NCBI GenBank assembly: GCA_963650805.1 | Contig: CAVJMG010000004.1 | Span: 44,155-108,154 of the forward strand | Length of the DNA stretch: 64,000 bases | DNA from: an uncultured Bacteroidales bacterium | GTDB taxonomy: Bacteria > Bacillota_I > Bacilli_A > RFN20 > CAG-826 | Reading direction: 5' to 3' | Part shown: piece by piece, positions 1-64,000 of the stretch | Layout: each line of letters begins with the position of its first letter | How positions within the stretch are numbered: the first letter of the stretch is position 1 | Program-made: the position numbers and the translations under genes | The notes under the pieces: generated by a model | What the model was told of the DNA's origin: nothing | Databases searched by the model: none | What the model saw: the letters and a program-made list of their open reading frames with translations, nothing else

Positions 1-1343
1 TTTTTGGTCCTAGCAAAGACGGGGGAAAGGCCAACCAAAAGATAATTTCCTTCATTCTCCCGAACGCCTCCGCTAAAGCTAGCGTGGGCGGAAAAGAGCT
101 AAGCAAAGGAGAAGACGGCTACTATACCTATCTCCTCGACGCCTCGACTTCCCCTTCCGTGGACATCGAAGTCAGCGTCGGCTCCTCAAAATGCACTTAT
201 ACCAAACGCCTAACTTCCATTGAACAATCTCTGCCCGATTTCTCCGATGGCTCATCAAAAGGATGGAGCGTCGATAATTTTGGAAGCATGGAAGTAGTTA
301 ACGATGCCTCTTACGAATACCCCAACGCCTTGTCCATCACCTTAAACGGACGCGACAAGAGCAAGGGTTATCAGCCCTCCTTTGCCCTGGACGCCAAATC
401 GCTTGGCGACACTTCTCTCCTTTCCGGGATCTCCTTCTCTTTGTATATTCCCGATAAAGTCCCCGACAATTACAAGATGAGCGTTTCCGCTTCCTATGGC
501 AGCGTCTACACCTATAACGCCGACTGCGGAAGCGTCTACCTCAAGCAAGGCTGGAACAAAGTCTCCTTATCGCTTCAGCAGACAATCCGCTCGTTGACCG
601 ACCTCGAGGAATTCCGCTTCTATTTGCCCAACGTCCTCGACGAAAACGATTCGCCTTCCTCGATGACCCTTCTCCTCGCTTCTCCCTCTTGCTCTTATCT
701 AAAACAATATGAGGATAGCGAAACCGAGGATTTCGACGAGGTACTCGTCCAATCTAACGACGCCCCCGTTTCTATCGGGGATAAGAAGACCCTCATCGTC
801 GAAAACGACGTCAGCAACGTCATCGAAGAAGAAAACGGCGAGAAATACCTGATGCTTGGCGATTTCGAAAATTACAATCAGCTCGCCCAGCTCCGTTATG
901 AAAACAAATTCGGCACCATCTCTTCCGTCTCCGATTCGCCTTTCGTCACCCATGGGGAAAAGGCCATGAAGATGGAAATCATCGGCAGGGGAGAGTCGCT
1001 TAGGAAGCTCGATCCCATTTTGACATTCTTCACGGGGCAAAGCTATTTCCAAAAGAGCAACTTCTCCGATTGCGACTACCTCGAAACCGATTTCTACAAC
1101 GCGATGGATTACGATATCCCTCTCCGCTTCTCCAACACGAACGCCTATTATTCCAAGTACTCCACGGTTCTCTCCTACACCTTAAAACCCGGCAAAAACC
1201 ACTTAAAAATCGATTTGAGCGAATTCTCCACGAGCGAATTCACCACCTTCCATTTCATCTTCGATCGCGGCGAGCATTACGAGGGCAGGCGCATCGTCTA
1301 CCTCGACAATTTCCGCGCCCATTTCGTTAAGGAGGCAGCTTGA
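1..1343 (+). CDS. Secreted or surface protein, 5'-truncated by the window edge. The frame is open from base 3, so the track start at 84 (GTG) is not the real start. Ser/Thr/Asp-rich, no recognisable catalytic motif.
   Basis: No stop in frame between base 3 and 84. The stop overlaps the next gene start (ATGA at 1340-1343). Composition is typical of an extracellular protein. Confidence 0.5.
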   Translation, partial: FGPSKDGGKANQKIISFILPNASAKASVGGKELSKGEDGYYTYLLDASTSPSVDIEVSVGSSKCTYTKRLTSIEQSLPDFSDGSSKGWSVDNFGSMEVVNDASYEYPNALSITLNGRDKSKGYQPSFALDAKSLGDTSLLSGISFSLYIPDKVPDNYKMSVSASYGSVYTYNADCGSVYLKQGWNKVSLSLQQTIRSLTDLEEFRFYLPNVLDENDSPSSMTLLLASPSCSYLKQYEDSETEDFDEVLVQSNDAPVSIGDKKTLIVENDVSNVIEEENGEKYLMLGDFENYNQLAQLRYENKFGTISSVSDSPFVTHGEKAMKMEIIGRGESLRKLDPILTFFTGQSYFQKSNFSDCDYLETDFYNAMDYDIPLRFSNTNAYYSKYSTVLSYTLKPGKNHLKIDLSEFSTSEFTTFHFIFDRGEHYEGRRIVYLDNFRAHFVKEAA

Positions 1344-3157
1344 TGAAAAAACGCGTTCTTGTCTTCGCCTTCGCCTTTCTTGCCTTAGGGGCCTACCATC
1401 CTTCTTCTTCCGCGGTTAAGGCTTCGGGGTCTAGCGAAAAGGAAACCATCCTTTTCGACATCACAACCGAAAAATCGGCGGGACTCTACACGATTGCCTT
1501 CGAAACCGACATCGAATTGCCTTCTTTTGCGAATCACTCTTTCTCTTGGCAGATAAATGGGGAGAACAAGGAGACCTTGTCCTTAAATAACGACTCGGAT
1601 AGCTCCGCCATCAATTTGGCTTGGAACGGGCAAAAGCCTGGGGATGGCAACGGCAACGGGTACCGCCATTTCCATTTGGAAGCCGGAACCACGATGTTCA
1701 CCACCGATACGGCCAATTACGTCCTTCGAAACGACTACAACTTCTGGTGGACGAAGCATTCGGCGGGCAATGAGGCTTATAGCTGGGTGTTTCAGCATGG
1801 CGGAAACGATGCTCCTTACGTCAAATACGAAATTCCGACCCTTGCCTTCAGAGGCGACATAAGCGGTGGGGCGCAGCCTGGTCTAAGTCGTTGGCTTGCC
1901 TCTTTGCCCTATGAAAAGGGGACTTGGAAAGAGGCCGGAAACTCTTGGGCGGCGAATGCCGTTTATATCGATGACGGATCGGGCTATAAGCTTTATGACT
2001 ACACTTATAGCGCGGAAGGCTATCTCAAATTCAACGACCCCATTTCCGAGAATGCAAAGGGTACCGTGCTGACTATTATCCCCTTCGCCCCCTTCAATAC
2101 CGAAACCGGTTCTGGTTTAAGCCACTACCTTTCCTTCTATTTCCCCAAAGGCACGTTGCTGGGTGGGATTAACGAAGGTTATCCCTTCATGGTCGAAGAA
2201 GACGCCTATTTCGAAATCTCCAAAGAGGGCGCGCTGTCAGGAATGTATTCGACGCCCCATGATTACGTCGTCGTCCCCGCTGCCTGCGGCCATCCGGGGA
2301 ACGCTGAGTACTACACTTGCTCCCGTCACGAGGGGGAAATCTTCCTTAAGGAGGGAAACCAATACAAAACCGCCTCTTCAAGCGAGGTCCTTGTCGATAT
2401 CGATCACGCTTATGAATACGTTGAAGAAGTCCCCTCCACCTGCGACCAAGATGGGGTGAAAGCCCATTATGAATGCTCGCGCTGCCATGGCTTGGCCACA
2501 AAAGAAGGGGATGCGTATCAAGGAACTTCGAAAGAAAATCTGATTATTAAAGCCGCCCATAAGCTCTCCCACGTCGAGGAAAAGCCCTTCACCTGCAGCG
2601 AAGATGGAACCAAAGCCCACGAGGAATGCTCCGTCTGCCACAAGATGTACCTCCAAGAAGATGAAGGGTTAGTTGAAGTAAACCTCTCTTCCCTGGCCAT
2701 CCCCAGCCATCACGTTCTAAGAGAAGTCGAGGGGAAGGAGGCCACTTGCCTTGAAGAAGGGAAAACCTCTGGCAAGGTTTGCTCCGTCTGCGGACTCGTC
2801 ATCGAAGAAGGCAAACCCATCGCCGCTTTGGGACACCGCTACAGCGGATGGGCGCTTCAAGAGGATTCTCTTTCCATCGCCCGCTATTGTTTGCGTTGCT
2901 ACGAAAGCGAGGAGGTCGCTCTTAGCCAAGAGAACGGATTCACCTATAAGATAGAGCGAGAATCCACGTCATCGACGCAAGGCGTAGCCTCTTATTCTTC
3001 AAGCAAATACGGCACCTTCTACGTCGCTTTGCCCTTAAAAGAAAAGGGCGTCGACCAGAACGCAGTTCAAAATTACGTCGCTGGAGGAGTCGCGATTGTA
3101 TGCGTCTCCTTATCCATCGGAGGCTTCTTCTTGCTTAAGAAGTTTCTCCACCTCTAA
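1340..3157 (+). CDS. Surface protein with signal peptide, a ~300-aa N-terminal domain paralogous to the next gene, four Cys-rich repeats (C-x4-G-x-K-A-H-x-E-C-S-x-C type) and a C-terminal TM anchor with a basic tail.
   Basis: N-terminus MMKKRVLVFAFAFLALGA. Motifs shared with ORF 3205-4533: WNGxKP, YRHFHL, DYNFW, FYFPKGTL. Repeats CDQDGVKAHYECSRCH, CSEDGTKAHEECSVCH and CLEEGKTSGKVCSVCG. C-terminus GGVAIVCVSLSIGGFFLLKKFLHL. Confidence 0.55.
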   Translation: MMKKRVLVFAFAFLALGAYHPSSSAVKASGSSEKETILFDITTEKSAGLYTIAFETDIELPSFANHSFSWQINGENKETLSLNNDSDSSAINLAWNGQKPGDGNGNGYRHFHLEAGTTMFTTDTANYVLRNDYNFWWTKHSAGNEAYSWVFQHGGNDAPYVKYEIPTLAFRGDISGGAQPGLSRWLASLPYEKGTWKEAGNSWAANAVYIDDGSGYKLYDYTYSAEGYLKFNDPISENAKGTVLTIIPFAPFNTETGSGLSHYLSFYFPKGTLLGGINEGYPFMVEEDAYFEISKEGALSGMYSTPHDYVVVPAACGHPGNAEYYTCSRHEGEIFLKEGNQYKTASSSEVLVDIDHAYEYVEEVPSTCDQDGVKAHYECSRCHGLATKEGDAYQGTSKENLIIKAAHKLSHVEEKPFTCSEDGTKAHEECSVCHKMYLQEDEGLVEVNLSSLAIPSHHVLREVEGKEATCLEEGKTSGKVCSVCGLVIEEGKPIAALGHRYSGWALQEDSLSIARYCLRCYESEEVALSQENGFTYKIERESTSSTQGVASYSSSKYGTFYVALPLKEKGVDQNAVQNYVAGGVAIVCVSLSIGGFFLLKKFLHL

Positions 3158-3204
3158 AACGGTTTCTATTTGTCGCATACACAAATGAAAGGAGCGAAAC
3201 AAAT

Positions 3205-4533
3205 ATGAAAAAACACCTCATCATCTCATCGGGCGCATTGCTTGGCGCCTTGGCCATTGGAGCGGGAATCGCCGGCATCCACACTCAAACTTTGGCCACC
3301 AAAGCCGAAGGGGAGAAAGAAGTCATCTCCTTCAACATCACCACCTTTAAGGCGTTGAATGCGAACGTAGTTTTGTTCAATACGGACAAAACAATGCCGT
3401 CCTTCTCAAAGTATTATGAGTTCAAATGGACTGTCGACGGCCAGGAAAAAGCCTCTGGTGTGCTAGAGAATAACAGTGACAAAGGCGGTACCTCTTCTGT
3501 TTATTTTGCTTGGAATGGCGCCAAGCCGGACGATAACGATGCCATATATCGGCATTTCCACTTAAGCGCCGGCACTGTCATCTACGAAGACGATTCCGTT
3601 AAATACGTCTTGGAAAAGGATTACAACTTTTGGCGTGCCCGTCATTCTGGAGGCGGCGCTTTTTCCAGCTGGGTTTGGCAGCACGGAGAAGGCGCAACGG
3701 CCGCCGATGTTCCAAGCTTCTCTTTGGGCGACGCCACGACAAATGGCGCGCAACCGGATTTCAGCCGCTGGCTTGTGCAGGCGCCGTTTGTCAAATCTAG
3801 TGGTTGGAAAAGCGCAGATTTAGGCAGTGGGAACGCGTTTTTATATGCGATGAACGGGTCTTCGACTTATCAATTGGCCTATAATGGGGATTCTGCGGGG
3901 CATTCTTTGTCTCTTTTCGGGGATCTTGGAACGGCCGATGTAGCGACTGGAAATGAACTTGTTTTGCCTACTTTTTCTGGTTTTGAAACGACTACTGGCA
4001 CGGACAAAGAAATATCGTTCTATTTCCCCAAAGGAACTCTTTTCGGTGGATTTACTGATGGCTATCGTTGCTTCCTCGAAAACGATTATTACATCACCGT
4101 TCTTAATGACTTCATCGCTGGGACGACTGCTAGCAGCCAAGAGCTTTACTATCAGCCCGTCACCAATTTCGTGAGCAACTACATGCATATGGACGACTCC
4201 GCCTACGAAGGGGAAGGCACGGGCCTTTGCGTAAGCGCCGGGACCTATGCCGCTGCTAAGGCGGCCTATTCGGGTTTGAATGCTTATCAGAAACTCTTCT
4301 TCTTGAACTCGAATCTCTACAAGGACGCTGCTGCTCGCCTTAATACTTGGGCATCCGTTAATGGCGACGTCATCGATCCTGTTTCTAGAGAATTCAAGAA
4401 AGCCTCTGTGGTTTCTTTGCCCGCGGGTGAAAATAGCGGCAATCAAACGACTTTGATCGCCGTCATCTCCGTTGGCGTTTTCGCCGCGGCCGGGGCTTTG
4501 GCTTTCGCCCTTAAGAAGAAACGTCACGAATAA
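3205..4533 (+). CDS. Paralogous surface protein: signal anchor, shared N-terminal domain, C-terminal TM anchor. Lacks the Cys-rich repeats.
   Basis: RBS aaaggag is 8 nt upstream of the ATG. Shares ordered motifs with ORF 1340-3157 (YRHFHLSAGT, KDYNFW, SWVWQHG, FYFPKGTLFGG). C-terminus LIAVISVGVFAAAGALAFALKKKRHE. Confidence 0.55.
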   Translation: MKKHLIISSGALLGALAIGAGIAGIHTQTLATKAEGEKEVISFNITTFKALNANVVLFNTDKTMPSFSKYYEFKWTVDGQEKASGVLENNSDKGGTSSVYFAWNGAKPDDNDAIYRHFHLSAGTVIYEDDSVKYVLEKDYNFWRARHSGGGAFSSWVWQHGEGATAADVPSFSLGDATTNGAQPDFSRWLVQAPFVKSSGWKSADLGSGNAFLYAMNGSSTYQLAYNGDSAGHSLSLFGDLGTADVATGNELVLPTFSGFETTTGTDKEISFYFPKGTLFGGFTDGYRCFLENDYYITVLNDFIAGTTASSQELYYQPVTNFVSNYMHMDDSAYEGEGTGLCVSAGTYAAAKAAYSGLNAYQKLFFLNSNLYKDAAARLNTWASVNGDVIDPVSREFKKASVVSLPAGENSGNQTTLIAVISVGVFAAAGALAFALKKKRHE

Positions 4534-4547
4534 TCATCACGAACCTA

Positions 4548-4582
4548 GACCGGCGAGGGACTTTCTCTCGCCGGTTTTCGGG
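4548..4582 (+). terminator. Hairpin CCGGCGAG-N9-CTCGCCGG followed by TTTTCGGG. Candidate partial terminator or attenuator between the surface-protein genes and the GH20 gene.
   Basis: Perfect 8-bp inverted repeat plus a T-run, 12 nt before the GH20 RBS (ggaatggagg). Confidence 0.35.
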
Positions 4583-4593
4583 AATGGAGGAAT

Positions 4594-6198
4594 ATGGCTT
4601 CTCAAATCAAAGAACTTGGCTACATGATGGACTGCTCTCGCGGGGCAGTGGCTAAAGTGGAGACCGTCAAAAGGCTCGTCGATATCCTTTCTTACTTCGG
4701 CTACAGCTATTTGATGCTTTACACCGAAGACACTTACCAGATAAAGGAAGAGCCTTATTTTGGGTATATGCGAGGGCGTTATAGCCAAGAGGAATTATCT
4801 GAAATCGATGCCTATTGCTCCTGCAAAGGCATGGAGTTAAGGCCCTGCATTCAAACGCTCGCCCATTTGGGAAGGCTTCAAGCCCACGATTGCTTCGGCT
4901 CCTATTTCGACATCGACGACGTCCTTTTAGTCGGCGACGATAAAGTCTACGAGCTCATCGAGAAGATGCTTTCCTCCGTTTCTTCTTGCGTCAAATCCAG
5001 AAAAATCCACATCGGCATGGACGAGGCCTTCCATCTTGGCCGAGGTCGCTACATCGATCGCTTCGGCTATGCAAAGAAATCCAAAATCATCAGCGAGCAT
5101 CTCGAAAAGGTCGCTAACATCGCAAAAAAATACGGTTACACCTGCTATATCTGGGCGGATATGCTCGAAAACGCCTATAACGAATCTAATGGGAACTCCT
5201 TTTGCCAAATCCCCGACAACGTCGTCCCGATGATGTGGGGATACGAGAAAATCGGGAAAGAGAAGGCCCAAAAGAAAGTCGAACTTTATAAAAAGCTTTC
5301 CCCAAAGCGCTTAGCAAGCTGCGGAGGGGCAATTAAATGGGTGGGCTTTTCGCCTTTAAACACCTATTCCATGGCGGCTCTAGAAGAGCAAATCACTTTG
5401 GCCAGGGAATATGACTTGGATAATTTCCTCGTCGCCGGATGGGGCGATGGGGCGGCTGATGCGAGCCAGTTCTCCACTTTGCCCGCCCTTTTCTACGCCT
5501 CTTTGCTCGCGGAGGGGAAACCTTTGGACGTGCAGGCAAAGGCCACCTTCAGCCGGTGCGTTGGCGTGGAGTTCGATGATTTTATGGCCATCGATGCCCT
5601 TTCTACCCTTGACTCTAACGTTAACTATAGGGAATCTAGGAATAACCTTTCGTTCGTCCATTTGTACTCGGATTTGCTGCAATGCCCCATGATGGAGACG
5701 CAGCTAGATAAATACGAGGGCCTTTATAAGCGCGCTTGCGAAAAGCTCCGCTCTTGTATTGAAACCAAGGAGTGGGGCTATATCTTCTCATCCCTTTATA
5801 AGCTCGGAGAAGTGGATTCAATCCTTTGCACCCTGGGAAAGAAGATCCGTTTAGCTTATGAAAGCAAAGAAGACCTCGCCCCCTGCATAGAGCTTACTAA
5901 ACGAGCCTCCTCTTATTTAGAAGAATTCATAAAGGCCTACGAAAAACAGTGGGCTATGGAAAATAAGGCGTTTGGATATGAGAAACAGCTTTTGCGCCTA
6001 GGCGGATTGAAGGAAAGGATCCGTTACGTCATCGATACCTTGACCGCTTATCAAAACGGGGAGACCAAGCAAATCGACGAACTCGAGGAGATCCATCTTC
6101 CAAAGATCGTTGGGGATCAGCCCACCACCAACCCCGACGAAGTTTACGCGAATTGGTATCGATATTTCGTCTCGGCGGGATTGCTCAACGATATATGA
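4594..6198 (+). CDS. Glycoside hydrolase family 20-like, beta-N-acetylhexosaminidase-like catalytic domain. No signal peptide, so predicted cytoplasmic.
   Basis: GYSYLMLYTEDTYQIKEEPYFGYMRGRYSQEELSEIDAYC resembles the GH20 hLTDDqgwR / ayR..YT.edi.eiv.yA block. RPCIQTLAHL matches the IPEID-PGH region. HIGMDEA matches the HIGGDE catalytic motif. Assigned from motif recall, not a database search. Confidence 0.55.
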   Translation: MASQIKELGYMMDCSRGAVAKVETVKRLVDILSYFGYSYLMLYTEDTYQIKEEPYFGYMRGRYSQEELSEIDAYCSCKGMELRPCIQTLAHLGRLQAHDCFGSYFDIDDVLLVGDDKVYELIEKMLSSVSSCVKSRKIHIGMDEAFHLGRGRYIDRFGYAKKSKIISEHLEKVANIAKKYGYTCYIWADMLENAYNESNGNSFCQIPDNVVPMMWGYEKIGKEKAQKKVELYKKLSPKRLASCGGAIKWVGFSPLNTYSMAALEEQITLAREYDLDNFLVAGWGDGAADASQFSTLPALFYASLLAEGKPLDVQAKATFSRCVGVEFDDFMAIDALSTLDSNVNYRESRNNLSFVHLYSDLLQCPMMETQLDKYEGLYKRACEKLRSCIETKEWGYIFSSLYKLGEVDSILCTLGKKIRLAYESKEDLAPCIELTKRASSYLEEFIKAYEKQWAMENKAFGYEKQLLRLGGLKERIRYVIDTLTAYQNGETKQIDELEEIHLPKIVGDQPTTNPDEVYANWYRYFVSAGLLNDI

Positions 6199-6205
6199 TA
6201 TAGCC

Positions 6206-6910
6206 ATGGGCGAGCTACGCGTTGAATCTTTGTCGGTCAGCTTAGGAAAGAAGGAGAAAAGAGAAATCCTCCATTCCCTTTCTTTTTCCTTCTCTCTTGG
6301 CAAAATCAATGTCGTCCTTGGGCCTTCGGGGTCAGGCAAAACGACTTTGCTAAGGGCCATGCTTGGTCTAGAAGAATATTCGGGAACGATTCTTTTGGAT
6401 GGGGTTGATCTAAGCAAAATACCCACGAAAGATAGGAATTTCTCCTACGTTAATCAAAGCATCGCCCTATATCCCCATCTAAGCCTATTCCAAAATATAG
6501 CCTTCCCCTTGAAGAGGAGCTTCGCCTCTTCCTCCGAAATCCGAAGAAGGGTTACCGAAGCTTCGGCTACCCTAGGAATTGAGCAATGCCTCAACAGGCG
6601 TCCAAGCCAAGTTTCTTTGGGCCAGTGCCAAAGAGCATCGGTGGCCAAGGCTTTGGTGAAGAAGTCCGAGCTTTATCTATTCGACGAACCGTTTGCCAAC
6701 GTGGACGAGGCCTCAAGAATCAAAATACTGGCCGACTTCAAAGACGCTTTGAAGAAAGAGAACGCGAATGTCATCTACGTGACCCATTCTCTTAGGGAGG
6801 CTTGCTTCCTCGGGGACAGGTTTTTGGTGCTGGAGGAAGGGAGGGTTACCTTATCTTCCGGGAGGGATGACTTTCTTTCTTACGCGGATAAAATGGGATT
6901 GGAGGTATGA
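6206..6910 (+). CDS. ABC transporter ATP-binding protein, MalK/PotA-like short form. The ABC signature is degenerate.
   Basis: Walker A GPSGSGKTT. Q-loop YVNQSIALYPHLS. Signature SLGQCQRASVAKAL in place of LSGGQ. Walker B LYLFDEPFANVD. H-loop YVTHS. ATG is 8 nt after the GH20 stop. The track start at 6110 lies inside the GH20 gene. Confidence 0.8.
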   Translation: MGELRVESLSVSLGKKEKREILHSLSFSFSLGKINVVLGPSGSGKTTLLRAMLGLEEYSGTILLDGVDLSKIPTKDRNFSYVNQSIALYPHLSLFQNIAFPLKRSFASSSEIRRRVTEASATLGIEQCLNRRPSQVSLGQCQRASVAKALVKKSELYLFDEPFANVDEASRIKILADFKDALKKENANVIYVTHSLREACFLGDRFLVLEEGRVTLSSGRDDFLSYADKMGLEV

Positions 6911-7395
6911 AAGTGGTTTGCCTTTATTCCCAAAGCGAAATTGTAAAAAGCCGCAAAAAGGCATCAAAATGCCTTCTTATCGCCATTATTTCCCTTGTGC
7001 TGCTTGTATTTGTAACCTCCTTGTCGATTGCTTTAGCGACTTACGAAACGAAAGCACTTTGGATGGTATTGGGCTCATTCCTTTCCGCTGTTCCCCTTGC
7101 CGCTTCTTTCCTCTTCTTTTTCAAACGGAAGCATATTCTTGACGGCTGCTTCCTCTATCAAGAAATCCTTAGCCGCGAGGGGGAGGCCGTCCAAGGCGTC
7201 TATGAGTCGATTTCGAAGAATACGATCACCCTGCAAAACGGCTTTGAGGTTTATGAGGTTAGCCTAAGAACTGGTGGAAATCTAATGACGGTGCATCTTC
7301 TTTCCTCTCAAAGGGGTTTGTTCAAGCTTGAAGAAGGAAAGCGTTACGCTTTCGTCATTTCTTCCTCTTATCTGAAGGAGTGGGGCGATGAATGA
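6907..7395 (+). CDS. Small membrane protein with two N-terminal TM helices and a ~90-aa soluble C-domain (bPH/YdbS-like architecture, inferred). Paralog of 40098-40592.
   Basis: Start overlaps the ATPase stop (ATGA) and is preceded by GGAGG. TM helices LLIAIISLVLLVFVTSLSIAL and LWMVLGSFLSAVPLAASFLFFF. Confidence 0.5.
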   Translation: MKVVCLYSQSEIVKSRKKASKCLLIAIISLVLLVFVTSLSIALATYETKALWMVLGSFLSAVPLAASFLFFFKRKHILDGCFLYQEILSREGEAVQGVYESISKNTITLQNGFEVYEVSLRTGGNLMTVHLLSSQRGLFKLEEGKRYAFVISSSYLKEWGDE

Positions 7396-7948
7396 GTTGA
7401 GGCTAGGGAAACTCTTTAAGCATTACGCCGCCCCGATATGCGTTTTGTGCGCCCTTTGGGTCGTTATGCTTTGCCTTGGCGTTGAATTAAGAACGAAACC
7501 CAAAGAAAGTGAAACGCTCTCTCTTTTTATGGATCTTCCCTATGGAAGCGTTGAGTCGAATAAGATGGAATCTCGCATAAAAGAAATTGCTCCATCGGTT
7601 AAAAAGTGCGAGGTTTTTTGCTCTTCGCCCTCGTCCCAAGAATACTCCACTTACTATTCCACGAAAGGGGAGGAGGCGGATTTGCTGCTGCTTTCCTCTT
7701 CCTACTTGGAAAATAAAAAAATGGACGGGTTCGCTTCTTTAAACGCTTTGAGTAAAGACGGCTATTCTAGAGATGGCGTTGTCTATGGGATAGAATGCAA
7801 CAAGAGAAGCGGTGATTACTTTTCCTTGCCCGAAGGAACCTACTATTGCTTCTTAAGGAAAAACTCTTGCCACATTTCTTCTATTTCCTCTTCTAGCGGG
7901 GATGATTTTGCCATTACCGTATTGAAGGAGTTCTTCTATGCCGTTTAA
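7388..7948 (+). CDS. Single-TM anchored protein with an extracytoplasmic domain. Paralog of 40585-41175.
   Basis: Overlaps the upstream stop and has RBS gaaggag. TM PICVLCALWVVMLCLGV. Motifs ETLSLF, YYSTKGEEADLLLL match ETITLF, YYSYFGRGDADIVIL in the paralog. Confidence 0.5.
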   Translation: MNELRLGKLFKHYAAPICVLCALWVVMLCLGVELRTKPKESETLSLFMDLPYGSVESNKMESRIKEIAPSVKKCEVFCSSPSSQEYSTYYSTKGEEADLLLLSSSYLENKKMDGFASLNALSKDGYSRDGVVYGIECNKRSGDYFSLPEGTYYCFLRKNSCHISSISSSSGDDFAITVLKEFFYAV

Positions 7949-8795
7949 AGGAAAGGGAATAGTCCCCGCGGATAGGGATTTCCTCACGGAAGACCTTCCC
8001 CCAACACGAAAGAAGCAGTTCCTTATGTTTTTCAAAGAGGAGTGGAGGCTTCTTTTGCGCTTGGCTTTTCTTTTTCTACTTCTTTTCGCTCCCTATTTGG
8101 GGATTATCGCTTTCGAAGGTTATTACCTCGCCTATAACGAAGGCGCGGATGCCCTTGCTTTCTCTCTTATCAACGAAAGCGTTAAGGCCGTGTGCTTGAT
8201 TTTGCCATTTTTAGGTTTTGGCGGCTTGTGCCAAGTCCATCGCAGGATGTGCTTGGGCGAAGGGGTGATGTTTTGGAAGGATTTTTTCTCTGGCTTTAGC
8301 CTGCGTTGGGCCTCCTTTGGCTTCCTGATTGGGCTAGGCCATGTTGGTATGGTTTATTTAAGCTCCTTGTCCTCCGCTTTTGCTTATGCGGGGGTGTTCT
8401 ATTTTGTTCTTTTGGGGATTTTGGATTTGGCCGTTCTCCCTATTTTGGGATTTTCCTATTCGCAGCTTCCTTATTACGATTTGGCCAAAAGCGGGGGATA
8501 TGTGCGCAACGGCGTCAAATTCGTCATCAAGTATTATCCATGGATTCTTTTGTTCTCCCTTTTCCCTTTGGGGCTTGACACCCTTCATTTCATCCCCAAC
8601 TTGCCTTTGGTCTTATACGATGCCTTGCTAGCCCTTTTCTCGATGCTCTCGCCCATTTATTGCTTGGCTTTCTTCTCTTTTGCCTTGGATAAATTCGACA
8701 AGCATTTAAATCAAACTGCCTATCCTTCTTTATACCGAAAAGGGCTAAGCAAAGAGATGAAAAGCAAAGATATCGAGATTTTGGATAAGGAATGA
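7938..8795 (+). CDS. Polytopic membrane protein of about 6 TM helices, unknown family. Paralog of 41172-42026.
   Basis: Overlapping start with RBS gaaggag. N-terminus ...PPTRKKQFLMFFKEEWRLLLRLAFLFLLLFAPYLG matches ...PATRKEQFFDILRHRYFLLLGLGAIFLVFALPLLG. Confidence 0.55.
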   Translation: MPFKGKGIVPADRDFLTEDLPPTRKKQFLMFFKEEWRLLLRLAFLFLLLFAPYLGIIAFEGYYLAYNEGADALAFSLINESVKAVCLILPFLGFGGLCQVHRRMCLGEGVMFWKDFFSGFSLRWASFGFLIGLGHVGMVYLSSLSSAFAYAGVFYFVLLGILDLAVLPILGFSYSQLPYYDLAKSGGYVRNGVKFVIKYYPWILLFSLFPLGLDTLHFIPNLPLVLYDALLALFSMLSPIYCLAFFSFALDKFDKHLNQTAYPSLYRKGLSKEMKSKDIEILDKE

Positions 8796-8928
8796 CTTCA
8801 AACTGAAAAAAGCTTTTGCTAAGTCCGCAAGACGTAATGGGGGCATGGTCGCTTGGCTGAGGCGATGCCCTCAAACGAAATAGGTCGAACCCGCATTCTG
8901 AATTGTTCAAATAACGTTTTCTGTTAGA

Positions 8929-18257: not shown

Positions 18258-18337
18258 GGCTAATTGCCTCCTTGAACGAACCTATTATAGGACGCGTTTA
18301 AAAAAGGGGAGGGAACAGAACGTGAGATAATCCAAAA

Positions 18338-21300
18338 TCAGTTATTAGCTTTGAAGGCGTATGAGCCGACGCTGGTGATTTCCTGGTCGTTGATGGTGAT
18401 GACGTAATCGCTGTCTTCGGGAAGCGAGATGACTTCGACGCTGAATTCGACGGGGCAATGGATGGTGACTACGTAGGTCTTGTTAAGCTCATCGTAGACA
18501 TACTCGACCGATGCGGAAGAATCTGAAACCGTCATTTTGAATTCGCTGTAGGTGGATTCGACGATGATGGGCGTTGGCCCTTCCCAATCTTCCGAAGCGG
18601 TTTTAGACCCCGTTCCTTCCGCTTTGATGGAAACGTCCCCATCCGAAGTGAAGGTCACGAGGCCGTCGCTTAAAGTTGCGTCTCCGCTTTCTTTGGACCA
18701 AGCCACGTCGTCCGAGGGGAAATAGAGCTGAAGCTCATCTCCTTCTTTTGCTCCGGTTATCGTCCAAGTGCAGGAATAGGCCATGCTTAAGGTCAAATTG
18801 GTCAAGGAGAAGGTCTGAACGGTTTTTCTTTCCATCGTGACGATGGTCGGGGAATCATAAACCCCCTCGATTGCTTTCCCATCTTCCCCTTTGACCTCGG
18901 TATAGGCGTCTTTGTACACAACTTGGAGGTCTTCCGAGCTGCTGGAAGTTACTGTCGAGGAAGTTCCCGAAGTCGAAATCGCGAGTTCGAGCTCTTTGCT
19001 TCTAGGGGCTAGAATCGCGATTGAAGCGGAAGCCCCTCCCTTGACCTCTGCAGTTTTGGACAAATCAGCGATGAAATCAATCCCTTTGGGATAATTCTCG
19101 GTGTAGGATGAAGAAACAATCTTCTCGTCGATTGTTACGGAGTCGTAATTTGCTGCACCTGTTCCAATGTCTAGGTAGAGCAAATAGGACCCTTGTTTGC
19201 CGGGAACCGAGCCCAAGGCATATTCCCCGGGATTTACGGGGATTTCAAAATAATAGAGACAATAAGTTGTGATTTTCGCATCTGTTGAAATCCAGGAAAC
19301 GTCGAAAATCATGTGATTCGAATCACTTCCGGACGGCACGCTTCCATCGTAAGAATAGAGATAGGGATTCTCTTTCTTATCATCGCCTAAATTCGCGTAT
19401 ATCTTGCTGATCGATTTAATTTCGGTGATGTTCTGGTTTTCGTCTCTGACGATTTCTTGGAGGCTGAAGAAAGAGTTGTTAGTTCCGTAGGAGCTGTTAA
19501 CGTAGTAGGTGGCGCCAAAGAAGGTGACATAGCCCGATGTGGCGAGATTAAAGCCGATTGAATCCTCGGGGACCGGATAGTTGTAATAAACGGACCCTTT
19601 TTGAGTTGGCTTTTCGCTTGTTTCCTTGTTCAAATATTTTTTAAGGTCTGCTTCATACCGTTTTTCCGCCGCTTCGTCATAAACCACGGCTTTTCCGATT
19701 TTGGTTAGATGGTCCGTTGATATTGCGGCGTTCATGAAATGAAGCCCGTATAACGGGGTCGAAGATTTAACGCTCGTGTTGCTGTAACTTCCAAACATCG
19801 TGTATTGAAGATTTTTCCTCGCTGAGTCGTAGCGCGAGAAGATTGAAGAATCTACGGGTTTGGCGGTCCAACCGGAGATGGTGGTGCTGCTCGCGGTGGA
19901 ATTGTTGTATTGGTCCTTAATTTTGGTCCATCCGTTATCGGAATAAGTCCCGTCGTTCGCCTTGGTGGTTGAACGTGTGAGAACTTGCAATTTTGAGCTG
20001 CTGTAACTACTCCAACTCGATCCCCCGAAAGAGGTATGCAGTTGGCTTATATTGTAATATTCGGCTACACGGATGTCGCCCGCGTAGTCGCTTCCGTTGA
20101 CATAATTTGCACCCCCAACCAAATATCCCGTATTCATGTCTGAGACGCCCGTTATGTTGGCCTTCGTTTTGGGGTCATCATAACTGTAGGCTAACGGGAA
20201 ATAGGTCGGATTTACTGTTGCGGTCGCCTTTTCACTTGAGGTAGAAACGGAGGCGAGGCCGGTATCTCCGGTTTTTTCAAACGTTAAATTGGAAGTATAG
20301 TCACCGCCATCGACTTTGCTGACGATGAACTGATCGCGCTGATTGGGGAGGTTTTGGTAGGTTCCGTTTTTCGTTTTGTAACTGACTTGGAATTCGCCAT
20401 TGGAATAGACTAAATAAGAAGTACAACCATCGCCGTCAAAATTTTCACGGAGCATGTATCCCGTCCCTGTTCCGTCGCTTGATGCGTTATCCATGTAAAA
20501 ACGCTTTGAGGTGGAATTGCCATGGCCTCCGTCATACTGTGTCACCCGAGGCAACTGCGTCCAATTTGTGCTGGTTATTCCCAAATAAATAGAAGACGAA
20601 TCGACTGGGTAATATGCGTTGTTAGTTGAATTATATCCCCAAGCATAACTTGAGTAAGTCGCTTTCGCTAATGCCGTCGGAGCTGTTTCTGCGGTTCCTG
20701 AATAGCCCACGTACATATTCGCGGTTACGTCTTTGATGGTAAGGCAAGATGACGTTGCTGCCGCTACCAGTTGCCAAGAGGAGTCATAATCGAGGTAATA
20801 GTTAAGACTGGTGCTATAAGGGATATAAAGATTCCCTTTATCGGAATCATAAGTCCATGTCGCCATTCCTGAGGTTGTGGTAAGCAATAGATTAAAAGAT
20901 GTGCCGTAGGCAAGATAATAAATGGTTCCATTGATGCTGGTGGAAACTTGGCCGCTCGCACCCGCCTCCGGGACGAACCACGAAACTGCGTCGCTCTCGG
21001 ATGCCGTATAGGTTACTGAATTAGATGAACCCACGGTGAGATAAACGCCGTTTTTGCTTATCTTGGACGTATAAGCGTATTGGTTTTTGGTCACGGTTTT
21101 TGAATAATCGGAACTTGCTCCGGTGTATGAGCCGTAAATATATACATAGCTATCGTTGCTTAGGCTTTGATAAGGCAAGCCGTATGATGCAATTACATTG
21201 CCATCCCCGTCGGTTCTTTCACCGTTTCTATAAGAGTAATCGCCCCTAGTTAGTCGCGTACTACCATAAACTTGGTTGTACGGCTCGCTTTTTACCCCTT

Positions 21301-22309
21301 CCGGAGAAACGTCGACTGACTCCGAGGTGACGTATGTGACGTCTTTCGAAATAGTGTTGCTTTTCAACTCACTCTTCAAATCGGTGTACATCTGCTTCAT
21401 GTTCACCGATCCGCCCCAATTGGTGGAGCCGTGCTCCGTGTTGGGGTTATCGATTTGTGGCATGGAGATGGTTTGGTCGCTAACGTCGAGCTTAGAGCGA
21501 TAATCCTCTGTGGCGTAGCCCACCAAAGAGTATTCGGAGATGTGTTTAACCCCGACAACGTCGGTGATGGTAGTGGCGTTCTCCTTCGTGAGAATAGAAG
21601 CGGATTTGATACCGACGCCTTTGATTTCTCCGTTGACGTATCCCGCGGCCAAACCGATGAGGGTTGAAGAGCTTGAAGACACGACGTCGAGGCCATCGAA
21701 ACCCAAGTTGAGGATTTGATTGGCGGAGGTGTCGTAGGTGTAGTTATTAACCGTGCCGCTGTCGTTGAGACATCCGACGACGCCGAAAAACCCGACGATT
21801 TCGGATTGCTTTAGGATTCCCGAAGAATATTCGGCACCCTTAGGGGGCTCAGCCCCCTTGAGGCTTTCTTCGTTATTCGTAATCTTTAGATTCGATATGG
21901 TTTTGCCCGCCCCGTCGAAATTCCCGACGAAGGGGTATTGCTTTGTGCCGGCTGGAGGGAGGGTGACTCCAGTCATGTCCAAGTCCGAGGTAAGCTTGAA
22001 ATAAGTCTGCTTAATCGCGGTCTTATCCTCGTTTGGGGTGTTGAAATAGCCAAGGTCCTGCAGCCAATTGAAGTAATAAAGCTGCTTCGGGTTGTCAATT
22101 TCAAAGGGCTTTTCCTTGCTCCCGTCCCCCCCATTGAAATAAGAGCCGTGGGCCGCTCCGGAGAGGCCTTCGAGCTTGGCGGTTGTTCTGGCTTTGGCAA
22201 ACCAAGCGAAGGAAGGCAGCGCCAAAGAAGCCGAAAGCACAATAAAAGAAATGCCCGAGAGCAGGGCGGTCTTCCTCTTTTTGTCTTTTAAAATCTCTCT
22301 GAGTTTCAT
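18338..22309 (-). CDS. Very large (1323 aa) secreted/surface protein, Ser/Thr/Tyr/Asn-rich, likely a beta-helix adhesin-like protein.
   Basis: Signal anchor ALLSGISFIVLSASLALPSFA. N-terminal GSYFNGGDGSKEKPFEI and GNFDGAGKTISNL resemble right-handed beta-helix caps. No catalytic motifs recognised. Confidence 0.6.
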   Translation of the reverse strand: MKLREILKDKKRKTALLSGISFIVLSASLALPSFAWFAKARTTAKLEGLSGAAHGSYFNGGDGSKEKPFEIDNPKQLYYFNWLQDLGYFNTPNEDKTAIKQTYFKLTSDLDMTGVTLPPAGTKQYPFVGNFDGAGKTISNLKITNNEESLKGAEPPKGAEYSSGILKQSEIVGFFGVVGCLNDSGTVNNYTYDTSANQILNLGFDGLDVVSSSSSTLIGLAAGYVNGEIKGVGIKSASILTKENATTITDVVGVKHISEYSLVGYATEDYRSKLDVSDQTISMPQIDNPNTEHGSTNWGGSVNMKQMYTDLKSELKSNTISKDVTYVTSESVDVSPEGVKSEPYNQVYGSTRLTRGDYSYRNGERTDGDGNVIASYGLPYQSLSNDSYVYIYGSYTGASSDYSKTVTKNQYAYTSKISKNGVYLTVGSSNSVTYTASESDAVSWFVPEAGASGQVSTSINGTIYYLAYGTSFNLLLTTTSGMATWTYDSDKGNLYIPYSTSLNYYLDYDSSWQLVAAATSSCLTIKDVTANMYVGYSGTAETAPTALAKATYSSYAWGYNSTNNAYYPVDSSSIYLGITSTNWTQLPRVTQYDGGHGNSTSKRFYMDNASSDGTGTGYMLRENFDGDGCTSYLVYSNGEFQVSYKTKNGTYQNLPNQRDQFIVSKVDGGDYTSNLTFEKTGDTGLASVSTSSEKATATVNPTYFPLAYSYDDPKTKANITGVSDMNTGYLVGGANYVNGSDYAGDIRVAEYYNISQLHTSFGGSSWSSYSSSKLQVLTRSTTKANDGTYSDNGWTKIKDQYNNSTASSTTISGWTAKPVDSSIFSRYDSARKNLQYTMFGSYSNTSVKSSTPLYGLHFMNAAISTDHLTKIGKAVVYDEAAEKRYEADLKKYLNKETSEKPTQKGSVYYNYPVPEDSIGFNLATSGYVTFFGATYYVNSSYGTNNSFFSLQEIVRDENQNITEIKSISKIYANLGDDKKENPYLYSYDGSVPSGSDSNHMIFDVSWISTDAKITTYCLYYFEIPVNPGEYALGSVPGKQGSYLLYLDIGTGAANYDSVTIDEKIVSSSYTENYPKGIDFIADLSKTAEVKGGASASIAILAPRSKELELAISTSGTSSTVTSSSSEDLQVVYKDAYTEVKGEDGKAIEGVYDSPTIVTMERKTVQTFSLTNLTLSMAYSCTWTITGAKEGDELQLYFPSDDVAWSKESGDATLSDGLVTFTSDGDVSIKAEGTGSKTASEDWEGPTPIIVESTYSEFKMTVSDSSASVEYVYDELNKTYVVTIHCPVEFSVEVISLPEDSDYVITINDQEITSVGSYAFKANN

Positions 22310-22642
22310 GCTGACTACCGTTTAATGGCAACCAGGCTATCTCAAGGAGACCCTTTGGCTTTGCGTCGCCAAGTTGCCTTGGCTTTGCTTTTATCTTTTG
22401 CTATTGTAGGACAACTAAAAAGGTTTTGAAAGCGAAAAGCGTTATTGTTGACGGAAAAATTGCATAAATTGTTATTTCAACTTCTTGATTTTTCTTTAGA
22501 TTGATCCCGCATGTTGTTTTGTCAACCGTCGTTTGCAATCCATAATGCGGTTCCTTCGCATGTTTTTATATCTAACTTTTTCTTCTTGGGGTCATCTCCG
22601 TAAGGTATAATCCATCAGACAAACAAAGGAGAATGACAGATA

Positions 22643-25600
22643 ATGCTTGAGGTAAGAAACTTAAAGCGCGTCTATAAGGTCAAGGGTGGGAATTCCGTCT
22701 ACGCTTTAAACGACGTGAGCCTTAAATTCCCCGAGACGGGGCTTATTTTTATTCTAGGCAAATCCGGCTCAGGGAAATCGACCTTGCTCAACGTCATGGG
22801 TGGGCTTGATAACGTCGATGACGGCGAGATCATCATCAACGGGAAATCCAGCAAGACCTTTTCGAAGGTCGAGATGGATTCCTATAGGAATACCTACTTG
22901 GGGTTCATCTTCCAGGAATACAACATCCTAAGCGACTTCACGGTCAGGGAGAACATCGCCTTGGCGTTGCAGTTGCAGCATAAGAAGGCTACTGACGAGG
23001 TCATCGATAAAATCCTTGAAGAAGTGGACCTCGTTGGCTTTGGCAAGCGCAAGCCCAATGAGCTCTCCGGCGGCCAAAAGCAAAGGGTCGCCATCGCTAG
23101 GGCCTTAGTCAAAGAGCCCAAAATCATCTTTGGCGATGAGCCCACGGGCGCGCTTGATAGCAACACCGGCAAACAAGTCTTCGAAACCCTTAAGCGCCTT
23201 TCGGAAACCCGCCTCGTCGTCATCGTTTCCCACGATAGGGATTTCGCCGAGCATTTCGGCGACCGCGTCATCGAATTAAGGGACGGCAAAGTCATTTCCG
23301 ACATCACCAAAACCGCGGTGGTCTCCGAAAAAACGGACGACGGCCTCGCCTTAATCGGCGATAACATCATCCGCCTAGATAAGAACCGCCCCTTGAAGGC
23401 GGAAGACCTCCCCATCATCAATCAGACGATTGCCAAGAGCGAGAAAGAGGTCTACATCGTCGCTGACTCTCACGTCAATAGCGCTCTTTGCGAAGCCGCT
23501 AAAATCGATAAAGATGGCAACCGTGAGGAATTCGTTGATACCGATCCTAGCAAAATCGAAGCGGGTGACGATACCTTCAAGCCCATCAAGAGCCGCTTCT
23601 CTTTGGGCAGGGCTTTCAGGATGGGCGGGAAATCCCTGCGGGTCAAACCCTTCCGTTTGGCCATGACGATCCTTCTCTCCACCGTGGCCTTCTCCCTATT
23701 CGGAGCAAGCCTTACACTTTCTTTTTTCAACGCCAAGTCCGCGTTGATCTCGACGATTGATAGAAACGGCATGACGATGCTCCCTTTTACCGTTAACGAT
23801 AAAAGCAATAGCGGGCTCACCGACGAAAGAGCCAAAGCGATTGAGGAGGAAACGGGGGTCAAAGTCTATTGCGCAGACAGCATCGAATCCCCCATTGAAG
23901 TTCCTTCTTCCTCCAAACAAGACCTTTTCCACGCCAGATACTATAAAGGCAGGATGGCCATCGACGAAGATGCCGTGAAAGACCTCGGGTATGCCGTTGT
24001 CGCCGGAAGTCTCCCAAGCAATGAAAACGAGTGCATGATCTCCCTGTATGCCTATTATTCCTACAAGGATTTGGGCATGGGCTACAGCAGTTCTTCCGCA
24101 GATTACATCGCCCCCGAGAAAATAGAGTATTCTACCGTCATTGGGAAAACGCTCAGTTACTACGACCGCTCCAGCGATTATCGATCGGTTGTTTTGACTA
24201 TTTCCGGCATTCTTGACACCAAGCTTCTCGAAAAACTTGCCTCTTATCGCGATAAAGTCGATCAAATCAACAATACCACCGATGACGGCAAAGCCCTTTA
24301 TTATCTGAGCGCCGGCTATCAATCCTCCATTCACACGTCCATCTTCGTCAAGGAAAGCGAAACCGGCAAAGAAAGCGACGCCACCGCTTCCTATCCTCTG
24401 AAAGTCTCTTTGGGCCAAGACCAGGATACGGGCATCAATTTCGGGTATTACCCAACCCACAAAGACGATTTCTTCTTCTTTGATTCGAATAAGAGCGAAC
24501 TTCAAAAAGGGGAAGCTGTTTGCTCGGTGAGCGGGGCGAATATGATCTACCTCCATAACGCCGACGCGTCGTCTTTGTCCGAAGGCTCCTTGGGCTATGC
24601 TTTGGTGGAAATCCAAAACCAGCAAAGCCCCTTCAGAGAAACCTACATCCAAGACAACTACAAGAAGATATACGAAGAATACAAAACCGATAGCTTCTTC
24701 GCCAAATACGATGAAGCGACTCTCTCTGACGAAGAAGGGTTGAAGATGGCCGTTAATGACTTCCTCTTCAACTACGCCACTTCTAGCGACGCCTACAAGG
24801 GTTTCTCCGCCTCTTGGGTCGCTAAAGAGAAAGAGATCCTGAAGAAGGTGACGGATGTTTCCTCAATCGCCCCCATCTCGGGCTCTTTGCCTACGAAGAG
24901 CAAAGGCGAACAAGATTCCGACATTTATGAGGCGTGGACGTTCTCCCTCGCTGGCATCGATTTAACCGATACGGCCAACGGGAATTCCCTTAGGCTTTCT
25001 CTTAGCAAAGCCGAATTCAATGAAATCTCCGCAAAACTCGCCGCGAACGGGTATTCTTCAAGCTCTAGCACGAGCTCTCGCATCGGCTACGCCTCTTGGA
25101 AGGGGAACGCCTCTACCTTAAGCAAGTTCCTTGATTCCTATTTGTCTAAGAAGAACGCCTACACCAATTCCGGCTATGACTGGTCTTATCTCCCCGATGG
25201 TTTCTGGTATATGGCTGTGTCGGATTCGCGAATTGTCTTAGTGGAAACCACGGCCACGATGATCATGGTCTTAACGCAGGTCTTCCTCTACATCGGTATT
25301 GCCATGGCCGCCTTCTCGATGCTGCTCTTCTATAATTTCATCTCTGTCTCCATCAACAACAAGAAACGCGAAATCGGCATTCTCCGCGCGGTTGGGGCCA
25401 AGCGCATCGACGTGTTCAAAATCTTCTATTCCGAAGCCTTCATCATCGCCATGGTGAACTTCCTCCTTTCCACGATCACGGTCTTCGTCATCTCCTATTT
25501 CGTGAACCAGGATTTGGCCAAGAACGAGATGTTCGGCTTCAATCTGATGAGTCCGGACATCCGAGTGGTTGCCGCCTTGTTCGGCGGGGCGATTCTAGCG

Positions 25601-25675
25601 AGCTTCATCTCTGCCTTCCTCCCCGTCATGAAAATCGCGAACAAAAAGCCCATCGACGCGATTCACAACAAGTAA
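22643..25675 (+). CDS. Fused ABC ATPase plus FtsX/MacB-type permease (1010 aa).
   Basis: Walker A GKSGSGKST, signature LSGGQKQRVAIARA and Walker B IIFGDEPTGALD in the N-terminal domain. TM plus a ~450-aa extracytoplasmic domain. C-terminal IGILRAVGAKRIDVFKIF plus three TM helices. Good promoter upstream: TTGACG N17 TATAAT, then AAAGGAG. Confidence 0.8.
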   Translation: MLEVRNLKRVYKVKGGNSVYALNDVSLKFPETGLIFILGKSGSGKSTLLNVMGGLDNVDDGEIIINGKSSKTFSKVEMDSYRNTYLGFIFQEYNILSDFTVRENIALALQLQHKKATDEVIDKILEEVDLVGFGKRKPNELSGGQKQRVAIARALVKEPKIIFGDEPTGALDSNTGKQVFETLKRLSETRLVVIVSHDRDFAEHFGDRVIELRDGKVISDITKTAVVSEKTDDGLALIGDNIIRLDKNRPLKAEDLPIINQTIAKSEKEVYIVADSHVNSALCEAAKIDKDGNREEFVDTDPSKIEAGDDTFKPIKSRFSLGRAFRMGGKSLRVKPFRLAMTILLSTVAFSLFGASLTLSFFNAKSALISTIDRNGMTMLPFTVNDKSNSGLTDERAKAIEEETGVKVYCADSIESPIEVPSSSKQDLFHARYYKGRMAIDEDAVKDLGYAVVAGSLPSNENECMISLYAYYSYKDLGMGYSSSSADYIAPEKIEYSTVIGKTLSYYDRSSDYRSVVLTISGILDTKLLEKLASYRDKVDQINNTTDDGKALYYLSAGYQSSIHTSIFVKESETGKESDATASYPLKVSLGQDQDTGINFGYYPTHKDDFFFFDSNKSELQKGEAVCSVSGANMIYLHNADASSLSEGSLGYALVEIQNQQSPFRETYIQDNYKKIYEEYKTDSFFAKYDEATLSDEEGLKMAVNDFLFNYATSSDAYKGFSASWVAKEKEILKKVTDVSSIAPISGSLPTKSKGEQDSDIYEAWTFSLAGIDLTDTANGNSLRLSLSKAEFNEISAKLAANGYSSSSSTSSRIGYASWKGNASTLSKFLDSYLSKKNAYTNSGYDWSYLPDGFWYMAVSDSRIVLVETTATMIMVLTQVFLYIGIAMAAFSMLLFYNFISVSINNKKREIGILRAVGAKRIDVFKIFYSEAFIIAMVNFLLSTITVFVISYFVNQDLAKNEMFGFNLMSPDIRVVAALFGGAILASFISAFLPVMKIANKKPIDAIHNK

Positions 25676-25866
25676 GTTTGTCTCTAGGCCCTTGCGCATA
25701 AAAGCGGGGGCTTTTTCTTATGGCTTTAGGTCGCTTGCTTTTTTACAAAGCGCTCCTTGAAAGACGCGGGTTTAATAGTGTCATTATTCATTGCGTCAAA
25801 AAACTCTTTTATTTTTAGGGCTAAATAAAACTTAAATGCCGAAGATATCGAAAGTCTTTGCAAAAA

Positions 25867-25950
25867 AACTGCTCACTGAAAAGACAAAATAATGCTCACT
25901 GAAAAGTCGAAATAATGCTCATTGAAATGGCAAAATGTTGCTCATTTATA
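25867..25950 (+). promoter_or_regulatory. Four direct repeats of about 23 bp (AATAATGCTCACTGAAAAGNCNA type) ending at the TATAAT -10 of the downstream ATPase gene.
   Basis: TGCTCACTGAAAAG at about 25870 and 25893. TGCTCATTGAAATG at about 25916. TGCTCATTT at about 25939. Period 23 bp. Confidence 0.4.
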
Positions 25951-25978
25951 ATGGCTATTCATTTTTATTTTAGTTAAA

Positions 25979-27289
25979 ATGAGTTTGAGGAAACTGAAAA
26001 TGGGCTTATGGAAAAACGGCACTCCCTACAAGAAAAGGGTAATCGACCAAACGATAGAGGAATATTTAAGCGTCGCTGGGGCCGTATGCGTTGAGGGACC
26101 GAAGTGGTGCGGCAAAACTTTCACGTCCATTTTCCATTCAAAAAGTCGTTTTATGGTTGGGGATCCCGAGAGGGGCTTCTCCAATAGAGAACTCGCCAAA
26201 TTGGATCCGAATTTCGTGCTGCAGGGCGATGCCCCGAGGACGATTGATGAATGGCAAGAAGTGCCCTCCCTTTGGGATGCAGTTAGATTTGAGGTGGACA
26301 AGAGAGGCCAAAAGGGTCAATTCATCCTCACCGGTTCTTCGACACCCATGAAGAAAGGCGTTCTCCATAGCGGCGCTGGCAGAATCGTTCGGCTCAGAAT
26401 GAATACGATGTCCTTGTACGAAAGCGGAGATTCCACGGGGCAAGTTTCTCTCAAAGAACTCTGCGATAACCGCTTATCAAACCAAATGATTGGGGAGAAG
26501 TCTATTTTGGATTTGGCGACTTTCATCGTTCGTGGCGGTTGGCCTCAAAATATCGATGTCCCTTCAGCAAAATGCCACTTGATGCCAAAGGCCTATATTG
26601 AGACGCTTATTCACGAGGATATTCAGAAATTAGATGATTCAGTGGAGTATGATGAGCGCAAGTTTGAACTGCTCCTTAAATCTTTGGCGAGGAACGAATC
26701 AACGACTGCTTACGATGCGACGTTGCTTAACGACGTCATTCAAAACGACAGCGAGTCCATAGGCAGGAACACCATCGTTAAGTATTTGGACGTTATGAAA
26801 CGTTTATTCATATTGAATAATCAAGAGCCATACGCCCCTTCTCTTCGTTCGTCTTTGAGGGTAAAGCAAAATGAGAAAAGGCATTTCTCCGATCCGGCTA
26901 TGGCTTGCGCGCTATTGAACATTACCCCAAGCAAATTGTTGGGGGATATGCATACCTTCGGATTTTTGTTTGAGGCTCTTGTTGAGCGCGATTTGGCCGT
27001 TTACGCACAAGCCTTCGGCGGAAAGCTGTTCCATTATCAAGATTACAAAGACAATGAAATCGACGCTGTCATCGAGCTTGAAGATGGCCGTTGGTGCGGC
27101 ATAGAAATAAAATTAGGCTCAAATCAAATCGAAGAGGCCGCGGCTAATTTGAAAAGAATCAACGCCTCTTTGATAGCAAGCGGAAATGAAGGAGCTCAAT
27201 CCTTAATTGTCATCGTAGGCTTGGGGAACGCCGCTTACAAAAGAGAAGACGGCGTCCTCGTCGTTCCAATCTGCGGTTTAAAGGATTGA
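25979..27289 (+). CDS. AAA+ ATPase with a C-terminal DUF4143-like domain (AAA_14 + DUF4143 architecture).
   Basis: Walker A GPKWCGKT. Walker B FILTGSS. Clear paralog of 42046-43338 (ILFDEWQDAP, TGS, RMNPMSLFE blocks). Confidence 0.75.
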   Translation: MSLRKLKMGLWKNGTPYKKRVIDQTIEEYLSVAGAVCVEGPKWCGKTFTSIFHSKSRFMVGDPERGFSNRELAKLDPNFVLQGDAPRTIDEWQEVPSLWDAVRFEVDKRGQKGQFILTGSSTPMKKGVLHSGAGRIVRLRMNTMSLYESGDSTGQVSLKELCDNRLSNQMIGEKSILDLATFIVRGGWPQNIDVPSAKCHLMPKAYIETLIHEDIQKLDDSVEYDERKFELLLKSLARNESTTAYDATLLNDVIQNDSESIGRNTIVKYLDVMKRLFILNNQEPYAPSLRSSLRVKQNEKRHFSDPAMACALLNITPSKLLGDMHTFGFLFEALVERDLAVYAQAFGGKLFHYQDYKDNEIDAVIELEDGRWCGIEIKLGSNQIEEAAANLKRINASLIASGNEGAQSLIVIVGLGNAAYKREDGVLVVPICGLKD

Positions 27290-27418
27290 ACTCTTTGGGT
27301 TCGAAACGCCCTCATCGCGTTGACTCCCTTTTGGATTTTGCATCGATTTATAGAATTGATTGTTTGCAAATTCGTGGGAACAAATTCTCCGCAAAATCAG
27401 TCTTATATAAAAGCTTGT

Positions 27419-27755
27419 CTAGAAAACTACCAAACTGTGTCTCAATAAATACGATGGTTTCGCATTTTCCCCGTCCAAACGGCCTCTGAAAGTAGCGGAT
27501 ATCGCACCAAACGCCTCGTTTTCGGTCATTCCTTGTCCTCGCGCTGAACGGGGAAGATGCAGACGACCCAAGCTCAAACGCGATCCCGTTCCGGTCGCTA
27601 AGCTTTTCTTTAAAACCCTTTCACGCCAATTGGGCAGCCATCCGGCGGATGTTTTGGCAAACGTTTCAAACCAGCAGACTGCCCAATTGGCCAATACTTC
27701 CCAATAAAGGTTGCATCAAGGAAGCATTAACGGACACAGTTTGGTAGTTTCCTAG
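27419..27755. repeat. MITE-like element of about 337 bp bounded by 23-bp terminal inverted repeats, with nested internal palindromes.
   Basis: Left CTAGAAAACTACCAAACTGTGTC (27419-27441). Right GACACAGTTTGGTAGTTTCCTAG (27733-27755), 22/23 complementary. Internal 13-bp inverted repeat GCCAATTGGGCAG / CTGCCCAATTGGC. Flanks AAAAGCTTG / AAAAGTTTG may be a target-site duplication. Confidence 0.4.
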
Positions 27756-27890
27756 AAAAGTTTGAACGCTTTTAGAACATCCTAAAAAAGACAATTTCGT
27801 GGAAACGCCGAGAGTTGAAGATGCTTTTGGCTGTTTTGGTGTAGAAAGAAGACGCAGAGGGCGGGTTTAGCAAAGCGATAAGTGGCTCAA

Positions 27891-28919
27891 TTAATAAATC
27901 CTTCTTGAATGGTGCGTGGTTTCGACTTTTGTTTCGTGGTGGTGGCAATGCACGCATTCGCAATCGTAGGTTCTTACGGTCTCGCTTTCCTTGGTTTCGT
28001 ATTCCCCGATGTAATCCTCGTAAATGTCTTCGCTCCCTTTGGCTTCCCCTATGACGTTCCCGCGATCATCGGAGATGGTGTAGGTCGTTTCTCTGGTGCC
28101 GACTTTTCGCGAGCGGTCTTCGAAGCCGATGCTTGTGCCAAGATCGTTATGCTTTTCGTCGATGAGCGCTTTCACGCATCTTCCGCCGCAACGCGGGCAT
28201 CTTTCGGCGTCAATGGAGGCAAAATCAAAGGCGTTGAGGAAGGCGACGATGCCGAAGATTATGCAGCAGTGGATATAGAAATTCGTAGAGATGCCGAGCT
28301 TTCCCAAATAGAAGTAAGACACCGTAAGCCCTGCGCCTAGCAACGCTAGGAAGCCTAATTCGAAATAGAAATTGCTTCTTAAGGGGCTGGACATATTGAA
28401 CAAATGATTGACGAAGATTCCGCCGAGAATCGAGTACATATAGAAAAGGACGTAAAGCATCCAAACGTCGCTGACGTTGGTCAATTCGTTTAGATAATAT
28501 CCTCCGACGTAGAAAACCAGTGTGAAATAAGCCAATATAGCAACCCACTTTACAAACATCAAAGGCGAAGGGGCTTTGTAGCTTTTTTGAGTGAGGCGCT
28601 TCTCTTGGATGGGTTTTCGCTTCTTGGAAGGGAGAAGGATGAGCCTTGATAATCCGGCGATGAGATAGAGGAGAACGAAATAGGCAACAACGCCTCCTAA
28701 AAGGAAGACGCCGGGAATGCGGAAAATAGCGTAGAGAACATTATCCTGAGTTTGGTAGATGAATAGAGAAATCTGCTGGTAAAAGGGATAAGAATAGAAT
28801 TTCTTTTCTCCGCTTAAAAGGAAGTAGACGATGGCGCTTAAAATGGTCAGTAACAGCGATAGCCCTCCCAAAGAGGCCAAAAGAAGTATTGGCGTTTTGC
28901 AAAGTTGCTTCTTTTTCAT
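27891..28919 (-). CDS. Polytopic membrane protein with a C-terminal Cys-rich zinc-ribbon-like tail.
   Basis: About 7 TM helices. C-terminal CPRCGGRC ... CECVHCHHH. Confidence 0.5.
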   Translation of the reverse strand: MKKKQLCKTPILLLASLGGLSLLLTILSAIVYFLLSGEKKFYSYPFYQQISLFIYQTQDNVLYAIFRIPGVFLLGGVVAYFVLLYLIAGLSRLILLPSKKRKPIQEKRLTQKSYKAPSPLMFVKWVAILAYFTLVFYVGGYYLNELTNVSDVWMLYVLFYMYSILGGIFVNHLFNMSSPLRSNFYFELGFLALLGAGLTVSYFYLGKLGISTNFYIHCCIIFGIVAFLNAFDFASIDAERCPRCGGRCVKALIDEKHNDLGTSIGFEDRSRKVGTRETTYTISDDRGNVIGEAKGSEDIYEDYIGEYETKESETVRTYDCECVHCHHHETKVETTHHSRRIY

Positions 28920-28928
28920 AAGGATTCC

Positions 28929-30059
28929 TCACTCATAAACGGCGGGCTTGCCACCGACGTAATGCCAATAGCGCCCTTTTTCTTTCGGCGTTTCCTCGGA
29001 ATAGAGATATACGTGGCTTTCGAGCATTCCATCGAATTTCCCATCGTTTGTCTCTCCTTTGTAATAGATGTTTGGCACAGAGACGGAATCGCTGGAGCTG
29101 TAGACGAAAGCGTAGATCGACATGAAGCCTTCAATAGAAGTGGGGACGACGATACTCTTGAGGCTTTTGCATTCGGCGAAAGCGGATTTCCCGATGCTTT
29201 TCAGGCCGTCTGGCAAGGCGATCTCCTTCAAATTGAAGCATCTTGCAAAAGCGAAAGAGCCGATGCTTTCAAGGGAGCTCGGCAACGCGACTTCCTCTAA
29301 TTTCGGGCAATAGTAGAAACAACTGTCGGGCAAGACTTTTAGTTTGCTGGTTTGGAAAGAGATTTTAGCAAGGCTACTTTCAGAAAAGGCGCTGTAGCCT
29401 AGGCTTTCTAAGTTCTCTCCGATTGAAATGCTTTCGAAGAGGGATTCTTGGAAACCTTTGCTTGCTACGGTCACCAAATTCGGGAATTCCTGGTCTTCAA
29501 TGAAATGCACCCCGGTTTTGTAAAAGCCGTTTGATTTGACGGTTTTGATGGTTTTCGGGAGCGTGGCGTTAGTTTTGGGCGCGCTTTTCCCTTGCTCGAA
29601 TTCTTTGTAAAAAGCTTTTTCCTCAATGCAGGTAACGTCTTCCCCGGCATATTTAGAAGGGATTTCGTAAAGCTTATCGATTTTTCTTTCTTGATAAATG
29701 AGATGACCGCTCAGGTCATAACCCGTTTCTTTGGCGTTATAGCCCGTGATGGCCACCCCCTCTTCTTTCTTCTCGAAAGAGAGCATGTCGTAGCTCATCT
29801 TATAGCCGCATCTGCAGACATAGTCGTAATAACGGCATACGTAGTCCCTTGAGGAGGTTTTCATTTCTTCATAAGCGAAAACCATTTTGTCGAACACGTG
29901 CCCGTGGAAATTGGATTTTTCGCCGTTAATGAGGTGATAATGGCCTTCCTTGTCGTAAACGTCTCCGAAGCTTAAATCAAACAGGCTGAGGTTGCCTTCG
30001 CAGGAGGTTAGGCAAAGCAGTGGAATTAAAGAAAGGACGTATTTGGGGAACTTTTTCAT
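28929..30059 (-). CDS. BspA/TpLRR-type leucine-rich-repeat surface lipoprotein.
   Basis: Lipobox MKKFPKYVLSLIPLLCLTSCEG. Repeats of the ~23-aa unit (...SIGSFAFARCFNLKEIALPDGLKSIGKSAFAECKSLKSI...). Start set at the MKKF ATG (30059). The track start at 30125 reads through the poly-C tract. Confidence 0.7.
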   Translation of the reverse strand: MKKFPKYVLSLIPLLCLTSCEGNLSLFDLSFGDVYDKEGHYHLINGEKSNFHGHVFDKMVFAYEEMKTSSRDYVCRYYDYVCRCGYKMSYDMLSFEKKEEGVAITGYNAKETGYDLSGHLIYQERKIDKLYEIPSKYAGEDVTCIEEKAFYKEFEQGKSAPKTNATLPKTIKTVKSNGFYKTGVHFIEDQEFPNLVTVASKGFQESLFESISIGENLESLGYSAFSESSLAKISFQTSKLKVLPDSCFYYCPKLEEVALPSSLESIGSFAFARCFNLKEIALPDGLKSIGKSAFAECKSLKSIVVPTSIEGFMSIYAFVYSSSDSVSVPNIYYKGETNDGKFDGMLESHVYLYSEETPKEKGRYWHYVGGKPAVYE

Positions 30060-30064
30060 GAAAT

Positions 30065-30073
30065 GGGGGGGGG
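30065..30073 (-). repeat. Homopolymeric C9 tract (G9 on the plus strand) 5 nt upstream of the LRR lipoprotein start codon.
   Basis: Minus strand reads ATTAGAG-CCCCCCCCC-ATTTC-ATG. It sits where the RBS would be. Confidence 0.6.
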
Positions 30074-30124
30074 CTCTAATTTTCTTGAATATAATATACA
30101 ACAAAAAGCGCCAACGAACCGCCA

Positions 30125-30166
30125 ACTCAAAATAAGAAAAAGCCCGAGGCGAAGGGCGCCTCGGGT
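30125..30166 (-). terminator. Intrinsic terminator downstream of apt.
   Basis: CCCGAGGCG-aaggg-CGCCTCGGG. On the minus strand the stem is followed by CTTTTTCTTATTTT. Confidence 0.6.
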
Positions 30167-30189
30167 GAGTTGGTGCAAGAAGAATCGGA

Positions 30190-30711
30190 TCAATGCGAAT
30201 CGGAGAGATTCAGCAAGCTTTCGCAAGGCAATCCAACGGCTTTTTCGCCATGGAGCTCCTCGAGGTTGATGACGGTAAGGCAAGCAACGGCTTCTCCTCC
30301 GGCCAAGGCGATGAGCTTTTTCAAAGCCGCGAAGGTTCCTCCGGTGGCCATGAGGTCATCGATCATCAGCACCCTGTCTCCCTTCTTGAAGGAGGAAGCG
30401 GGAATCTCCATCGTCGCGGTTCCATATTCGAGCTGATAGGAGACTTTCATGGTGACGCCGGGGAGTTTTCCGGCTTTTCTAGCCATGACGAATCCAATGC
30501 CCATTTTATAAGCTAAAGCCGAGCCAAAGATGAAACCCCTTGATTCGGGGCCGATGATGACGTCGGGATGGTATTTCTCGGCGATTTTGGCGAGCTGGTC
30601 GATGGCTTCTTTGAAAGCCGCGGGGTCCCTTAGCAACGGGGAAACGTCTTTAAAGGAGATGCCCTTCTTGGGGAAATCGGGAGTGACGCCGATGTAGTCA
30701 TTTAAATTCAT
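30190..30711 (-). CDS. apt: Adenine phosphoribosyltransferase.
   Basis: Full-length match to the Apt pattern: VLMIDDLMATGGT PRPP-binding motif, 173 aa. Confidence 0.9.
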   Translation of the reverse strand: MNLNDYIGVTPDFPKKGISFKDVSPLLRDPAAFKEAIDQLAKIAEKYHPDVIIGPESRGFIFGSALAYKMGIGFVMARKAGKLPGVTMKVSYQLEYGTATMEIPASSFKKGDRVLMIDDLMATGGTFAALKKLIALAGGEAVACLTVINLEELHGEKAVGLPCESLLNLSDSH

Positions 30712-30745
30712 GATTCAATTTGCCTTTCGTGACGATTCATTATAA

Positions 30746-30790
30746 ACGGGGACGACCGAAGTGGACGCCCCCGTTTTGGTGTTTTTGCGG
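30746..30790 (-). promoter_or_regulatory. Hairpin (ACGGGG...CCCCGT) plus TATAAT between the permease and apt. Candidate partial terminator with an internal apt promoter.
   Basis: The minus strand reads AAAACGGGGGCGTCCACTTCGGTCGTCCCCGTTTATAATGAATCG. Confidence 0.3.
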
Positions 30791-30799
30791 ATTTGGGAA

Positions 30800-32353
30800 T
30801 CAGGCGATGCCGGTTGCGTATTTGACGATGTAGATGACCACGAAGGCGGCAGCGCAGCAAGCGACGGCGGTGTCTTCTTTCTTGAAGCGGTGAGCGCAGA
30901 GGGTCATCAAGGTGTAGGCGATGAAGCCCCAAGCGATGCCATCGCTGATGGAATAGGAGATGCACATGACGATGACGGTGAGGAAGCCGCTTCCGACGGC
31001 CACCCAATCGTGCCATTCAAGCTTTTCGAGGTTCCTGAACATGCAAACGCCAACGTAAACCAAGGCAAGCCCGGTGACGGCGCTATTGGAGAAAGCGCTG
31101 AGGGCGGGATAGATGACAAGGCTCAATCCGAAGAGGAGGCCGGTGATGACGGCGGCGAGCCCGGTGCGGGCACCCGCGGCGACGCCGGTGGTGGATTCGA
31201 CGAAGGAAGTGACGGTGGTGGTGCCGCAGATGGAGCCGAAGACGGTGCCGGCGGCATCAACGATCATCGCGGGGCGATCGTCGACGGTGATGTGACCTTC
31301 GTCATCGACCATGCCGGCGCCGGCTTCAACGCCGACGAGGGTTCCGGCGGTGTCGAAGAAGTCAACGAAGAGAAGAGAGAAGGTGAAGGCGTAGGACATC
31401 GGTTGGGCGAAGACGTCGAACCCGAAGAAGGGGGCGCCGAAGAGTTTGCCGAAATTGCCGATGGAAGCGATGGAATACTCCGGATCATAGAAGCCGGAGA
31501 ACCCTTCGACTTTGCAAGAACCGAGGGTTCCGCAGAGGATGGCCATGACGACGATGGCGATGATGACGGCGAACTTGTTGACCCAGAAGCCAAGCTTGGT
31601 CCTTTGGGGCAAGGCGGAAAGCGCTAAGACAACGACGACGCCGAGCAAGCCGAGAAGGACGGGGAGGCTCTTGAAGTTGCCGAGGCCGACCAAGGTGGCG
31701 CTGTTGTCGGCGATGATGCCCATGTTCTGGAAGCCGATGAAGCAGATGAAGAAGCCAATACCCGCGGAAATAGCGAATTTCAGCGACTTCGGAATACGTT
31801 TGACGATCCATCCTCTAAGAGGAGTAATGGAGATGATCAAGAAGAGAATGCCGTCGACCATGACTAAGCACATGGACTGGGCAAAGTTCCAACCCATGCC
31901 GAGCATGACGTTGAAGGCGACGAGGGAGTTAAGGCCAAGTCCAGAGGCTAAGCCAACCGGCAATTTGCCGTAGAATCCCATGAAGATGGTGGTGACGCAG
32001 GCGGAGATGGCGGTGGCGGCGAAGACGGCGGCGCGGACATCGCTCACGCTGGCCCAGTTGTTGCCATAAATGAGGATTTCAATGGTTTCGCCGACCTGCC
32101 TGACGTTGCCTTTGCTTAGAGCGAGAGCGCCGCCAGCCCAGTTGCTAGAAAGCATGTTGGCGTTGAGCGGAAGGATGTAGAACATCGCCAAGAAGATGAC
32201 GAGCCCGCCGATGAGCTCTTTGAGGATTGAGGATCCCCTGGTGGAAATTCCGAAGTAGTTGTCCATCCACTTCCCGAATTTCGTTTTTGGGCTGTGTCCG
32301 CCCGGTTGGTTGCTCTCTGGCGAGGTTTCAACAGCTGAGACTGCTTCTGCCAT
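30800..32353 (-). CDS. NCS2/AzgA-like purine permease (guanine/hypoxanthine/adenine permease, PbuG-like).
   Basis: KELIGGLVIFLAMFYILPLNANML AzgA-type N-terminal block. About 13 TM helices. Sits downstream of a guanine-type riboswitch and upstream of apt. Confidence 0.75.
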   Translation of the reverse strand: MAEAVSAVETSPESNQPGGHSPKTKFGKWMDNYFGISTRGSSILKELIGGLVIFLAMFYILPLNANMLSSNWAGGALALSKGNVRQVGETIEILIYGNNWASVSDVRAAVFAATAISACVTTIFMGFYGKLPVGLASGLGLNSLVAFNVMLGMGWNFAQSMCLVMVDGILFLIISITPLRGWIVKRIPKSLKFAISAGIGFFICFIGFQNMGIIADNSATLVGLGNFKSLPVLLGLLGVVVVLALSALPQRTKLGFWVNKFAVIIAIVVMAILCGTLGSCKVEGFSGFYDPEYSIASIGNFGKLFGAPFFGFDVFAQPMSYAFTFSLLFVDFFDTAGTLVGVEAGAGMVDDEGHITVDDRPAMIVDAAGTVFGSICGTTTVTSFVESTTGVAAGARTGLAAVITGLLFGLSLVIYPALSAFSNSAVTGLALVYVGVCMFRNLEKLEWHDWVAVGSGFLTVIVMCISYSISDGIAWGFIAYTLMTLCAHRFKKEDTAVACCAAAFVVIYIVKYATGIA

Positions 32354-32427
32354 AGTCTTTTCCTCCTTAATTAATGATTAAGACTTGCCGTTAGGAGGAT
32401 GACTGCCGGAGAGGGGTGATCTTGGAA

Positions 32428-32565
32428 CAAAGGAGAAAAACGCAAAAACGAGAGCTGCATTTTGCGACTTGGGCTTCTTTGTTTCCTTTCTTGGAATTCG
32501 TAGTGCCTGACTTTAAGGATCAGGCGTAGAAACTGTCGGACCACATCTCCAACATATACGACCTA
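32428..32565 (-). promoter_or_regulatory. Purine riboswitch, guanine/hypoxanthine type (C discriminator), with a downstream intrinsic terminator as the expression platform.
   Basis: Minus-strand RNA: UCGUA-UAUG-UUGGA(GAUGUGG)UCCGA-CAGUUUCUAC-GCCUGA(UCCUUAAAG)UCAGGC-ACUACGA. P1, P2 and P3 all pair. The J2/3 GUUUCUAC core is present. Terminator GCAAAAUG-N7-CGUUUUUGC plus UUUUU at about 32428-32470. RBS GGAGGA follows. Confidence 0.75.
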
Positions 32566-32701
32566 TCGACGTTAATTAAATATATATAGAAAAAAGGCCC
32601 TATCCACATGAAAGCGGTTTATCGAAGAAATTCCCCTTTTCTTGTTTTTGTTTGCCGGCACCCTTGATAGAATAATGGGCTAGAAAGAAGGTTTAAACAC
32701 C

Positions 32702-33349
32702 ATGGATTTGTCCGCTTATCCGAACGTCGTTTTGCTTGAGCACCCCTTGCTCAAACACAAAATCTCCATTCTCCGCAACAAGTTGACCCCCACCAGCGAA
32801 TTCCGCCCCGTCGTCAAGGAAATCGCGATGATGGAAGCCTATGAGGCTCTCCGCAGCATTCCGACCGTCGACGTTGAGATCGAAACCCCCATCGAGAAGA
32901 CCGTTCAGCCGATGGTCGTTGGACACAATCTCTGCTTCGTCCCCATCCTCCGCGCCGGCATGGGCATGGTCGATGGCTTCACCGAGCTCATCCCAACCGC
33001 CCACGTTGGTCACATCGGGCTTTACCGCGATGAGCAGACCCATGAGCCCCATGAGTATTACTGCAAGCTCCCCAAAGGCCTTGAAGATATGGATGTTTAC
33101 CTCCTTGATCCGATGCTCGCCACCGGAGGCAGCGCCATCGACGCCATCAAGATGCTCCGTAAACACGGTGCTAAGCGCATCCACTTCGTTTGCATCATCG
33201 CCGCTCCCGAGGGTGTCGAAGCTTTTTGCAAAGCCAACCCCGACGTTCCTCTATTCATCGGCTCGCTTGACCGCCGGCTCAATGAAAACGCCTATATCTG
33301 CCCTGGCTTAGGCGATGCCGGCGACCGTATCTTCGGAACTCAAAACTGA
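32702..33349 (+). CDS. upp: Uracil phosphoribosyltransferase.
   Basis: VYLLDPMLATGGS PRPP motif and overall Upp pattern, 215 aa. Confidence 0.9.
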   Translation: MDLSAYPNVVLLEHPLLKHKISILRNKLTPTSEFRPVVKEIAMMEAYEALRSIPTVDVEIETPIEKTVQPMVVGHNLCFVPILRAGMGMVDGFTELIPTAHVGHIGLYRDEQTHEPHEYYCKLPKGLEDMDVYLLDPMLATGGSAIDAIKMLRKHGAKRIHFVCIIAAPEGVEAFCKANPDVPLFIGSLDRRLNENAYICPGLGDAGDRIFGTQN

Positions 33350-33363
33350 TTTCGTCGAAAATA

Positions 33364-33405
33364 AAAGCCAACTCCCTTCAAGGTTTTCCTTGGCGAAGTT
33401 GGCTT
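33364..33405. terminator. Intrinsic terminator after upp (bidirectional geometry).
   Basis: AAAGCCAACT-N22-AGTTGGCTTT followed by TTGTTTT, preceded by an A-run. Confidence 0.65.
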
Positions 33406-33414
33406 TTTGTTTTG

Positions 33415-34785
33415 CTAAATCCTAAACAAATCTTCTAAGGCAAACGTGTGCACGTTATTCGGCTTCGATTCAATTAAATCCGCGGTGAAACCGCTTTTGG
33501 AAAATAGGTAGTATTCTCGCCTCAACTTGCTGGGGAAGACGCTGGCGCTTTCAATGAGATGGTTAAGCATGCTGGAGGAAAATTTAACTTTTCTATATTT
33601 GCATTCCATCACGATCAGCGTTTTTCCATTGTCGGACAACCCGTCGATCTCAACGGGCCTGTTCAAAATCGATTTTTCGACTTTGTAAGGTTTAAACGGT
33701 TTTTAAACGCCGCCTAATGCGCCTTCGGCGTTTAATTCGTCCATAAACATTCGGGAAACGTCTTCAAAGCCGAAACTAATGAAATCTTTAATTTCTTCTT
33801 TTTCCGATTCGAAGACGGCTTCGCCGTTGATTTTTACCGTTTCCTGATTGTCAAAGACGAAAATGTACCAAAACCTAAGCATTGGGTCCCCGATTTCGTA
33901 ATAAACGGTCTTTTGATTGCCTGCGTACGTTTCCCTTCGATCAAGGAGTTCTTGAGATAGCAAAAACGAGATGTATTTGCTTACTTTCGCTGGCTCTTCA
34001 TGGATATAGTCGGCTATCTCCTTAATGGTTCTTTTTCTTTTGGACACCGCGTGCAAAATCGAGTTATAGATATCCTACGTCCTCGTGGAATTGGACAGCA
34101 GCTGATCAGGTAATGTAAAGAAAGCTCCGTAGGGGTTGAACAACAGTTCCTTCACATTCTCTTCAAAGGATTTTCCAAAATCCATCGCCGACAAATAATA
34201 GGGGAAAGAAGACGTCAAAGATAAGAAACGGACTTTGTTCTCCTCGTCGACGGAGGTCAAATATTCAAGGCATTCCTTGTATCCGAGCTTCTTGATCTCC
34301 ATTTCGAAAGTTCTGCGTTTACACAAAGGCGAGTTGTGATTTTGAATTTCGTCTTTTAGCATCGAAACGTCGCTTCCGGATATTAGGAAAAATATATTGG
34401 CCGGAGCTTTATCGATGATGCTTTGAAGAACGGAGGGGAAACTGGGGTCCTGCTTGACAATATAGGGATACTCATCGATGGCGAAAACGAACCTTTGACC
34501 TTATGCTTTTTTTAGCAAAGCGCTTATGGCGGATTCATACGAATCAAAAACGAAAGTATCGGGCAATCCAAGCAAAGGGTTGATTTGGTGGGACAAGGAC
34601 CGCAAATTGCCATATTTGCTATCTTCTTTGGCTTGATAAAACAAACCGTTCTTCCCTTTGAGAAATTCGTTTATCAAATAGGATTTTCCTATTCTTCTTC
34701 GCCCATAAATAACTCCGAATTCCTTCTTTGCCCCGGAATATCTATTGTTTAGTTCCCTAAGCTCCGCTTTTCTGCCAACAAGCAT
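33415..34785 (-). pseudogene. Archaeal-type AAA+ ATPase gene (paralog of 8929-10287) interrupted by three in-frame stop codons (TAA, TAG, TAA) with no frameshift.
   Basis: Track ORFs 34501-34785, 34075-34362, 33703-34056 and 33415-33666 are all in one frame. Walker A GRRRIGKS, IDEYPYI, YYEIGDPMLRFWYIFVF all align colinearly to the intact paralog. Stops at about 34501-34503, 34072-34074 and 33700-33702. Confidence 0.6.
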
Positions 34786-34998
34786 AAAGGCTCCTTTATT
34801 AACCCGAGAGTTATTAACCTTTGAGTTAACAATATTTTATAAGCATTTCGCGACTGCTTCAGGCAAGAGATAGCGATGGCTTCGAAACGATTTAATGGCT
34901 TTGCTCCATTGCAATCTGCGTGTCGATTTGCAAGCTGTTTTGCGGCCTTTTCGATAAAAAAGCCTCGGGAATCCGAGGCGCGTGTTTGCAATCGCCGC

Positions 34999-35574
34999 TT
35001 AAATGGCTTTGGAATTGTCTTCGTCGAGGAGGGCGTCCATTTCTTGGATGTCCTTTTCTTCGGGGACGTAGACGTAGGGGATTTGGCGATCGAGTTCGCG
35101 GTAATCGAGCCCAAAGCCAATAAGGAACTTGTTTTCCTTAAGCACCATGCCGGCGAAGTCGGCTTGGATGTCTTCTTTTCTCATCGCCTGCTTGTCGAAG
35201 AGGGCGCAGATGAGGATGCGCTTAGGCTTGTAATGGCTATTGATGTAGTCAATGAGATAGCGCATGGATAGCCCGGTATCGACCACATCCTCGACGATGA
35301 CGAGGGTTCTTCCTTCGGGATTTATGCTTAAGTCTTTCGTCAAGGTGACCGTTCCCGTGGATTGGGTTCCTTCGTAAGACGAGGTTTCCACGAAATCGGT
35401 TAGAATCTTCATTTTGACGTTGGGGACCAACGCGTAGAAGAAATTGAGGGCTCCCTTCATTACGCCGACGAAAAGGGGAATCTTCTCTTCGTGGGCAAGC
35501 TCCTGAGTGAGTTGATTACCCAATTTTTGGCAGGTTTGCTGAATTTGCTGCTCGGACATCACCAATTCTTTCAT
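34999..35574 (-). CDS. hpt: Hypoxanthine-guanine phosphoribosyltransferase.
   Basis: LVIVEDVVDTGLS PRPP motif, KFLIGFGLDYRE C-terminal block, 191 aa. Confidence 0.9.
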   Translation of the reverse strand: MKELVMSEQQIQQTCQKLGNQLTQELAHEEKIPLFVGVMKGALNFFYALVPNVKMKILTDFVETSSYEGTQSTGTVTLTKDLSINPEGRTLVIVEDVVDTGLSMRYLIDYINSHYKPKRILICALFDKQAMRKEDIQADFAGMVLKENKFLIGFGLDYRELDRQIPYVYVPEEKDIQEMDALLDEDNSKAI

Positions 35575-35662
35575 GGCTTCTTCTCCTTGTTTTAACGTCT
35601 CGACTGCTATTTACAAATCCTAACAACCTGCCCTTTCCGGGGCAACCTTGAAAAGGGTTAAG

Positions 35663-35682
35663 CCGAAAAGAAAGCGCTACGA
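35663..35682. promoter_or_regulatory. 20-bp motif CCGAAAAGAAAGCGCTACGA upstream of hpt, identical to a copy upstream of guaB.
   Basis: Exact 20/20 identity with 43643-43662. Weaker relatives at 49443-49457 (upstream of guaA) and 11944-11959 (permease leader). Confidence 0.3.
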
Positions 35683-35706
35683 AAGCCAATCGGTAGACTT
35701 TTTTGC

Positions 35707-36561
35707 CTATAGAAGCTCTTCGATATCTTTGAAGGAACCGACCATCTTATAGCAATCTTCTTCTAGCCCGGCCTTGATGATGTTGCCGTCATTGAAACCG
35801 ATGACGGGGAAGCGAGCGAGTTTGCCGCTGATGACGCCGGCCGAGCTATCCTCGATGACGATGGCTTCCTCGCTTGAGGCAACCCCCAATCCGGCGGCAA
35901 TTTCCTTATAGACCCAAGGGTGAGGCTTTGAGCAAAGCTCGCCTGTTGTTCCATACGCTCCGGGCTCTTTTCTTCTTCCCCCGGTGATTATGGCGTCATA
36001 AAAGGACAAGGGGTCGCCCATATCAAGTTCCCTGAACGCGGCGACGATTTCCGGGATGGCCTTGTAATCCAATCCGGACGTGACGAGCCCGATTTTGATG
36101 CCTTTGGCTTTGAGAAGAAGCAGGAATTTCTTCAGCCCCTCCCGGGGGACAAAGGCGTTTTCCTTTCCGGTGCCGTTTTGGGCGGCGAGGAGTTCTTCTC
36201 TGGCGATTCGGTGATACAAACTAGAAGCTTCGCTTAGGCTTTGTTTGAACCCGTATTTGGCTTTGCAATAAGAAAGGTGCTCATCGGTGGTGAACCCCTG
36301 AACGTAAGGTGCGTCTTCTTCTTGAAGGCGGAAACAGGGGTCCCCCAATAAAGTCGCGGTCGTTTTTTCAATGATGTAAACCCAAAACTCCTCGCTTTTG
36401 ACGGAGGTCCCGTCTAAATCCATAAGAACGTATTTGATTTTGGAAGGCTTCAAAGGCTTTTCCCAGGGGTAGTAGCAATCGACGCCGTTTTGGTGGATGC
36501 CGATAAGGGTGGACTCCCCTTGGTGGATGAAATCGATGTTGTTGAGGTTGTACTTAGGCAT
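35707..36561 (-). CDS. HAD-superfamily hydrolase (subfamily IA-like) with a ~45-aa N-terminal extension.
   Basis: Motif I VLMDLDGTSV. Motif II LVTSG. Motif III/IV KPHP...EDSSAGVISG. Confidence 0.7.
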   Translation of the reverse strand: MPKYNLNNIDFIHQGESTLIGIHQNGVDCYYPWEKPLKPSKIKYVLMDLDGTSVKSEEFWVYIIEKTTATLLGDPCFRLQEEDAPYVQGFTTDEHLSYCKAKYGFKQSLSEASSLYHRIAREELLAAQNGTGKENAFVPREGLKKFLLLLKAKGIKIGLVTSGLDYKAIPEIVAAFRELDMGDPLSFYDAIITGGRRKEPGAYGTTGELCSKPHPWVYKEIAAGLGVASSEEAIVIEDSSAGVISGKLARFPVIGFNDGNIIKAGLEEDCYKMVGSFKDIEELL

Positions 36562-36711
36562 TTTTTAACCAACTTTCCATTGAATTATAGAGTTGTCTCG
36601 GCTTTAAAAAAGCCTCTGTGTGGAAAAAGCATTTATATGCGTGTTTTTCGATAAACTCAAATTCCGAATGCCGTTAAGATTTCCAAGATTGGTTTTAGAC
36701 AAACCACGGCA

Positions 36712-39171
36712 ATGCATATGATTGAAAAGAGATATTTGGACGACTGGACGCTGCGGCGTGGAGAGACCCTCCTTAAAGCTAGCGTCCCCGGCGACATCAC
36801 GATGGACCATTACCGCGCGGGCTTGGTGCAAAATCCCTACGTTAGGGAAAATTATAAAGACGCCGAATGGATCGGCCATGAGGATTTCACTTACGAGACT
36901 TCCTTCGACGTTTCCCGAGAAGAATTATCAGAGGGCTCTAACGAACTCATTTTCGACGGCATCGACCTCTTTTCCGATGTTTTTCTTAACGGAACCCATC
37001 TTGGCTATACGAAAAACGCTTTCCTCCAGTATCGCTTTCAGGTGAATGGAATCTTGAAGGAGAAGGGAAATGTCTTGCGGGTGAAGATGCATAGCACCCT
37101 TGAAAAGGCGAGCCAAATCAGCGTTGATGGATACGCCGCTACGTTTAATATCCCTCGCATCTTCCTCAGAAAGCCCCAATGTCATTTTGGTTGGGATTGG
37201 GCTCCGAAAATCTGCGCTTACGGCATCACGGGCAAGGTCTATTTGGAGAGCAAAAACACGTATCACATCAGCGACGTCCATTACAAATCCGACGACAAAG
37301 GCAACCTCAATTTTTTTGTCGAGGTGAATTACACGACCCAAGACGTCACCGACATCGATTGCAACATCCTTGAAAAAGGAACGCCGAATGACGAAGACAA
37401 AATTATCGTCAAATTAGAAGATAGGCCCGGGTCTAAAGTTTTTCAGGAATATAAAGTCCCTTATACGGGAAAAAAGAATTTCCTTTCGCTCACTTATGAT
37501 TTTCCCAAGCTTTGGTGGCCTAGAGGATATGGCAAGCAACCTCTTTACCGCTATGTCGTCGAACTTTATCGAGGCGGGAAGAAAATCGATGAAAAGGAGG
37601 GGAGGTTTGCCTTTCGCAGCGTCTCCGTTATGGAAGTCGGCAAACCAAACGGGACAATCGGCTTCGATTTTCTGATAAACGGCAAAAAGATTTACCTCAA
37701 GGGAAGCAACTGGGTGCCTCCAGAGTGCTTTACCGGGGAGATGAAAGACGATAAATATCGAGACCTTTTGCTTTTGGCTAAGAACGCCAATCTCAACATT
37801 CTCCGGGTTTGGGGCGGGGGCAATTACGAAAGCGACTTGTTCTATGACCTTTGCGACGAATATGGGCTCATGGTTTGGCAAGACATTTGCCTTGCTTGCG
37901 GAGACATCCCCGAAGACGATAAAGAATTTGTCGATAACCTTATCGAAGAAGTGACCTATCAAGTTAAGCGCTTGCGCAACCACCCTTCCCTTATTTATTG
38001 GTGCGGCGGGAACGAAAAAACGGGAAGCTATGGCAATTTGATTACCCATGGGGACTTCTTGGTCAATTGCATTCTCTACGGGGTCATCTACGACCTTGAT
38101 GACACCCGTCCCTATAGGAGGCAATCCCCCCATAGCTATACGGATATCGGGAACGATTGGACGAGCGGAGACAGCCACGCGGGGTCTTTTGAGCTCGCTT
38201 TGGTGAAGGGCATGGAGGATTATCGGAGCTTAGTCGCTTCTAAAACCGTCCCCTTTGTAAGCGAATGCGCGGTGATGGGCCCTTCTAGTGTTGAGACCCT
38301 TGGCAAAATCTTCGGGCCCGAGCACCTTTGGCCGATGGACGAGATGTGGAAGGATCGCTTGATGGACAACCCCTATTCGGCCATCAAAATGGATTTCCCC
38401 CATCGCGAGCTTTATTACGCAGAGAGCCTTTATGGGAAAACTAACGGAATCGAGGATTTCGTGAAGAAAGGCATGCTGATTCACGCCGAAGCGTTGAAAT
38501 GCGAAGCCGAATACTCCCGTTCTCAGCGTGCGAATACCGGGGCCTTCCTCAATTGGATGTTCGACGACATTTGGCCTAGCGCCACCTGGGCCATAATCGA
38601 TTATTACCTTGAGCCGAAAGAAGCTTACTATGCTTTGAAGCGCTCCTTCGCTGATACTTTGGCTAGTTTCTATCAAGACGGTAGTGGAATCACCCATTTC
38701 TTTTTCAGCAACTCATCGAATAAGCGTTATACGGGCTCGGTTACTTACGGGATGAGAAAGGCAAACGGCGAAACATTGTTTCAAGATACCGTTTTCCTCG
38801 AAAAACAAGGCGACCACCCCATCGACATTTGCCTCCCCAAAACGCATTACGAAAAAGACGTCTATTTCTTCGCTTCTTTTGAGAAGAACGGCAAAACCGT
38901 TAAGACCTTCTATTCGCCTTCTTTTTGGAAGGATTTTCCGGCGAGCCATGACTTCACTTATTCATTTAGAAAAATCAATCGCATCCGCGCGGAAATTACG
39001 GTCAGGGCCAATGGCTTCCTTAAATCCCTTTTTATCCACTTCAAAGACAACTTCAAGTACATCTACGAAGACAATTACATCGATCTTGAAAAGGGCGAGG
39101 AGAGAACGATCTCCATTAAAGCCAAAGAACCTGCGGGTTTTGATGATTTAAAGTTCGAATCCTTCCAATAA
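36712..39171 (+). CDS. Glycoside hydrolase family 2, beta-mannosidase / exo-glucosaminidase-like. No signal peptide.
   Basis: GH2 blocks WDWAPK, NILRVWGGG, MVWQDI, WCGGNE (acid/base region) and PFVSECAVMG (nucleophile region). 819 aa. Confidence 0.75.
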   Translation: MHMIEKRYLDDWTLRRGETLLKASVPGDITMDHYRAGLVQNPYVRENYKDAEWIGHEDFTYETSFDVSREELSEGSNELIFDGIDLFSDVFLNGTHLGYTKNAFLQYRFQVNGILKEKGNVLRVKMHSTLEKASQISVDGYAATFNIPRIFLRKPQCHFGWDWAPKICAYGITGKVYLESKNTYHISDVHYKSDDKGNLNFFVEVNYTTQDVTDIDCNILEKGTPNDEDKIIVKLEDRPGSKVFQEYKVPYTGKKNFLSLTYDFPKLWWPRGYGKQPLYRYVVELYRGGKKIDEKEGRFAFRSVSVMEVGKPNGTIGFDFLINGKKIYLKGSNWVPPECFTGEMKDDKYRDLLLLAKNANLNILRVWGGGNYESDLFYDLCDEYGLMVWQDICLACGDIPEDDKEFVDNLIEEVTYQVKRLRNHPSLIYWCGGNEKTGSYGNLITHGDFLVNCILYGVIYDLDDTRPYRRQSPHSYTDIGNDWTSGDSHAGSFELALVKGMEDYRSLVASKTVPFVSECAVMGPSSVETLGKIFGPEHLWPMDEMWKDRLMDNPYSAIKMDFPHRELYYAESLYGKTNGIEDFVKKGMLIHAEALKCEAEYSRSQRANTGAFLNWMFDDIWPSATWAIIDYYLEPKEAYYALKRSFADTLASFYQDGSGITHFFFSNSSNKRYTGSVTYGMRKANGETLFQDTVFLEKQGDHPIDICLPKTHYEKDVYFFASFEKNGKTVKTFYSPSFWKDFPASHDFTYSFRKINRIRAEITVRANGFLKSLFIHFKDNFKYIYEDNYIDLEKGEERTISIKAKEPAGFDDLKFESFQ

Positions 39172-39382
39172 GTAAACAAAACAGCTCGGTTTTGCGGGTT
39201 TATTCCTCGCAGAATTGAGCTTTTTGATAAATTCATTGCCCCTTGGCTCGACCTAGATATCCCCCCTCGTCTAAGCGCCCCTAAAGGTTTTGGGTTCACT
39301 TATAAGCGGTTTTTCGCCAAACCTAAGCCCCTTTGCTTGCTCTTTGGGCGAATTGGCTTGAAGATAAGCGCGGGAAAAAGAA

Positions 39383-40120
39383 ATGCCTAACGTTGAAATA
39401 CAGCAACTTCAGGTCTGCTACCGCAACAAGAAGACCAAAAAGGAAAATATTGCCCTCAAAGGGATTTCCTGCTCTTTGAAAGAGGGTTCTTTCAACGTTC
39501 TTTTAGGGCCTTCGGGATCCGGGAAGACCACCTTATTGAAGGCCATCGCCGGAATTATCGATTTCGATGGCGACATTTTGGCTGATGGTAATTCCATTAA
39601 GGGGGTTCCTTCTTCCCTCCGCCAACTGGCTTACGTGAGCCAAGAATACGTTCTTTATCCCCATATGACCGTTTTTGACAATATCGCCTTCCCTTTGAAA
39701 GCGGTTGGGTCGAGCAAAGAGGAGATTGTCGAACTTGTCAAATCCGTTTCCGAGAAACTTGATTTGAGGCCCCTTTGGAGCAGAAAGCCCAAAGAACTTT
39801 CCGGCGGCCAGCAGCAGCGCGTTGCTTTGGCCAGGGCGATGGTAAAGAATCCTTCCATTTATCTTTTCGATGAGCCTTTGTCCAATCTCTCTAACGACAT
39901 GAGGGAGCGCGAGAGGATCTTCATTAAATCCGTCGCGAAAGAGTATGGCTCGCTTGCGGTTTATTCGACCCATTCCGTGAAAGAAGCTTTTGCGTTGGCC
40001 GACAACGTTCTCGTATTGAACGAGGGTGCTCTTATATTTAATGGCAATCAAGAAGAGTTCCGCCGAAGCGGAAACGCGATAATTAGGGACATGATCAATG
40101 CAGAAGGGTGCTGTTTATAA
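39383..40120 (+). CDS. ABC transporter ATP-binding protein, MalK/PotA-like short form. Paralogous cassette copy B.
   Basis: Walker A GPSGSGKTT. Q-loop YVSQEYVLYPHMT. Signature LSGGQQQRVALARA. Walker B IYLFDEPLSNL. H-loop YSTHS. Confidence 0.85.
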   Translation: MPNVEIQQLQVCYRNKKTKKENIALKGISCSLKEGSFNVLLGPSGSGKTTLLKAIAGIIDFDGDILADGNSIKGVPSSLRQLAYVSQEYVLYPHMTVFDNIAFPLKAVGSSKEEIVELVKSVSEKLDLRPLWSRKPKELSGGQQQRVALARAMVKNPSIYLFDEPLSNLSNDMRERERIFIKSVAKEYGSLAVYSTHSVKEAFALADNVLVLNEGALIFNGNQEEFRRSGNAIIRDMINAEGCCL

Positions 40121-40592
40121 CGAAGAGTTCGCCAAAAGATTAGGGAGAGAATTCGTTCTTTCTCTTGTTTTCATTTTGTCTTTCTTAACGTTGATGGTTG
40201 CCTTCCCTTTTCTTGCGTGCCGCCTCCTCAACGATTCGAATTTTGGCTGGATATCTGCCGCTCTATCCATTGTCATGGTTCTTCTTTCTTGGGGGATAAT
40301 CTATGCTTCTACCGCCCATCTCGCCCCTTCGTTGGCGCGCAAGAAATTGCTTAAGCGCCTTGAAAGCGCCAAAGGAAGCTTTTATCGTGGGGAAATTCTC
40401 TCCTGCGATAAAAAGCGCACCCCAGTACGCTTTATTTCATCTTATTTGATAACTATGAAGACTCTTGAGGGGCAAAAGAGCTTTTACTTCGACGAAGTAT
40501 TCGGCGAGCCTCCTTTTAAACAAGGCGAATTGGTGAACGTTGTTGTTAAAATGAACTTCCTTTATGAGATAAAGGAGGACGACCATGAATAG
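40098..40592 (+). CDS. Small 2-TM membrane protein with a soluble C-domain. Paralog of 6907-7395.
   Basis: Start overlaps the ATPase 3' end. TM helices FVLSLVFILSFLTLMVAFPFLA and ISAALSIVMVLLSWGIIYA. The C-terminal acidic tail is similar to its paralog. Confidence 0.5.
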   Translation: MQKGAVYNEEFAKRLGREFVLSLVFILSFLTLMVAFPFLACRLLNDSNFGWISAALSIVMVLLSWGIIYASTAHLAPSLARKKLLKRLESAKGSFYRGEILSCDKKRTPVRFISSYLITMKTLEGQKSFYFDEVFGEPPFKQGELVNVVVKMNFLYEIKEDDHE

Positions 40593-41175
40593 GATTTTTG
40601 CCAAAATCAAGTCGTGGTGGTACCTCTATCTCATCGCGCTGGTCGCTTTGCCTCTTGGGACTTGCTATCTCACTTATCTTGTAAATCTTCCCCGAAATGA
40701 AGAGACGATCACCTTGTTCATCGCTTCCTGCCAAAGCTCTACCAAAGGGCTTTACGAAGAGCTTATGAAGAATAGGCCCGATTACCTGAGGGAAATCAAC
40801 ATTCGCTCCTACGTTTACTATGAGGATACCTTTTCGACCTATTATTCTTATTTCGGGAGGGGAGACGCGGATATCGTCATTCTCCCAGAAAGCAAAATCG
40901 CATCCGCCTCAGTGACCTCATATTACAAAAAATGGTCCGAGGATATGATCGACTCCTCTTCCGCGTATTATTCCGTGGAATCCGGACTGGACGTGTATGG
41001 GAAATTGATTCATAAGAAAGGTGAAGACAATTCCTATATTTCGTATAAAGACGACGAGCACGACGAGAATTACTATCTCTTTTACGGGAAGAACTCTCTT
41101 CATTTGGGCCCTTTGTCTAATTCGAAATGGAATACGGCGTTGCTATTTGCAAAAATACTTGAGGGCAAAGAATGA
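40585..41175 (+). CDS. Single-TM anchored protein. Paralog of 7388-7948.
   Basis: RBS AAGGAGG. TM WWYLYLIALVALPLGTCYLTYL. Shared motifs with the paralog (ETITLF / DADIVILPE). Confidence 0.5.
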   Translation: MNRIFAKIKSWWYLYLIALVALPLGTCYLTYLVNLPRNEETITLFIASCQSSTKGLYEELMKNRPDYLREINIRSYVYYEDTFSTYYSYFGRGDADIVILPESKIASASVTSYYKKWSEDMIDSSSAYYSVESGLDVYGKLIHKKGEDNSYISYKDDEHDENYYLFYGKNSLHLGPLSNSKWNTALLFAKILEGKE

Positions 41176-42026
41176 AAAAGAAAGCCAAGGTCAATGACTA
41201 CGAAGTAAAAAGCCTTCCCGCGACTCGCAAAGAGCAATTTTTCGATATCCTTCGGCACCGTTACTTTTTGCTTCTTGGGCTCGGCGCCATTTTCTTGGTG
41301 TTTGCTCTCCCTCTTTTAGGCGGCCTGGCCTATAGGGATTTCTCTTTGCTTGGCTTAGAATCTTCGGAACTTTCTTCAAATGAGAAAGAAACCCTCCGTT
41401 TCGGCGTGGAAATCATTTTTTCGTTAATCTTTTTCGCTTCCTTGCTCGTTCTTTCCGTCGGTCTTTCAGGCATCAGCAAGGTGCTCCGCCAACTGCTTTA
41501 CGATGAACCGGTTTTCCTCAAGGAGGATTTCTTCTCGGGGATAAAGGAGAACTTCAAGCAGTACTTTTTGTTCTCCCTCATCCTTGCTTTGTTTTGGTTA
41601 GCGGCTCATTTGCTTTCCTATTTCGCTTCGAACTGGATTCTTAGAGGAATCTTCTATGGAATAAACATCGCGCTTGTTTTCCCACCGATTTACGTTGCTT
41701 TCTTTTTGTCGAGCTGCTATTCGAATTCCTTGGGTAAAAACATTCAAGTAGGGGTGTCGCTTTATTTGAAAGCCTTCCCTTCAATTTTTCTTACTTTTAT
41801 TTCTCTTTACGCCTTGGCGTTTTTAAATTACGTACCCATCCCTATTTTGAAATACGTCCTTTTGGTTTTGCTCTTCCTTTGCTACGTCCCTTTGTCTCTG
41901 CTTTTTGGGTATTGCAACCAAATCCGCCTTTACGATGAACTTATTAACAAGGAACAATTTCCGTCCAATTACCATAAGGGCCTTGCGGATTCCTATCAAA
42001 ACGCGTCGAAAGACGCTACAGAATAA
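41172..42026 (+). CDS. Polytopic membrane protein. Paralog of 7938-8795.
   Basis: ATGA overlap with the upstream gene. N-terminal TRKEQFFDILRHRYFLLLGLGAIFLVFALPLLGG. About 6 TM helices. Confidence 0.55.
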   Translation: MKKKAKVNDYEVKSLPATRKEQFFDILRHRYFLLLGLGAIFLVFALPLLGGLAYRDFSLLGLESSELSSNEKETLRFGVEIIFSLIFFASLLVLSVGLSGISKVLRQLLYDEPVFLKEDFFSGIKENFKQYFLFSLILALFWLAAHLLSYFASNWILRGIFYGINIALVFPPIYVAFFLSSCYSNSLGKNIQVGVSLYLKAFPSIFLTFISLYALAFLNYVPIPILKYVLLVLLFLCYVPLSLLFGYCNQIRLYDELINKEQFPSNYHKGLADSYQNASKDATE

Positions 42027-42045
42027 ACGGGTATTTGTCTCTTCC

Positions 42046-43338
42046 TTAATTTCGCAAGGATCCAATAGGGATGACGATAACGCCGTCTTCACGCCTATAT
42101 CCGTACTCCGTGCCCGTTATTATCAATTTCAAATCCGGTTTCCTTAAAGGGCATTGTTTCTCTTTTTTGTTGTATTCTTTTATCAAGCGTTCAATTTCGC
42201 ACAAATGCTTTGCTCCTTTGTCTACTTCGTATTCTCCTAATTTGAATTCAATTAAAGCATATCGTCCGTCCTCTAGATGAAGTACGGCATCGGCTTCTAA
42301 TCCATACCTATCGTGGTAATAAGAAACGACACCGCCTTTTTCTTGGGAGTATATTTTCAGATCTCTTATGCACAAAGACTCAAACAGGAATCCTAAGGTT
42401 TTGAAGTCTTTGTAAAAATATTCAGGAGATAGACCTAGAGCCGCAACGGCGAGAGAGGGATCCACGAAATTCCTCTTTTTGCCAGTTCTGATATTGGATT
42501 TGCTCCTAATCGCCGGAGACCAGGGCTCGATGTCTTCAGTGATATAGAGCTTCTCGAGCGCGTTTATATAATCGTAGAATGTCGTTTTTGAGATGTCGTA
42601 ATTGCTTTTGACGTCGTCATAGATTGTTTTTGTGCTGCTGAGTGTGCAAATGTTTCTGGCATAAGACAGCAGAATCGTTCTTACCCATGTTGGATTTCTT
42701 GTTTTGTGGTCTAGCTGTGAAACGTCTCTTGAATAGGTTTGCTTAAATAGGTCTTTTGCAATCAACTGCTGTTGGTTTACATTTCCGTCGAAAAGCAAGC
42801 ATCGTGGCCATCCACCTACGCAGATGGCGTTGATGATATCTTCTATGGTCATTTTTGATTTGCATCCGGAAAATGAATTGGGCGAGTCGAATAGTTCCAT
42901 CAAACTGACTTCGCCCGTTGATTTGCCCATTTCGAACAAACTCATTGGGTTCATTCTCACCGTTGCTATTCTTAACGTTCCGGTGTGCGGCGTCGCCACT
43001 TGCGCCGAGGTGGAGCCGGTTAAATAGAATGAGCCAACGTCAGCCGGATTGTCATCACAGTTTTTACGAATTGTGCCCCAGATTTTGGGCGCATCTTGCC
43101 ACTCGTCAAACAAAATAGGTTTTGGGTTTTTCAATAATTGCGACGGGGAAATGGATGCAATAGCGAGGAGATTGTCCCTTTGCTCTTCGTCTTGAAACTC
43201 GATTACGGTTTTCGCCCTTTGTTTTGCCGTTGTTGTTTTGCCGCACCCTTTTGGCCCGAAGATACAAACGGCATTATAGACTTTCGTTATCTCGTCTAAA
43301 GCCTTATCTATTACTCTGTTTTTATATCCGTAAGTCAT
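42046..43338 (-). CDS. AAA+ ATPase with a DUF4143-like C-terminal domain (paralog of 25979-27289).
   Basis: Walker A GPKGCGKT. ILFDEWQDAP. Start set at the MTYGYKNRV ATG (RBS gagg). The track start at 43410 adds 24 residues and runs into the upstream repeats. Confidence 0.75.
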   Translation of the reverse strand: MTYGYKNRVIDKALDEITKVYNAVCIFGPKGCGKTTTAKQRAKTVIEFQDEEQRDNLLAIASISPSQLLKNPKPILFDEWQDAPKIWGTIRKNCDDNPADVGSFYLTGSTSAQVATPHTGTLRIATVRMNPMSLFEMGKSTGEVSLMELFDSPNSFSGCKSKMTIEDIINAICVGGWPRCLLFDGNVNQQQLIAKDLFKQTYSRDVSQLDHKTRNPTWVRTILLSYARNICTLSSTKTIYDDVKSNYDISKTTFYDYINALEKLYITEDIEPWSPAIRSKSNIRTGKKRNFVDPSLAVAALGLSPEYFYKDFKTLGFLFESLCIRDLKIYSQEKGGVVSYYHDRYGLEADAVLHLEDGRYALIEFKLGEYEVDKGAKHLCEIERLIKEYNKKEKQCPLRKPDLKLIITGTEYGYRREDGVIVIPIGSLRN

Positions 43339-43398
43339 ATTTAAGAACCTCAAATCTATTGCTGTCTTCTTTTTCGATGCAGTTAAATAAAATTGCAA

Positions 43399-43472
43399 TA
43401 AAACGGACACTTTCGTTGTAAATAAGTGAAGAACTTCGTGGTAACAAAACGAACACTTTCGTGATGAAATTA
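43399..43472 (-). promoter_or_regulatory. Three direct repeats of about 23-24 bp (ACACTTTCGTTGTAAA / AACTTCGTGGTAAC / ACACTTTCGTGATGAAA) upstream of the DUF4143 ATPase gene.
   Basis: AAAACGGACACTTTCGTTGTAAA and AAAACGAACACTTTCGTGATGAAA are near-identical, with a degenerate copy between them. Confidence 0.35.
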
Positions 43473-43642
43473 TGCGTATTCGTAAAATGCCTTTTGAAGG
43501 TTTACTAACGCCTTGCCTTTTTAATAGCCTCTAGGAGACCAGGCTACTTAAAAAATAGGTTTCAACGAAAGCCCTTGGGCCCAATAAGGAAGCTTTTTTG
43601 AGTAACTTTTCGTTAAAAGAATTTTTATACGTAAAAATCTAA

Positions 43643-43662
43643 CCGAAAAGAAAGCGCTACGA
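43643..43662. promoter_or_regulatory. Second copy of the CCGAAAAGAAAGCGCTACGA motif, about 65 bp upstream of the guaB start.
   Basis: Identical to 35663-35682. Confidence 0.3.
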
Positions 43663-43726
43663 TGAAAAACTGGCCGGAACGATGATATTATTTATTAATA
43701 TAAAATCCTGTTTTCGGAGGGCAAAT

Positions 43727-44860
43727 ATGAAACTGGAAAACGTTCGCCTTGGTCTAACCTACGATGATCTTCTTTTGATTCCGCAAAAATCCGAAGTCGT
43801 GCCTGCGGAGGTGAGCCTCGGCGCTTATTTGACTCCGAAGATTCGCCTCAATGTGCCTATAGTCTCCGCGGCCATGGACACCGTGACAGAGCATGAGCTC
43901 GCCATCGCCCTCGCCCGCGTCGGCGGAATTGGCATGATCCATAAGAACATGTCCATTGAAAGCCAGGCTGAGGAAGTGGCGTTGGTGAAGAAGGCCCCAA
44001 TTGGTGAAAATCCCAATGCAGTCACTGATGAAAGGGGGAGACTCCTTTGCGGCGCGGCGGTTGGTGTCGGCGCCAACACGCTAGAAAGGGTTGAGGCATT
44101 GCTTAAGGCTGGGGCTGACGTCATAACGGTTGATTCCGCCCATGGCCATTCAGCGAACATCCTCAAAGTCGTAAGAATGCTCCGACAAGCTTTTCCCGAA
44201 CTTCAACTTGTCGCGGGCAACATCGTTACCGAAGAGGCCGCTGAAGACTTGATCGAAGCAGGGGCTAACGCTGTCAAGGTTGGCATTGGCCCTGGTTCGA
44301 TTTGCACGACCCGCGTTGTTTCTGGCGTGGGCATGCCTCAAGCTAGCGCGGTGGATGAGGTTGCTTCCTATTGCAAAGGCAAAGGGGTGTGCGTCATCGC
44401 CGATGGCGGGCTTAAATATTCCGGCGATATCGTCAAGGCTCTTGCCTTGGGCGCGGATACCGTTATGCTTGGCTCTCTTTTAGCCGGGACCAAAGAGGCC
44501 CCTGGCGAGGTGAAAGAGGTCAATGGAAAGAAATTCAAAACCTATGTTGGGATGGGCTCGCTCGCGGCTATGAAAAGAGGCTCTGCCGATCGCTATTTCC
44601 AAAAAACAACGACTGCCGTTGAAAAGCTTGTTCCTGAGGGCATCGAAGCCCGCGTGCCGTATTCTGGAACGGTCGAGGAAAACGTCTATCAACTTTGCGG
44701 AGGTCTCCGCAGCGGGATGGGCTATTGTGGCGCTAAGGATTTGATGGCCTTGAGAGAAAATGCCCACTTCGTTCAAATCACCAACGCCGGCTTAAGGGAG
44801 TCCCATCCCCACGATGTCGACATGACGGTGGCTGCCCCGAATTACAAGCACGGCGAATAA
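43727..44860 (+). CDS. guaB: Inosine-5'-monophosphate dehydrogenase lacking the CBS (Bateman) subdomain (377 aa).
   Basis: IMPDH blocks [28 protein letters not shown], catalytic-Cys loop [11 protein letters not shown], and flap GSADRYFQ (which distinguishes IMPDH from GMP reductase). The roughly 120-aa CBS pair is replaced by a short linker [17 protein letters not shown]. Start set at the MKLENV ATG (RBS ggaggg). The track start is 43682. Confidence 0.9.
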
Positions 44861-44876
44861 TCGTTCTTTCAAAATC

Positions 44877-44908
44877 AAAAACGCAGAAATCCTGCGTTTT
44901 TATTTTAT
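44877..44908 (+). terminator. Intrinsic terminator after guaB.
   Basis: AAACGCAG-aaatc-CTGCGTTT followed by TTATTTT. Confidence 0.7.
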
Positions 44909-45000
44909 ATCCAATAAAATAGTGAGGATTTGTGCGGTTTTTGCAATGCTGTTTTGCATTGCTTTCTTTGATGGCCGTGCGCCTTATTGATCTATTATCT

Positions 45001-45092
45001 AAATGACCAAAAATTTTCAAAATGACCAAAACATATGATGAATGACCAAAGACTATAGTAAATGACCAAAAATTATTGATTTGATCAAAAAT
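45001..45092 (+). promoter_or_regulatory. Five iteron-like direct repeats (AATGACCAAA) at 19-20-bp spacing, directly upstream of the ATPase-HTH gene.
   Basis: ATGACCAAA at about 45003, 45022, 45042 and 45062. Degenerate TGATCAAAA at about 45082. Preceded by the inverted repeat GCAATGC-N6-GCATTGC. Confidence 0.5.
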
Positions 45093-45129
45093 CCATTTTA
45101 TATTGTGACTGCTGGAGGAAATAAGAAGA

Positions 45130-46170
45130 ATGGATAACCCTTTCAATGCAACATTTGGCGAATTGCCCCAAAGCTTTGTTTCCCGGGAGAAAGATATCGC
45201 CACGATTCGAACGGCGTTTGGCGGAGACAATCCCGAATCTAAGGTTTATGTTATTTCAGGGGCTAGAGGCAGTGGGAAAACCGTCTTGCTTACAGCGCTA
45301 ACCAACTTGTTTAAAGATGATGGCTATATTTGCGTTGACCTTAATCCTTATGAAGATTTGAACGAACAATTTGCTTCAAAACTGTATGAAGGCGGAAGGC
45401 TGAGGAAGCTATTCCTACACCCCGAGTTTTCCTTTTCTTTTAAAGGCGTCTCCTTAACCGTCAGCGGGGACACCGAGATTAGCAACGTCTACACCTTCAT
45501 AGAAAAAATGCTCTCGTATCTTAAAAAGAAGAAAAAAAGGGTTTTGATAACCATCGATGATGTTTCCAACAACGACTGTGTCAAAAGCTTTATTTTTTCG
45601 TTTCAACAGATGATAAGAAGTGGGTATGACGTATTTCTGCTTGTTACTGGTCTCTATGAAAACGTCTCGGAATTGGAGAGAAACAAAAGCCTTACCTTCT
45701 TCTTGCGGGCGCCAAAGCTCAATCTGGAGCCTTTAAATCTTTTTGAAATCGTCTCGCTTTACAAAAGCCTTCTGAGTTTGGGGGAATCCGACGCCATCAA
45801 AGCCGCGAAATTGACGAAAGGATATGCTTATGCCTACCAGCTCATGGGCTCGCTGATTTATACGAATGGCATTAAGCCCGATATTCTTGACGAATATGAC
45901 AAAAGGCTGATTCAAAACTCTTATTCGTTAACCTGGGAAAAGCTCACCCGCAAAGAAAAAGAATTTCTCTACGCCCTGGCTGATAGCACGTCTCAAAAAG
46001 ACATAACCAAGGCCCTTAATATGAGCAACGGCAATTATCAAACCTACAAGAAAAGGCTCGCTGATAGGGGACTTATCTTGGCCAAGGAAAGGGGCAAAGT
46101 CGATTTTGCTTTACCTAGGTTTAAAGAATTCGTAAGGCTTGAAAAGGCTTTATCCGACGACGAAGAATGA
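45130..46170 (+). CDS. P-loop ATPase with a C-terminal helix-turn-helix (LuxR/wHTH-like). Likely a sequence-specific DNA-binding ATPase.
   Basis: Walker A GARGSGKT. Walker B VLITIDDV. C-terminal LTRKEKEFLYALADSTSQKDITKALNMSNGNYQTYKKRLADRGLI. Confidence 0.6.
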   Translation: MDNPFNATFGELPQSFVSREKDIATIRTAFGGDNPESKVYVISGARGSGKTVLLTALTNLFKDDGYICVDLNPYEDLNEQFASKLYEGGRLRKLFLHPEFSFSFKGVSLTVSGDTEISNVYTFIEKMLSYLKKKKKRVLITIDDVSNNDCVKSFIFSFQQMIRSGYDVFLLVTGLYENVSELERNKSLTFFLRAPKLNLEPLNLFEIVSLYKSLLSLGESDAIKAAKLTKGYAYAYQLMGSLIYTNGIKPDILDEYDKRLIQNSYSLTWEKLTRKEKEFLYALADSTSQKDITKALNMSNGNYQTYKKRLADRGLILAKERGKVDFALPRFKEFVRLEKALSDDEE

Positions 46171-46345
46171 TGCCTTCGCGTTGTATCGGACCTTTCCGTT
46201 GGGCGAAAATCTTCTCAAAAAAACATTAGAAAAAAATTTTGAAAGTCGATAGACTCCCCGTGTTGCGAATTTTGTACAACTTCTGTAACGAGAGTGAGGG
46301 CAGTTTCACTTAGGTAGCAATGATAGCTGGCTAGGAGGAATTTAT

Positions 46346-47746
46346 ATGCCGCAGAATGATTATCTTTCGACAGAGAAACCCGGGAAATTGCTTTTCCGTT
46401 TCGCTTTGCCTTGTGTGCTTTCGCTTCTATTAAGCGCGCTTTATAACATTGTTGATCAGATATTCATTGGGAACTCCAACGTTGGAGCCATCGGGAATAC
46501 GGCGACTTCCATCGTTTTTCCTTTGACTTGCATTGGCTTGGCTTTTGGGCTTCTTCTTGGCGATGGATGCGCGGCTTATCTTTCTCTTTGCCAAGGGAAG
46601 AAGGATACCAAAGACGTTTCCAAGGCGATTGCGACTAGTTTCTTGTTCGGCATCGTGATTTCGATCCTTGTTTTAGCTATTTGCTTTCCGCTCATGGATG
46701 CCATTCTCAGCTTCCTTGGAGCTAAGACCGAAGCTTCTTTGCAAGCGTCGAAAGAATATGCTTTTTGGATCGTTATCAGTTTGCCTTTTTCGATCCTTTC
46801 GAATGCCTTCGTTCCGTTAATCAGAGCGGATGGATCTCCTAAAACGGCAATGATCGCTACGGTTAGCGGCTGCCTTATCAACATCGTTTTGGATGCGGTT
46901 TTCATTTTCCCGCTCAACATGGGCCTTACCGGAGCGGCTTTAGCGACAGCCATCGGCATCTTTGCCACCTTCCTCATCAGCATTGTTTATCTTTTCAAAC
47001 CGAAGACCTTTAAATTAACATTATCGGATTTCATTCCGGATTTGCGCTTGCTGTGGAAGGTTCTAGTCGCGGGATGCTCAAGTTTTCTTACCCAAGTATC
47101 CATCATTATCATATCCATTGTTTCAATGAACATGCTCGCTAAATATGGTGCCCAATCAAAGTATGGTGCCAATGATCCCCAAGCTATCATCGGTGTCGTC
47201 CTAAAGGTATTTTCTATCTTCGTTAATATCGGGATTGGCATCGCCGCCGGGGCTCAGCCTATCATTGGCTATAATTACGGCGCTAAGGATTACAAACGCG
47301 TTAAAAAGACCTTCGGATATGTATTGATTTCGACTTTGTGTGTTGGCTTGGTCGCAACAATTTTATTCCAATCGATTCCATCCTATATTATAAGAATATT
47401 CGGCTCCAATTCGTCCAATCCCGAGCTTTACATTGAGTTTGGCGAAAAGGCCGTCCGCATCTATTTGATGCTGATTATCTTCACTTTGGTCACCAAGATT
47501 TCTTCCATTTTCCTCCAGTCCATAGGCTACGCCTTGCAAGCGACATTGCTTTCCTTGATTCGTGACGTAATTAGCTTTGTTCCTTTGACTTTGCTTTTGC
47601 CTCTTGGGATGGGTCTAGATGGCGTTTTGTGGGCGGCTCCGTTTGCAGATATATGCGGCGTTATATTCGCAGTCTTCTTCTTAATTTTCGCTTTCAAAAA
47701 GATGAACTCAGAGGGGAAAACTCTCGCATCTTGCCAAGCGGAATGA
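46346..47746 (+). CDS. MATE-family efflux transporter.
   Basis: 12 TM helices. N-terminal LLFRFALPCVLSLLLSALYNIVDQIFIG, typical of the MATE N-lobe. RBS aggagg. Confidence 0.8.
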   Translation: MPQNDYLSTEKPGKLLFRFALPCVLSLLLSALYNIVDQIFIGNSNVGAIGNTATSIVFPLTCIGLAFGLLLGDGCAAYLSLCQGKKDTKDVSKAIATSFLFGIVISILVLAICFPLMDAILSFLGAKTEASLQASKEYAFWIVISLPFSILSNAFVPLIRADGSPKTAMIATVSGCLINIVLDAVFIFPLNMGLTGAALATAIGIFATFLISIVYLFKPKTFKLTLSDFIPDLRLLWKVLVAGCSSFLTQVSIIIISIVSMNMLAKYGAQSKYGANDPQAIIGVVLKVFSIFVNIGIGIAAGAQPIIGYNYGAKDYKRVKKTFGYVLISTLCVGLVATILFQSIPSYIIRIFGSNSSNPELYIEFGEKAVRIYLMLIIFTLVTKISSIFLQSIGYALQATLLSLIRDVISFVPLTLLLPLGMGLDGVLWAAPFADICGVIFAVFFLIFAFKKMNSEGKTLASCQAE

Positions 47747-47853
47747 AAAAAGTCCTGCCCCTCTGATTGGGATAGAACTTTTAGAAAATCGGTTTTTCAA
47801 TCGGGATGCTTCAACGCTGTGTGCGTTGGAAGAGTAGCGCGTTTCCGAAAAGT

Positions 47854-49389
47854 CTATTCAAGTTCAATCGTTGCGGGTGGTTTGCTTGTGAAATCGTAGA
47901 CGACGCGGTTAACCCCATCGACTTCGTTGACGATTCTGTCGCTGACCCTTGTGATAAAGGAATAGGGCAGTTCGACGGGCTTAGCGGTCATAAAATCATC
48001 GGTTGTAACGGCGCGAAGCACGATCGCATAATCGTAAGTTCTGCTATCGCCCATAACTCCGACGGACCTCATATTTGATAAAGCGGCGAAGAATTGCGAG
48101 GATTTTTTGTCAAAACCTTCCTTTTTCATCTCTTCTCTGAAGATTGCGTCGGCCTCTTGCACGATTTTGACTTTCTCCTCGGTGACCTCGCCAATGATTC
48201 GGATTCCTAGGCCTGGGCCAGGGAAGGGTTGACGGAAAATGAGCTCTTTGGGAAGACCTAAAAGCAAACCGACTTCTCTGACTTCGTCTTTGAAGAGATC
48301 CTTCAAGGGCTCGACGATGCCTTCGAATCCCGTGTCTTTGGGCAAGCCACCGACATTGTGGTGGGATTTGATTTTGGCGGATATGCCTAATCCGCTTTCG
48401 ATGCGGTCAGGGTAGATGGTTCCCTGGGCGAGGAATTCGCAATGGGGGATGCGCTTCTGCACCTGGTTGAAGACGTCGATGAATGTCTTGCCGATGATTT
48501 TGCGTTTTTGCTCAGGTTCGCTGACACCTTTGAGGCGGGTTAAGAACAGGGAGGAGGCGTTTTCTGCGATGAAGTTTAGGTGGTATTTTTCTTTATTGCC
48601 GAAGATCGCGCAGACCTGTTTGGCCTCGTCTTTTCTCAGCAAGCCGTGATCAACGAAAACGCAGGTCAGGTTTTCTCCGATCGCTTTGTCTAAGATGGCG
48701 GCCGTTACGGAGGAATCGACTCCTCCAGAAAGCGCGCAGATGACTTTTTTGTCGCCAACTTGCCTTTTGATTTCGGCAATCTGAGTTTCTATGAAGGAAG
48801 ACGGTTGCCATTCACCATGGCATCTGCAGATTCCCAAGACGAAATTTTCGATGATTCTTTGTCCGTAGACAGTGTGCTCGACTTCCGGGTGGAACTGCGT
48901 CGCGTAAAGCCGCTTTTGGCTATTTTCGAAAATCGCGTTCTCACAATCGAAGCTGCTGCCTAACCTTTGGAAGCCTTCGGGAAGAACGGTGACTCTATCG
49001 TTATGGGACATGAAAACGGCGCTTTTTTCGGGAATGCCTTTTAATAGAGGCGACTGATAGACGAGGCTGACTTCGATGTTCCCATATTCGGAATTTATCG
49101 TCGGTTCGACTTTCCCTCCGAGGGTATAGGCCATCAATTGCGCCCCATAGCAAATCCCGAGAATGGGTTTCCCGAGGTTGAAGATCGCGGAATCGACGTG
49201 AGGCGAGGTTTCTTCGTAGGCGCTATTGGGGCCGCCGGTGAAGATAATCCCTTTGATGTCCTCGCTTTCTAATTTTGAAAGCGGCGTATTGTAGGGGAGA
49301 ACTTCGCTATAGACACGGCATTGGCGGACTCTTCGGGCGATCAATTGGTTGTATTGGCCGCCGAAGTCTAGGACGATGATTTTTTCCAT
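47854..49389 (-). CDS. guaA: GMP synthase (glutamine-hydrolysing).
   Basis: GATase block ILGICYGAQLM. ATP-PPase P-loop SGGVDSSV. C-terminal KPPATIELE. Start set at MEKIIVLDFGGQYNQL (ATG 49389). The track start at 49569 overlaps rarA. Confidence 0.9.
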   Translation of the reverse strand: MEKIIVLDFGGQYNQLIARRVRQCRVYSEVLPYNTPLSKLESEDIKGIIFTGGPNSAYEETSPHVDSAIFNLGKPILGICYGAQLMAYTLGGKVEPTINSEYGNIEVSLVYQSPLLKGIPEKSAVFMSHNDRVTVLPEGFQRLGSSFDCENAIFENSQKRLYATQFHPEVEHTVYGQRIIENFVLGICRCHGEWQPSSFIETQIAEIKRQVGDKKVICALSGGVDSSVTAAILDKAIGENLTCVFVDHGLLRKDEAKQVCAIFGNKEKYHLNFIAENASSLFLTRLKGVSEPEQKRKIIGKTFIDVFNQVQKRIPHCEFLAQGTIYPDRIESGLGISAKIKSHHNVGGLPKDTGFEGIVEPLKDLFKDEVREVGLLLGLPKELIFRQPFPGPGLGIRIIGEVTEEKVKIVQEADAIFREEMKKEGFDKKSSQFFAALSNMRSVGVMGDSRTYDYAIVLRAVTTDDFMTAKPVELPYSFITRVSDRIVNEVDGVNRVVYDFTSKPPATIELE

Positions 49390-49495
49390 GTGTTTTACCT
49401 TTAGGAAATTGTGCGGCATTTTCTTCCCCTTTGATAGAGGAAAACGCTTTCTCTTCCTTTTGGAAGAAATTCCAAGGAATGGTAGGATACTCCCC

Positions 49496-50821
49496 ATGGA
49501 GCAAGGCACCCTTTTTGGAAAAGAAACAAGCGAACCCTTAGCCGCGAGGCTTCGCCCCCAAGACCTCAATGAGTTCGTGGGTCAAAAGCATCTTTTAGGC
49601 GAAGGGAAAATCCTAAGGAAGCTCATTGAGGGAGATCAGGTCTCTTCGATGATTTTTTGGGGCCCTCCCGGGGTTGGCAAGACGACCCTTGCCCAGATTA
49701 TCGCCAACAAAACCAAGGCGACGTTCATCAATTTCTCCGCGGTAACCTCAGGAATCAAAGAAATCAAAGAGGTTATGGAGCGCGCGGAGAAAAACCACCA
49801 ATACGGCGAGAAGACCATTCTTTTCGTCGACGAAATCCATCGCTTCAACAAAGCCCAGCAAGACGCTTTCCTCCCTTACGTTGAGAAAGGCTCCATCACA
49901 TTGATCGGCGCCACTACGGAGAATCCCTCCTTTGAGGTGAATTCGGCTTTGCTGTCCCGCTGCAAAGTTTTCGTTTTAAAACCTTTGGAAGAGGATGACC
50001 TTGTAGAATTATTGAAAAGAGCGGTTTCCTCGCCTAAAGGGTTTGGCGAAAGCGAGATTTCTTTTGAAGATGGCGCCCTTGAATCGATTGCCTCTTTTGC
50101 CAATGGGGACGCTAGAAAAGCTCTTTCGACTTTGGAAATGGCGATTCTTAACGGCGAGGCTAAAACCGATGGCAGCCTTTTCGTTTCCAAAGACGACATC
50201 GCCCAATGCACCTCCAAAAAATCGCTGCTTTACGATAAAAAAGGCGAGGAGCATTACAATCTGATTTCCGCGCTCCATAAATCCATGCGCAATAGCGATG
50301 CCGACGCATCGGTATATTGGTTGGCGAGAATGTTAGAATCTGGAGAGGATCCCCTATATATCGCCAGGCGAATCGTGAGGTTTGCTTCCGAAGACGTGGG
50401 AATGGCCGATCCCCGCGCCTTGGAAATGGCCATCGCCGCATATCAAGCCTGCCATTTCATCGGCGTCCCTGAATGTAACGTCAACCTCACTCAAGCCGTT
50501 GTTTATATGGCCTTGGCCCCAAAATCCAACGCGATGGAAGTTTCTTATAACGCCGCTGCGAAAGACGCCCTTGAAACCTTTGCCGAACCCGTCCCTATGG
50601 ACATCCGGAATGCCCCAACCGGGCTTATGAAAGAGCTTGGCTATGGAAAGGGGTACCAATACGCCCATGACGCCCCGGAGAAACTGACCAATGAAGTTTG
50701 CTTGCCGCCCAAGCTTGCGGGCAAGGAATACTACAAGCCCACCGAAGAGGGTTTGGAAGCTCGTTACAAAGCCAGAAACGAGCAGATTAAGAAATGGAAG
50801 AAAGAGCATCGCGGCAAGTGA
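49496..50821 (+). CDS. rarA: Replication-associated recombination protein A (MgsA/RarA AAA+ ATPase).
   Basis: [20 protein letters not shown]. Walker [10 protein letters not shown]. Walker [13 protein letters not shown]. Start set at the [13 protein letters not shown]. Confidence 0.9.
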
Positions 50822-50850
50822 CCCGTGCTAGAATGAGTGGGAGATATTTT

Positions 50851-52008
50851 ATGAACGAAGAAATCAAAGTTACACCCAAAGTCATGCTGACTGGAGATCG
50901 TCCTACGGGAAGACTCCACATAGGCCATTACGTAGGTTCTTTAAGGCGTCGCGTTGAATTGCAGGAGCAGGGCGATTTCAATGAGATGTACATCATGATC
51001 GCCGATACCCAAGCCCTTACGGACAACGCTGGCAACCCCCAAAAGGTAAGGGACAACATCGTTGAAGTTGCTTTGGACTACCTTGCCGCCGGTATCGATC
51101 CGAACAAGGTCACGATATTTGTGCAGTCCCGCGTTCCTGAACTTTTTGAGTTCACTTGCTATTTCTTGGATTTGGTCTCCTATTCCCGCTTGGTGCGGAA
51201 CCCAACGGTCAAATCCGAGCTTGCCATGCGCAAATTCGGAGACTCCATTCCCGTGGGCTTCATGACCTATCCAATCTCTCAAGCTGCGGACATTCTTATG
51301 TTTGGCACAACGATTGTTCCTGTGGGGGAAGATCAAGAGCCTATGGTGGAACAAACCAATGAAATTGCCCGCAAATTCAACTCCATTTATGGCAACGTAT
51401 TCCAAGAAGCCAAGATTTTGCTTCCGGAATCCGAGGCGGCAAAGCGTCTTCCAGGGACTGATGGAAAAGCTAAAATGAGCAAATCTTTGGGCAATTGCAT
51501 TTACCTTAGCGACGACGCGAAAACCGTCGAGAAACAGGTGATGTCGATGTTTACCGATCCCACCCATCTCCAAGTCAACGATCCTGGCCACACCGAGGGG
51601 AACCCAGTGTTTACTTACCTTGACGCTTTTGCTAAGGATGAGCATTTCGCCTCTTTCTTGCCTCAATACAAGAATCTCGATGAACTAAAAGCCCATTATC
51701 GCAAAGGCGGGCTCGGCGACGTTGTCGTCAAAAGATTCTTGGTCAATGTCATTAACTCCACCCTTGAGCCCATGCGCATAAAAAGACACGAGCTTGAGAA
51801 TAATGTTCAAGACGTGTATGCGATTTTGGAAGAAGGCAGCAAAAAAGCCGAGCAAAAAGCTTCCTATATCGCCATGAAGGCGAGACGCGCCATGGGGATA
51901 AATTACTTTGAGAACCATAAGCTCATTGAGAAACAACAAAAGGCTTATAACCGCGCCCATGAACAGCAAAAGGCGCTTGAGGAGTATTTGGCCAAAAGCA
52001 AAAAATAG
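50851..52008 (+). CDS. trpS: Tryptophan--tRNA ligase, with a ~50-aa C-terminal extension.
   Basis: HIGH region TGDRPTGRLHIGHYVG. TrpRS-specific MIADTQALT. KMSKS present. Start at MNEEIK (RBS gggag). Confidence 0.85.
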   Translation: MNEEIKVTPKVMLTGDRPTGRLHIGHYVGSLRRRVELQEQGDFNEMYIMIADTQALTDNAGNPQKVRDNIVEVALDYLAAGIDPNKVTIFVQSRVPELFEFTCYFLDLVSYSRLVRNPTVKSELAMRKFGDSIPVGFMTYPISQAADILMFGTTIVPVGEDQEPMVEQTNEIARKFNSIYGNVFQEAKILLPESEAAKRLPGTDGKAKMSKSLGNCIYLSDDAKTVEKQVMSMFTDPTHLQVNDPGHTEGNPVFTYLDAFAKDEHFASFLPQYKNLDELKAHYRKGGLGDVVVKRFLVNVINSTLEPMRIKRHELENNVQDVYAILEEGSKKAEQKASYIAMKARRAMGINYFENHKLIEKQQKAYNRAHEQQKALEEYLAKSKK

Positions 52009-52069
52009 AGGTAATTCACTTCTTTGCTTGCGATGCTATGATTAGTCGTCCGGCTTAGCCGGGAAAAAT

Positions 52070-52172
52070 AAAGGCTTTCTTGAGTAGATGGTCCGCGTTA
52101 AGTGCTTGGGGATGGGAGGTCGCCCCAAGACGAAGGAACAATCCGCGGTGGGCCATCGCTGCCGCTTGGATA
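52070..52172 (+). promoter_or_regulatory. THF (tetrahydrofolate) riboswitch.
   Basis: GAGUAGAUGGUCCGCGUUAAGUG...GAUGGGAGGUCG...ACGAAGG...CCGCGGUGGGCCAUC...CCGCU matches the THF-I aptamer. Helices covary: GAUGGCC/GGCCAUC and CUUGGGG/CCCCAAG. Downstream CCUCCCC can pair with the RBS GAGGAAAGG. Confidence 0.8.
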
Positions 52173-52201
52173 GCCTAGCCTCCCCATGAGGAAAGGATTT
52201 T

Positions 52202-52798
52202 ATGGGGAAATCAGATTCGCTTATTCGACGCATGTGCGTCGACGGCATGCTTGTCGGTTTGTTTGTCGTGCTTACGCTGGTCAATATCAAGATTGGTCCG
52301 ATGATCAGGGTGAGCTTTGGCTCTTTGCCCGTTGTTTTCGCTTCTTTGATTTTCGGCCCCGTTGATGGTCTTATCATCGCTATTCTTGGCGAATTCATTT
52401 CTCAGACCATCAATTATGGTTTTAGCTTGACCACTCCGATTTGGGTTTTGGTTCCTGCGGTAAGAGCGCTCATAATCGGCGGCGTTTCTTCTCTTTTCAA
52501 ACGCAAGGGAGAACTGCTTGAACGGCACCTCGTATTTTATTTTATTACTCTTGTCTTTGCTTCTCTTGCCGTTACGGCGGCGAATACCGGAGCTTCCTTT
52601 TTGGATGCTTATCTTTATCAATACCCCTTCGCTTTCGTTTGGGCCACGAACGCGATTCGGGCCGCTATCTCGATAGTGACATCTATCGTTATTGGCGTTG
52701 TTTGCATCCCCTTGGTCAAGGCCATTGGTTCGTTGGTTTATCCTGGCGATCGTTATCGCTACAAAAAGAACTCTAAAACTGACGATGACAAAAAATAA
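52202..52798 (+). CDS. ECF-transporter S component, folate-family (FolT-like).
   Basis: About 6 TM helices and 198 aa. Directly downstream of the THF riboswitch. Confidence 0.7.
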   Translation: MGKSDSLIRRMCVDGMLVGLFVVLTLVNIKIGPMIRVSFGSLPVVFASLIFGPVDGLIIAILGEFISQTINYGFSLTTPIWVLVPAVRALIIGGVSSLFKRKGELLERHLVFYFITLVFASLAVTAANTGASFLDAYLYQYPFAFVWATNAIRAAISIVTSIVIGVVCIPLVKAIGSLVYPGDRYRYKKNSKTDDDKK

Positions 52799-52899
52799 GC
52801 CGTTATTGCGGTGAAAACATTGCTAAAACGATATAATTTATTGCTTTCGAAAACCATGAAACAGGCTTTTTAAGGTTTTTTATCTTGAGGTTTCCGTGC

Positions 52900-54204
52900 T
52901 TAGCAATACAAGGCATAAAGGCCAAGAGATGAGAAAACCGAAGCAATCGGAACAAGTATCAAGCCATATTTCATGAAGGACAAGAAATTGAAATTGACGT
53001 CATATTTCTTGAGAATCGACATCCACATGATTCCCGCCAAAGCCCCTATAGGGGTGAGATAAGCCCCAATGTTTGAGCCGATGATTGTTGAGAAGATGGC
53101 TATCTCGGATTTTCTTTCTAAAATGGAGGAATATAGGACGGACATCGGAATGTTGTTTATGACATTATCGAATAGAGTTGAAGAAATCGAGTAGGAGAAA
53201 GCTTCCGCCAAAGGGTTAACGGACAAAGCGTTCAACACATTTTCCAAAGAAACGGTTATTTCGTTTTCCTTTAACGAAAGCACGAGGATGAACATCGATA
53301 AAATGAAAGGAATAAGGTTGTACGGCAATCGCTTGTAGGGCTCTATCAGATAGCTTTTGTCCTTAAGCTTGATGGAATAGCCTAGCAAGACGAAGGATAG
53401 GAGAACCATAGAAGCGAGACAAATCAACCACATTTCCAGGGCGATGTAATTTGACGCGACTAAAAGAATTGTGGTCGCCGATAAAATGACGAGGTTGACA
53501 ATGACGAGGCTTTTGCTTTTCAAGGCGGCATCTTCGAGCTCGATTCTTTCTACGGGTTTGCGAAGATCCTTCCTAAAAAGCAACAAAATAGCCCCTAAAG
53601 TAGTTAGCCCAGCCAAGAATGTAGGCAGCCACATTTTAGATAGGTAATAAGCGAAGCTGATGTTTTCCGAGCCCGCTAAATAAATGTTCGTGGGGTTCCC
53701 GATCGATAAAAGCATAGAATAGGTGTTCGCATTTACGAATTCGCATATCAAAAAGGGTATGGGGTTGATTTTGGCTTTTTTGGAAAAGGAAATGATGAAG
53801 GGGGTTAGGGACAAGATGACGATGTCGTTGGAAGTAAAAATGGTTAAAACGGCCACGAGAAAATAAAGGGCAAAGAAGATTTTGTATTGGCTTCCTTGAG
53901 ACGCTTTGAGTACTTTTGAAGAAAGATAATTGAAGAAATTGAGCTCATCTAGCGAAATCGAAATCATGGATAAAGAGATAAATAGAACAAGAATTTTTAT
54001 CGGATTCATTTTCCCTTCGAATAGGCTTGGCAAAAGGCTAGAGAAATCAATCTGCAAGCTAGCCAAGGCAAATGAGGCACCTAATAAAGGGGCTATCCAG
54101 AACGTTTGGAATGAGAGCTTGCCTATCTTTAGCGTTGGCTTCCAGATTATCGAGGCAAGCATGAGCGATATGGTTACAAGGAAAGTTGCAAGGGACAAGA
54201 CCAT
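52900..54204 (-). CDS. ArsB/NhaD-superfamily anion permease-like membrane transporter.
   Basis: About 12 TM helices arranged as two repeats. Family assignment from general topology only. Confidence 0.5.
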   Translation of the reverse strand: MVLSLATFLVTISLMLASIIWKPTLKIGKLSFQTFWIAPLLGASFALASLQIDFSSLLPSLFEGKMNPIKILVLFISLSMISISLDELNFFNYLSSKVLKASQGSQYKIFFALYFLVAVLTIFTSNDIVILSLTPFIISFSKKAKINPIPFLICEFVNANTYSMLLSIGNPTNIYLAGSENISFAYYLSKMWLPTFLAGLTTLGAILLLFRKDLRKPVERIELEDAALKSKSLVIVNLVILSATTILLVASNYIALEMWLICLASMVLLSFVLLGYSIKLKDKSYLIEPYKRLPYNLIPFILSMFILVLSLKENEITVSLENVLNALSVNPLAEAFSYSISSTLFDNVINNIPMSVLYSSILERKSEIAIFSTIIGSNIGAYLTPIGALAGIMWMSILKKYDVNFNFLSFMKYGLILVPIASVFSSLGLYALYC

Positions 54205-54325
54205 AAAAACGGGCAGTATTATATCTTTTCCCCTAAGAACGGGCGAAAGGGAAAGGAGGCGTTTGCATGCCTAGATAGAATTTTCTTTTGTTAGCGATAT
54301 AATCCAACAGCAACGAGGAGTATTT

Positions 54326-55540
54326 ATGGAAGGAAAAGAACTAGCCAAACAGTGTTTAAGCTGCGCTAAGCCCCTTTGTCAAAGTGGTTGTCCAGTAGGA
54401 AATTTGATTCGCGATTTCATCGCTGAGGTTAAAGGCGACAACCTCAGTCAAGCCGCCACCGTCCTTTACTCGGTCAACCCTTTTCCCGAAATCACCTCCG
54501 CTCTTTGCGACCACAAAAGGCAATGCCAAGGGCACTGCGTAAAAGGCATCAGGGGGAAGGCGGTCGAAATCCCTTCCATTGAGAGCTTCATTGCTTCTTC
54601 TTGCCCTAGAGATCTCAGCAGAAAAGCTTCAAATAATAGAAGGATTGCAATAATTGGAGCCGGAATTGCGGGGCTTTCTGCGGCTTGGTTCCTCGCGAAA
54701 GAAGGGTTTGAAGTAGAGGTTTTTGAAAAGGAAACCGCTTTGGGCGGCGCGATTTATACCGGCATTCCAAGCCACCGTTTCTCAAAAGCCCCTTTAAAGA
54801 AAATCCATCAAGACCTCGTGGCGCTAGGCGTCGATTTCCATTTTGGCGTTGAAATCGGTTCCGATTTAGCTCTTAAAGACGTCATGTCCAAATTCGATTC
54901 CGTTTTACTTTGCCTTGGCGCGAGCAAAGAAAACCTCCCATCTTTCAAAGCGAATAAGGGCTTCGTTCCCGGGCTGGAGCTGCTTTATAAAATTAACATC
55001 GATGGCGAAGCCTACGGTGAATATTCCACCTGCGTCGTTTGGGGCGGCGGGAACGTTGCCATGGACTGCGCTAGAAGCTTAAGAAAATTAGGCAAAGAAG
55101 TCACTTTGGTCTATCGCCGGTCTAGAAAAGAAATGCCCGCGAATGATTGCGAGGTCGAAGAAGCTTCAAATGAAGGCGTGAAATTTGCTTTCTTAAACAA
55201 CGTCAAAGATTTGATAAAAAACGAAAACGACGAAGTGGTTGGCTTGAATTTGGTGAAGATGGAACTTGGCGAGAAAGACGCCTCTGGCCGCGCTTCTTTC
55301 CATGAGGTTCCCGATTCTTCTTACCTAATTGACTGCGATCTCCTTGTTCCCGCCATCGGGCAAAAAGCCGATTTCAGCAATCTCGGAATGAATATCAGCG
55401 TCGGCGAAGGCCACAAGACGAATATCGACCGCGCTTTCGCTTCCGGAGATTGTTTCCTAGGGCCCAAGAATATTGCTTCATGCATAAAAGACGGCCGCTT
55501 GGCCGCCTTTGAAATCATGGATTCTTTGAAAAAGGATTAA
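54326..55540 (+). CDS. GltD-family NAD(P)H-dependent oxidoreductase (glutamate synthase small-subunit-like, with an N-terminal Fe-S cysteine cluster).
   Basis: CxxCxxxC...C N-terminal cysteines. FAD/NAD dinucleotide motifs IAIIGAGIAGLSAA and VVWGGGNVAMDCA. Confidence 0.7.
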   Translation: MEGKELAKQCLSCAKPLCQSGCPVGNLIRDFIAEVKGDNLSQAATVLYSVNPFPEITSALCDHKRQCQGHCVKGIRGKAVEIPSIESFIASSCPRDLSRKASNNRRIAIIGAGIAGLSAAWFLAKEGFEVEVFEKETALGGAIYTGIPSHRFSKAPLKKIHQDLVALGVDFHFGVEIGSDLALKDVMSKFDSVLLCLGASKENLPSFKANKGFVPGLELLYKINIDGEAYGEYSTCVVWGGGNVAMDCARSLRKLGKEVTLVYRRSRKEMPANDCEVEEASNEGVKFAFLNNVKDLIKNENDEVVGLNLVKMELGEKDASGRASFHEVPDSSYLIDCDLLVPAIGQKADFSNLGMNISVGEGHKTNIDRAFASGDCFLGPKNIASCIKDGRLAAFEIMDSLKKD

Positions 55541-56256
55541 CGATCCAACTCTTTCTTAATGTCGAAGAGTTGGAAAGTCACCATATCAGCCCCGTCTTTA
55601 ACGGCTCGTAGCTGTTCGGGGGTTTCAATCGTCCATACGTTGATGACGCCGCCCCCTTTTCGATACTGCTGCACTTTCTTTTGGTTTACGAGGGTTTGCT
55701 CGATGTCCACGGCGTCATAGTGGTGGCGTAACTTCCAAGTCCATTCGTATTCTTTGCACACCAAAAGCTGCCTTTGGAAACGCTTGCCGATTCCTAGCAA
55801 CGCCCTCGGATCAAAAGAAATCAAAACGATAGATTTCTCGTTTTTGATGGAGGAGAGCTCTTCCGTGACTTTTTTCCTCAAGGGTTTGTAATTGGCCTTG
55901 TGGACCTTAAGCTCGACGACAATGGGAACTCTTTCTTGATTCAACGCGAGAACTTCGGAAAATAGCGGGACCTTTTCACCGTCTGCAAGGCGGTAGGATT
56001 TTTCGATCTCCTCGCTGGTGAGCTCTTCAATGATACCTGGCTTTCCGGTGGTGCGGAGCAAATCGTCGTCATGGCAGACGATGAGCTGATTATCCAAGGT
56101 CAAATGGACGTCGAGCTCGAAAGCCATGTTGGCCTCAATGGCTTTTCTAAAAGCCTCCAAGCCGTTTTCGGTTACTCCTCCTCCATGGAGTCCTCGATGG
56201 CAGATGCCGTTAAAAACTCGGGGGTCGTATTTGCTTAGACGTGAATTGTTATCCAT
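55537..56256 (-). CDS. Glycerophosphodiester phosphodiesterase.
   Basis: ICHRGLHGG and ELDVHLTLDNQLIVCHDDDL GDPD motifs. Confidence 0.85.
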   Translation of the reverse strand: MDNNSRLSKYDPRVFNGICHRGLHGGGVTENGLEAFRKAIEANMAFELDVHLTLDNQLIVCHDDDLLRTTGKPGIIEELTSEEIEKSYRLADGEKVPLFSEVLALNQERVPIVVELKVHKANYKPLRKKVTEELSSIKNEKSIVLISFDPRALLGIGKRFQRQLLVCKEYEWTWKLRHHYDAVDIEQTLVNQKKVQQYRKGGGVINVWTIETPEQLRAVKDGADMVTFQLFDIKKELDR

Positions 56257-56316
56257 ATTCGCTTTGCCTGATTTGAAATAGATTGTAATTCTTTTCGTCT
56301 GGATAACAATTGTTCT

Positions 56317-57612
56317 ATGAAGAAAAGAAATTCCTATTTTTTGAAAAACGCAAACTTGATCGACGTGGATGGGGGGAGAATCCTCCCCAACGCCTGCGTA
56401 AGGATCAAAGATGGAATCATTGAGTCTTTCGGCAGTGGCATAAGCGCTGGAAAGGGAGAGAAGACCATCGATTTAAAAGGCGGCTATCTTTGTCCCGGCT
56501 TGATCGATGCGCATTGTCACCTCTTTGGTAATGGCGTCCCTAAAAAGGCCATAGCAAGCAAAGGGAAAAGCCAAGAAAGACTTGTTAAAATCATCCCCAC
56601 GTTCTTTGGGAAGGTCTATCTCCATCACGCGGCAAAATCCTCTTGCAAGCAAGCTCTTCGCGCCGGAATTACGACGATTCGCTGTTTGGGTGACATCCGT
56701 TATTCAGACATTTGGGTTAGAAATCAAATCAATGAGGGAAAATTTTTAGGCCCTACCGTTTTGACTTCCGGCTATGCCTTGACCAGCCCAACCGGGCATG
56801 GAGTGGGCACGATTTCCGTCGGTTGCGCAAACGAAGGCGAATATCTTGCCCAAATTGAAGAGAACATCAAACAAGGCTGCGATTGGATCAAAATCATGGC
56901 TACCTCCGGAGTCATGGATTCTTTGAGCGCGGATAGCCCCTGTGATACCCGCATGAGCTATGAGGAGATCGCTTTTGTCACCAAAAAAGCCCATGAGCGC
57001 GGACTTAAAGTTTCCTCTCATACGGAAAATAGCGAAGCCGTATGGCTTTGCCTGCAAGCGAGAGTGGACACCATAGAGCATGGAGCCCCTTTAAATAACG
57101 CGATGGTTTCTAGGCTACTTAATTCATCAAGCCGCATCGTCGCGACTTTCTCGCCCTCTTATCCGACGGTGGCCTTGCCTGTTAAAGATTCCAAATATGA
57201 CCCTAGCCAAATAAAAGCGACTCAGATCGTCTATTCCGGAATCGCTTCCAGCGCGAAGACTTGCTATCAGCAAGGCATTCCCTTGGGCCTTGGAACCGAC
57301 GCTTCTTGCCCCTTTGCCTTGCATTCGACAATGTGGAGGGAATTGCTTTTCTTCCAAAAGGCCGTGGGCTGTTCGAATTTGGAGGCTTTAAGAGCGGGCA
57401 CATTAGGCAACGCCGAGGTTCTTGGAATCCAAAACCAAAAAGGATCCATCGCGGTTGGGAAAGACGCCGATTTGGTTGTTTGTAGGAGCAATCCTCTCGA
57501 GAATCTTAAAGCTTTAAATGACATTAAAATGGTTTTTGCAAAAGGCCATCTTTCGAAGAAAAAACGTAAATATTTCCGCAAAACCGAAATACTTTTAGAC
57601 AGCCTTCTTTGA
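56317..57612 (+). CDS. Amidohydrolase-family metal-dependent hydrolase.
   Basis: PGLIDAHCHL metal-binding His-x-His region. Later His and Asp ligands present (VSSHTEN, GTDAS). Confidence 0.75.
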   Translation: MKKRNSYFLKNANLIDVDGGRILPNACVRIKDGIIESFGSGISAGKGEKTIDLKGGYLCPGLIDAHCHLFGNGVPKKAIASKGKSQERLVKIIPTFFGKVYLHHAAKSSCKQALRAGITTIRCLGDIRYSDIWVRNQINEGKFLGPTVLTSGYALTSPTGHGVGTISVGCANEGEYLAQIEENIKQGCDWIKIMATSGVMDSLSADSPCDTRMSYEEIAFVTKKAHERGLKVSSHTENSEAVWLCLQARVDTIEHGAPLNNAMVSRLLNSSSRIVATFSPSYPTVALPVKDSKYDPSQIKATQIVYSGIASSAKTCYQQGIPLGLGTDASCPFALHSTMWRELLFFQKAVGCSNLEALRAGTLGNAEVLGIQNQKGSIAVGKDADLVVCRSNPLENLKALNDIKMVFAKGHLSKKKRKYFRKTEILLDSLL

Positions 57613-57615
57613 AAA

Positions 57616-58842
57616 TCACTTCTCTTCCTTGGCTTTTGACCAGGATTCTTTGGCTTTTTCGATGATGGTTTTCTTCTTTTCGTCTTTTTTGACTTGGCGA
57701 TAGGAAGAATCCATTTTCTCGGCGATTTCGCTTTCTTGCTTCGTCGCCTTTTGCCGTCTTGGATCGGGTGGGTTGACCACGATTTGATCGTAGGAGATAA
57801 GGATGTCGTTTTTGACGAACATCTGGTAGAGTTCACGGTTTAAGTCGCGGGTGGTTTGGAAACGGTCTTCCTCGTTGCACCTAGCGATGAAGAAGAATTC
57901 TATCCCCGCGTTGTCGAAAGCTTTGATGCTGCGGTATTCCGGGCCCATCGTCAAAGCGGGGATTTTCTCCTTTACTTTCGGCAACTCCCTAGCGATTATC
58001 GCTTCGACGTGGTCAATATCTTCATTGTAGGAAGCCCGAACGGAGATGGTAATGAGGCTTGGCGCGCGAGTTAAATTTGTCACGGTTGTTATGGTCGAAT
58101 TGTTGATGGCCTTGATATTGCTACCGTCATCTTCGAGCTTTGTGGATTTCAATCCAATGTCCACCACGACTCCGCGGAAACCGTCGATGATGACGATGTC
58201 CCCGACGTCATAGAAGTCGTCGATGACGATGAATAAGCCGGCCACAACGTCATTTATAAGGCTTTGGCACCCTAAGCCAATAATCAAGGTCAACACGCCT
58301 AAGCTAGCGACAATTGAAGCGACGTTGACTCCCCAAGCCGTTAAGATGACGGCGATTGCAATAATGATGGCGACGTATCTGACTAAGCTTTTGATGAGCG
58401 AGCCGATGGTTTTGCTGCGCTTCCCTTTCCAAGTGAATAGCCCGATCAAGAAGTTGCAGAGGAAAGTGCAGAAGAAGGCGACGGCGATGGCGGAGAAGGT
58501 AATAAGCCAGGCCTGCCCTCTATTGGCGAGCTTTTCGCCGAGATATTCCCAACCGTTAGCGTAGGTGCTTTCCCCGTCTTTTTTATAGCCAAACGCCCAA
58601 ACGGCTCCGTCTTTGCCAAAAAGGTCGCCCGCGTATATCCAAAGGAAGATGAACAGCAAAATGCATACAAAGAAGGAGCAGGAGATGATGAAGCTTCTTT
58701 TTTGATTTTTCGTTTTGCTGCTCCACCAGCTTTTATCTTCTTTGATTCTTTTTCTTGTTTGAGCGGATTCTTTCTTACCAGGGTTTGGCTTGCCCCCAGA
58801 AAGTTCTTCTGGGGTGGGTTCTCTCTTGATGGGCTTTTTCAT
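57616..58842 (-). CDS. Mechanosensitive channel of small conductance (MscS family) with a Lys-rich N-terminal extension.
   Basis: Pore-lining TM helix and beta-domain block VGDIVIIDGFRGVVVDIGLKSTKLEDDGSNIKAINNS. Start set at the MKKPIKREPT ATG (RBS AAGGAG). The track start is 58917. Confidence 0.8.
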   Translation of the reverse strand: MKKPIKREPTPEELSGGKPNPGKKESAQTRKRIKEDKSWWSSKTKNQKRSFIISCSFFVCILLFIFLWIYAGDLFGKDGAVWAFGYKKDGESTYANGWEYLGEKLANRGQAWLITFSAIAVAFFCTFLCNFLIGLFTWKGKRSKTIGSLIKSLVRYVAIIIAIAVILTAWGVNVASIVASLGVLTLIIGLGCQSLINDVVAGLFIVIDDFYDVGDIVIIDGFRGVVVDIGLKSTKLEDDGSNIKAINNSTITTVTNLTRAPSLITISVRASYNEDIDHVEAIIARELPKVKEKIPALTMGPEYRSIKAFDNAGIEFFFIARCNEEDRFQTTRDLNRELYQMFVKNDILISYDQIVVNPPDPRRQKATKQESEIAEKMDSSYRQVKKDEKKKTIIEKAKESWSKAKEEK

Positions 58843-59330
58843 AACAAGGCTCCTTTCTCGTCGATGGAAAATAGACATTGATCGCTTTCGTAGTCGAAGC
58901 CGTTGCTGATTTTGCAATGGCCCTTATAGGAAACTCCGATTTTCATATTCTTTATGACCCCCTCATAATGATTTGGAGTAGAGACGTCAGAACTATAAAG
59001 GGGTTCGTTGGCTTTTTCGGCTTGCACATAGAACAAGATCGAATAGTTTCCTTTGTTCGCGATGGTGAAATTGTAAGTGAGAACCCCATCCTCATAAACG
59101 TATGAGGACTCTGAGATCTCTGGAAGCCCTGTGATGAAGGGGTTGAAGGATTGAATTTCAAGGACCCCTCCAGCCGCGATAAGCAGCGTGGATACGGATA
59201 GAGTGACTGCCTTAATCGCTTTCGACCTTGCGTAGGCGGTTTCTTTTCCGACTTCATAGACTCCGGGCGCAGAAAGCTCGTCGCTTAAGGCGAGGTTGTC
59301 GGTATTCAAATCGTTCCACAGCGAATCCAT
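58839..59330 (-). CDS. Hypothetical membrane-anchored or secreted protein, translationally coupled to the mscS-like gene.
   Basis: One TM (AVTLSVSTLLIAAGGVL). Its stop overlaps the MscS start. Confidence 0.4.
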   Translation of the reverse strand: MDSLWNDLNTDNLALSDELSAPGVYEVGKETAYARSKAIKAVTLSVSTLLIAAGGVLEIQSFNPFITGLPEISESSYVYEDGVLTYNFTIANKGNYSILFYVQAEKANEPLYSSDVSTPNHYEGVIKNMKIGVSYKGHCKISNGFDYESDQCLFSIDEKGALL

Positions 59331-59403
59331 CGGTGTTTGTTATAACAAAGAAAATGGGAGATTAGTAGCGGAAAAAACCTTGAAAACATATAATTCCGCC
59401 GTT

Positions 59404-60051
59404 ATGGAAAAGATGGCTCTTATATTTGATTTGGACGGAACTCTTTGGGACTCCACCGAAGTCGTCGCAGAATCCTGGAGTATCTCCGGGAAAAAGTACT
59501 TTGGGGAAGACTTTGTTTTGGACAAAGACGCGGTGAAAGCCCAAATGGGCTTGATGATGGAGCAAATCGCTGAAAACATTGCCAAAATGACCCCCAACCC
59601 CGAACTCGGGAAGCTTTGGGCCAAAGATGCCTTTGAATACGAAATCGAATATCTTTCAAACCACCCGGGCAAGCTTTTCGAAAACGAGATTACGACGCTT
59701 CAAAAGCTGAAAAAGAAGGGATACGTCTTGTTGATTATGTCGAATTGCCAAAAAGGCTACATCGAAGATTACTTGAATTGCCTAGAGGACAAGAGCCTTT
59801 TCTCCGGTCATCTTTGCTATGGCGATACTCACGCCCCGAAAAACGTCTCCATTAGAATCTTGATGGAGAATCTCGGCGTTAAAAGAGCCGCTTACATTGG
59901 CGACACCGCGGGGGACGAAGAGCAGACCCGCATCGCGGGAATCCCCTTTTTCCACGCCTCTTACGGTTTTGGGAAAGCCGTTTCCCCAGACGCGACGCTC
60001 CGCTGTTTTGAAGATGTCTTAGACGCCGCGGAGAAATTCCTTCCTCTTTGA
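59404..60051 (+). CDS. HAD-superfamily phosphatase (IA).
   Basis: Motif I IFDLDGTLWDS. Motif II IMSNC. Motif III/IV K...GDTAGDEE. Confidence 0.7.
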   Translation: MEKMALIFDLDGTLWDSTEVVAESWSISGKKYFGEDFVLDKDAVKAQMGLMMEQIAENIAKMTPNPELGKLWAKDAFEYEIEYLSNHPGKLFENEITTLQKLKKKGYVLLIMSNCQKGYIEDYLNCLEDKSLFSGHLCYGDTHAPKNVSIRILMENLGVKRAAYIGDTAGDEEQTRIAGIPFFHASYGFGKAVSPDATLRCFEDVLDAAEKFLPL

Positions 60052-60112
60052 GGAAGCGAAAACCTTGATTGAATTGAACGTTCCCCTAAAATGATGGGGA
60101 GGAGGTCTGCTT

Positions 60113-60514
60113 ATGAATGAGGAAAAAAAGTCCCCTGAGATTTCGGATTTCGTTGCCGATGGCTATCTTTCTACCGCTCAAATCGAAATCGTTCGGTCAA
60201 AGAGGGAAGGAAATAGCATGGGGGAGACCGATCTTTTGGAGCTTATCGACGGCTTTGTACGCGCTAACGGGAAGGCCGATGCAAAATACGAAGACCTTCT
60301 GAAACAAGTTCGCGGATGCCTTGAATTGCTTAAAAACGTTTCCCAATATCCGGAAAGGATTTCCGGCAGTTTCCTTTTTGCCTATGGAATTTTATTTGGG
60401 GATTACCTTTATTTAGTCGGCGCCTTCGACGAGAACGATATCGAAGAAGCTAAATCCAAGGCCTTAGGGGGCTCGGGAATAGGAATCGCTAATCCTTGGG
60501 GGAACAAGGCCTAA
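60113..60514 (+). CDS. Hypothetical protein (133 aa).
   Basis: RBS ggggaggagg. First gene of a 4-gene co-directional set with overlapping stops and starts. Confidence 0.35.
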   Translation: MNEEKKSPEISDFVADGYLSTAQIEIVRSKREGNSMGETDLLELIDGFVRANGKADAKYEDLLKQVRGCLELLKNVSQYPERISGSFLFAYGILFGDYLYLVGAFDENDIEEAKSKALGGSGIGIANPWGNKA

Positions 60515-60576
60515 GCTTTGATTTCTTCGCAAATCTTGAACGAATATTCCTAAAGTGAGAAAATTTATAGACGGAA

Positions 60577-60849
60577 ATGGAAACGGAAAAAGCTATCGCT
60601 GAAAATAAGATGAAACCTGAAGATGAGTTTGCTTTTTCCTGCGCCGAGCTCGATGAAAAGATGGCCAAAAAGCTTAATGAAACAATCCATAAGCAAGCCC
60701 TTGTTCTCGAGCAGCTTAAACGCGAAGTGGCTTTGATAGAAGAAATCGGAACCATAGAAAAGACGAAAGCTTCCGCCTATAGCGATGAGAAGGCGACGAG
60801 GTCGCTAGCTTTTGCCTATAGGACGCTTAATTTGGGGGACGGCCGATGA
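60577..60849 (+). CDS. Hypothetical coiled-coil protein (90 aa).
   Basis: Charged, heptad-like composition. Confidence 0.3.
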   Translation: METEKAIAENKMKPEDEFAFSCAELDEKMAKKLNETIHKQALVLEQLKREVALIEEIGTIEKTKASAYSDEKATRSLAFAYRTLNLGDGR

Positions 60850-61043
60850 ACGATAACGCTTTTGCAAAAACCATGGCTGAACGCAATCGCCTCATTGGGG
60901 AAACCTCCAAGGAGATTCTGAAAAAAAGGGCCGATGAGCTCGATCATTATGCCAAGAAGCTTCTTAATGAATTCGAAGCCGAGCGAAACGAAATAGCCTC
61001 CGAACTAGCTAAAATTGAGGCGGGCGAAAACGATGGACTCTAA
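60846..61043 (+). CDS. Hypothetical coiled-coil protein (65 aa).
   Basis: ATGA overlap with the upstream ORF. Confidence 0.3.
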   Translation: MNDNAFAKTMAERNRLIGETSKEILKKRADELDHYAKKLLNEFEAERNEIASELAKIEAGENDGL

Positions 61044-62892
61044 TTTTTTGAATACGCTTCCGTCTTTGCTCGTCTCGGAGAAAGACGACTCCTTGCCGGT
61101 GTTCGACCCGGAGATTTCTTTTCCCAAAACCCAAACTGCCTTAGCCGCTTTAAAAAAGCAAAACGTTGAACTCGCCCGCCTTAAAAAGCGTCTTGAATCC
61201 AGCGAGAAACTCAAATTGGCCAACGATGAATCTCTCTACGAAATCATGGCCTATGAAAGCGGGTGGGAGGAAGCCCTTCACAAAATCGAATCCCTGGTCG
61301 AGGAGAAACGCTTCAAAGACGCCATAGAATTCATTCTCCATTATCGTCCGAAAACCCTTGAGCATCGTGGGCATTTCCAATTTGAAGTCGAAAAAGAGGC
61401 GGATCTCATTCGCCCTTGGCTACTTTGCCGCGTCACCTCTATTTATGGGCGGAAATTGGAAGAAGAGGGCGAACACCTTAGAAAAGAAGAGGCCGAAAAA
61501 CACTATCAGCGGTGCTTAGCGCTGCCTTCCGGGCTAGAGAGGGATTCCTATAAGGATTTCCTAATCGACGAGTCGAAGGGATTCCTTTATGAATTATCCG
61601 CCTTTGAGCTTTCCAAACGCCCCATTAGCCTTGGCGTCTTCCTTTCCTATTTGCCTTATTGGCGTCTTTCTCTTGAAGACGACCCGAAAGAAAGCGAAGG
61701 CACGGCGAATAAAAAGGCCCATTTCCTCGCCTCCATAATGCCTTGCTATGACGATTTGGGCCGCATGAGCTTCGTCAAGGAAAGGTCGCTTGAGGATGCT
61801 TTGACCTTGTTTAGGCTGCGCGATCTCTTCCCGCGAGAGAAAATCGGCTTCATCCCTTTCCGCTACGCTTACGACGAGAATGAGATGAAGCTGTATTTCT
61901 GCGAATCCGAAGCCATTGAAAGCGGGGAAGAGGAATATCGCGCCTCTGTTAAACTATATGTCGAGAACGTCCAAAAAGGGGATGAGCTGTCCTTTTTGGT
62001 TATGGCTCATTTGCTGTCTTTGCCCGGGTTAGATAAAGGGCGTTTCCTTATCGCCGCTAACGCGACCAAACCTTTAAGCTTTGAGAACAAGGTCCGGCTT
62101 CTTTCTTCCTCAATCGCTTTGGGCATGGAACCTAGAAGAATCGCGACGATGCTTGAAAATTTGAACAAGACTCGGGGCAAAAAAGGGAACCTCGAAGCTA
62201 TGAGCAAACCTCTTTTGTTCATCAAGGACCATCTTAATGACGCCCTTTCCATTCGCTTCGCACCCTTGCTTGAGGACCTTTTGCGTTCTCCAAAAGCCCA
62301 TAAGATCGCCGTTAAAAGCCATGACCCCGCGCTTCGTGCCTTATTTGGCGAAACCTCCGACTCTTCTTTGCCTCCTTTAGGCGAGAAGATTAAGAATTCG
62401 CGGATCCGCTCCTGGGGAAAGAACGCGTGGTTTTGCTATTTGATTTTCGGGATTGCCTTGCCTACTGTTCTGATTCTTTTCGCCTTCGTTTTGCTTTATT
62501 GCTATTCTGGGATTCCCGCTACTTACGCCTCTTTCTATTCTTTGATCCCTTTCGGCGCATCCTTGGCTTTGGTGCTTGCCCATATCTATGTTTGGTTCGG
62601 GCGAGACGAAAGAGGGCCCGCTAACGCTAGAAGCATCCTGCTTGCGGATGCCGTGTGGAAGGCTGCCGTGGCTTTAGCCTATTTTGCTTCGCCAAAGCTT
62701 TCCCCGGGTTTGGATAGGCTTAGATACACTTTCATTATAGCTTCTCCCGCGGAGGCTATCTTCGTGTTTTTCTACTTAAAACCCACGAAAAAAAGCGCAA
62801 TTCTTGATTATTTCCTATTTGCGACGTGTTTTATCCTTTGCGCGATAGCCGTTGTCTTCGTCGTTTTGGATATGATGGGCGGTCTTCTTTGA
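61033..62892 (+). CDS. Membrane protein with a ~450-aa soluble N-terminal domain and about 5 C-terminal TM helices. Hypothetical.
   Basis: ATG at 61033 overlaps the upstream ORF end. The track start at 61015 is a TTG. Confidence 0.5.
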   Translation: MDSNFLNTLPSLLVSEKDDSLPVFDPEISFPKTQTALAALKKQNVELARLKKRLESSEKLKLANDESLYEIMAYESGWEEALHKIESLVEEKRFKDAIEFILHYRPKTLEHRGHFQFEVEKEADLIRPWLLCRVTSIYGRKLEEEGEHLRKEEAEKHYQRCLALPSGLERDSYKDFLIDESKGFLYELSAFELSKRPISLGVFLSYLPYWRLSLEDDPKESEGTANKKAHFLASIMPCYDDLGRMSFVKERSLEDALTLFRLRDLFPREKIGFIPFRYAYDENEMKLYFCESEAIESGEEEYRASVKLYVENVQKGDELSFLVMAHLLSLPGLDKGRFLIAANATKPLSFENKVRLLSSSIALGMEPRRIATMLENLNKTRGKKGNLEAMSKPLLFIKDHLNDALSIRFAPLLEDLLRSPKAHKIAVKSHDPALRALFGETSDSSLPPLGEKIKNSRIRSWGKNAWFCYLIFGIALPTVLILFAFVLLYCYSGIPATYASFYSLIPFGASLALVLAHIYVWFGRDERGPANARSILLADAVWKAAVALAYFASPKLSPGLDRLRYTFIIASPAEAIFVFFYLKPTKKSAILDYFLFATCFILCAIAVVFVVLDMMGGLL

Positions 62893-63219
62893 TCAAGAAT
62901 CCAATTCGTCGTATTTTTTCGCGCTTCCTTTGCATTTCTCGACGGGGTATTTTTCTTCGTTCTTCTTGTATTTTTCCAAAACGATCTCATCGGGATCTAA
63001 GCCATAGCGATCCGCCATCATGTAGCAATAGGCTAAGACGTCGGCGAGCTCCTCTTTGACTTTATCTAGGGATTTTGGCTCGTCGCTCCATTGGAAGACT
63101 TCGAGCAATTCGCCGGATTCGATGACGATGGACTTTGCTAGATTCTCTCCCGTGTGAAATTGGTCCCAATCCCTCTCGCGATTGACTTTTCGAATTTCTT
63201 CAATGACTTTTTTGTTCAT
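62893..63219 (-). CDS. MazG-like nucleotide pyrophosphohydrolase (small all-alpha NTP-PPase).
   Basis: EExGELLEVFQW and EELADVLAY MazG motifs. Start at MNKKV (RBS GGGGGAGG). Confidence 0.75.
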   Translation of the reverse strand: MNKKVIEEIRKVNRERDWDQFHTGENLAKSIVIESGELLEVFQWSDEPKSLDKVKEELADVLAYCYMMADRYGLDPDEIVLEKYKKNEEKYPVEKCKGSAKKYDELDS

Positions 63220-63279
63220 GAAACCATTATCCTCCCCCTCAAGTTTATTTGGCACTTCTTTATAATGTTGACATCAAAG

Positions 63280-64000
63280 GGGCAAAGAAATGAGCGCGTC
63301 TTCTTATAATCTCTTCGGCTTCGAATTCGGCGATAACCCTGAGCAAAGGGAACTTATCCGCCTAATCCGACTCGATCCCAAGGTTCTTCCTGTGGTCTAT
63401 TGCCTTGGGGAGGCGGGCACGGGCAAAACGTTTGCTTCCTTAGCGGGAGCCTTGTCTTTGACTCGAGGCAAAGCTTCAGAGAAAAAATATAAAACCGTCT
63501 ATTACGTCCGCGAACCCGTGGAAGTGGGGCACCGCCTGGGGTATTTAAAAGGGACGGAGCAGGACAAATACGCCCCTTACTTGGGGCCCTTATTGGATAA
63601 CTATTCTCGCCTTATGGAGAAGACCCGGGCGGAGAAGGGCGCTTCTTTGAAACAGCCCCGACCGAAAAAGGAGTGCAGCCCTTTTCTAGAAGCCCTTCCT
63701 TACGCTTATCAGCATTTGCCTAGCGACATCATTCCCTTGGCTCCGGAATTCCTGAGGGGGCGCAGCTTTTCGGATTGCATTATCCTCGTCGACGAAGCGC
63801 AAAACATGAATTTCGATGAACTGCACACTCTGCTGACGCGAATCGGGCAACGTTGCAAAATGATCCTTCTAGGTTCGCCAAATCAAATAGACGTCCCCAA
63901 CCAAAGCAAAGATAGCAACGACTTCCTGCGCTCTTACGAGGCTTTGAAAGATACGGGTTTAGTCGCATTGGTTACTCTTAGCAGGAGCATGAGAAGCGAT
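63280..64000 (+). CDS. PhoH-like ATPase, 3'-truncated by the window edge. Absent from the ORF track because it has no stop.
   Basis: Own translation from ATG 63280: Walker A GEAGTGKT, Walker B ILVDEAQN, LLGSPNQID. TATAAT at about 63251. Confidence 0.8.

Follow-up and report, generated by a model that had tools for sequence, protein, structure and literature searches.

We asked why the ATPase genes in a 64-kb stretch of DNA, referred to here as the window, are each preceded by their own set of short repeats, and whether the encoded proteins might read these repeats. The window contains five such genes, one of them a pseudogene, among chromosomal housekeeping genes (IMPDH, GMP synthase, transporters) and with no obvious defence island. 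The original prediction was that direct-repeat arrays precede every intact ATPase gene. All four repeat sets were found at the places described, and a private set lies just 5' of four out of four intact genes and of the fragmented fifth copy. The site in front of gene 2 departs from the description, being a palindrome with an additional half-site. The features, in window coordinates, are:

8929 to 10287, minus strand: gene 2, ATPase_2 + DUF234, 452 aa, PDC-S27 (Pfam, PADLOC)
10300 to 10337, minus strand: candidate operator of gene 2, in gene orientation CACTGAA-N8-CACTGAA-N6-TTCAGTG
25863 to 25954, plus strand: array 1, four 23-bp units 5' of gene 1
25863-85, 25886-908, 25909-31 and 25932-54, plus strand: units of array 1, each AAAT plus the core ATGCTCAYT
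25870, 25893, 25916 and 25939, plus strand: positions of TGCTCAYT in array 1
26000 to 27289, plus strand: gene 1, AAA_14 + winged helix + DUF4143 (PD-(D/E)xK), 429 aa, PDC-S01
33487 to 34785, minus strand: pseudogene of the ATPase_2 + DUF234 family, broken into four ORFs
34796 to 34830, minus strand: GTTAAY repeats at 15-bp spacing, directly 5' of the pseudogene ribosome-binding site
42046 to 43338, minus strand: gene 3, the second AAA_14 + DUF4143 gene, 430 aa, PDC-S01
43397 to 43472, minus strand: array 3, three 23-bp units, in gene orientation AyCACGAAAGTGTyCG
45000 to 45092, plus strand: array 4, AATGACCAAA four times at 19-20 bp spacing, then a degenerate fifth copy TTGATCAAAAA
45130 to 46170, plus strand: gene 4, ATPase_2/AAA_16 + C-terminal winged helix, 346 aa, no nuclease domain

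Two gene starts had to be corrected. Gene 1 had been given a start at 25979 and gene 3 a GTG start at 43410; we place them at 26000 and 43338 because their homologues are 429 aa and 426-430 aa long, respectively. Gene 2 probably starts at 10287, a position preceded by GGAGG. Array 3 lies 59-134 nt upstream of the gene 3 start. The fourth core of array 1 adjoins a TATAAT at 25947-25952, and the fifth copy of array 4 falls inside the spacer of a promoter-like TTGATT-17-TATATT (45076-45104). The gene 2 site combines an inverted repeat with a further half-site, with CACTGAA at 10303 on the plus strand and minus-strand copies at 10315 and 10330. It ends 5 nt before the GGAGG.

The repeats stand out from the rest of the window. 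Arrays 1, 4 and 3 have the top three tandem-repeat scores in the whole 64 kb (TRF). Array 1 has a period of 23, 3.7 copies and a score of 105; array 3, whose middle unit is degenerate, has a period of 23, 2.8 copies and a score of 65. A window-wide scan for phased chains of at least four copies recovered only arrays 1 and 4. In a motif search of the window, ATGACCAAA and ACACTTTCG were confined to their own arrays, and TGCTCAYT occurred four times in array 1 and twice elsewhere. The repeat core thus differs between paralogues of one genome. Genes 1 and 3 are 36% identical to each other, and the pseudogene shares 28% identity with gene 2 across 443 aa (tblastn).

The proteins belong to candidate defence families. 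Gene 1 matches the PADLOC PDC-S01 profile PDLC04790 (E 1.9e-58, residues 11-425), gene 3 matches the PDC-S01 profile with an E of 4.3e-48, and gene 2 matches the PDC-S27 profile PDLC04984 (E 5e-41, residues 2-438). In Pfam, genes 1 and 3 score 97 and 103 bits for DUF4143 (cut-off 28) and 42 and 50 bits for AAA_14 (cut-off 27), and gene 2 scores above cut-off for both ATPase_2 (67 bits) and DUF234 (29.6 bits). The Walker A residues G33, P34, K35, G38, K39 and T40 are invariant. The PD-(D/E)xK nuclease core of PDC-S01 was found, with invariant catalytic residues. Gene 4 has no good match to any PADLOC family, and NCBIfam contains no model for genes 1 and 3.

It had been proposed that the folds of the DUF4143 proteins be checked, and the gene 1 model contains both a predicted winged helix (helices 219-231, 239-250 and 256-268) and a PD-(D/E)xK nuclease fold, with the winged helix placed between the ATPase and the nuclease. 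The ATPase half of this AlphaFold model has a pLDDT of 30-50 and supports no inference on an oligomer interface. Searching solved structures by sequence with the gene 1 family profile returned one marginal, irrelevant match. A whole-chain fold match was found to solved members of the archaeal-type ATPase_2 plus winged-helix class (2qen/2fna type). A winged-helix domain is thus a feature of the modelled proteins and not of gene 1 only.

The combination of ATPase and PD-(D/E)xK domains has been described for PDC-S01 and PDC-S27, which are treated as single-gene phage-defence candidates with an unexplained mechanism (PMC12988326; PMC3424549). Validation of a phage-defence role is pending for PDC-S01 (PMC12988326), which is reported to rank fourth in abundance among defence systems across prokaryotes and, in rumen genomes, first among single loci. 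Our genes share this architecture. The published accounts we found describe no upstream array, winged helix or autoregulation. Literature searches on DUF4143, COG1373, PDC-S01, PDC-S27, guilt-by-embedding and DUF234 returned no report of upstream repeats; the DUF234 search yielded mostly DUF2345 papers.

We compared the upstream regions of homologous genes. The possibility that relatives lack the repeats had been raised along with the original prediction, and the comparison of orthologous promoters answers it: arrays are kept by orthologues and by about 150 homologous loci of unrelated genomes in the PDC-S01 clades of genes 1 and 3. At least three phased repeats were present upstream in 70 of 78 gene 1 family loci, and at least four in 47 of the 78. 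Three or more copies were found in 7/71 downstream regions, 1/78 coding regions and 22/390 dinucleotide shuffles, and none of these controls reached four copies. For the gene 3 family, phased repeats were found upstream in 61/73 loci, downstream in 3/68 and in coding sequence in 1/73. The period was 23 bp in 328 of 350 spacings (183/200 in the gene 1 family and 145/150 in the gene 3 family). In eight orthologous or near-orthologous loci, TTGCTCA is invariant in all units while spacers and copy number vary. Core positions carry 1.9-2.0 bits each within a locus, versus 0.4-1.6 bits at the same positions across loci. One locus (L012) encodes a class-A protein without a TTGCTCA array.

Repeats also precede relatives of the other two intact genes. 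All seven distinct loci examined for gene 4 relatives have arrays, with a core of ATGACCAAA or AGACCAAA. The core changes to ATGATAAA or AGTACAA in distant relatives, and in the one of these (ATGATAAA) whose recognition helix lies inside the retrieved locus, the helix is changed. Relatives of gene 2, haloarchaeal ones included, have either palindromes or half-site repeats spaced about 15 bp apart immediately in front of the start.

The repeats overlap the core promoter of the downstream gene and keep a constant register relative to its -35 and -10 boxes. This register was measured in the loci with a good promoter, 41 from the gene 1 family and 41 from the gene 3 family. Relative to the start of the -35 box, cores begin at -13, +10 or +33 in the gene 1 family and at -19, +4/+5 or +27/+28 in the gene 3 family. 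The nearest detected core lay in the spacer, or at +33 just past the -10 box, in 27 of the 41 gene 1 family loci. A consensus scan of the window returned no sigma-70 promoter for gene 1 and a single weak one for gene 3, upstream of array 3. Since the scan gave no site for gene 1 and weak ones elsewhere, the promoter geometry rests mainly on Firmicute homologues. In the sub-clade to which the window belongs, the array reaches to the -35 box or stops just short of it, a geometry that would also fit activation.

The repeat core varies together with the protein. In the gene 1 family, residues 254-256 are SRN with the core TGCTCA, SKN with GGGTCA, DVE with ATCGGATT, D.D with ACCGAAT, DRN with TGCTGAAT and SDE with TCCCAAGT. 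We correlated motif distance with protein distance while controlling for whole-protein distance. The correlation peaked at residues 256-260 in the gene 1 family and 250-255 in the gene 3 family, and both peaks fall on the same helix, at the start of the predicted recognition helix. These partial correlations are modest (0.2-0.45), and windows 212-218 and 277-281 score as well. Phylogeny is a confounder of this covariation, since protein clades and motif classes are largely the same groupings. Across phyla, among them Bacillota, Actinomycetota and Pseudomonadota, the core goes with the protein clade.

Array and gene travel together. Neighbouring genes vary from locus to locus, and homology between non-syntenic loci is limited to the array plus the gene. 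No other candidate binder travels with the array. In transfers between phyla, only the array and the gene are carried along. Transposon ends do not account for this pattern: the array is one-sided, homology stops at the array and the stop codon, and no flanking duplications or terminal repeats were seen at the non-syntenic loci compared. A dispersed element had been named as a possible source of the repeats, and we did not find one; cores are private in the window, and the nucleotide homology of non-syntenic loci has the boundaries just given. We also scanned viral contigs. No relatives of genes 2 and 4 were found, and a search of 2.9 million contigs for three phased TTGCTCA cores returned three unrelated tandem repeats and no DUF4143 gene. 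The scan gives no support for phage-borne decoy arrays.

We consider it likely that each array serves as a private operator for the ATPase gene downstream, and that the ATPase's own winged helix binds there and controls transcription, with repression the likely outcome. The original prediction that the ATPases are sequence-specific, autoregulating DNA binders gains support from arrays that are conserved, phased, in promoter register and covarying with the protein, and from the predicted winged helix. Because the repeat sequence changes along with the predicted DNA-reading helix, the ATPases most likely bind and control their own genes. From this pattern we infer binding by the gene's own protein, its cooperativity and the sign of the regulation.

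In the mechanism we propose, the winged-helix domain of the ATPase would read one repeat unit, with its recognition helix contacting the clade-specific 8-9 bp core. Several protomers would occupy adjacent units, with one protomer to every 23 bp in the DUF4143 clades. The last units incorporate the -35 and -10 boxes, so occupancy of the array may control the gene's own transcription. Autoregulation would most likely arise through cooperative binding of the ATPase's own winged helix, probably as repression. Array, promoter and gene would together be a self-contained cassette, retaining its expression set-point on a change of host and free of cross-talk with paralogues in the same genome.

The protein could instead bind its array mainly as a platform for assembly or action, transcriptional control being a by-product. 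An ATP-dependent oligomer would then be built from AAA+ protomers, each loading onto 23 bp, and the array may be where it is kept or where it alternates between resting and active nuclease states. Clades with no more than 25-36% identity still share the 23-bp period, a sign that protein geometry constrains it, and with 3-6 units per array there are more than simple repression requires. The fold resembles the oligomerising Orc/Cdc6, STAND, TnsC and MuB ATPases, and the PD-(D/E)xK catalytic residues are invariant. We nevertheless regard this reading as unlikely. Transcriptional control explains the fixed -35/-10 register directly, the gene 4 family has arrays without a nuclease domain, and some members, such as those of Thermus and Moraxella, have simple palindromes in place of arrays.

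The 23-bp spacing amounts to about 2.2 helical turns, or a rotation of roughly 60-70 degrees per unit. It is conceivable, if doubtful, that this spacing is the footprint of an ATP-dependent helical AAA+ oligomer on its own promoter. The array would then be a scaffold for the resting nuclease, and a cue such as infection, by displacing or remodelling the oligomer, would at once derepress the gene and release or switch on the PD-(D/E)xK domain. If true, this would couple a sensing mechanism to a cis-element for the abundant PDC-S01 and PDC-S27 candidates and provide a readable code between recognition helix and DNA core. An array that stores or activates oligomers would bear on infection sensing by candidate immune proteins; autoregulation only, if true, would be a tidy but conventional result.

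A host factor might bind the repeats in place of the ATPase, or the repeats might be a structural promoter feature resembling UP-like A-tract architecture. An AAAAT tract is invariant in every unit, as such a feature would predict. We find this quite improbable, because the core differs between paralogues of one genome and tracks the protein clade across phyla, including the three named above, where host factors differ. A-tracts 23 bp apart are also not in helical phase, and their effects would not sum to a bend.

The arrays could also be replication-origin iterons, a centromere-like site or the end of a mobile element, with the ATPase acting as an initiator, partition or transposition protein. 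In period, copy number and position beside a winged-helix AAA+ gene they do resemble plasmid iterons and archaeal Orc1/Cdc6 ORB sites, and the cassette is horizontally mobile. Several observations make this reading very improbable. The array occurs on one side of the gene only, as the downstream controls indicate, and overlaps the gene's own promoter; a mobile end is further contradicted by the lack of flanking duplications and terminal repeats noted above. The genes lie among chromosomal housekeeping genes, and with four of these sites in 64 kb not every one could be an origin. An iteron-type plasmid origin does not fit the chromosomal setting, the neighbours that vary between loci or the Pfam search, which detected no Rep-family domain. 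We rejected an Orc1/Cdc6 replication initiator on the basis of TIGR02928 scores of 16-18 bits against a cut-off of 181 and of repeats that are direct, one-sided and inside the promoter.

Finally, there is next to no chance that the repeats are low-complexity sequence or copies of a dispersed family, for although intergenic DNA is AT-rich here and the middle unit of array 3 is weak, the arrays hold the top three TRF scores, shuffled sequences never give four copies, about 150 homologous loci conserve the arrays, the cores are private in the window, the same unit does not recur at many unrelated sites, and the only matches in viral contigs were unrelated.

We compared the putative operators to known systems. 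Our proteins show no sequence-level membership of the archaeal Orc1/Cdc6 family (18 bits on the model above). Compared with ORB repeats, and with the DnaA boxes in dnaA's own promoter, the repeats here are direct rather than inverted around an unwinding element, strictly 23 bp apart and inside a promoter, with several array copies per genome. Plasmid Rep iterons, ParR/parC and omega heptads consist of 3-10 direct repeats of about 7-22 bp, beside or inside the promoter of the binder's gene. Binding to these tandem operators is cooperative and autorepressing, and their specificity groups are private. Their binders are small Rep or ribbon-helix-helix proteins, whereas the putative binder here is an AAA+ ATPase with or without a nuclease, encoded at solitary chromosomal loci with no evident partner gene or replicon function.

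Two further comparisons concern the protein. MalT, a STAND factor, binds repeated MalT boxes once ATP and inducer are bound. Our proteins share the NB-ARC/STAND-like ATPase fold (matches to plant NLRs, CED-4 and MalT 8bob) but are much smaller and lack a sensor repeat domain, and their apparent target is their own promoter only. C-protein/C-box control of restriction-modification is an example of a mobile defence gene with its own autoregulatory operator, and its specificities have diverged so that co-resident systems do not cross-talk. The C-protein is a separate small helix-turn-helix regulator acting on a pair of palindromes. In our case effector and regulator would be one protein, and the putative operator is an array of phased direct repeats.

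The conserved cis-element offers a first concrete handle on PDC-S01-type proteins. It predicts sequence-specific DNA binding, names the domain and residues that would set specificity and supplies a cognate DNA for every family member, which makes it possible to design gel-shift, footprinting, reporter and cryo-EM experiments directly from sequence. Private operators would explain how many paralogues coexist in one genome without cross-talk, and joining operator to gene would explain why the expression level of a single-gene cassette is preserved when it crosses from one phylum to another. Arrays are also present at PDC-S01 members of 25-27% identity on plasmids of Rhizobium, Agrobacterium and Spartinivicinus, with a spacing of 22-23 bp, counted by eye, in the first two and about that in Spartinivicinus.

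The ATPase genes of the window and the repeats that precede them were located as follows, with the starts of gene 1 (26000) and gene 3 (43338) set from homologue lengths.

8929-10287, minus strand, gene 2, ATPase_2 and DUF234 (Pfam)
10300-10337, gene-2 site, half-site repeats
25863-25954, array 1, four 23-bp units with TGCTCAYT in each (25870, 25893, 25916, 25939)
26000-27289, plus strand, gene 1, AAA_14 and DUF4143 (Pfam)
33487-34785, minus strand, fifth copy, a fragmented ATPase_2 and DUF234 pseudogene
42046-43338, minus strand, gene 3, AAA_14 and DUF4143 (Pfam)
43397-43472, array 3, 23-bp period, middle unit degenerate
45000-45092, array 4, four copies of AATGACCAAA spaced 19-20 bp and a degenerate fifth copy
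45130-46170, plus strand, gene 4, ATPase_2/AAA_16 (Pfam)

All four repeat sets lie where the original prediction had placed them. The gene-2 site, which had been described as three direct repeats, instead consists of CACTGAA-N5-TTCAGTG plus one extra TTCAGTG. Tandem Repeats Finder (TRF) ranked arrays 1, 4 and 3 as the best three tandem repeats in the whole 64 kb (scores 105, 70 and 65), and in our phased-chain scan of the window only arrays 1 and 4 reached at least four copies. The cores ATGACCAAA and ACACTTTCG are private, occurring nowhere else in the window. The pseudogene is preceded by GTTAAY repeats at 15-bp spacing. A 13-bp TRF repeat at 44939-44964, 3' of an IMP dehydrogenase gene, was rejected as part of array 4; it is the stem of a terminator-like hairpin (GCAATGCTGTTTTGCATTGC, then a T run).

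PADLOC assigns genes 1 and 3 to PDC-S01 and gene 2 to PDC-S27, both phage defence candidates in which an ATPase domain is fused to a PD-(D/E)xK-superfamily member (PMC12988326). PDC-S01 is described as the fourth most common prokaryotic defence system, and validation is stated to be pending for most core-set candidates of the PDC type (PMC12988326). In rumen genomes PDC-S01 is the most frequent single locus (PMC13356809). DUF4143 and DUF234 were placed in the PD-(D/E)xK superfamily in 2012, when DUF4143 had no known function and DUF234 only a generic ATPase description (PMC3424549). The proteins belong to PDC-S01, PDC-S27 and the 2qen/2fna ATPase family; membership of Orc1/Cdc6 or of any Rep family was rejected. 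Genes 3 and 4 are 1.8 kb apart (42046-46170), and a similar pair occurs in a fetched locus, L171 (1-2271), where an ATPase and winged-helix gene comes straight after a DUF4143 gene. At three other loci (L025, L035, L041) a second DUF4143 paralogue lies no more than a few kb away.

We examined the conservation of array 1 in 80 loci containing gene-1 relatives at 57-71% identity. Their genome labels are Bacillota, Mollicutes, Bacteroidota, Fibrobacterota, Synergistaceae, Pseudomonadota and Methanobrevibacter, some of them metagenome bins that are possibly contaminated. Three to six direct repeats lie immediately upstream in nearly all of these loci. A fixed detector (8-mer, at most one mismatch, successive spacing 17-27 bp) gave the counts below; many loci are related, and the counts are not independent events.

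Phased repeats in the gene-1 family
Upstream: at least three copies in 70/78, at least four in 47/78
Downstream: at least three copies in 7/71, at least four in none
Coding: at least three copies in 1/78, at least four in none
Dinucleotide shuffles: at least three copies in 22/390, at least four in none

Gene 3 is 36% identical to gene 1, and its relatives (80 metagenome loci) showed phased repeats upstream in 61/73, downstream in 3/68 and within the coding sequence in 1/73. A lack of repeats in orthologues would have spoken against the original prediction, and the orthologues keep them. TTGCTCA is invariant in all units of the syntenic orthologues (88% identity, ABC-transporter neighbour kept) and of relatives at 71-80%, while the spacers drift and copy number varies from 3 to 4. 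Arrays of about 23 bp persist with different cores in PDC-S01 members at 42% and 25-27% identity, which sit on Collinsella, Spartinivicinus, Rhizobium etli and Agrobacterium plasmids. In two other, distant members the last 50 nt before the gene contain a palindrome in place of a 23-bp array: a single TGAATGA-CTA-TCATTCA on Thermus thermophilus pTT27 (L188) and a perfect 44-bp palindrome centred on TATA on Moraxella bovis pMBO-1 (L189). That arrays persist with at least eight different cores is a stronger argument than the locus counts.

Aligning the loci in a common register resolved the gene-1 family unit as AAAAT-n-[8-9 bp core]-[about 9 bp spacer]. AAAAT is common to every clade, and the core is nearly perfect within a locus (1.9-2.0 bits per position) and differs by clade (TTGCTCA, GGGTCA, ATCGGATT, ACCGAAT, TGCTGAAT, TCCCAAGT, CGACTGAAT). 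In the gene-3 family unit, aCCrCAAAT precedes a variable core. Of the steps between units, 183/200 in the gene-1 family and 145/150 in the gene-3 family measure exactly 23 bp.

Among loci that have a good TTGACA/TATAAT pair, array and promoter stand in fixed register. Gene-1 family cores start at -13, +10 or +33, measured from the start of the -35, so that successive cores end just 5' of the -35, fall within the spacer or lie just beyond the -10; in 27/41 of these loci the closest core detected occupies the spacer or the +33 position, just past the -10. Gene-3 family cores behave alike (-19, +4/+5, +27/+28). This fixed geometry suggests that a bound array would occlude RNA polymerase and so act in repression. 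In the window itself, array 1 has its fourth core directly against TATAAT (25947-25952), and the fifth unit of array 4 sits within TTGATT-17-TATATT. The window's own sub-clade has a better-conserved -10 further downstream; the array would then end at the -35, which allows either sign of regulation.

The candidate binder is the ATPase itself. Winged-helix and PD-(D/E)xK folds had been raised as alternatives, and the AlphaFold model of gene 1, confident from residue 140 onward and poor across the ATPase half, shows both: a winged-helix domain made of three helices (219-231, 239-250, 256-268) and a wing, then a PD-(D/E)xK core. Residues E325, D348, D355, E369 and K371 of that core are invariant across the gene-1 and gene-3 clades. 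Core and protein covary, a signal confounded by phylogeny: the alignment columns that share mutual information with motif class cluster at residues 187-265, and the N-terminal residues of the recognition helix fall into groups that match core class (SRN, SKN, DVE, D.D, DRN, SDE). When whole-protein distance was controlled, the windows best tracking core divergence included 256-260 in the gene-1 family and, independently, 250-255 of the same helix in the gene-3 family. One Parasutterella excrementihominis bin (L012, 300-500) encodes a class-A type protein with recognition helix SRNT, and its upstream region has no TTGCTCA units but AACGACAAAA-like repeats; either the covariation breaks down here or the bin is chimeric. 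Neighbouring genes differ between loci, no other gene travels with the array, and nucleotide homology to non-syntenic loci covers array and gene only.

Arrays were present in 7/7 distinct gene-4 relative loci, spaced 10 or 20 bp. Relatives at 60-78% identity have ATGACCAAA or AGACCAAA as their core, which becomes ATGATAAA at 45% and AGTACAA at 39%; the protein reads ITNSK at the ATGATAAA locus versus MSNGN at ATGACCAAA loci. Gene-2 relatives, including plasmid copies from Selenomonas, Cetobacterium, Vescimonas, Rhodothermus, Halorubrum and Haloferax volcanii, have either interlocked palindromes or two to three half-site repeats about 15 bp apart, immediately before the start codon. Because all four families carry repeats, the putative private repeat operator is general to these ATPase and winged-helix genes, with an architecture that varies by family.

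The best-supported reading, as the original prediction proposed, is that these ATPases are sequence-specific, autoregulating DNA binders. Drawing on promoter register, the winged-helix model and core covariation, we infer that each array serves the following gene as its private operator, that the winged helix of the gene's own protein would bind it cooperatively, and that occupancy would set the gene's transcription, probably repressing it. The 23-bp spacing kept across very divergent members suggests protomer packing along the DNA as the constraint. Such strict spacing leaves room for an additional and more interesting role of the array, as the assembly site of an ATP-dependent oligomer. The array logic is like that of tandem-operator autoregulation (plasmid iterons, ParR/parC, omega), the dnaA promoter with its DnaA boxes, MalT boxes, C-protein control of restriction-modification systems, and the Orc1/Cdc6 origin-recognition (ORB) sites beside orc genes. 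We found no description of these upstream arrays in open-access papers or bioRxiv.

The CACTGAA 7-mer is common to two array 1 units (25874, 25897) and the three gene-2 half-sites (10303-10336), which together make up 5 of its 8 copies in the window. Cross-regulation between a PDC-S01 and a PDC-S27 paralogue could underlie the sharing, as could chance. An IMG/VR viral contig (IMGVR_UViG_3300036953_000078; L193, 7216-7430) without a DUF4143 gene carries four perfect 23-bp units, TTTTGCCACAAATTTGCTCATTA, flanked by two further repeat sets. In their GCCACAAAT portion these units are similar to the half of the gene-3 family unit that is conserved, and they could be a phage origin or a decoy.

Three riboswitches in the window score above the Rfam gathering threshold.

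22324-22399, minus strand, c-di-GMP-I riboswitch, ahead of a 1323-aa ORF (18338-22309) with no Pfam match
52078-52169, plus strand, THF riboswitch, ahead of ORF 52202-52798
32481-32581, minus strand, purine riboswitch, ahead of ORF 30800-32353

In locus L083, the syntenic counterpart of ORF 30800-32353 is truncated by the locus end and carries Xan_ur_permease.

What the first reader, a model, noticed from the sequence alone, without database searches (positions are those of the whole stretch)
30057..30080. Poly-C tract in place of the RBS of a BspA-like LRR surface lipoprotein gene: candidate phase-variation switch
C9 sits 5 nt upstream of the ATG of a surface lipoprotein. Homopolymeric tracts at this position classically vary by slipped-strand mispairing and modulate translation initiation or promoter spacing of surface antigens.
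Basis: partly seen in the sequence, partly recalled or inferred. Interest (0 to 1): 0.5.

Follow-up and report, generated by a model that had tools for sequence, protein, structure and literature searches.

The report
Length-variable poly-C tract replacing an RBS
A run of nine C's sits where the ribosome-binding site of a surface lipoprotein gene should be, and its length differs between strains (9, 8, 7, 5 or 3) while the flanking DNA stays almost unchanged, so it is a real mutational hot spot and a plausible but unproven expression dial.

Summary
On the minus strand a C9 run (30065-30073) lies 5 nt upstream of the ATG (30059-30057) of a 376-aa LRR_5 ("BspA-type") lipoprotein. It is the only G/C run of 8 or more in the 64 kb.

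Other assemblies of the same locus carry C8 (three samples), C7, C5 and C3TC.
- Against one assembly with 0 mismatches over 8.8 kb, the tract is the only difference.
- It is also the only indel against four further loci from three other assemblies.
- All other homopolymers in that stretch are invariant.

The tract lies downstream of a promoter-like module conserved in six species-level clusters, so it is very probably transcribed as part of a leader of about 26 nt. It has displaced the Shine-Dalgarno sequence that orthologues still have (-2.1 against about -10 kcal/mol anti-SD pairing). The gene is intact in all five alleles and under purifying selection (dN/dS 0.12-0.25).

It is not in an ORF or a promoter spacer, and folding predicts no length-dependent structure. 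A binary ON/OFF switch is therefore not supported. A graded effect on translation and a neutral hot spot remain about equally likely.

Verdict: a genuine hypermutable tract and a candidate contingency locus of a known kind. Its function is unproven.

The parts
30065..30073 (-). Poly-C tract (C9 in this window; G9 on the + strand)
   Evidence: Seen. It is the only G/C run of 8 or more in the window. Alleles C8, C7, C5 and C3TC occur in other assemblies. It is the only indel in 6.5-8.8 kb of aligned flank.
30060..30064 (-). 5-nt spacer ATTTC between the tract and the start codon
   Evidence: Conserved in the C9, C8, C7 and C5 alleles; ATTTT in L009.
30057..30059 (-). ATG start codon of the LRR lipoprotein gene
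   Evidence: The signal peptide starts here. Independent gene calls on other contigs use the same start.
30074..30079 (-). TTAGAG, a degenerate remnant of the ancestral Shine-Dalgarno sequence
   Evidence: Alignment A1 aligns it with TTAGGAGG (L023), TTGGGAGGG (L024) and CTAGGA (L009). Duplex energies are -2.1 here against -9.9 and -10.4 in the two orthologues.
30093..30098 (-). TATATT, the predicted -10 hexamer (inferred)
   Evidence: A TAnAnT hexamer lies 9-10 nt after the second TTGGCR repeat in all six species-level clusters. The generic sigma-70 scan found no canonical -35/-10 pair.
30109..30125 (-). Direct repeat TTGGCG-GTTCG-TTGGCG, a conserved upstream element and probable activator site that replaces a -35 (inferred)
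   Evidence: It is the only exact TTGGCR-N5-TTGGCR in the window. The same repeat is present upstream of the orthologous operon in L009, L018, L019, L023 and L024, with a single copy in L010-L017.
30133..30165 (-). Intrinsic terminator of the upstream apt gene (stem 30165..30143 plus T-run). It separates the operon from apt.
   Evidence: 9-bp stem with 8 G-C pairs, followed by CTTTTTCTTA.
28929..30059 (-). LRR_5 (BspA-type) lipoprotein gene, 376 aa; lipobox LTSC at 30000-30011
   Evidence: Pfam PF13306 at E = 3e-29. There are 376 codons in all five alleles, with dN/dS 0.12-0.25.
27891..28919 (-). Co-oriented 342-aa polytopic membrane protein with a Cys/His-rich C-terminus. It starts 9 nt after the LRR stop codon and has its own GAGGAA SD. 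Probably the second gene of the operon.
   Evidence: The gene pair is conserved in all six clusters. It has no Pfam, NCBIfam or PADLOC family.

Best explanation
The C9 run is a slippage-prone homopolymer in the transcribed leader of a two-gene operon (LRR lipoprotein plus a 342-aa membrane protein). The host is an uncultured Bacilli-like Firmicute.

Within this species the run has grown out of, and erased, the ancestral Shine-Dalgarno region. It now fills positions -6 to -14 of the translation-initiation region.

Slipped-strand mispairing during replication changes its length far faster than the surrounding DNA mutates, so strains, and probably cells, differ in it.

Because it lies inside the ribosome footprint, and not in the ORF or a promoter spacer, the most likely consequence is graded. 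Each added or lost C changes the distance between the A-rich 5' part of the leader (AGAAAAUUAGAG, including the SD remnant) and the AUG, and changes the C-content of the site. That would tune SD-independent initiation of the lipoprotein up or down rather than turning it fully on or off.

Shown: the tract, its position, loss of the SD, length polymorphism, an intact gene under selection.
Inferred: the transcription start upstream of the tract, slippage as the cause, any effect on translation.
For: Tract and gene:
- Position of the tract and identity of the gene.

Length alleles in assemblies of the same locus:
- C9 in the window.
- C8 in SRR13434624, SRR13434599 and GCA_963633445.1.
- C7 in SRR19415659.
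- C5 in GCA_963603495.1.
- C3TC in SRR19415656.

Hot-spot behaviour:
- The window and the SRR13434624 contig show 0 mismatches over 8.8 kb and a single 1-nt gap, which is the tract.
- Four further loci (L004, L021, L006 and L005, from three other assemblies) show 17-71 SNPs, and the tract is their only indel.
- The six A/T runs of 6-7 nt in the same stretch are invariant wherever they could be scored.

The tract is transcribed:
- The module of TTGGCR direct repeat, 9-10 nt, then TAnAnT is conserved in six species-level clusters.
- The distance from that module to the ATG varies (7, about 23, about 35 and about 165 nt), so the module behaves as the promoter and the tract as leader.

SD loss:
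- Anti-SD pairing is -2.1 kcal/mol here against -9.9, -10.4 and -7.0 in orthologues.
- The most divergent strain of the same species is intermediate at -3.9 (alignment).

The gene is still needed:
- It has 376 codons in all alleles, with dN/dS 0.12-0.25.

Precedents for variable homopolymers in 5' UTRs that change translation or give graded control:
- Mycobacterium tuberculosis espR (PMC11898584).
- Helicobacter pylori tlpB with the sRNA RepG (PMC8295292).
- Haemophilus influenzae hmw (PMC12721329).
Against: - No expression data exist for this locus.
- ViennaRNA predicts the tract to be unpaired (probability 0.89-0.96) for C3 to C12, and accessibility of the initiation region is almost unchanged (0.59-0.70), so there is no structural switch.
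- No usable SD remains for the tract to space.
- About a quarter of the 33 genes scored in the window lack a clear SD, so ±1 nt may matter little.
- The tract is absent from the syntenic orthologue of the sister species and from four more distant clusters. It is therefore young, not a conserved regulatory device.
- The C9/C8 difference between two otherwise identical assemblies could be an assembly or consensus ambiguity.
- Only about seven independent assemblies were available.
- The transcription start is predicted, not mapped, and the generic sigma-70 scan found no canonical promoter.
Confidence: 0.45

Rival explanations
1. Neutral mutational hot spot. After the SD decayed, the short leader was under no length or sequence constraint. 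A C-run arose there and now drifts in length by slippage. It has no meaningful effect on expression and no selection maintains it.
For: - The tract is species-specific and absent from all orthologous loci in other species.
- There is no length-dependent structure.
- No SD remains to be spaced.
- About a quarter of the 33 genes scored here lack a clear SD (pairing weaker than about -3 kcal/mol) and are presumably translated anyway.
- Only one such tract occurs in 64 kb, so there is no sign of a 'phasome'.
Against: - The run is uninterrupted in four lineages that differ by dS of about 0.09-0.11 in the adjacent gene.
- Comparing the C7 allele AGAAA-C7 with the C8 allele AGAG-C8, which have the same total length, suggests it was lengthened by substitution as well as slippage.
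- It sits inside the ribosome footprint of a predicted surface protein gene that is under purifying selection.
- None of these points is statistically decisive.
Confidence: 0.38
2. Classical binary ON/OFF phase-variation switch. One tract length permits expression and neighbouring lengths abolish it, through promoter-spacer geometry or SD-AUG spacing.
For: - A hypermutable G/C tract of 8-9 nt lies next to a surface lipoprotein gene, and its length is polymorphic between strains.
Against: - The tract is not in the ORF.
- It lies about 20 nt downstream of the conserved -10-like hexamer, so it is not a -35/-10 spacer.
- No -10 can be placed between the tract and the ATG.
- The SD is degenerate in all long-tract alleles.
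- Lengths of 5, 7, 8 and 9 all coexist with an intact gene under purifying selection.
Confidence: 0.08
3. Target site for a trans-acting factor. The length-variable C-run is bound by a G-rich small RNA (the mirror image of H. pylori RepG with the tlpB G-repeat) or by a C-binding protein such as Rho, and tract length sets the strength of that regulation.
For: - The tract is predicted to be single-stranded and accessible in every allele.
- There is a precedent for sRNA pairing to a variable homopolymer in a leader (PMC8295292).
Against: - No partner is known.
- The only G-runs of 6 or more on any strand of the window are few, and they were not checked for being small-RNA genes.
- Rfam found only three riboswitches in the window.
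- A 9-nt run is short for a Rho-utilisation site.
Confidence: 0.05
4. Sequencing or assembly artefact. The apparent length differences are homopolymer errors.
For: - The C9/C8 pair differs at nothing else in 8.8 kb and may come from the same sample processed by two assemblers.
Against: - C8 recurs in three samples and two assembly pipelines.
- The C7 and C5 alleles sit in a different flanking context (AGAAA rather than AGAG) with linked SNPs.
- C3TC is an interrupted allele in a strain only 92% identical.
- A/T homopolymers in the same contigs are never discordant.
Confidence: 0.04

Closest known systems
Simple-sequence-repeat contingency loci with G/C homopolymers next to surface-protein genes (Neisseria opc/porA/fetA, Bordetella fim, Campylobacter poly-G genes, Treponema pallidum tpr poly-G). 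This list is from my own knowledge. For Bordetella homopolymeric tracts, PMC1891110 came up in the search; only its title and the start of its abstract were seen.
   Same: - A G/C run of 8-9 nt.
- It sits immediately upstream of a predicted surface lipoprotein gene.
- Its length differs between strains while the flanks are stable.
   Different: - Those tracts act in the ORF (frameshift) or in or around the -35/-10 spacer. This one lies between the predicted TSS and the AUG.
- No ON/OFF phenotype is known here.
- The host is an uncultured Firmicute, a group for which such loci are, as far as I know, hardly described.
Mycobacterium tuberculosis espR 5'-UTR G7 homopolymer (PMC11898584)
   Same: A variable G/C homopolymer in a transcribed leader, where a 1-nt insertion changes protein level without changing mRNA level (a translational effect).
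   Different: [quoted passage not shown]
- Here the leader is about 26 nt, is predicted to be unstructured, and the tract occupies the RBS position itself.
Helicobacter pylori tlpB-hp0102 leader G-repeat targeted by the sRNA RepG (PMC8295292)
   Same: A length-variable homopolymer in the leader of a bicistronic operon for envelope-related functions, giving graded rather than binary control. Lengths vary between and within hosts.
   Different: That system requires a C/U-rich sRNA loop. No G-rich partner is known here, and the polarity is opposite (C-run rather than G-run).
Haemophilus influenzae hmw1A 5'-UTR heptanucleotide repeats (PMC12721329)
   Same: The SSR is transcribed as part of the 5' UTR of an adhesin gene, and expression scales with repeat number.
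   Different: That is a heptamer array forming a long hairpin processed by RNase III. Here a mononucleotide run has no predicted pairing partner.
Mycoplasma variable lipoprotein genes with homopolymeric tracts (for example the M. hyorhinis vlp poly-A promoter tracts). From my own knowledge, not checked here.
   Same: Lipoprotein genes of wall-less or reduced Bacilli-related bacteria whose expression is governed by a homopolymer just upstream.
   Different: - The vlp tract is poly-A in the promoter spacer, and the gene belongs to a multigene family.
- Here a single-copy LRR gene has poly-C in the leader.

Membership tests
SSR-mediated phase-variable (contingency) locus | Uninterrupted repeat tract long enough to be hypermutable (about 7-8 or more for G/C) | tested here: met
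   C9 in the window, with C8 and C7 in other strains. It is the only G/C run of 8 or more in 64 kb.
SSR-mediated phase-variable (contingency) locus | Tract length polymorphic between closely related strains while the flanks are conserved | tested here: met
   Five alleles were found. The tract is the sole difference in 8.8 kb against one assembly and the sole indel against four further loci. Control homopolymers are invariant.
SSR-mediated phase-variable (contingency) locus | Length heterogeneity within a single population or sample | not testable with these tools
   No raw reads are available. The window (C9) and the Logan assembly of SRR13434624 (C8) are otherwise identical. That is suggestive only.
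SSR-mediated phase-variable (contingency) locus | Tract placed where ±1 unit changes expression (within the ORF, or between or adjacent to the -35 and -10) | tested here: not met
   The tract is outside the ORF. It lies about 20 nt downstream of the conserved -10-like hexamer. It is in the leader and translation-initiation region, a rarer position whose effect cannot be predicted from sequence.
SSR-mediated phase-variable (contingency) locus | Reversible high-frequency ON/OFF or graded phenotype | not testable with these tools
   This needs reporters, immunoblots or single-colony analysis. The organism is known only from metagenomes.
BspA-type LRR (Pfam PF13306 LRR_5) surface lipoprotein | LRR_5 repeats above the Pfam gathering threshold | tested here: met
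   101.9 bits against a cut-off of 27.7, E = 3e-29. The hit to NCBIfam HupY/LrrG is far below its cut-off (59.6 against 1250), so this is not that adhesin.
BspA-type LRR (Pfam PF13306 LRR_5) surface lipoprotein | Lipoprotein signal peptide with a lipobox [LVI][ASTVI][GAS]C | tested here: met
   MKKFPKYVLSLIPLLC-LTSC-EGN. LTSC or LSAC followed by (E/D)GN is conserved in orthologues. This is pattern inspection only; no SignalP/LipoP tool was available.
5'-UTR homopolymer rheostat of the RepG/tlpB type | Tract lies in the transcribed leader | tested here: inconclusive
   Inferred from the conserved promoter-like module upstream. No TSS data exist, and the generic promoter scan was negative.
5'-UTR homopolymer rheostat of the RepG/tlpB type | Complementary trans-acting sRNA | not tested
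   Only 64 kb of the genome was available. Rfam found no sRNA, and no obvious G-rich sRNA candidate was seen.
Sigma-54-dependent promoter (considered for the upstream element) | TGGCAC-N5-TTGCW with GG-N10-GC spacing | tested here: inconclusive
   L018 and L019 carry a perfect TTGGCAC-ATTGA-TTGCT. The window has only TGGCGG-TTCGT-TGGCG, where GG-N10-GC is kept but the flanking consensus is poor. Clusters 2, 5 and 6 lack a canonical -12 element. A conserved TAnAnT hexamer 10 nt downstream fits better with a sigma-70 -10 plus a direct-repeat activator site.

The most novel reading that the evidence does not exclude
In an uncultured, host-associated Bacilli-like lineage, a hypermutable poly-C run has replaced the Shine-Dalgarno sequence of a conserved surface LRR-lipoprotein operon. 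It acts directly at the ribosome-binding site as a heritable, reversible translational rheostat. That would be a contingency locus working through SD-independent initiation rather than through frameshift or promoter spacing, and as far as I know the first described for this clade.
Probability: 0.25. Interest if true: 0.55.

Novelty: new member of a known kind. Interest (0 to 1): 0.38.

Why it matters
If tract length does tune expression, this would extend SSR-based bet-hedging of surface antigens to an uncultured group of gut or host-associated Firmicutes. It would also give an unusually clean case in which the repeat sits in the ribosome-binding site itself. That would be useful for asking how SD-independent initiation responds to leader length and composition.

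In practice, it shows that such tracts in MAGs can be tested by comparing independent public assemblies of the same locus.

If the tract is neutral, it is simply a documented indel hot spot, and a caution for gene callers: the C9 allele opens a spurious in-frame 398-aa ORF from an upstream TTG.

Tried and rejected
- **Public collections.** The genome-contig scan with the protein returned only a distant Clostridia MAG paralogue at 29% identity. The JGI metagenome scan with a flank-anchored DNA pattern found nothing, and neither did the scan with the partner protein. The lineage is absent from those collections.
- **Sample accessions.** A literature search for the run and assembly accessions returned only unrelated papers, so the environment of origin stays unknown.
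- **Promoter-spacer model.** Rejected. No -10 can be placed between the tract and the ATG, and the generic sigma-70 scan finds nothing.
- **Frameshift model.** Rejected. The tract is upstream of the signal-peptide ATG. The in-frame upstream TTG ORF (398 aa) exists only in the C9 allele, starts before the predicted TSS and has no SD.
- **Structural switch.** Rejected. Folding of C3 to C12 leaders, with and without the apt read-through sequence, shows the tract unpaired and no length-dependent change.
- **Variable gene lengths in cluster 2.** The sister species has 376-, 386-, 396- and 399-aa gene calls, which looked like a second variable tract. For the 376- and 396-aa calls that were checked, the cause is a 1-nt difference in the apt terminator loop, and there is no homopolymer.
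- **Contig ends as evidence of heterogeneity.** Contig ends near the tract in SRR13434599 and SRR13434617 were considered as signs of within-sample variation. They do not coincide with the tract, so they were not used.
- **Defence-system reading of the operon.** PADLOC finds nothing for the LRR protein or its partner.
- **Pairing with the 16S tail.** Pairing of the UAGAAA/UAGAG remnant with a Bacillus-type 16S 3' tail gives only -3.4 kcal/mol. The organism's own 16S rRNA is not in the window, so this stays speculative.
Full report
**1. Observation**

The feature is on the minus strand. The + strand reads ...ctttttCAT gaaat GGGGGGGGG ctctaatttt. On the coding strand this is TTAGAG-C9-ATTTC-ATG, with C9 at 30065-30073 and the ATG at 30059-30057.

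The ORF 28929..30059(-) encodes 376 aa. It begins MKKFPKYVLSLIPLLCLTSC, with a basic n-region, a hydrophobic core and the lipobox LTSC. It matches Pfam PF13306 LRR_5, the 'BspA type' leucine-rich repeat, at E = 3e-29.

The run is the only G/C homopolymer of 8 or more in the window; the next longest is 7. Simple composition models expect 0.2-0.4 such runs per 64 kb. The observed run-length distribution falls faster than those models and extrapolates to a few hundredths. The run is unusual but not decisive on that ground alone.

**2. Organism and neighbourhood**

The window carries THF, purine and c-di-GMP-I riboswitches. It also has many nucleotide-salvage genes: apt, upp, another PRTase, guaA, a CBS-less IMPDH and two xanthine/uracil permeases. 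Most genes have AAGGAG or GGAGG Shine-Dalgarno sequences.

The nearest named relatives of the IMPDH are 'Bacilli bacterium' MAGs at 74% identity. No close relative exists among GTDB species representatives or in JGI metagenomes. This is an uncultured Firmicute known only from MAGs and SRA assemblies.

The lipoprotein gene follows apt and is separated from it by a strong intrinsic terminator. Nine nucleotides after its stop codon comes a 342-aa polytopic membrane protein with a Cys/His-rich tail and its own SD. This gene pair is conserved in all orthologous loci examined.

**3. The key test: does tract length vary?**

Exact-protein look-ups retrieved independent assemblies of the same locus. 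The alleles are:

| Allele | Sequence before ATTTC-ATG | Source |
|---|---|---|
| C9 | TAGAG-C9 | window |
| C8 | TAGAG-C8 | Logan SRR13434624, Logan SRR13434599, GCA_963633445.1 |
| C7 | TAGAAA-C7 | SRR19415659 |
| C5 | TAGAAA-C5 | GCA_963603495.1 |
| C3TC | TAGGAAACCCTC (followed by ATTTT-ATG) | SRR19415656, the most divergent strain (about 92% identity) |

BLAST of these loci against the window gave:
- The SRR13434624 contig matches 8.8 kb (24891-33711) with 0 mismatches and one 1-nt gap, which is the tract.
- Four further loci (L004, L021, L006 and L005, from three other assemblies) show 17-71 SNPs, and the tract is their only indel.

As a control, the six other homopolymers of 6 or more in that stretch (A/T runs of 6-7) have the same length in every assembly where both flanks could be matched.

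The tract behaves as an indel hot spot.

The C9/C8 pair could be an assembler ambiguity, or genuine heterogeneity in one sample. The window protein is recorded in an NCBI contig of 122,570 nt and in Logan SRR13434624. Raw reads would be needed to decide. The C7, C5 and C3TC alleles have different flanks and linked SNPs, so they cannot be artefacts.

**4. Where the tract sits functionally**

Orthologous operons were recovered from five other species-level clusters, with 53-37% protein identity. All share an upstream module: the direct repeat TTGGCR-N5-TTGGCR(C), then 9-10 nt, then a TAnAnT hexamer.

| Locus | Module |
|---|---|
| window | TTGGCG GTTCG TTGGCG C TTTTTGTTG TATATT |
| L023 | TTGGCG TTTCG TTGGCG C TTCCTTCCT TACAAT |
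| L024 | same repeat, with TAAAAT |
| L018, L019 | TTGGCA ... TTGGCA C ATTGATTGC TATACT / TAAACT |
| L010-L017 | one repeat copy plus TATCAT |

The distance from this module to the ATG varies among species: about 7, 23, 35 and 165 nt. That is what one expects if the module is the promoter and the rest is leader.

The geometry is an 11-bp-periodic direct repeat ending 10 nt before a -10. It resembles sites for OmpR/PhoB-type activators that replace a -35. This is my inference; no regulator was identified.

L018 and L019 additionally contain a perfect sigma-54 consensus (TGGCAC-N5-TTGCT). The other clusters do not, so sigma-54 dependence of the window's operon is not supported.

On any of these readings the TSS is upstream of the tract, predicted near 30085. 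The tract then lies at roughly +12 to +20 of a leader of about 26 nt, which is -6 to -14 relative to the AUG and inside the ribosome footprint.

**5. The SD has been erased**

L023 and L024 have TTAGGAGGAACGCC-ATG and TTGGGAGGGACGCC-ATG. In alignment A1 their SD aligns with the CTAGGA, TTAGAA and TTAGAG remnant of the window's species, and the C-run is an insertion between that remnant and the ATG.

Anti-SD duplex energies:

| Locus | kcal/mol |
|---|---|
| L023 | -9.9 |
| L024 | -10.4 |
| L018 | -7.0 |
| L009 (C3TC) | -3.9 |
| window C9 and the C8 alleles | -2.1 |
| C7 and C5 alleles | +0.2 |

The window gene ranks 30th of 33 window genes, whose median is about -6.3. 'Poly-C in place of the RBS' is therefore literally correct. 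The series C3TC, C5, C7, C8, C9 looks like a young tract that expanded by slippage and by substitution. Compare AGAAA-C7 with AGAG-C8, which have equal total length.

However, about a quarter of the 33 genes scored in the window also lack a clear SD. This organism evidently translates SD-less mRNAs.

**6. Is the gene still in use?**

All five alleles have 376 codons. Pairwise dN/dS is 0.12-0.25, somewhat higher than for the flanking permease and apt (0-0.08). That is clear purifying selection. The operon is not a decaying pseudogene.

**7. Mechanism**

- A frameshift switch is excluded because the tract is upstream of the signal-peptide ATG.
- A promoter-spacer switch is excluded by position (sections 1 and 4).
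- A riboswitch-like refolding is not supported. For C3 to C12 the tract is predicted to be 89-96% unpaired, and accessibility of the initiation region barely changes. Including apt read-through sequence does not alter this.

Two main possibilities remain.

(a) A graded effect on SD-independent initiation. Tract length sets the distance between the A-rich 5' leader and SD remnant on one side and the AUG on the other, and sets the C-content of the ribosome-binding site. A speculative version is pairing of UAGAAA/UAGAG with a Bacillus-type 16S 3' tail. That gives only -3.4 kcal/mol, and the organism's 16S rRNA is unknown.

(b) No effect at all, i.e. a neutral hot spot in an unconstrained leader.

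A trans-acting partner, such as a G-rich sRNA mirroring RepG-tlpB, or Rho, is possible but has no evidence behind it.

I rate (a) at about 0.45, (b) at about 0.38, a classical binary switch at about 0.08, a trans-factor target at about 0.05 and an artefact at about 0.04.

**8. Comparison with known systems**

The locus meets the structural and population criteria of an SSR contingency locus: tract length, polymorphism and an adjacent surface-protein gene. It fails the positional criterion of the classical types.

Its closest documented analogues are variable repeats in transcribed leaders:
- The M. tuberculosis espR G7 tract, where +1 G raises translation through leader refolding (PMC11898584).
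- The H. pylori tlpB-hp0102 G-repeat, read out by the sRNA RepG as a gradual control (PMC8295292).
- The H. influenzae hmw heptamers, which form an RNase III-processed hairpin (PMC12721329).

This case differs from all three. The leader is very short, it is predicted to be unstructured, and the repeat occupies the RBS position itself.

**9. Verdict**

Novelty: a new member of a known kind, namely a candidate contingency or rheostat locus in an uncultured Firmicute. Interest is moderate (0.38).

The decisive data are tract-length counts at the read level and a C3 to C12 reporter series.

Noticed in passing
window 30086-30125 (-); L018 2822-2858; L019 2835-2872; L023 1288-1322; L024 1905-1940; L010 about 3030-3055: A promoter-like module is conserved upstream of the LRR-lipoprotein/membrane-protein operon in six species-level clusters: the direct repeat TTGGCR-N5-TTGGCR(C), then 9-10 nt, then TAnAnT. 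The 11-bp periodicity and the position 10 nt before the -10 resemble OmpR/PhoB-type activator sites. L018 and L019 also contain a perfect sigma-54 consensus, TGGCAC-ATTGA-TTGCT. The regulator is unknown.
   Followed up: partly
window 22126-22132 (G7 on the minus strand), inside ORF 18338..22309(-): A G7 run (TTC AAT GGG GGG GAC) lies at codons 59-61, just after the signal peptide of a 1323-aa secreted protein with no Pfam or NCBIfam hit. It is the second-longest G/C run in the window. A ±1 slip would frameshift the protein, so it is a possible classical phase-variation site. Other strains were not checked.
   Followed up: no
window 22324-22399 (-): A c-di-GMP-I riboswitch (59.8 bits) lies directly upstream of that 1323-aa orphan secreted protein. 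This suggests c-di-GMP control of a giant surface or adhesin-like protein of unknown family.
   Followed up: no
L010-L017 (sister species), about 80 nt before the LRR gene ATG: The syntenic orthologue has no poly-C and no SD. A TATCAT hexamer lies 7 nt before the ATG (with TTGAGA 17 nt upstream of it), which looks like a leaderless mRNA. The 376- and 396-aa gene calls that were checked differ because of a 1-nt difference in the apt terminator loop, which opens an upstream in-frame start. No repeat is involved.
   Followed up: partly
window 25979-27289 (+), 42046-43410 (-), 8929-10299 (-), 45130-46170 (+): There are four AAA_14/DUF4143 or ATPase_2/DUF234 ATPase genes in 64 kb. The one next to the LRR operon hits the PADLOC candidate defence family PDC-S01 (E = 1.6e-58), and a copy is also adjacent to the operon in clusters 2, 4 and 6.
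   Followed up: partly
window 43682-44860 (+): The IMP dehydrogenase homologue lacks the CBS (Bateman) domains: close homologues are 377 aa, against about 490 aa for more distant ones that carry PF00571. The listed ATG is probably about 15 codons too far upstream.
   Followed up: no
window 30050-30064 (TTTCATGAAA around the start codon): A 10-bp perfect palindrome, TTTCATGAAA, is centred on the start codon. It is not conserved in L009 or in other species, so it is probably chance.
   Followed up: partly
window 32481-32581 (-) and 52078-52169 (+): A purine riboswitch lies upstream of the xanthine/uracil permease-apt genes, and a THF riboswitch lies upstream of an ECF-transporter S component. 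Both arrangements are ordinary, but they help place the organism among the Firmicutes.
   Followed up: no
L018 2795-2802: An A8 run lies about 20 nt upstream of the conserved repeat/sigma-54-like element of the cluster-3 orthologue. It is another homopolymer near this operon's control region in a different species. Its variability was not examined.
   Followed up: no

Follow-up and report, generated by a model that had tools for sequence, protein, structure and literature searches.

Paralogous four-protein ABC modules beside glycoside hydrolase genes of uncultured Bacilli are candidate importers of glycan fragments

The DNA analysed here (the window, 64 kb in full) carries two gene cassettes, A and B, in each of which the gene of an ABC ATPase is followed by those of three membrane proteins (Table 1). 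Two questions are raised by this arrangement: what does the ATPase power, and why are there two such cassettes? An earlier note on this DNA had described their common gene order (ATPase, 2-TM protein, 1-TM protein, 6-TM protein) and the N-terminal TRKEQF and TRKKQF motifs of the polytopic proteins, and both are present as described. In both loci, each cassette gene runs 4 to 23 nt into the next one. Paralogy reaches beyond the ATPases. The ATPases are 40% identical (E = 9e-56) and the 6-TM proteins 28% identical (E = 4e-16). Plain BLASTP of the window's own 2-TM pair and 1-TM pair is not significant, and the homology of these proteins is detectable only with orthologue-based profiles. Compared by hhalign, such profiles give probabilities of 98.5% for the 1-TM proteins (E = 3e-15), 97.4% for the 2-TM proteins (E = 1e-11) and 95% for the C-terminal soluble domain of the 2-TM protein alone (E = 2e-8), while control runs with mismatched component pairs stay below 1%. 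Alignment and profile comparison together confirm, at the level of sequence, that all four components are homologous far beyond chance. A and B are best read as anciently diverged copies of one self-contained four-protein ABC module.

Table 1. Features of loci A and B and of their surroundings, in window coordinates.
Feature	Position	Strand	Remarks
Locus A: surface GH123-like protein (~1040 aa)	from 84	+	C-terminal portion only, cut by window edge; upstream part of locus A operon is 84-4533
Locus A: two membrane-anchored surface proteins	1340-3157, 3205-4533	+	Paralogous to each other; upstream in locus A operon
Locus A: cytoplasmic GH20C-type beta-N-acetylhexosaminidase	4594-6198	+	Pfam Glyco_H_20C_C, Glyco_hydro_20; 7 nt before ATPase
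Cassette A, four-gene span	6206-8795	+	
Cassette A: ABC ATPase, 234 aa	6206-6910	+	VSLGQ at 6611-6625, remaining motifs canonical
Cassette A: 2-TM protein, 162 aa	6907-7395	+	
Cassette A: 1-TM protein, 186 aa	7388-7948	+	Predicted SBP-lobe-like ectodomain
Cassette A: 6-TM protein, 285 aa	7938-8795	+	TRKKQF at 8004
ROK-family protein near locus A	10545-11891	-	Pfam ROK; HTH-like N-terminal region
HAD-family hydrolase	35707-36561	-	Pfam HAD_2, Hydrolase; divergent from GH2
Locus B: cytoplasmic GH2 beta-mannosidase homologue, 819 aa	36712-39171	+	No signal peptide
Terminator-like hairpin	39183-39226	+	16-bp stem 39183-39221, then TTTTT; 12 nt past GH2 stop
Cassette B, four-gene span	39383-42026	+	
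Cassette B: ABC ATPase, 245 aa	39383-40120	+	Walker A GPSGSGKT at 39506-39529, LSGGQ at 39797-39811
Cassette B: 2-TM protein, 164 aa	40098-40592	+	23-nt overlap with ATPase gene
Cassette B: 1-TM protein, 196 aa	40585-41175	+	
Cassette B: 6-TM protein, 284 aa	41172-42026	+	TRKEQF at 41223
ECF S component gene	52202-52798		Inside window

The cassette ATPase is, judged by its sequence, a sugar-importer NBD of the MalK/UgpC/MsmX type without the C-terminal regulatory (TOBE) domain. It matches the NCBIfam profiles UgpC (E = 6e-63, for the ATPase of cassette B), GlcV (8e-63) and MalK (1e-54), whereas its match to FtsE is far weaker (1e-37). Its top PDB matches are sugar-importer NBDs (1e-45 to 2e-53). 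The UgpC profile is covered at positions 3-213 of 357, and the PDB sugar-importer chains, which are 355-406 aa long, align to the ATPase over the first ~220-240 residues only; the cassette ATPases comprise 234-245 aa and have no TOBE/OB domain at the C-terminus. Both enzymes keep their Walker A and Q-loop, the catalytic Glu of Walker B and the His of the H-loop. Among known systems, the CUT1 type I importers (MalEFGK2, MsmEFGK and the pneumococcal ABCNG with its shared MsmK) have closely related ATPases, namely the MalK, UgpC, GlcV, SugC and MsmX NBDs, from which the cassette enzyme differs in lacking TOBE.

The membrane proteins set the module apart from CUT1 importers, to which it adds two membrane proteins of no known family. 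None of the three is covered by Pfam or NCBIfam, and the 2-TM protein has no sequence match in the PDB either. CUT1 importers contain MalF/MalG-type (BPD_transp_1) domains with an EAA coupling loop, but no cassette protein matches BPD_transp_1 in Pfam, and the 64-kb window holds no such permease, also by phmmer with real permeases as queries. In cassette B, the 2-TM protein consists of a TM hairpin and a ~85-aa C-terminal domain that is presumably cytoplasmic. The 1-TM protein consists of an N-terminal signal-anchor and a ~160-aa ectodomain, whose predicted fold is that of one lobe of a MalE-type (family-1) sugar-binding protein. The ectodomain aligns to 125-132 residues of solute-binding proteins (SBPs) of 370-410 aa; a sequence-level match of the 1-TM protein to SBPs is not found, and the cassette encodes no two-lobed extracellular solute-binding protein. 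In place of the SBP of CUT1 importers there is this single lobe on its N-terminal TM anchor.

In the 6-TM protein, a unit of an amphipathic helix and a TM hairpin occurs three times, and two methods suggest a fold, three-fold pseudo-symmetric, that may be like that of CysZ and CTL proteins. The match to CysZ/CTL structures is modest (Foldseek E > 0.1, TM-scores 0.42-0.53), and the model matches no importer membrane domains. The protein has no sequence similarity to the CysZ sulfate permease, CTL (SLC44) or yeast PNS1; for none of these is an ABC ATPase partner known, and the transport activity of CTL is disputed. Its conserved motifs are LPxxRKxQF, ExxFxxDFFxG and FDxxINxxxYPxxYxKGL, and invariant residues concentrate at the two termini and in the loop between TM2 and TM3. 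By the topology that we infer, the only motifs conserved family-wide would face the cytoplasm. The window copy also matches DUF624 (PF04854) at 17.1 bits (E = 0.0063), below the Pfam gathering threshold of 24.2 bits. Sub-threshold matches of this kind, in a segment of TM2, the amphipathic loop and TM3 (best E = 0.0016-0.006), are given by only 2 of 16 and 2 of 45 members of the 6-TM family, with the window copy in both sets. DUF624/YesL proteins are of a similar size class and are likewise associated with sugar ABC and glycosidase loci, but an ATPase, a 2-TM protein and a half-SBP of their own are not known to accompany them, and the function of DUF624 is unknown. The module is probably previously undescribed, with membrane parts unlike those of any known ABC transporter.

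The module is found in ~14 lineages of uncultured Bacilli/Bacillota, and in all but one it adjoins glycoside hydrolase genes (GH2, GH20C, GH38, GH36, GH28, GH127). The overlapping four-gene unit is kept in every locus examined (A and B of the window, L003-6, L008-14, L017, L018, L021, L022/23, L024/25, L026, L027 and L028). A-type modules are fixed in an operon with GH123-like, GH20C and GH38 or GH36 genes in at least 8 species. GH20C lies directly upstream of the ATPase gene in all seven A-type loci with enough upstream sequence, and a GH38, GH36 or GH78-like gene lies downstream of the cassette. The first gene of the operon, full-length in relatives, matches GH123_cat; the upstream surface genes of locus A have orthologues in L008, L011, L012 and L017, and their window copies (84-4533) have no Pfam match. 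The GH20C of locus A resembles that of S. pneumoniae (5a69, E = 7e-90) and has no signal peptide. No further transporter gene is found in the A-type operon. B-type modules are flanked by GH2, GH127, GH28 or GH63-like genes and often have no surface protein gene directly adjoining. The subfunctionalisation that the earlier note had suggested fits this division.

We favour the reading that each module works on its own as an importer of glycan fragments, specialised for its substrate and new in its architecture, and we give it a probability of about 0.5. The four proteins would form one complex, import would be the direction of transport, and the best explanation for the two copies is that A and B are specialised for different glycan fragments, the substrates being putative. 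Oligosaccharides would be released by the enzymes and anchored proteins that the same loci place at the surface, and the anchored half-SBP would capture them or dock a donor protein. On the cytoplasmic side, an ATPase dimer would engage the conserved amphipathic helices of the 6-TM protein as likely coupling elements, and probably also the cytoplasmic domain of the 2-TM protein. Import would be driven by ATP binding and hydrolysis, and the adjacent cytoplasmic exo-glycosidases would complete degradation (GH20C for module A, the GH2 beta-mannosidase for module B). This reading is favoured by the conservation and overlap of the four genes, their linkage to glycoside hydrolases, the sugar-importer type of the ATPase and the predicted folds, and also by the lack of any other transporter in the A-type operon although its GH20C has no signal peptide. 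CUT1 importers have the same genomic role, beside cytoplasmic exo-glycosidases of glycan-degradation loci. In the pneumococcal paradigm, whose logic matches the one proposed here, an ABC importer supplies N-glycan fragments to cytoplasmic GH38 and GH125, and the same locus encodes GH20C (PMC5215778). Against import, canonical SBPs close on their ligand, which a single-lobe SBP cannot do likewise; the CysZ/CTL fold match is modest; and a 2026 study makes the case that CTL proteins might not transport anything (PMC13160678). A known design of non-canonical ABC importer is that of the ECF transporters (EcfAA'T plus S component), whose membrane components are small and which have no soluble SBP of two lobes. 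They differ in their pair of CbiO-type ATPases, their T component and the other fold of their 6-TM S component, and the cassette proteins match no ECF families.

In 4 of the ~14 lineages the cluster includes, or has nearby, canonical permeases of the MalFG type that lack their own ATPase, and the cassette ATPase might therefore serve those permeases. The module would then be an accessory or an engine, its short MalK-type ATPase powering BPD_transp_1 permeases encoded elsewhere in the manner of the MsmX/MsmK ATPase shared in other Firmicutes, and the membrane proteins would have auxiliary roles such as tethering, regulation or SBP docking, in parallel with the unexplained DUF624/YesL genes of sugar ABC operons. 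In L022/L023 the cassette and two BPD_transp_1 permease genes form a tight co-directional string in which there is no further ATPase gene, in L007 the cassette is followed by an SBP-sized gene and two permeases, and L026 and L028 have a divergent permease operon at a distance of 6-9 kb. Near most cassettes, however, as in the whole window, there is no canonical permease, and the overlap of the ATPase gene is always with the three membrane-protein genes and never with permease genes. The ATPase is exactly of the type that drives MalFG-like permeases, and the DUF624 matches, weak and consistent, agree with an auxiliary role; two complete, co-diverged copies per genome ill fit a shared generic engine. 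That no other ATPase lies nearby tells nothing either way, because the sugar ABC operons of Firmicutes normally do not include one (PMC5215778). We consider this explanation unlikely.

The surface-anchored proteins with which the A-type operon opens, three in number and including the GH123-like enzyme, would also suit a machine that transports nothing. Its ATPase would drive transmembrane signalling as in FtsEX or MacB, activating or organising surface glycosidases and glycan-binding proteins, or the module would be a glycan sensor. FtsEX/MacB-type (type VII) systems have an FtsX-type 4-TM permease with an extracytoplasmic domain, whereas no FtsX or MacB-like domain is found in the cassette proteins, and the ATPase matches type I importer NBDs at about 1e-63, well ahead of FtsE. 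The 1-TM ectodomain might serve for docking and not for ligand binding, and the disputed transport competence of the CTL fold and the regulators beside many loci are in keeping with this proposal. Against it, B-type cassettes often lack a directly adjoining surface protein gene, and cytoplasmic exo-glycosidases need an importer, of which the A-type operon encodes no other. Such a function is improbable.

The earlier note had further proposed that ATPases A and B act in trans as an asymmetric heterodimer, in which one ATP site is of consensus type and the other degenerate. The signature of B is canonical LSGGQ, as had been said, and that of A reads VSLGQ: the first Gly is replaced and L is changed to V, while Ser, the second Gly and Gln are kept. 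All eight aligned A-type sequences (the window copy and 7 relatives) have (V/I)SLGQCQR without exception, and LSIGQ occurs in one B-type ATPase (L018), which together argue for a conserved variant and not for decay. Signature variants of the LSxGQ kind do occur in degenerate sites of ABCC proteins, and at least two species have both A and B (that of the window and that of contig CAVEMS010000001.1, by a genome scan with A-type patterns only), two points in favour of a trans pair. With known asymmetric ABC ATPases, the shared feature is a paralogue (A) of non-consensus signature. Both ATPases retain DEP (catalytic Glu) and THS/THD (H-loop His), and since B has none of the degenerate Walker B/H-loop found in asymmetric dimers, their reciprocal degeneracy is missing. 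Each ATPase gene overlaps, and is translationally coupled to, the membrane-protein genes of its own complete and separate module. B-like LSGGQ cassettes occur in broader Bacilli lineages, with no A-type locus in the stretches analysed there. In the one other species known to have A and B, two strains carry the same frameshift in the A ATPase gene, and in one of them the A 6-TM gene is also shortened by 424 bp and GH38 is split, although the B locus is intact in four assemblies. These sequences point to an A module that is decaying there and is not rescued by the B ATPase. We therefore hold a trans heterodimer to be very improbable; the invariant VSLGQ with intact catalytic motifs and the decay of A despite an intact B count for autonomous modules.

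Cassette B lies downstream of a cytoplasmic GH2, as had been noted. The enzyme has the Pfam domains Glyco_hydro_2_N2, Glyco_hydro_2, Glyco_hydro_2_C and Ig_mannosidase, and its best PDB matches are beta-mannosidases (5n6u, E = 7e-103; BtMan2A, 1e-77). The hairpin and T-run reported after GH2 exist and look like a strong terminator, and in the orthologous locus (L003-L006) an opposite-strand 763-aa gene sits between GH2 and the cassette; on these two grounds GH2 is a neighbour of cassette B and probably not its operon partner. The leader upstream of the cassette (39172-39382) matches no Rfam family, and no consensus promoter was found in it. The HAD gene had been described as divergent from the cassette, when in fact it is divergent from GH2; the orthologous locus also has HAD next to GH2, and the two HAD proteins are 79% identical. 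AraC, LacI or ROK regulators stand beside many loci, and the ROK protein near locus A has an orthologue (58% identical) at L009 3598-4824, divergent from the A-type operon of L009.

Two four-gene cassettes of the window, locus A and locus B, each encode an ABC ATPase and proteins with two, one and six transmembrane segments (2-TM, 1-TM and 6-TM proteins). The gene coordinates (table below) bear out an earlier note that locus B has the gene order of locus A. The motifs cited there are present (LSGGQ at 39797 and TRKEQF at 41223; SLGQCQ at 6614 and TRKKQF at 8004). The HAD gene, described there as divergent from the cassette, is in fact divergent from the glycoside hydrolase (GH) gene GH2. In both loci, adjacent cassette genes share 4 to 23 nt. 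The ATPase of locus A starts 7 nt after the GH20 stop, and the spacer between GH2 and the ATPase of locus B is 211 nt. GH2 is homologous to beta-mannosidase (5n6u, E=7e-103) and GH20 to pneumococcal GH20C (E=7e-90); a signal peptide is absent from both.

Coordinates of features in the window and in related loci of other genomes (L numbers)
Feature	Sequence	Position	Strand
Surface protein gene	Window	1340-3157	+
Surface protein gene	Window	3205-4533	+
GH20, ahead of cassette A	Window	4594-6198	
ABC ATPase, locus A	Window	6206-6910	
2-TM protein, locus A	Window	6907-7395	
1-TM protein, locus A	Window	7388-7948	
6-TM protein, locus A	Window	7938-8795	
ATPase_2/DUF234 or AAA_14/DUF4143	Window	8929-10299	-
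Third ABC cluster	Window	13761-17341	-
215-aa ATPase, third cluster	Window	14909-15556	-
265-aa secreted protein, third cluster	Window	16544-17341	-
1323-aa protein	Window	18338-22309	
c-di-GMP-I riboswitch	Window	22324-22399	-
1010-aa fusion protein	Window	22643-25675	+
ATPase_2/DUF234 or AAA_14/DUF4143	Window	25979-27289	+
Xanthine/uracil-family permease	Window	30800-32353	
Purine riboswitch	Window	32481-32581	-
ATPase_2/DUF234 or AAA_14/DUF4143	Window	33415-34785	-
HAD	Window	35707-36561	-
GH2, locus B	Window	36712-39171	+
Hairpin and TTTTT	Window	39183-39226	
Leader, cassette B	Window	39227-39382	
ABC ATPase, locus B	Window	39383-40120	+
2-TM protein (164 aa), locus B	Window	40098-40592	+
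1-TM protein (196 aa), locus B	Window	40585-41175	+
6-TM protein (284 aa), locus B	Window	41172-42026	+
ATPase_2/DUF234 or AAA_14/DUF4143	Window	42046-43410	-
ATPase_2/DUF234 or AAA_14/DUF4143	Window	45130-46170	+
THF riboswitch	Window	52078-52169	+
ECF S-component	Window	52202-52798	
A-type locus, frameshifted ATPase	L009	8264-8970	
A-type locus, frameshifted ATPase	L029	2814-5437	
Cassette with BPD_transp_1 permeases	L022/L023	1368-11426	
425-aa protein P0016	L019/L020	99-1376	

In pairwise alignment, the A and B ATPases are 40% identical (E=9e-56) and the 6-TM proteins are 28% identical across their full length (E=4e-16). Plain BLASTP of A against B gave no significant match for the 2-TM pair or the 1-TM pair of the window, and detecting their homology needed profiles built from orthologues. 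The B 1-TM protein matches A-type 1-TM proteins from other species (E=7e-9), while the 2-TM protein of L018, a B-type locus of another genome, matches that of locus A (E=1e-6). In profile-profile comparison of A with B, the 1-TM proteins reached a probability of 98.5% (E=3e-15) and the 2-TM proteins one of 97.4% (E=1e-11); the soluble C-terminal domain of the latter reached 95% (E=2e-8) on its own, and every mismatched control pair stayed below 1%. The pairwise comparison called for in the earlier note thus finds homology in all four components and not in the ATPases alone; the duplication takes in the whole module and is old.

That note explained the unusual signature motif of the A ATPase by subfunctionalisation or by a heterodimer of the A and B ATPases acting in trans. 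All eight A-type ATPases aligned carry the variant, (V/I)SLGQCQR, in which Ser, the second Gly and Gln of the signature are kept. The signature is LSGGQ in B-like ATPases of broader Bacilli and LSIGQ in L018. Neither type has lost any of the Walker A, Q-loop, Walker B-Glu or H-loop motifs. Asymmetric ABC dimers typically show reciprocal degeneracy, which is absent from the A and B ATPases. In a second species with both loci, two strains (99.4% identical) have a 1-nt frameshift in the A ATPase in common. One of them (L029) has also lost 424 bp from its A 6-TM gene, and its GH38 is split. Four assemblies of this species have an intact B locus. Such damage to A beside an intact B resembles loss of the A module following inactivation of its ATPase, not rescue by B. 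The conserved variant, the whole catalytic motifs and the decay of A make an ATPase pair acting in trans very improbable; the other half of the proposal, paralogous and subfunctionalised modules, stands. In the other frameshifted strain (L009), one codon is missing just past Walker A.

The four cassette genes are found together and in the same order in every locus fetched. An exhaustive HMMER search places 1178 clusters at 50% identity in the 6-TM family (E<=1e-3), 399 of them at E<=1e-30, whereas a word-indexed homologue search undercounted it (5, later 15 clusters). These clusters come from uncultured gut and rumen Bacillota, and the family is a marker of glycan-degradation loci. The 1-TM family comprises 48 clusters at 90% identity, some labelled as Bacilli or Firmicutes (Bacillota) MAG proteins. 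An exact-sequence look-up of the window 6-TM protein returned no identical database sequence, the nearest entry being 99% identical. None of the three cassette membrane proteins reaches a Pfam or NCBIfam threshold. P0016 covers only about 45% of the 6-TM profile; its gene lies at a contig start and adjoins Hsp33, and in the same locus rnc and smc come immediately after plsX.

At least eight species share a conserved A-type operon; the reference-genome scan used A-type sequences as its only query. The operon runs from a surface GH123-like gene through two anchored surface proteins, a cytoplasmic GH20C and the cassette to a GH38/GH36/GH78-like gene. GH20C, ROK and GH38 are linked likewise in the pneumococcal N-glycan locus, which is supplied by a canonical ABC importer with a shared ATPase (PMC5215778). 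B-type and B-like cassettes neighbour GH2 with HAD, GH127 with a GH63-like gene, GH28 or DJ-1/PfpI, and many have AraC, LacI or ROK regulators close by. The two surface proteins ahead of GH20 in the window are paralogues; each has a signal peptide and is anchored by a C-terminal TM segment, and neither has a Pfam domain. Both are also conserved 5' of GH20C in four further species, and we regard them as candidate partners of cassette A in glycan binding. Eleven related A-type loci from a single MAG project (L007-L017) carry incompatible names (Gemmiger formicilis, Parasutterella excrementihominis, Phocaeicola dorei, Holdemanella and others). We do not take such names as true taxa because differently named loci have up to eight syntenic genes and roughly 45-70% protein identity to the window.

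The spacer between GH2 and cassette B opens with a 16-bp hairpin and a T-run, a good candidate for an intrinsic terminator. In the orthologous locus, GH2 and the cassette are separated by a 763-aa gene read from the opposite strand. In the related locus L021, the ATPase is preceded by a short opposite-strand gene fragment at the contig edge, with no GH2 within the 380 bases present upstream; in L018 a DJ-1/PfpI gene comes before it. On these grounds, GH2 and cassette B, conserved neighbours in two species, are probably separate transcription units. Searches of the cassette B leader found no consensus promoter, riboswitch or other Rfam family, and the structure predicted for it is unremarkable (z=-1.67).

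The cassette ATPase matches the UgpC, GlcV and MalK profiles over the nucleotide-binding domain (NBD) only (positions 3-213 of 357), and the solved structures that it matches best all belong to sugar-importer ATPases of 355-406 aa. Judged from these matches, it is a sugar-importer NBD minus the regulatory domain. The 2-TM protein has a conserved C-terminal domain of about 85 aa, cytoplasmic by topology. That this is the missing regulatory (TOBE) domain is an idea without sequence support; 14 2-TM members gave no TOBE match in Pfam, and the PDB gave no match at all. The 1-TM protein was modelled from a 49-sequence alignment (pLDDT 92.5). Its ectodomain resembles family-1 sugar-binding proteins (MalE, RafE, YesO, MsmE and others) but spans only one lobe; similarity to solute-binding proteins (SBPs) is absent at the sequence level. 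Lipoprotein processing of this protein was ruled out since the Cys in its TM segment is not conserved.

The 6-TM model (pLDDT 86.3, pTM 0.83) consists of three units, each an amphipathic helix and a TM hairpin. It resembles the CysZ/CTL fold, with weak Foldseek E-values and TM-scores of 0.42-0.53. Similarity to ABC exporter membrane domains is no better than noise, and the listed matches include no membrane domain of a type I importer. The CTL-type fold is described as three-fold pseudo-symmetric, and it has been questioned whether CTL proteins transport at all (PMC13160678, 2026). Three segments contain the residues invariant across the 6-TM family, namely the N-terminal amphipathic helix, TM2-TM3 loop and C-terminal tail; the positive-inside rule places all three in the cytoplasm. 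Such a pattern would fit an ATPase-coupling surface rather than a substrate site.

A genuine sugar-importer ATPase is tied into a conserved operon with three membrane proteins outside Pfam and NCBIfam, one of which looks like half a sugar-binding protein and another like CysZ/CTL. To our knowledge, the recognised ABC importers all draw on a limited set of membrane-domain folds and on two-lobed binding proteins. The module is unannotated, widespread, unusual in composition and tied to glycan catabolism in uncultured Bacilli, and it is more interesting than the earlier proposal. It is most economically read as an autonomous importer serving its own glycoside hydrolase locus, because the four-gene unit is invariant, its genes overlap, the folds fit and no other transporter was found in the A-type operon or in the whole 64-kb window. 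Such an importer would combine CUT1-derived parts (NBD, SBP lobe) with new membrane parts. The two modules would differ in substrate, A being specialised for glycan fragments that contain HexNAc and B for those that contain beta-mannosides. The main rival reading is that the ATPase actually serves canonical MalFG-type permeases, which share a gene string with the cassette in L022/L023 and L007 and lie near it in L026 and L028. It is also possible that the module is a non-transport machine. For a new class of ABC importer, our estimate is about 0.35. Here a CysZ/CTL-fold membrane protein driven by the sugar-importer ATPase would replace the MalFG-type permease, a membrane-anchored single-lobe SBP would present the substrate, and the 2-TM protein would stand in functionally for the regulatory domain that the ATPase has lost. 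If so, this would for the first time place the CysZ/CTL fold in a functional context, that of an ATP-coupled translocator, and would give a lead on the role of DUF624/YesL-like proteins in sugar operons. If the module is the transporter, the uptake step of these loci has so far escaped annotation, metabolic models have a gap for these abundant uncultured Bacilli, and a new type must be added to the classification of ABC transporters.

The L022/L023 string (Bacilli MAG GCA_017468925.1) is co-directional and holds the cassette, two canonical BPD_transp_1 permeases, a DUF4838 protein, a Big_2 protein and a 994-aa surface protein, with no further ATPase. In the window, the third ABC cluster has its ATPase between 382-aa and 268-aa proteins, each with an N-terminal TM, a large ectodomain, C-terminal TM helices and no Pfam match; these look like split FtsX/MacB-type permeases. 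The cluster also holds a secreted protein. The 1010-aa protein is an ABC ATPase fused with an FtsX-type permease. The 64 kb contain five ATPase_2/DUF234 or AAA_14/DUF4143 genes, the third of which is split into four short ORFs. Each cassette is followed by one such gene on the opposite strand, and the two subfamilies differ. The purine riboswitch 5' of the permease and the THF riboswitch 5' of the ECF S-component gene are ordinary arrangements. The c-di-GMP-I riboswitch (59.8 bits) lies directly 5' of the 1323-aa protein, which is without a Pfam domain.

Follow-up and report, generated by a model that had tools for sequence, protein, structure and literature searches.

Phased direct repeats as the predicted private operator of a solitary ATPase_2 winged-helix gene

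The gene for a 346-aa P-loop ATPase is preceded, in the 64-kb window that forms the whole stretch of DNA analysed, by five direct repeats, the last of which overlaps its predicted promoter. We consider it probable, at roughly 65%, that the five repeats are a private operator of the gene that follows, and that the protein binds them and represses its own promoter. The first-pass annotation had proposed a platform for cooperative binding of the ATPase, with autoregulation as one possible role. This proposal gains from the conservation of the arrays across the family, their covariation with a helix of the protein, the private motifs of paralogues and the overlap with the core promoter, and the binding itself is predicted. 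That the protein physically binds the repeats, does so cooperatively and with a dependence on nucleotide, and acts as a repressor is what we infer from these comparisons.

The 10-mer AATGACCAAA is present in four exact copies on the + strand, starting at positions 45002, 45021, 45041 and 45061. A degenerate fifth copy, TTTGATCAAA, differs from the 10-mer at three positions and from the 8-nt core TGAYCAAA at one. The core-to-core steps are 19/20/20/19 bp. Thus, the annotated array of five repeats with 19-20-bp phasing is confirmed, with four copies exact and the fifth degenerate. Repeat-finding programs recover the same array at 45002-45089, which lies 41-128 bp ahead of the start codon (ATG at 45130) and leaves 40 bp between array and gene. 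The features are as follows.

44877-44901, + strand: terminator-like hairpin of the upstream IMPDH gene
44943-44962: second hairpin
45002-45011, + strand: repeat 1, exact AATGACCAAA, centred at about -104 from the predicted transcription start
45021-45030, + strand: repeat 2, exact AATGACCAAA, centred at about -85
45041-45050, + strand: repeat 3, exact AATGACCAAA, centred at about -65
45061-45070, + strand: repeat 4, exact AATGACCAAA, centred at about -45, stopping 5 bp short of the -35 hexamer
45080-45089, + strand: repeat 5, degenerate TTTGATCAAA with core TGATCAAA, centred at -26 and overlapping the end of the -35 hexamer and the spacer
45076-45104, + strand: predicted sigma-70-type promoter TTGATT-17-TATATT, a consensus match only (9/12 positions)
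45114-45119, + strand: ribosome-binding site GGAGGA, read from the sequence, 10 nt before the ATG
45130-46170, + strand: gene for the 346-aa ATPase_2 P-loop NTPase with C-terminal winged helix
45259-45282, + strand: Walker A, GARGSGKT, residues 44-51
45553-45558: Walker B, D142-D143
45937-46119, + strand: winged-helix domain, about residues 270-330 (Pfam and AlphaFold model)
46027-46065, + strand: predicted recognition helix, residues 300-312 (NGNYQTYKKRLAD)

The repeat might have been a common low-complexity motif, an outcome that the annotation had named as fatal to its reading. Within the 64 kb the exact 10-mer occurs only in the array, on either strand, and its four copies are packed within 70 bp. 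When one mismatch is allowed, four scattered single sites appear elsewhere, which is the level expected by chance (8 matches vs 6.5 expected). Chance or low complexity as the origin of the repeats is ruled out by this uniqueness together with the control and shuffle counts given below. A search of the array region against Rfam returned no score near any gathering cut-off, so the region is not a known RNA element.

The gene is flanked by genes for IMPDH, a MATE transporter, GMP synthase and a RarA-like ATPase, and the observation that no plasmid or phage genes lie near the array holds. The terminator-like hairpin of the IMPDH gene sets the ATPase gene off as a transcription unit of its own. Its local GC content (∼42%) is little different from that of its neighbours, and therefore there is no clear sign of recent acquisition. 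We saw no GC-skew inflection in the window and no obvious AT-rich unwinding element in the sequence beside the array.

Arrays of this kind are found throughout the family. At least three copies of a defined core were detected at 75 of 78 homologous loci (38-78% identity), as direct repeats that cover the predicted core promoter in steps of 10 or 19-20 bp. Cultured carriers of the gene include Anaeroplasma bactoclasticum ATCC 27112 (locus L038) and Lactobacillus crispatus Lc116 (L211). At least five copies of an 8-mer, with one mismatch allowed, lie within 170 bp upstream of the gene at 61 of 77 homologous loci, vs 19 of 239 control upstream regions and 1 of 77 shuffles; most of the 19 positive control regions are divergent neighbours that share the same array. 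The spacings are predominantly 10 bp (n = 173), 19 bp (n = 114) and 20 bp (n = 27), with 339 of 362 no more than 1 bp off a multiple of 10, and 445 copies are direct vs 18 reverse. Three plasmid homologues that we fetched (27-33% identity) carry arrays as well, namely seven copies of ATACTAAAG, five of AGTAAAATG and four of GTTTCACC.

The layout of the promoter relative to the repeats is also the same in the homologues, where promoters are consensus matches only. Wherever the promoter match reaches 9/12 or better (59 loci), a site is centred between -38 and +20, and the array in the window shares the typical ladder of sites at -28/-47/-67/-87/-106. In homologues the position of the degenerate repeat 5 is taken by the copy nearest the promoter (e.g., TTGAAATGACCAAAA in locus L003). 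In one clade the repeats extend over the ribosome-binding site and the start codon. The promoter call may be misled in several clades whose motif, ATGACA, is itself similar to a -35 hexamer.

The first-pass annotation had suggested looking for further repeat clusters. None was found elsewhere in the 64 kb, and 532 kb of locus flanks yielded no convincing additional motif cluster, only four marginal AT-rich cases. A metagenome scan for three copies of ATGACCAAA at short gaps gave at least 120 matches, and none of the matches listed adjoins a homologue of the family. Most of those listed are unrelated tandem repeats, and the scan is therefore uninformative on further targets.

The 346-aa protein passes the threshold for Pfam ATPase_2 (PF01637; 50.5 bits vs a cut-off of 33.2, residues 16-163), and AAA_16 is also above threshold. 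Residues G44, G49, K50, T51 and D143 of the Walker motifs are invariant across 45 homologues. Matches to helix-turn-helix families are sub-threshold only (GerE 17.5 vs 23.5; HTH_24). The AlphaFold model (pLDDT 88) gives a C-terminal winged helix with helices at residues 274-285, 289-296 and 300-312 and a beta-hairpin wing at 316-326, in accordance with the annotated fusion of a P-loop ATPase to a C-terminal helix-turn-helix domain. A single helix follows before the C-terminus, and the protein has no C-terminal sensor repeats or effector domain. A cluster look-up returned a single named member, "ArsR family transcriptional regulator".

A fold search with the predicted model placed the archaeal ATPases 2QEN and 2FNA at the top, followed by NB-ARC and Orc/Cdc6. 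The full-length fold is of the 2QEN/2FNA type, with a nucleotide-binding domain, a helical domain and a winged helix, and is predicted to be a STAND nucleotide-binding oligomerisation module. The STAND family models score below threshold (NB-ARC 16.6 vs 23.5; NACHT 15.5 vs 26.7; nSTAND3 24.4 vs 27.2), and a sequence-profile search of the PDB gave only P-loop-level or weak helix-turn-helix matches (E > 5e-4). The two archaeal proteins (Pyrococcus abyssi PABY2304 and Sulfolobus SSO1545, both ATPase_2/COG1672) share just 14-15% identity with the 346-aa ATPase, and we found no paper on their function or DNA sites in the searchable literature. Of the comparisons that the annotation had called for, the one with Orc/Cdc6 stands as a fold resemblance, including the order of an AAA+ module followed by a C-terminal winged helix. 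It fails at the level of the family, as the Orc1/Cdc6 model TIGR02928 gives 16 bits vs a cut-off of 181.3 with an alignment limited to the P-loop region.

The repeat motif differs from clade to clade (ATGACCAAA, ATGACAAA, ATGATAA, AGTTCACAA, AGTATGAA, AGTTATAAA, ATACAA and others), and across the family it tracks residues 300-305 of the predicted recognition helix. Residues T305, N300, N302, Q304 and G301 all belong to the ten alignment columns, out of 343, that are most strongly associated with motif class (hypergeometric probability 4e-8, uncorrected for phylogeny). All 9 loci with "QT" in the helix have GACC, and all 23 with "Q[VIM]" have GACA. This suggests a candidate recognition code in which T vs V/I/M at residue 305 is paired with GACC vs GACA. 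Part of such covariation of gene and upstream region is what shared descent would produce; at loci L026 and L009 the motif agrees with the residue and not with the closest relatives. In 10 of 11 genomes with two to four paralogues, every scored paralogue falls in a different motif class; the eleventh has one scored paralogue only. The MAG CAVKLJ01 holds four paralogues.

We propose that each protomer would read one TGAYCAAA repeat through the recognition helix (residues ∼300-312), and that protomers on same-orientation, roughly helically phased sites would touch through their AAA+/STAND-like nucleotide-binding domains, contacts that probably depend on bound nucleotide. With such sites and such contacts, a head-to-tail assembly would start cooperatively on the four perfect upstream sites (-104 to -45) and spread to the weak promoter-proximal site (-26), which lies within the -35/spacer region. 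RNA polymerase would be excluded and the gene repressed, giving negative autoregulation with a threshold. A spacing of 10 bp looks tight for 40-kDa protomers, and the stoichiometry may differ from one protomer per repeat. The winged helix of STAND proteins generally serves as a latch within the molecule and not as a DNA reader. A site that overlaps the -35 hexamer could also suit an activator of the MalT type, which leaves the sign of regulation uncertain. The MalT/LAL factors are STAND proteins of ∼900 aa with a sensor domain, which the 346-aa ATPase lacks. Its GerE score is below threshold, its winged helix has a beta-hairpin in the model, its own promoter is the sole target found, and the geometry suggests repression rather than activation. 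Self-repression alone would give the protein no purpose, and the operator explanation is therefore incomplete.

The annotation had spoken of iterons and of an origin- or partition-like site, and we weighed both against the operator reading. In the origin reading, an Orc1/Cdc6- or Rep-like initiator would act on iterons or origin-recognition boxes of a replicon, either chromosomal or integrated; phased direct repeats do lie beside the gene of a putative binding protein. Beyond geometry the iteron label finds no support. In addition to the low Orc1/Cdc6 score, there is no Rep family among the Pfam/NCBIfam matches of the protein, and the window lacks both the skew inflection and the unwinding element of an origin. 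Genomes hold two to four paralogues, each with its own array, and the arrays sit on the promoter or ribosome-binding site of the gene at all 59 scorable loci. Replication, partition or mobility neighbours are not conserved, and no neighbouring gene or operon partner of any kind is conserved among 77 loci. We found no relatives in IMG/VR viral contigs or in GenBank phages and a homologue on just 21 of 72,556 plasmids; the three plasmid genes inspected lie amid glycosyltransferase, transporter or toxin-antitoxin genes and not in a replication or partition module. Known initiators differ in the same respects. Orc1/Cdc6 uses inverted boxes that flank an unwinding element, whereas the arrays of this family consist of 10-bp units in one orientation on a promoter, with several paralogues and different motifs per genome and no skew signal. 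DnaA carries domains I and II and a domain IV that is not a winged helix, and it reads one conserved box per phylum, in contrast to the private motif of each paralogue here. We regard an origin as highly improbable.

Equally improbable in our view is a centromere-like site (of the parC, parH or tubC type) at which the ATPase would bind and segregate or organise DNA, with autoregulation as a by-product. Short direct-repeat arrays over the promoter of the first par-operon gene are typical of ParR/parC, omega/heptads and TubR/tubC, and paralogues with non-overlapping specificities could serve as several independent "addresses". Iteron Rep and these three systems share with the present locus the phased short direct repeats upstream of or over the promoter of the binder's own gene; autoregulation is common to them too, and for the ATPase the binding is predicted. 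Their DNA binders, however, are small winged-helix, ribbon-helix-helix or helix-turn-helix proteins without an ATPase, encoded in replication or partition modules of plasmids and phages. The 346-aa protein combines an ATPase and a putative DNA reader in one polypeptide, and its solitary, monocistronic gene is chromosomal, with few plasmid and no phage relatives and no conserved partner gene beside it. The Walker A motif is a classical GxxGxGKT, not the deviant ParA type KGGxxK[ST], no ParA/CbiA family match was found for the protein, and the fold resembles those of STAND and Orc proteins and not those of ParA, actin or tubulin. The repeats might instead not be read by the adjacent protein at all, being phased A-tracts (curved DNA or a UP-like element) or the sites of another factor. 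The motifs do finish in runs of A that recur every ∼10 bp, an arrangement that bends DNA, and curved upstream DNA is frequent at AT-rich Firmicute promoters. However, what is conserved lies outside the A-tracts, in the core (TGACC, GTTCAC, GTATGA, GTTTCACC), which is uniform within an array, different between paralogues of one genome and covariant with the recognition helix of the adjacent protein. Furthermore, the array of a high-GC Arthrobacter homologue has no A-tracts and such arrays are absent from control upstream regions, which makes this explanation quite improbable.

The preferred reading, a private operator, leaves room for a further role, and the annotation had rated a chromosomal regulatory or defence role as equally possible. 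Here the array would be a platform for a defence or surveillance ATPase: the protein would be an immune sensor, kept on the array in an inactive filament and at a set dosage until some trigger released or activated it. The idea follows proposals made for PDC-S27 and PDC-S01, cousins that bear a nuclease. The window has three further orphan ATPase genes with repeats of their own, and their products hit PADLOC candidate models, two of them PDC-S01 (E 4e-48 and 2e-58) and one PDC-S27 (E 5e-41). The fold is near NB-ARC and Avs-type STAND immune sensors, and the family shows the expansion into paralogues and the changing genomic context that are usual for defence genes. The 346-aa protein itself has no significant PADLOC match: its best E-values against the PDC-S01 and PDC-S27 models are 1.5e-4 to 6.5e-4, and the alignment to PDC-S01 covers the P-loop only. 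It also lacks a nuclease or other effector domain, and neither the window nor the homologous loci show a defence-island context. We consider a defence role unlikely; what points to it is solely that the nuclease-bearing sister families are defence candidates.

These sister families, PDC-S27 (ATPase_2 + DUF234) and PDC-S01 (AAA_14 + DUF4143), resemble the 346-aa ATPase in their related P-loop modules. Their members, in the window and elsewhere, also appear to have gene-specific upstream direct repeats, with a period of ∼15 bp for DUF234/PDC-S27 and ∼23 bp for DUF4143/PDC-S01. They differ in their C-terminal PD-(D/E)XK nuclease domain, as no such domain (DUF234 or DUF4143) was found by Pfam in the 346-aa protein. 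By chance, three matches of the ATGACCAAA scan are 23-bp-period arrays upstream of DUF4143 genes. Two of the COG1672/COG1373 families are now counted among the commonest "candidate defence systems" (PMC12988326).

We found no description of upstream arrays or DNA binding for PF01637, DUF4143, PABY2304, COG1672/COG1373 or PDC-S01/S27 in the searchable literature. Proteins of ATPase_2/COG1672 and of the related COG1373 occur in great abundance in both bacteria and archaea and expand into many paralogues, and no function has been known for them since they first came to attention in archaeal genomes. A broader and distinctly tentative reading, which we hold to be unlikely, is that the arrays are a defining cis-component of this orphan P-loop ATPase superfamily. 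Each would be a private, helically phased platform for a nucleotide-dependent filament of its own product, and this filament at the gene's own locus would be a surveillance or defence machine in its resting state, or one of a set of independent chromosomal "addresses". Each family would have its characteristic period: ∼10 or 19-20 bp in winged-helix ATPase_2 proteins, ∼15 bp where ATPase_2 is joined to DUF234 (PDC-S27) and ∼23 bp where AAA_14 is joined to DUF4143 (PDC-S01).

The private arrays would give these proteins a concrete predicted activity, that is, a sequence-specific and probably nucleotide-dependent assembly on their own promoters. They may also represent a natural set of insulated regulator-operator pairs, which could serve as parts in synthetic biology. 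If arrays prove general across the sister families, the way in which those "defence candidates" are studied would change, and the superfamily reading, if true, would offer a way into the mechanism of ATPases that are among the most abundant uncharacterised ones in bacteria and archaea.

Four exact copies of AATGACCAAA precede the gene of the 346-aa ATPase and are followed by a degenerate copy, TTTGATCAAA. The elements of this region are as follows.

44877–44901: terminator-like hairpin at the 3′ end of the upstream IMPDH gene
45002–45089, forward strand: repeat array; exact copies start at 45002, 45021, 45041 and 45061, degenerate copy 5 at 45080; the array ends 40 bp upstream of ATG 45130
45076–45104, forward strand: promoter-like TTGATT-17-TATATT, a consensus-like match
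45114–45119, forward strand: GGAGGA before ATG 45130

The core-to-core steps (core TGAYCAAA) are 19, 20, 20 and 19 bp, in agreement with the 19–20-bp spacing in the first-pass annotation. That annotation had counted five repeats, of which four are exact and the fifth has diverged. Judged by position, copy 5 is a genuine array member that fills the slot of the promoter-proximal copy of homologues. Neither strand of the 64-kb window has a further exact copy, and one-mismatch matches elsewhere in it are isolated single sites at chance frequency, so the repeat does not behave as the common motif that had been considered as an objection. Provided that the predicted promoter is real, the sites are centred at about −104, −85, −65, −45 and −26. 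Since the IMPDH gene ends in a terminator-like hairpin, the ATPase gene is its own transcription unit. A 13-bp tandem duplication (TTTTGCAATGCTG / TTTTGCATTGCTT, 44939–44963) gives a second terminator-like hairpin (44943–44962) between the IMPDH terminator and the array. No Rfam element was found at the array itself.

The 346-aa product scores above the thresholds of Pfam ATPase_2 (PF01637) and AAA_16; its nSTAND3, NB-ARC, GerE and HTH_24 matches are all sub-threshold, and all NCBIfam models stay far below their cut-offs. With 45 homologues as input, AlphaFold gave a confident model (pLDDT 88, pTM 0.85) in which a P-loop domain and a helical domain are followed by a C-terminal winged helix (helices 274–285 and 289–296, recognition helix 300–312, beta-hairpin wing 316–326), as expected from the earlier description of an ATPase with a C-terminal HTH. 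Orc/Cdc6 and DnaA, which had been suggested for comparison, rank behind 2QEN.

Fold comparison of the modelled 346-aa protein
2QEN (P. abyssi PABY2304): 21.4, 298 residues aligned
2FNA (Sulfolobus SSO1545): 20.4, 296 residues aligned
Plant NLR NB-ARC modules and CED-4: about 19
Archaeal Orc/Cdc6: 13–15
DnaA: 12
MalT: 11

Sequence and fold both place the protein in ATPase_2, and the model presents it as a small STAND/Orc-like NTPase ending in a winged helix. The Walker A (GARGSGKT) and Walker B (D142-D143) motifs are kept across the family, which comprises 552 clusters (50% identity) at E ≤ 1e-30 and 1681 at E ≤ 1e-10. No sensor or effector domain was found in the protein.

We fetched 80 genomic loci with homologues 38–78% identical to the ATPase and read their upstream regions. 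Nearly all carry short direct repeats in the same upstream position. An array was counted when at least 5 copies of an 8-mer, with 1 mismatch allowed, lay in the 170 bp upstream.

Loci passing the array count
Homologous loci: 61/77
Control genes of the same loci: 19/239, mostly divergent neighbours sharing the same intergenic array
Shuffled sequences: 1/77

When counted independently of register, a defined core occurs three or more times at 75 of 78 loci. Successive copies are most often 10 bp (n = 173), 19 bp (n = 114) or 20 bp (n = 27) apart; 339 of 362 spacings deviate from a multiple of ten by at most 1 bp, and the copies are overwhelmingly in direct orientation (445 direct, 18 reverse). 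All three fetched plasmid-borne homologues also have arrays: Pseudobutyrivibrio pNP95 (33% identity, ATACTAAAG seven times), Lactobacillus crispatus p1 (30%, AGTAAAATG five times) and Arthrobacter pAD51 (27%, GTTTCACC four times). The array persists through deep divergence, across phyla and GC content.

Some database labels of these loci look unreliable. The MAG names of L004, L005, L009, L045, L054 and other "H07xxx/G02xxx cleanbin" loci, including Bacteroides uniformis, Phocaeicola dorei, Alistipes and Parasutterella, do not fit their content; a 327-kb contig labelled B. uniformis encodes a GMP synthase 75% identical to that of the window, whose named relatives are "Bacilli bacterium" MAGs. 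The GMP synthase of the window indicates an uncultured gut "Bacilli" lineage as its source. Three riboswitches in the window exceed Rfam gathering thresholds (THF, 52078–52169, forward strand; purine, 32481–32581, reverse strand; c-di-GMP-I, 22324–22399, reverse strand) and are consistent with a Firmicute-type genome.

Within one array the motif is uniform, and it varies among clades (ATGACCAAA, ATGACAAA, ATGATAA, AGTTCACAA, AGTTAATA, AGTATGAA, AGTATAA, AGTTATAAA, TTATAGA, A[ATG]TACAA, CTTAACA). When each of the 343 alignment columns was scored for association with motif class, the top ten included T305, N300, N302, Q304 and G301, five of the six residues that open the predicted recognition helix (hypergeometric probability 4e-8, a statistic that ignores phylogeny). 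In the N-terminal half of this helix the mean association is about double that of any other region. Proteins reading "...LQTYK" go with GACC at 9/9 loci and those reading "...LQ[V/I/M]YK" with GACA at 23/23, with zero exceptions in the sample. Two loci depart from their nearest relatives and still follow this rule: L026 is nearer to GACA-type proteins and has QT with GACC, and L009 is nearer to GACC-type proteins and has QM with GACA. K38, immediately N-terminal to the first beta-strand, and N263 of the helical domain are also strongly associated with motif class and lie outside the winged helix; this could be phylogenetic signal, or an extra DNA or inter-protomer contact.

Of the eleven genomes with 2–4 paralogues, ten have a different motif class for every scored paralogue; the eleventh has one scored paralogue only. 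Because arrays differ among paralogues inside one cell, neither a single global factor reading all arrays nor mere DNA curvature is a sufficient explanation. The adjacent winged-helix protein would be the most economical reader of the array.

The closest functional analogues of such a pair are DnaA on arrayed boxes (with dnaA autoregulation), archaeal Orc1/Cdc6 on origin boxes beside its own gene, MalT on MalT boxes, and the promoter-overlapping repeat arrays of ParR/parC, omega and iteron Rep. An origin-like, iteron-like or partition element, which the first-pass annotation had considered, lacks support. The 77 scored loci share no conserved neighbouring gene family, so gene and array look like a self-contained module. 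Relatives were absent from IMG/VR and from GenBank phages; distant homologues occur on only 21 of 72,556 plasmids, and the three plasmids examined place the gene among glycosyltransferase, transporter or toxin-antitoxin genes. The window has no GC-skew inflection, and the proposed search for further clusters, run with the motif of each locus over 532 kb of flanking DNA, found essentially none. The 346-aa protein does not match the Orc1/Cdc6 family model or any Rep family, and its Walker A differs from the ParA type. More broadly, it falls short of the definitions tested for Orc1/Cdc6, Rep, ParA and LuxR-type proteins, of classical STAND proteins and of PDC-S01/S27.

The position of the sites bears on the sign of regulation. 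Every one of the 59 loci whose promoter match reaches 9/12 or better has one or more sites centred between −38 and +20. Most often the ladder reads −28/−47/−67/−87/−106, and the window shows this layout. The proximal copy of close homologues merges with the −35 hexamer (TTGAAATGACCAAAA, with TATATT about 9 nt further on). In the AGTATGA clade (L046, L049, L054, L057, L069, L072, L081) the repeats start directly after TTGACA and cross the RBS, with the start codon inside the last repeat (AAGTATG), and the array of the Arthrobacter plasmid directly adjoins the RBS. Sites within the core promoter or leader argue for repression by occlusion. For the main clade, a MalT-like activating geometry is also conceivable.

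Taken together, we consider it probable (roughly two in three) that autoregulation takes place through binding of the protein to its own array. Conservation, covariation, paralogue motifs and promoter overlap favour the cooperative, autoregulatory binding by the adjacent ATPase-HTH that had been suggested at first reading. We rate the pair as a candidate ATP-dependent oligomeric DNA binder with a self-operator array. Each protomer would read one repeat through helix 300–312, and same-orientation, roughly phased sites would let the nucleotide-binding domains touch head to tail, as in DnaA/Orc/STAND assemblies. Binding would nucleate cooperatively on the perfect upstream sites, and occupancy would spread from these strong distal sites to the weak promoter-proximal one and switch transcription off, giving negative feedback with a threshold. 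A regulator of itself alone is an incomplete account of this protein.

Three more orphan ATPase genes in the window have their own repeats.

26000–27289, forward strand: AAA_14 + DUF4143 gene; TGCTCACTGAAAAG four times, period 23, at 25860–25944; PDC-S01 match, E 2e-58
42046–43338, reverse strand: AAA_14 + DUF4143 gene; ACGAAAGTGTTCG-like repeat three times, period 23, at 43400–43463, 60–125 bp upstream; PDC-S01 match, E 4e-48
8929–10287, reverse strand: ATPase_2 + DUF234 gene; CACTGAA twice with a 15-bp step, and one inverted copy, at 10303–10336; PDC-S27 match, E 5e-41

The likely start of the first is ATG 26000 (preceded by GAGGAAA), not ATG 25979, and its last repeat overlaps TATAAT. For the second, the ORF list gives GTG 43410 and the public-contig gene calls ATG 43338 (430 aa). 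The third probably starts at ATG 10287, after GGAGG, not at 10299, and has an inverted CAGTG directly before the RBS. [quoted passage not shown]

In small, uncontrolled samples, 23-bp-period arrays (2–4 copies) also lie upstream of DUF4143 genes at L206–L209, L087, L110, L139 and L213–L216, in Bacteroidota-like, Actinomycetota, Chlorobiota and Bacilli contexts. They include viral-contig loci, three accidental metagenome matches and plasmids of Collinsella, Bacteroides ovatus, Prosthecochloris and Actinomyces. Such an array is absent at five or six other DUF4143 loci (L008, L043/L053, L071, L203, L217). Two DUF4143 orthologues that are 69% identical have different motifs (GCCAAATTTCCAA and GCCAAATGACCAAA). 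Upstream of DUF234 genes, 15-bp-period arrays occur on an archaeal Natronorubrum plasmid (L219) and a Rhizobium plasmid (L221).

We found no description of upstream arrays or DNA binding for the family or its sisters in the literature searched, which was incomplete. The interest of the system lies in the breadth of the family, its clean recognition code and its possible extension to two uncharacterised ATPase families that are among the most abundant. Should a controlled survey bear the pattern out, phased arrays specific to each gene would be a general feature of COG1672/COG1373 ATPases.
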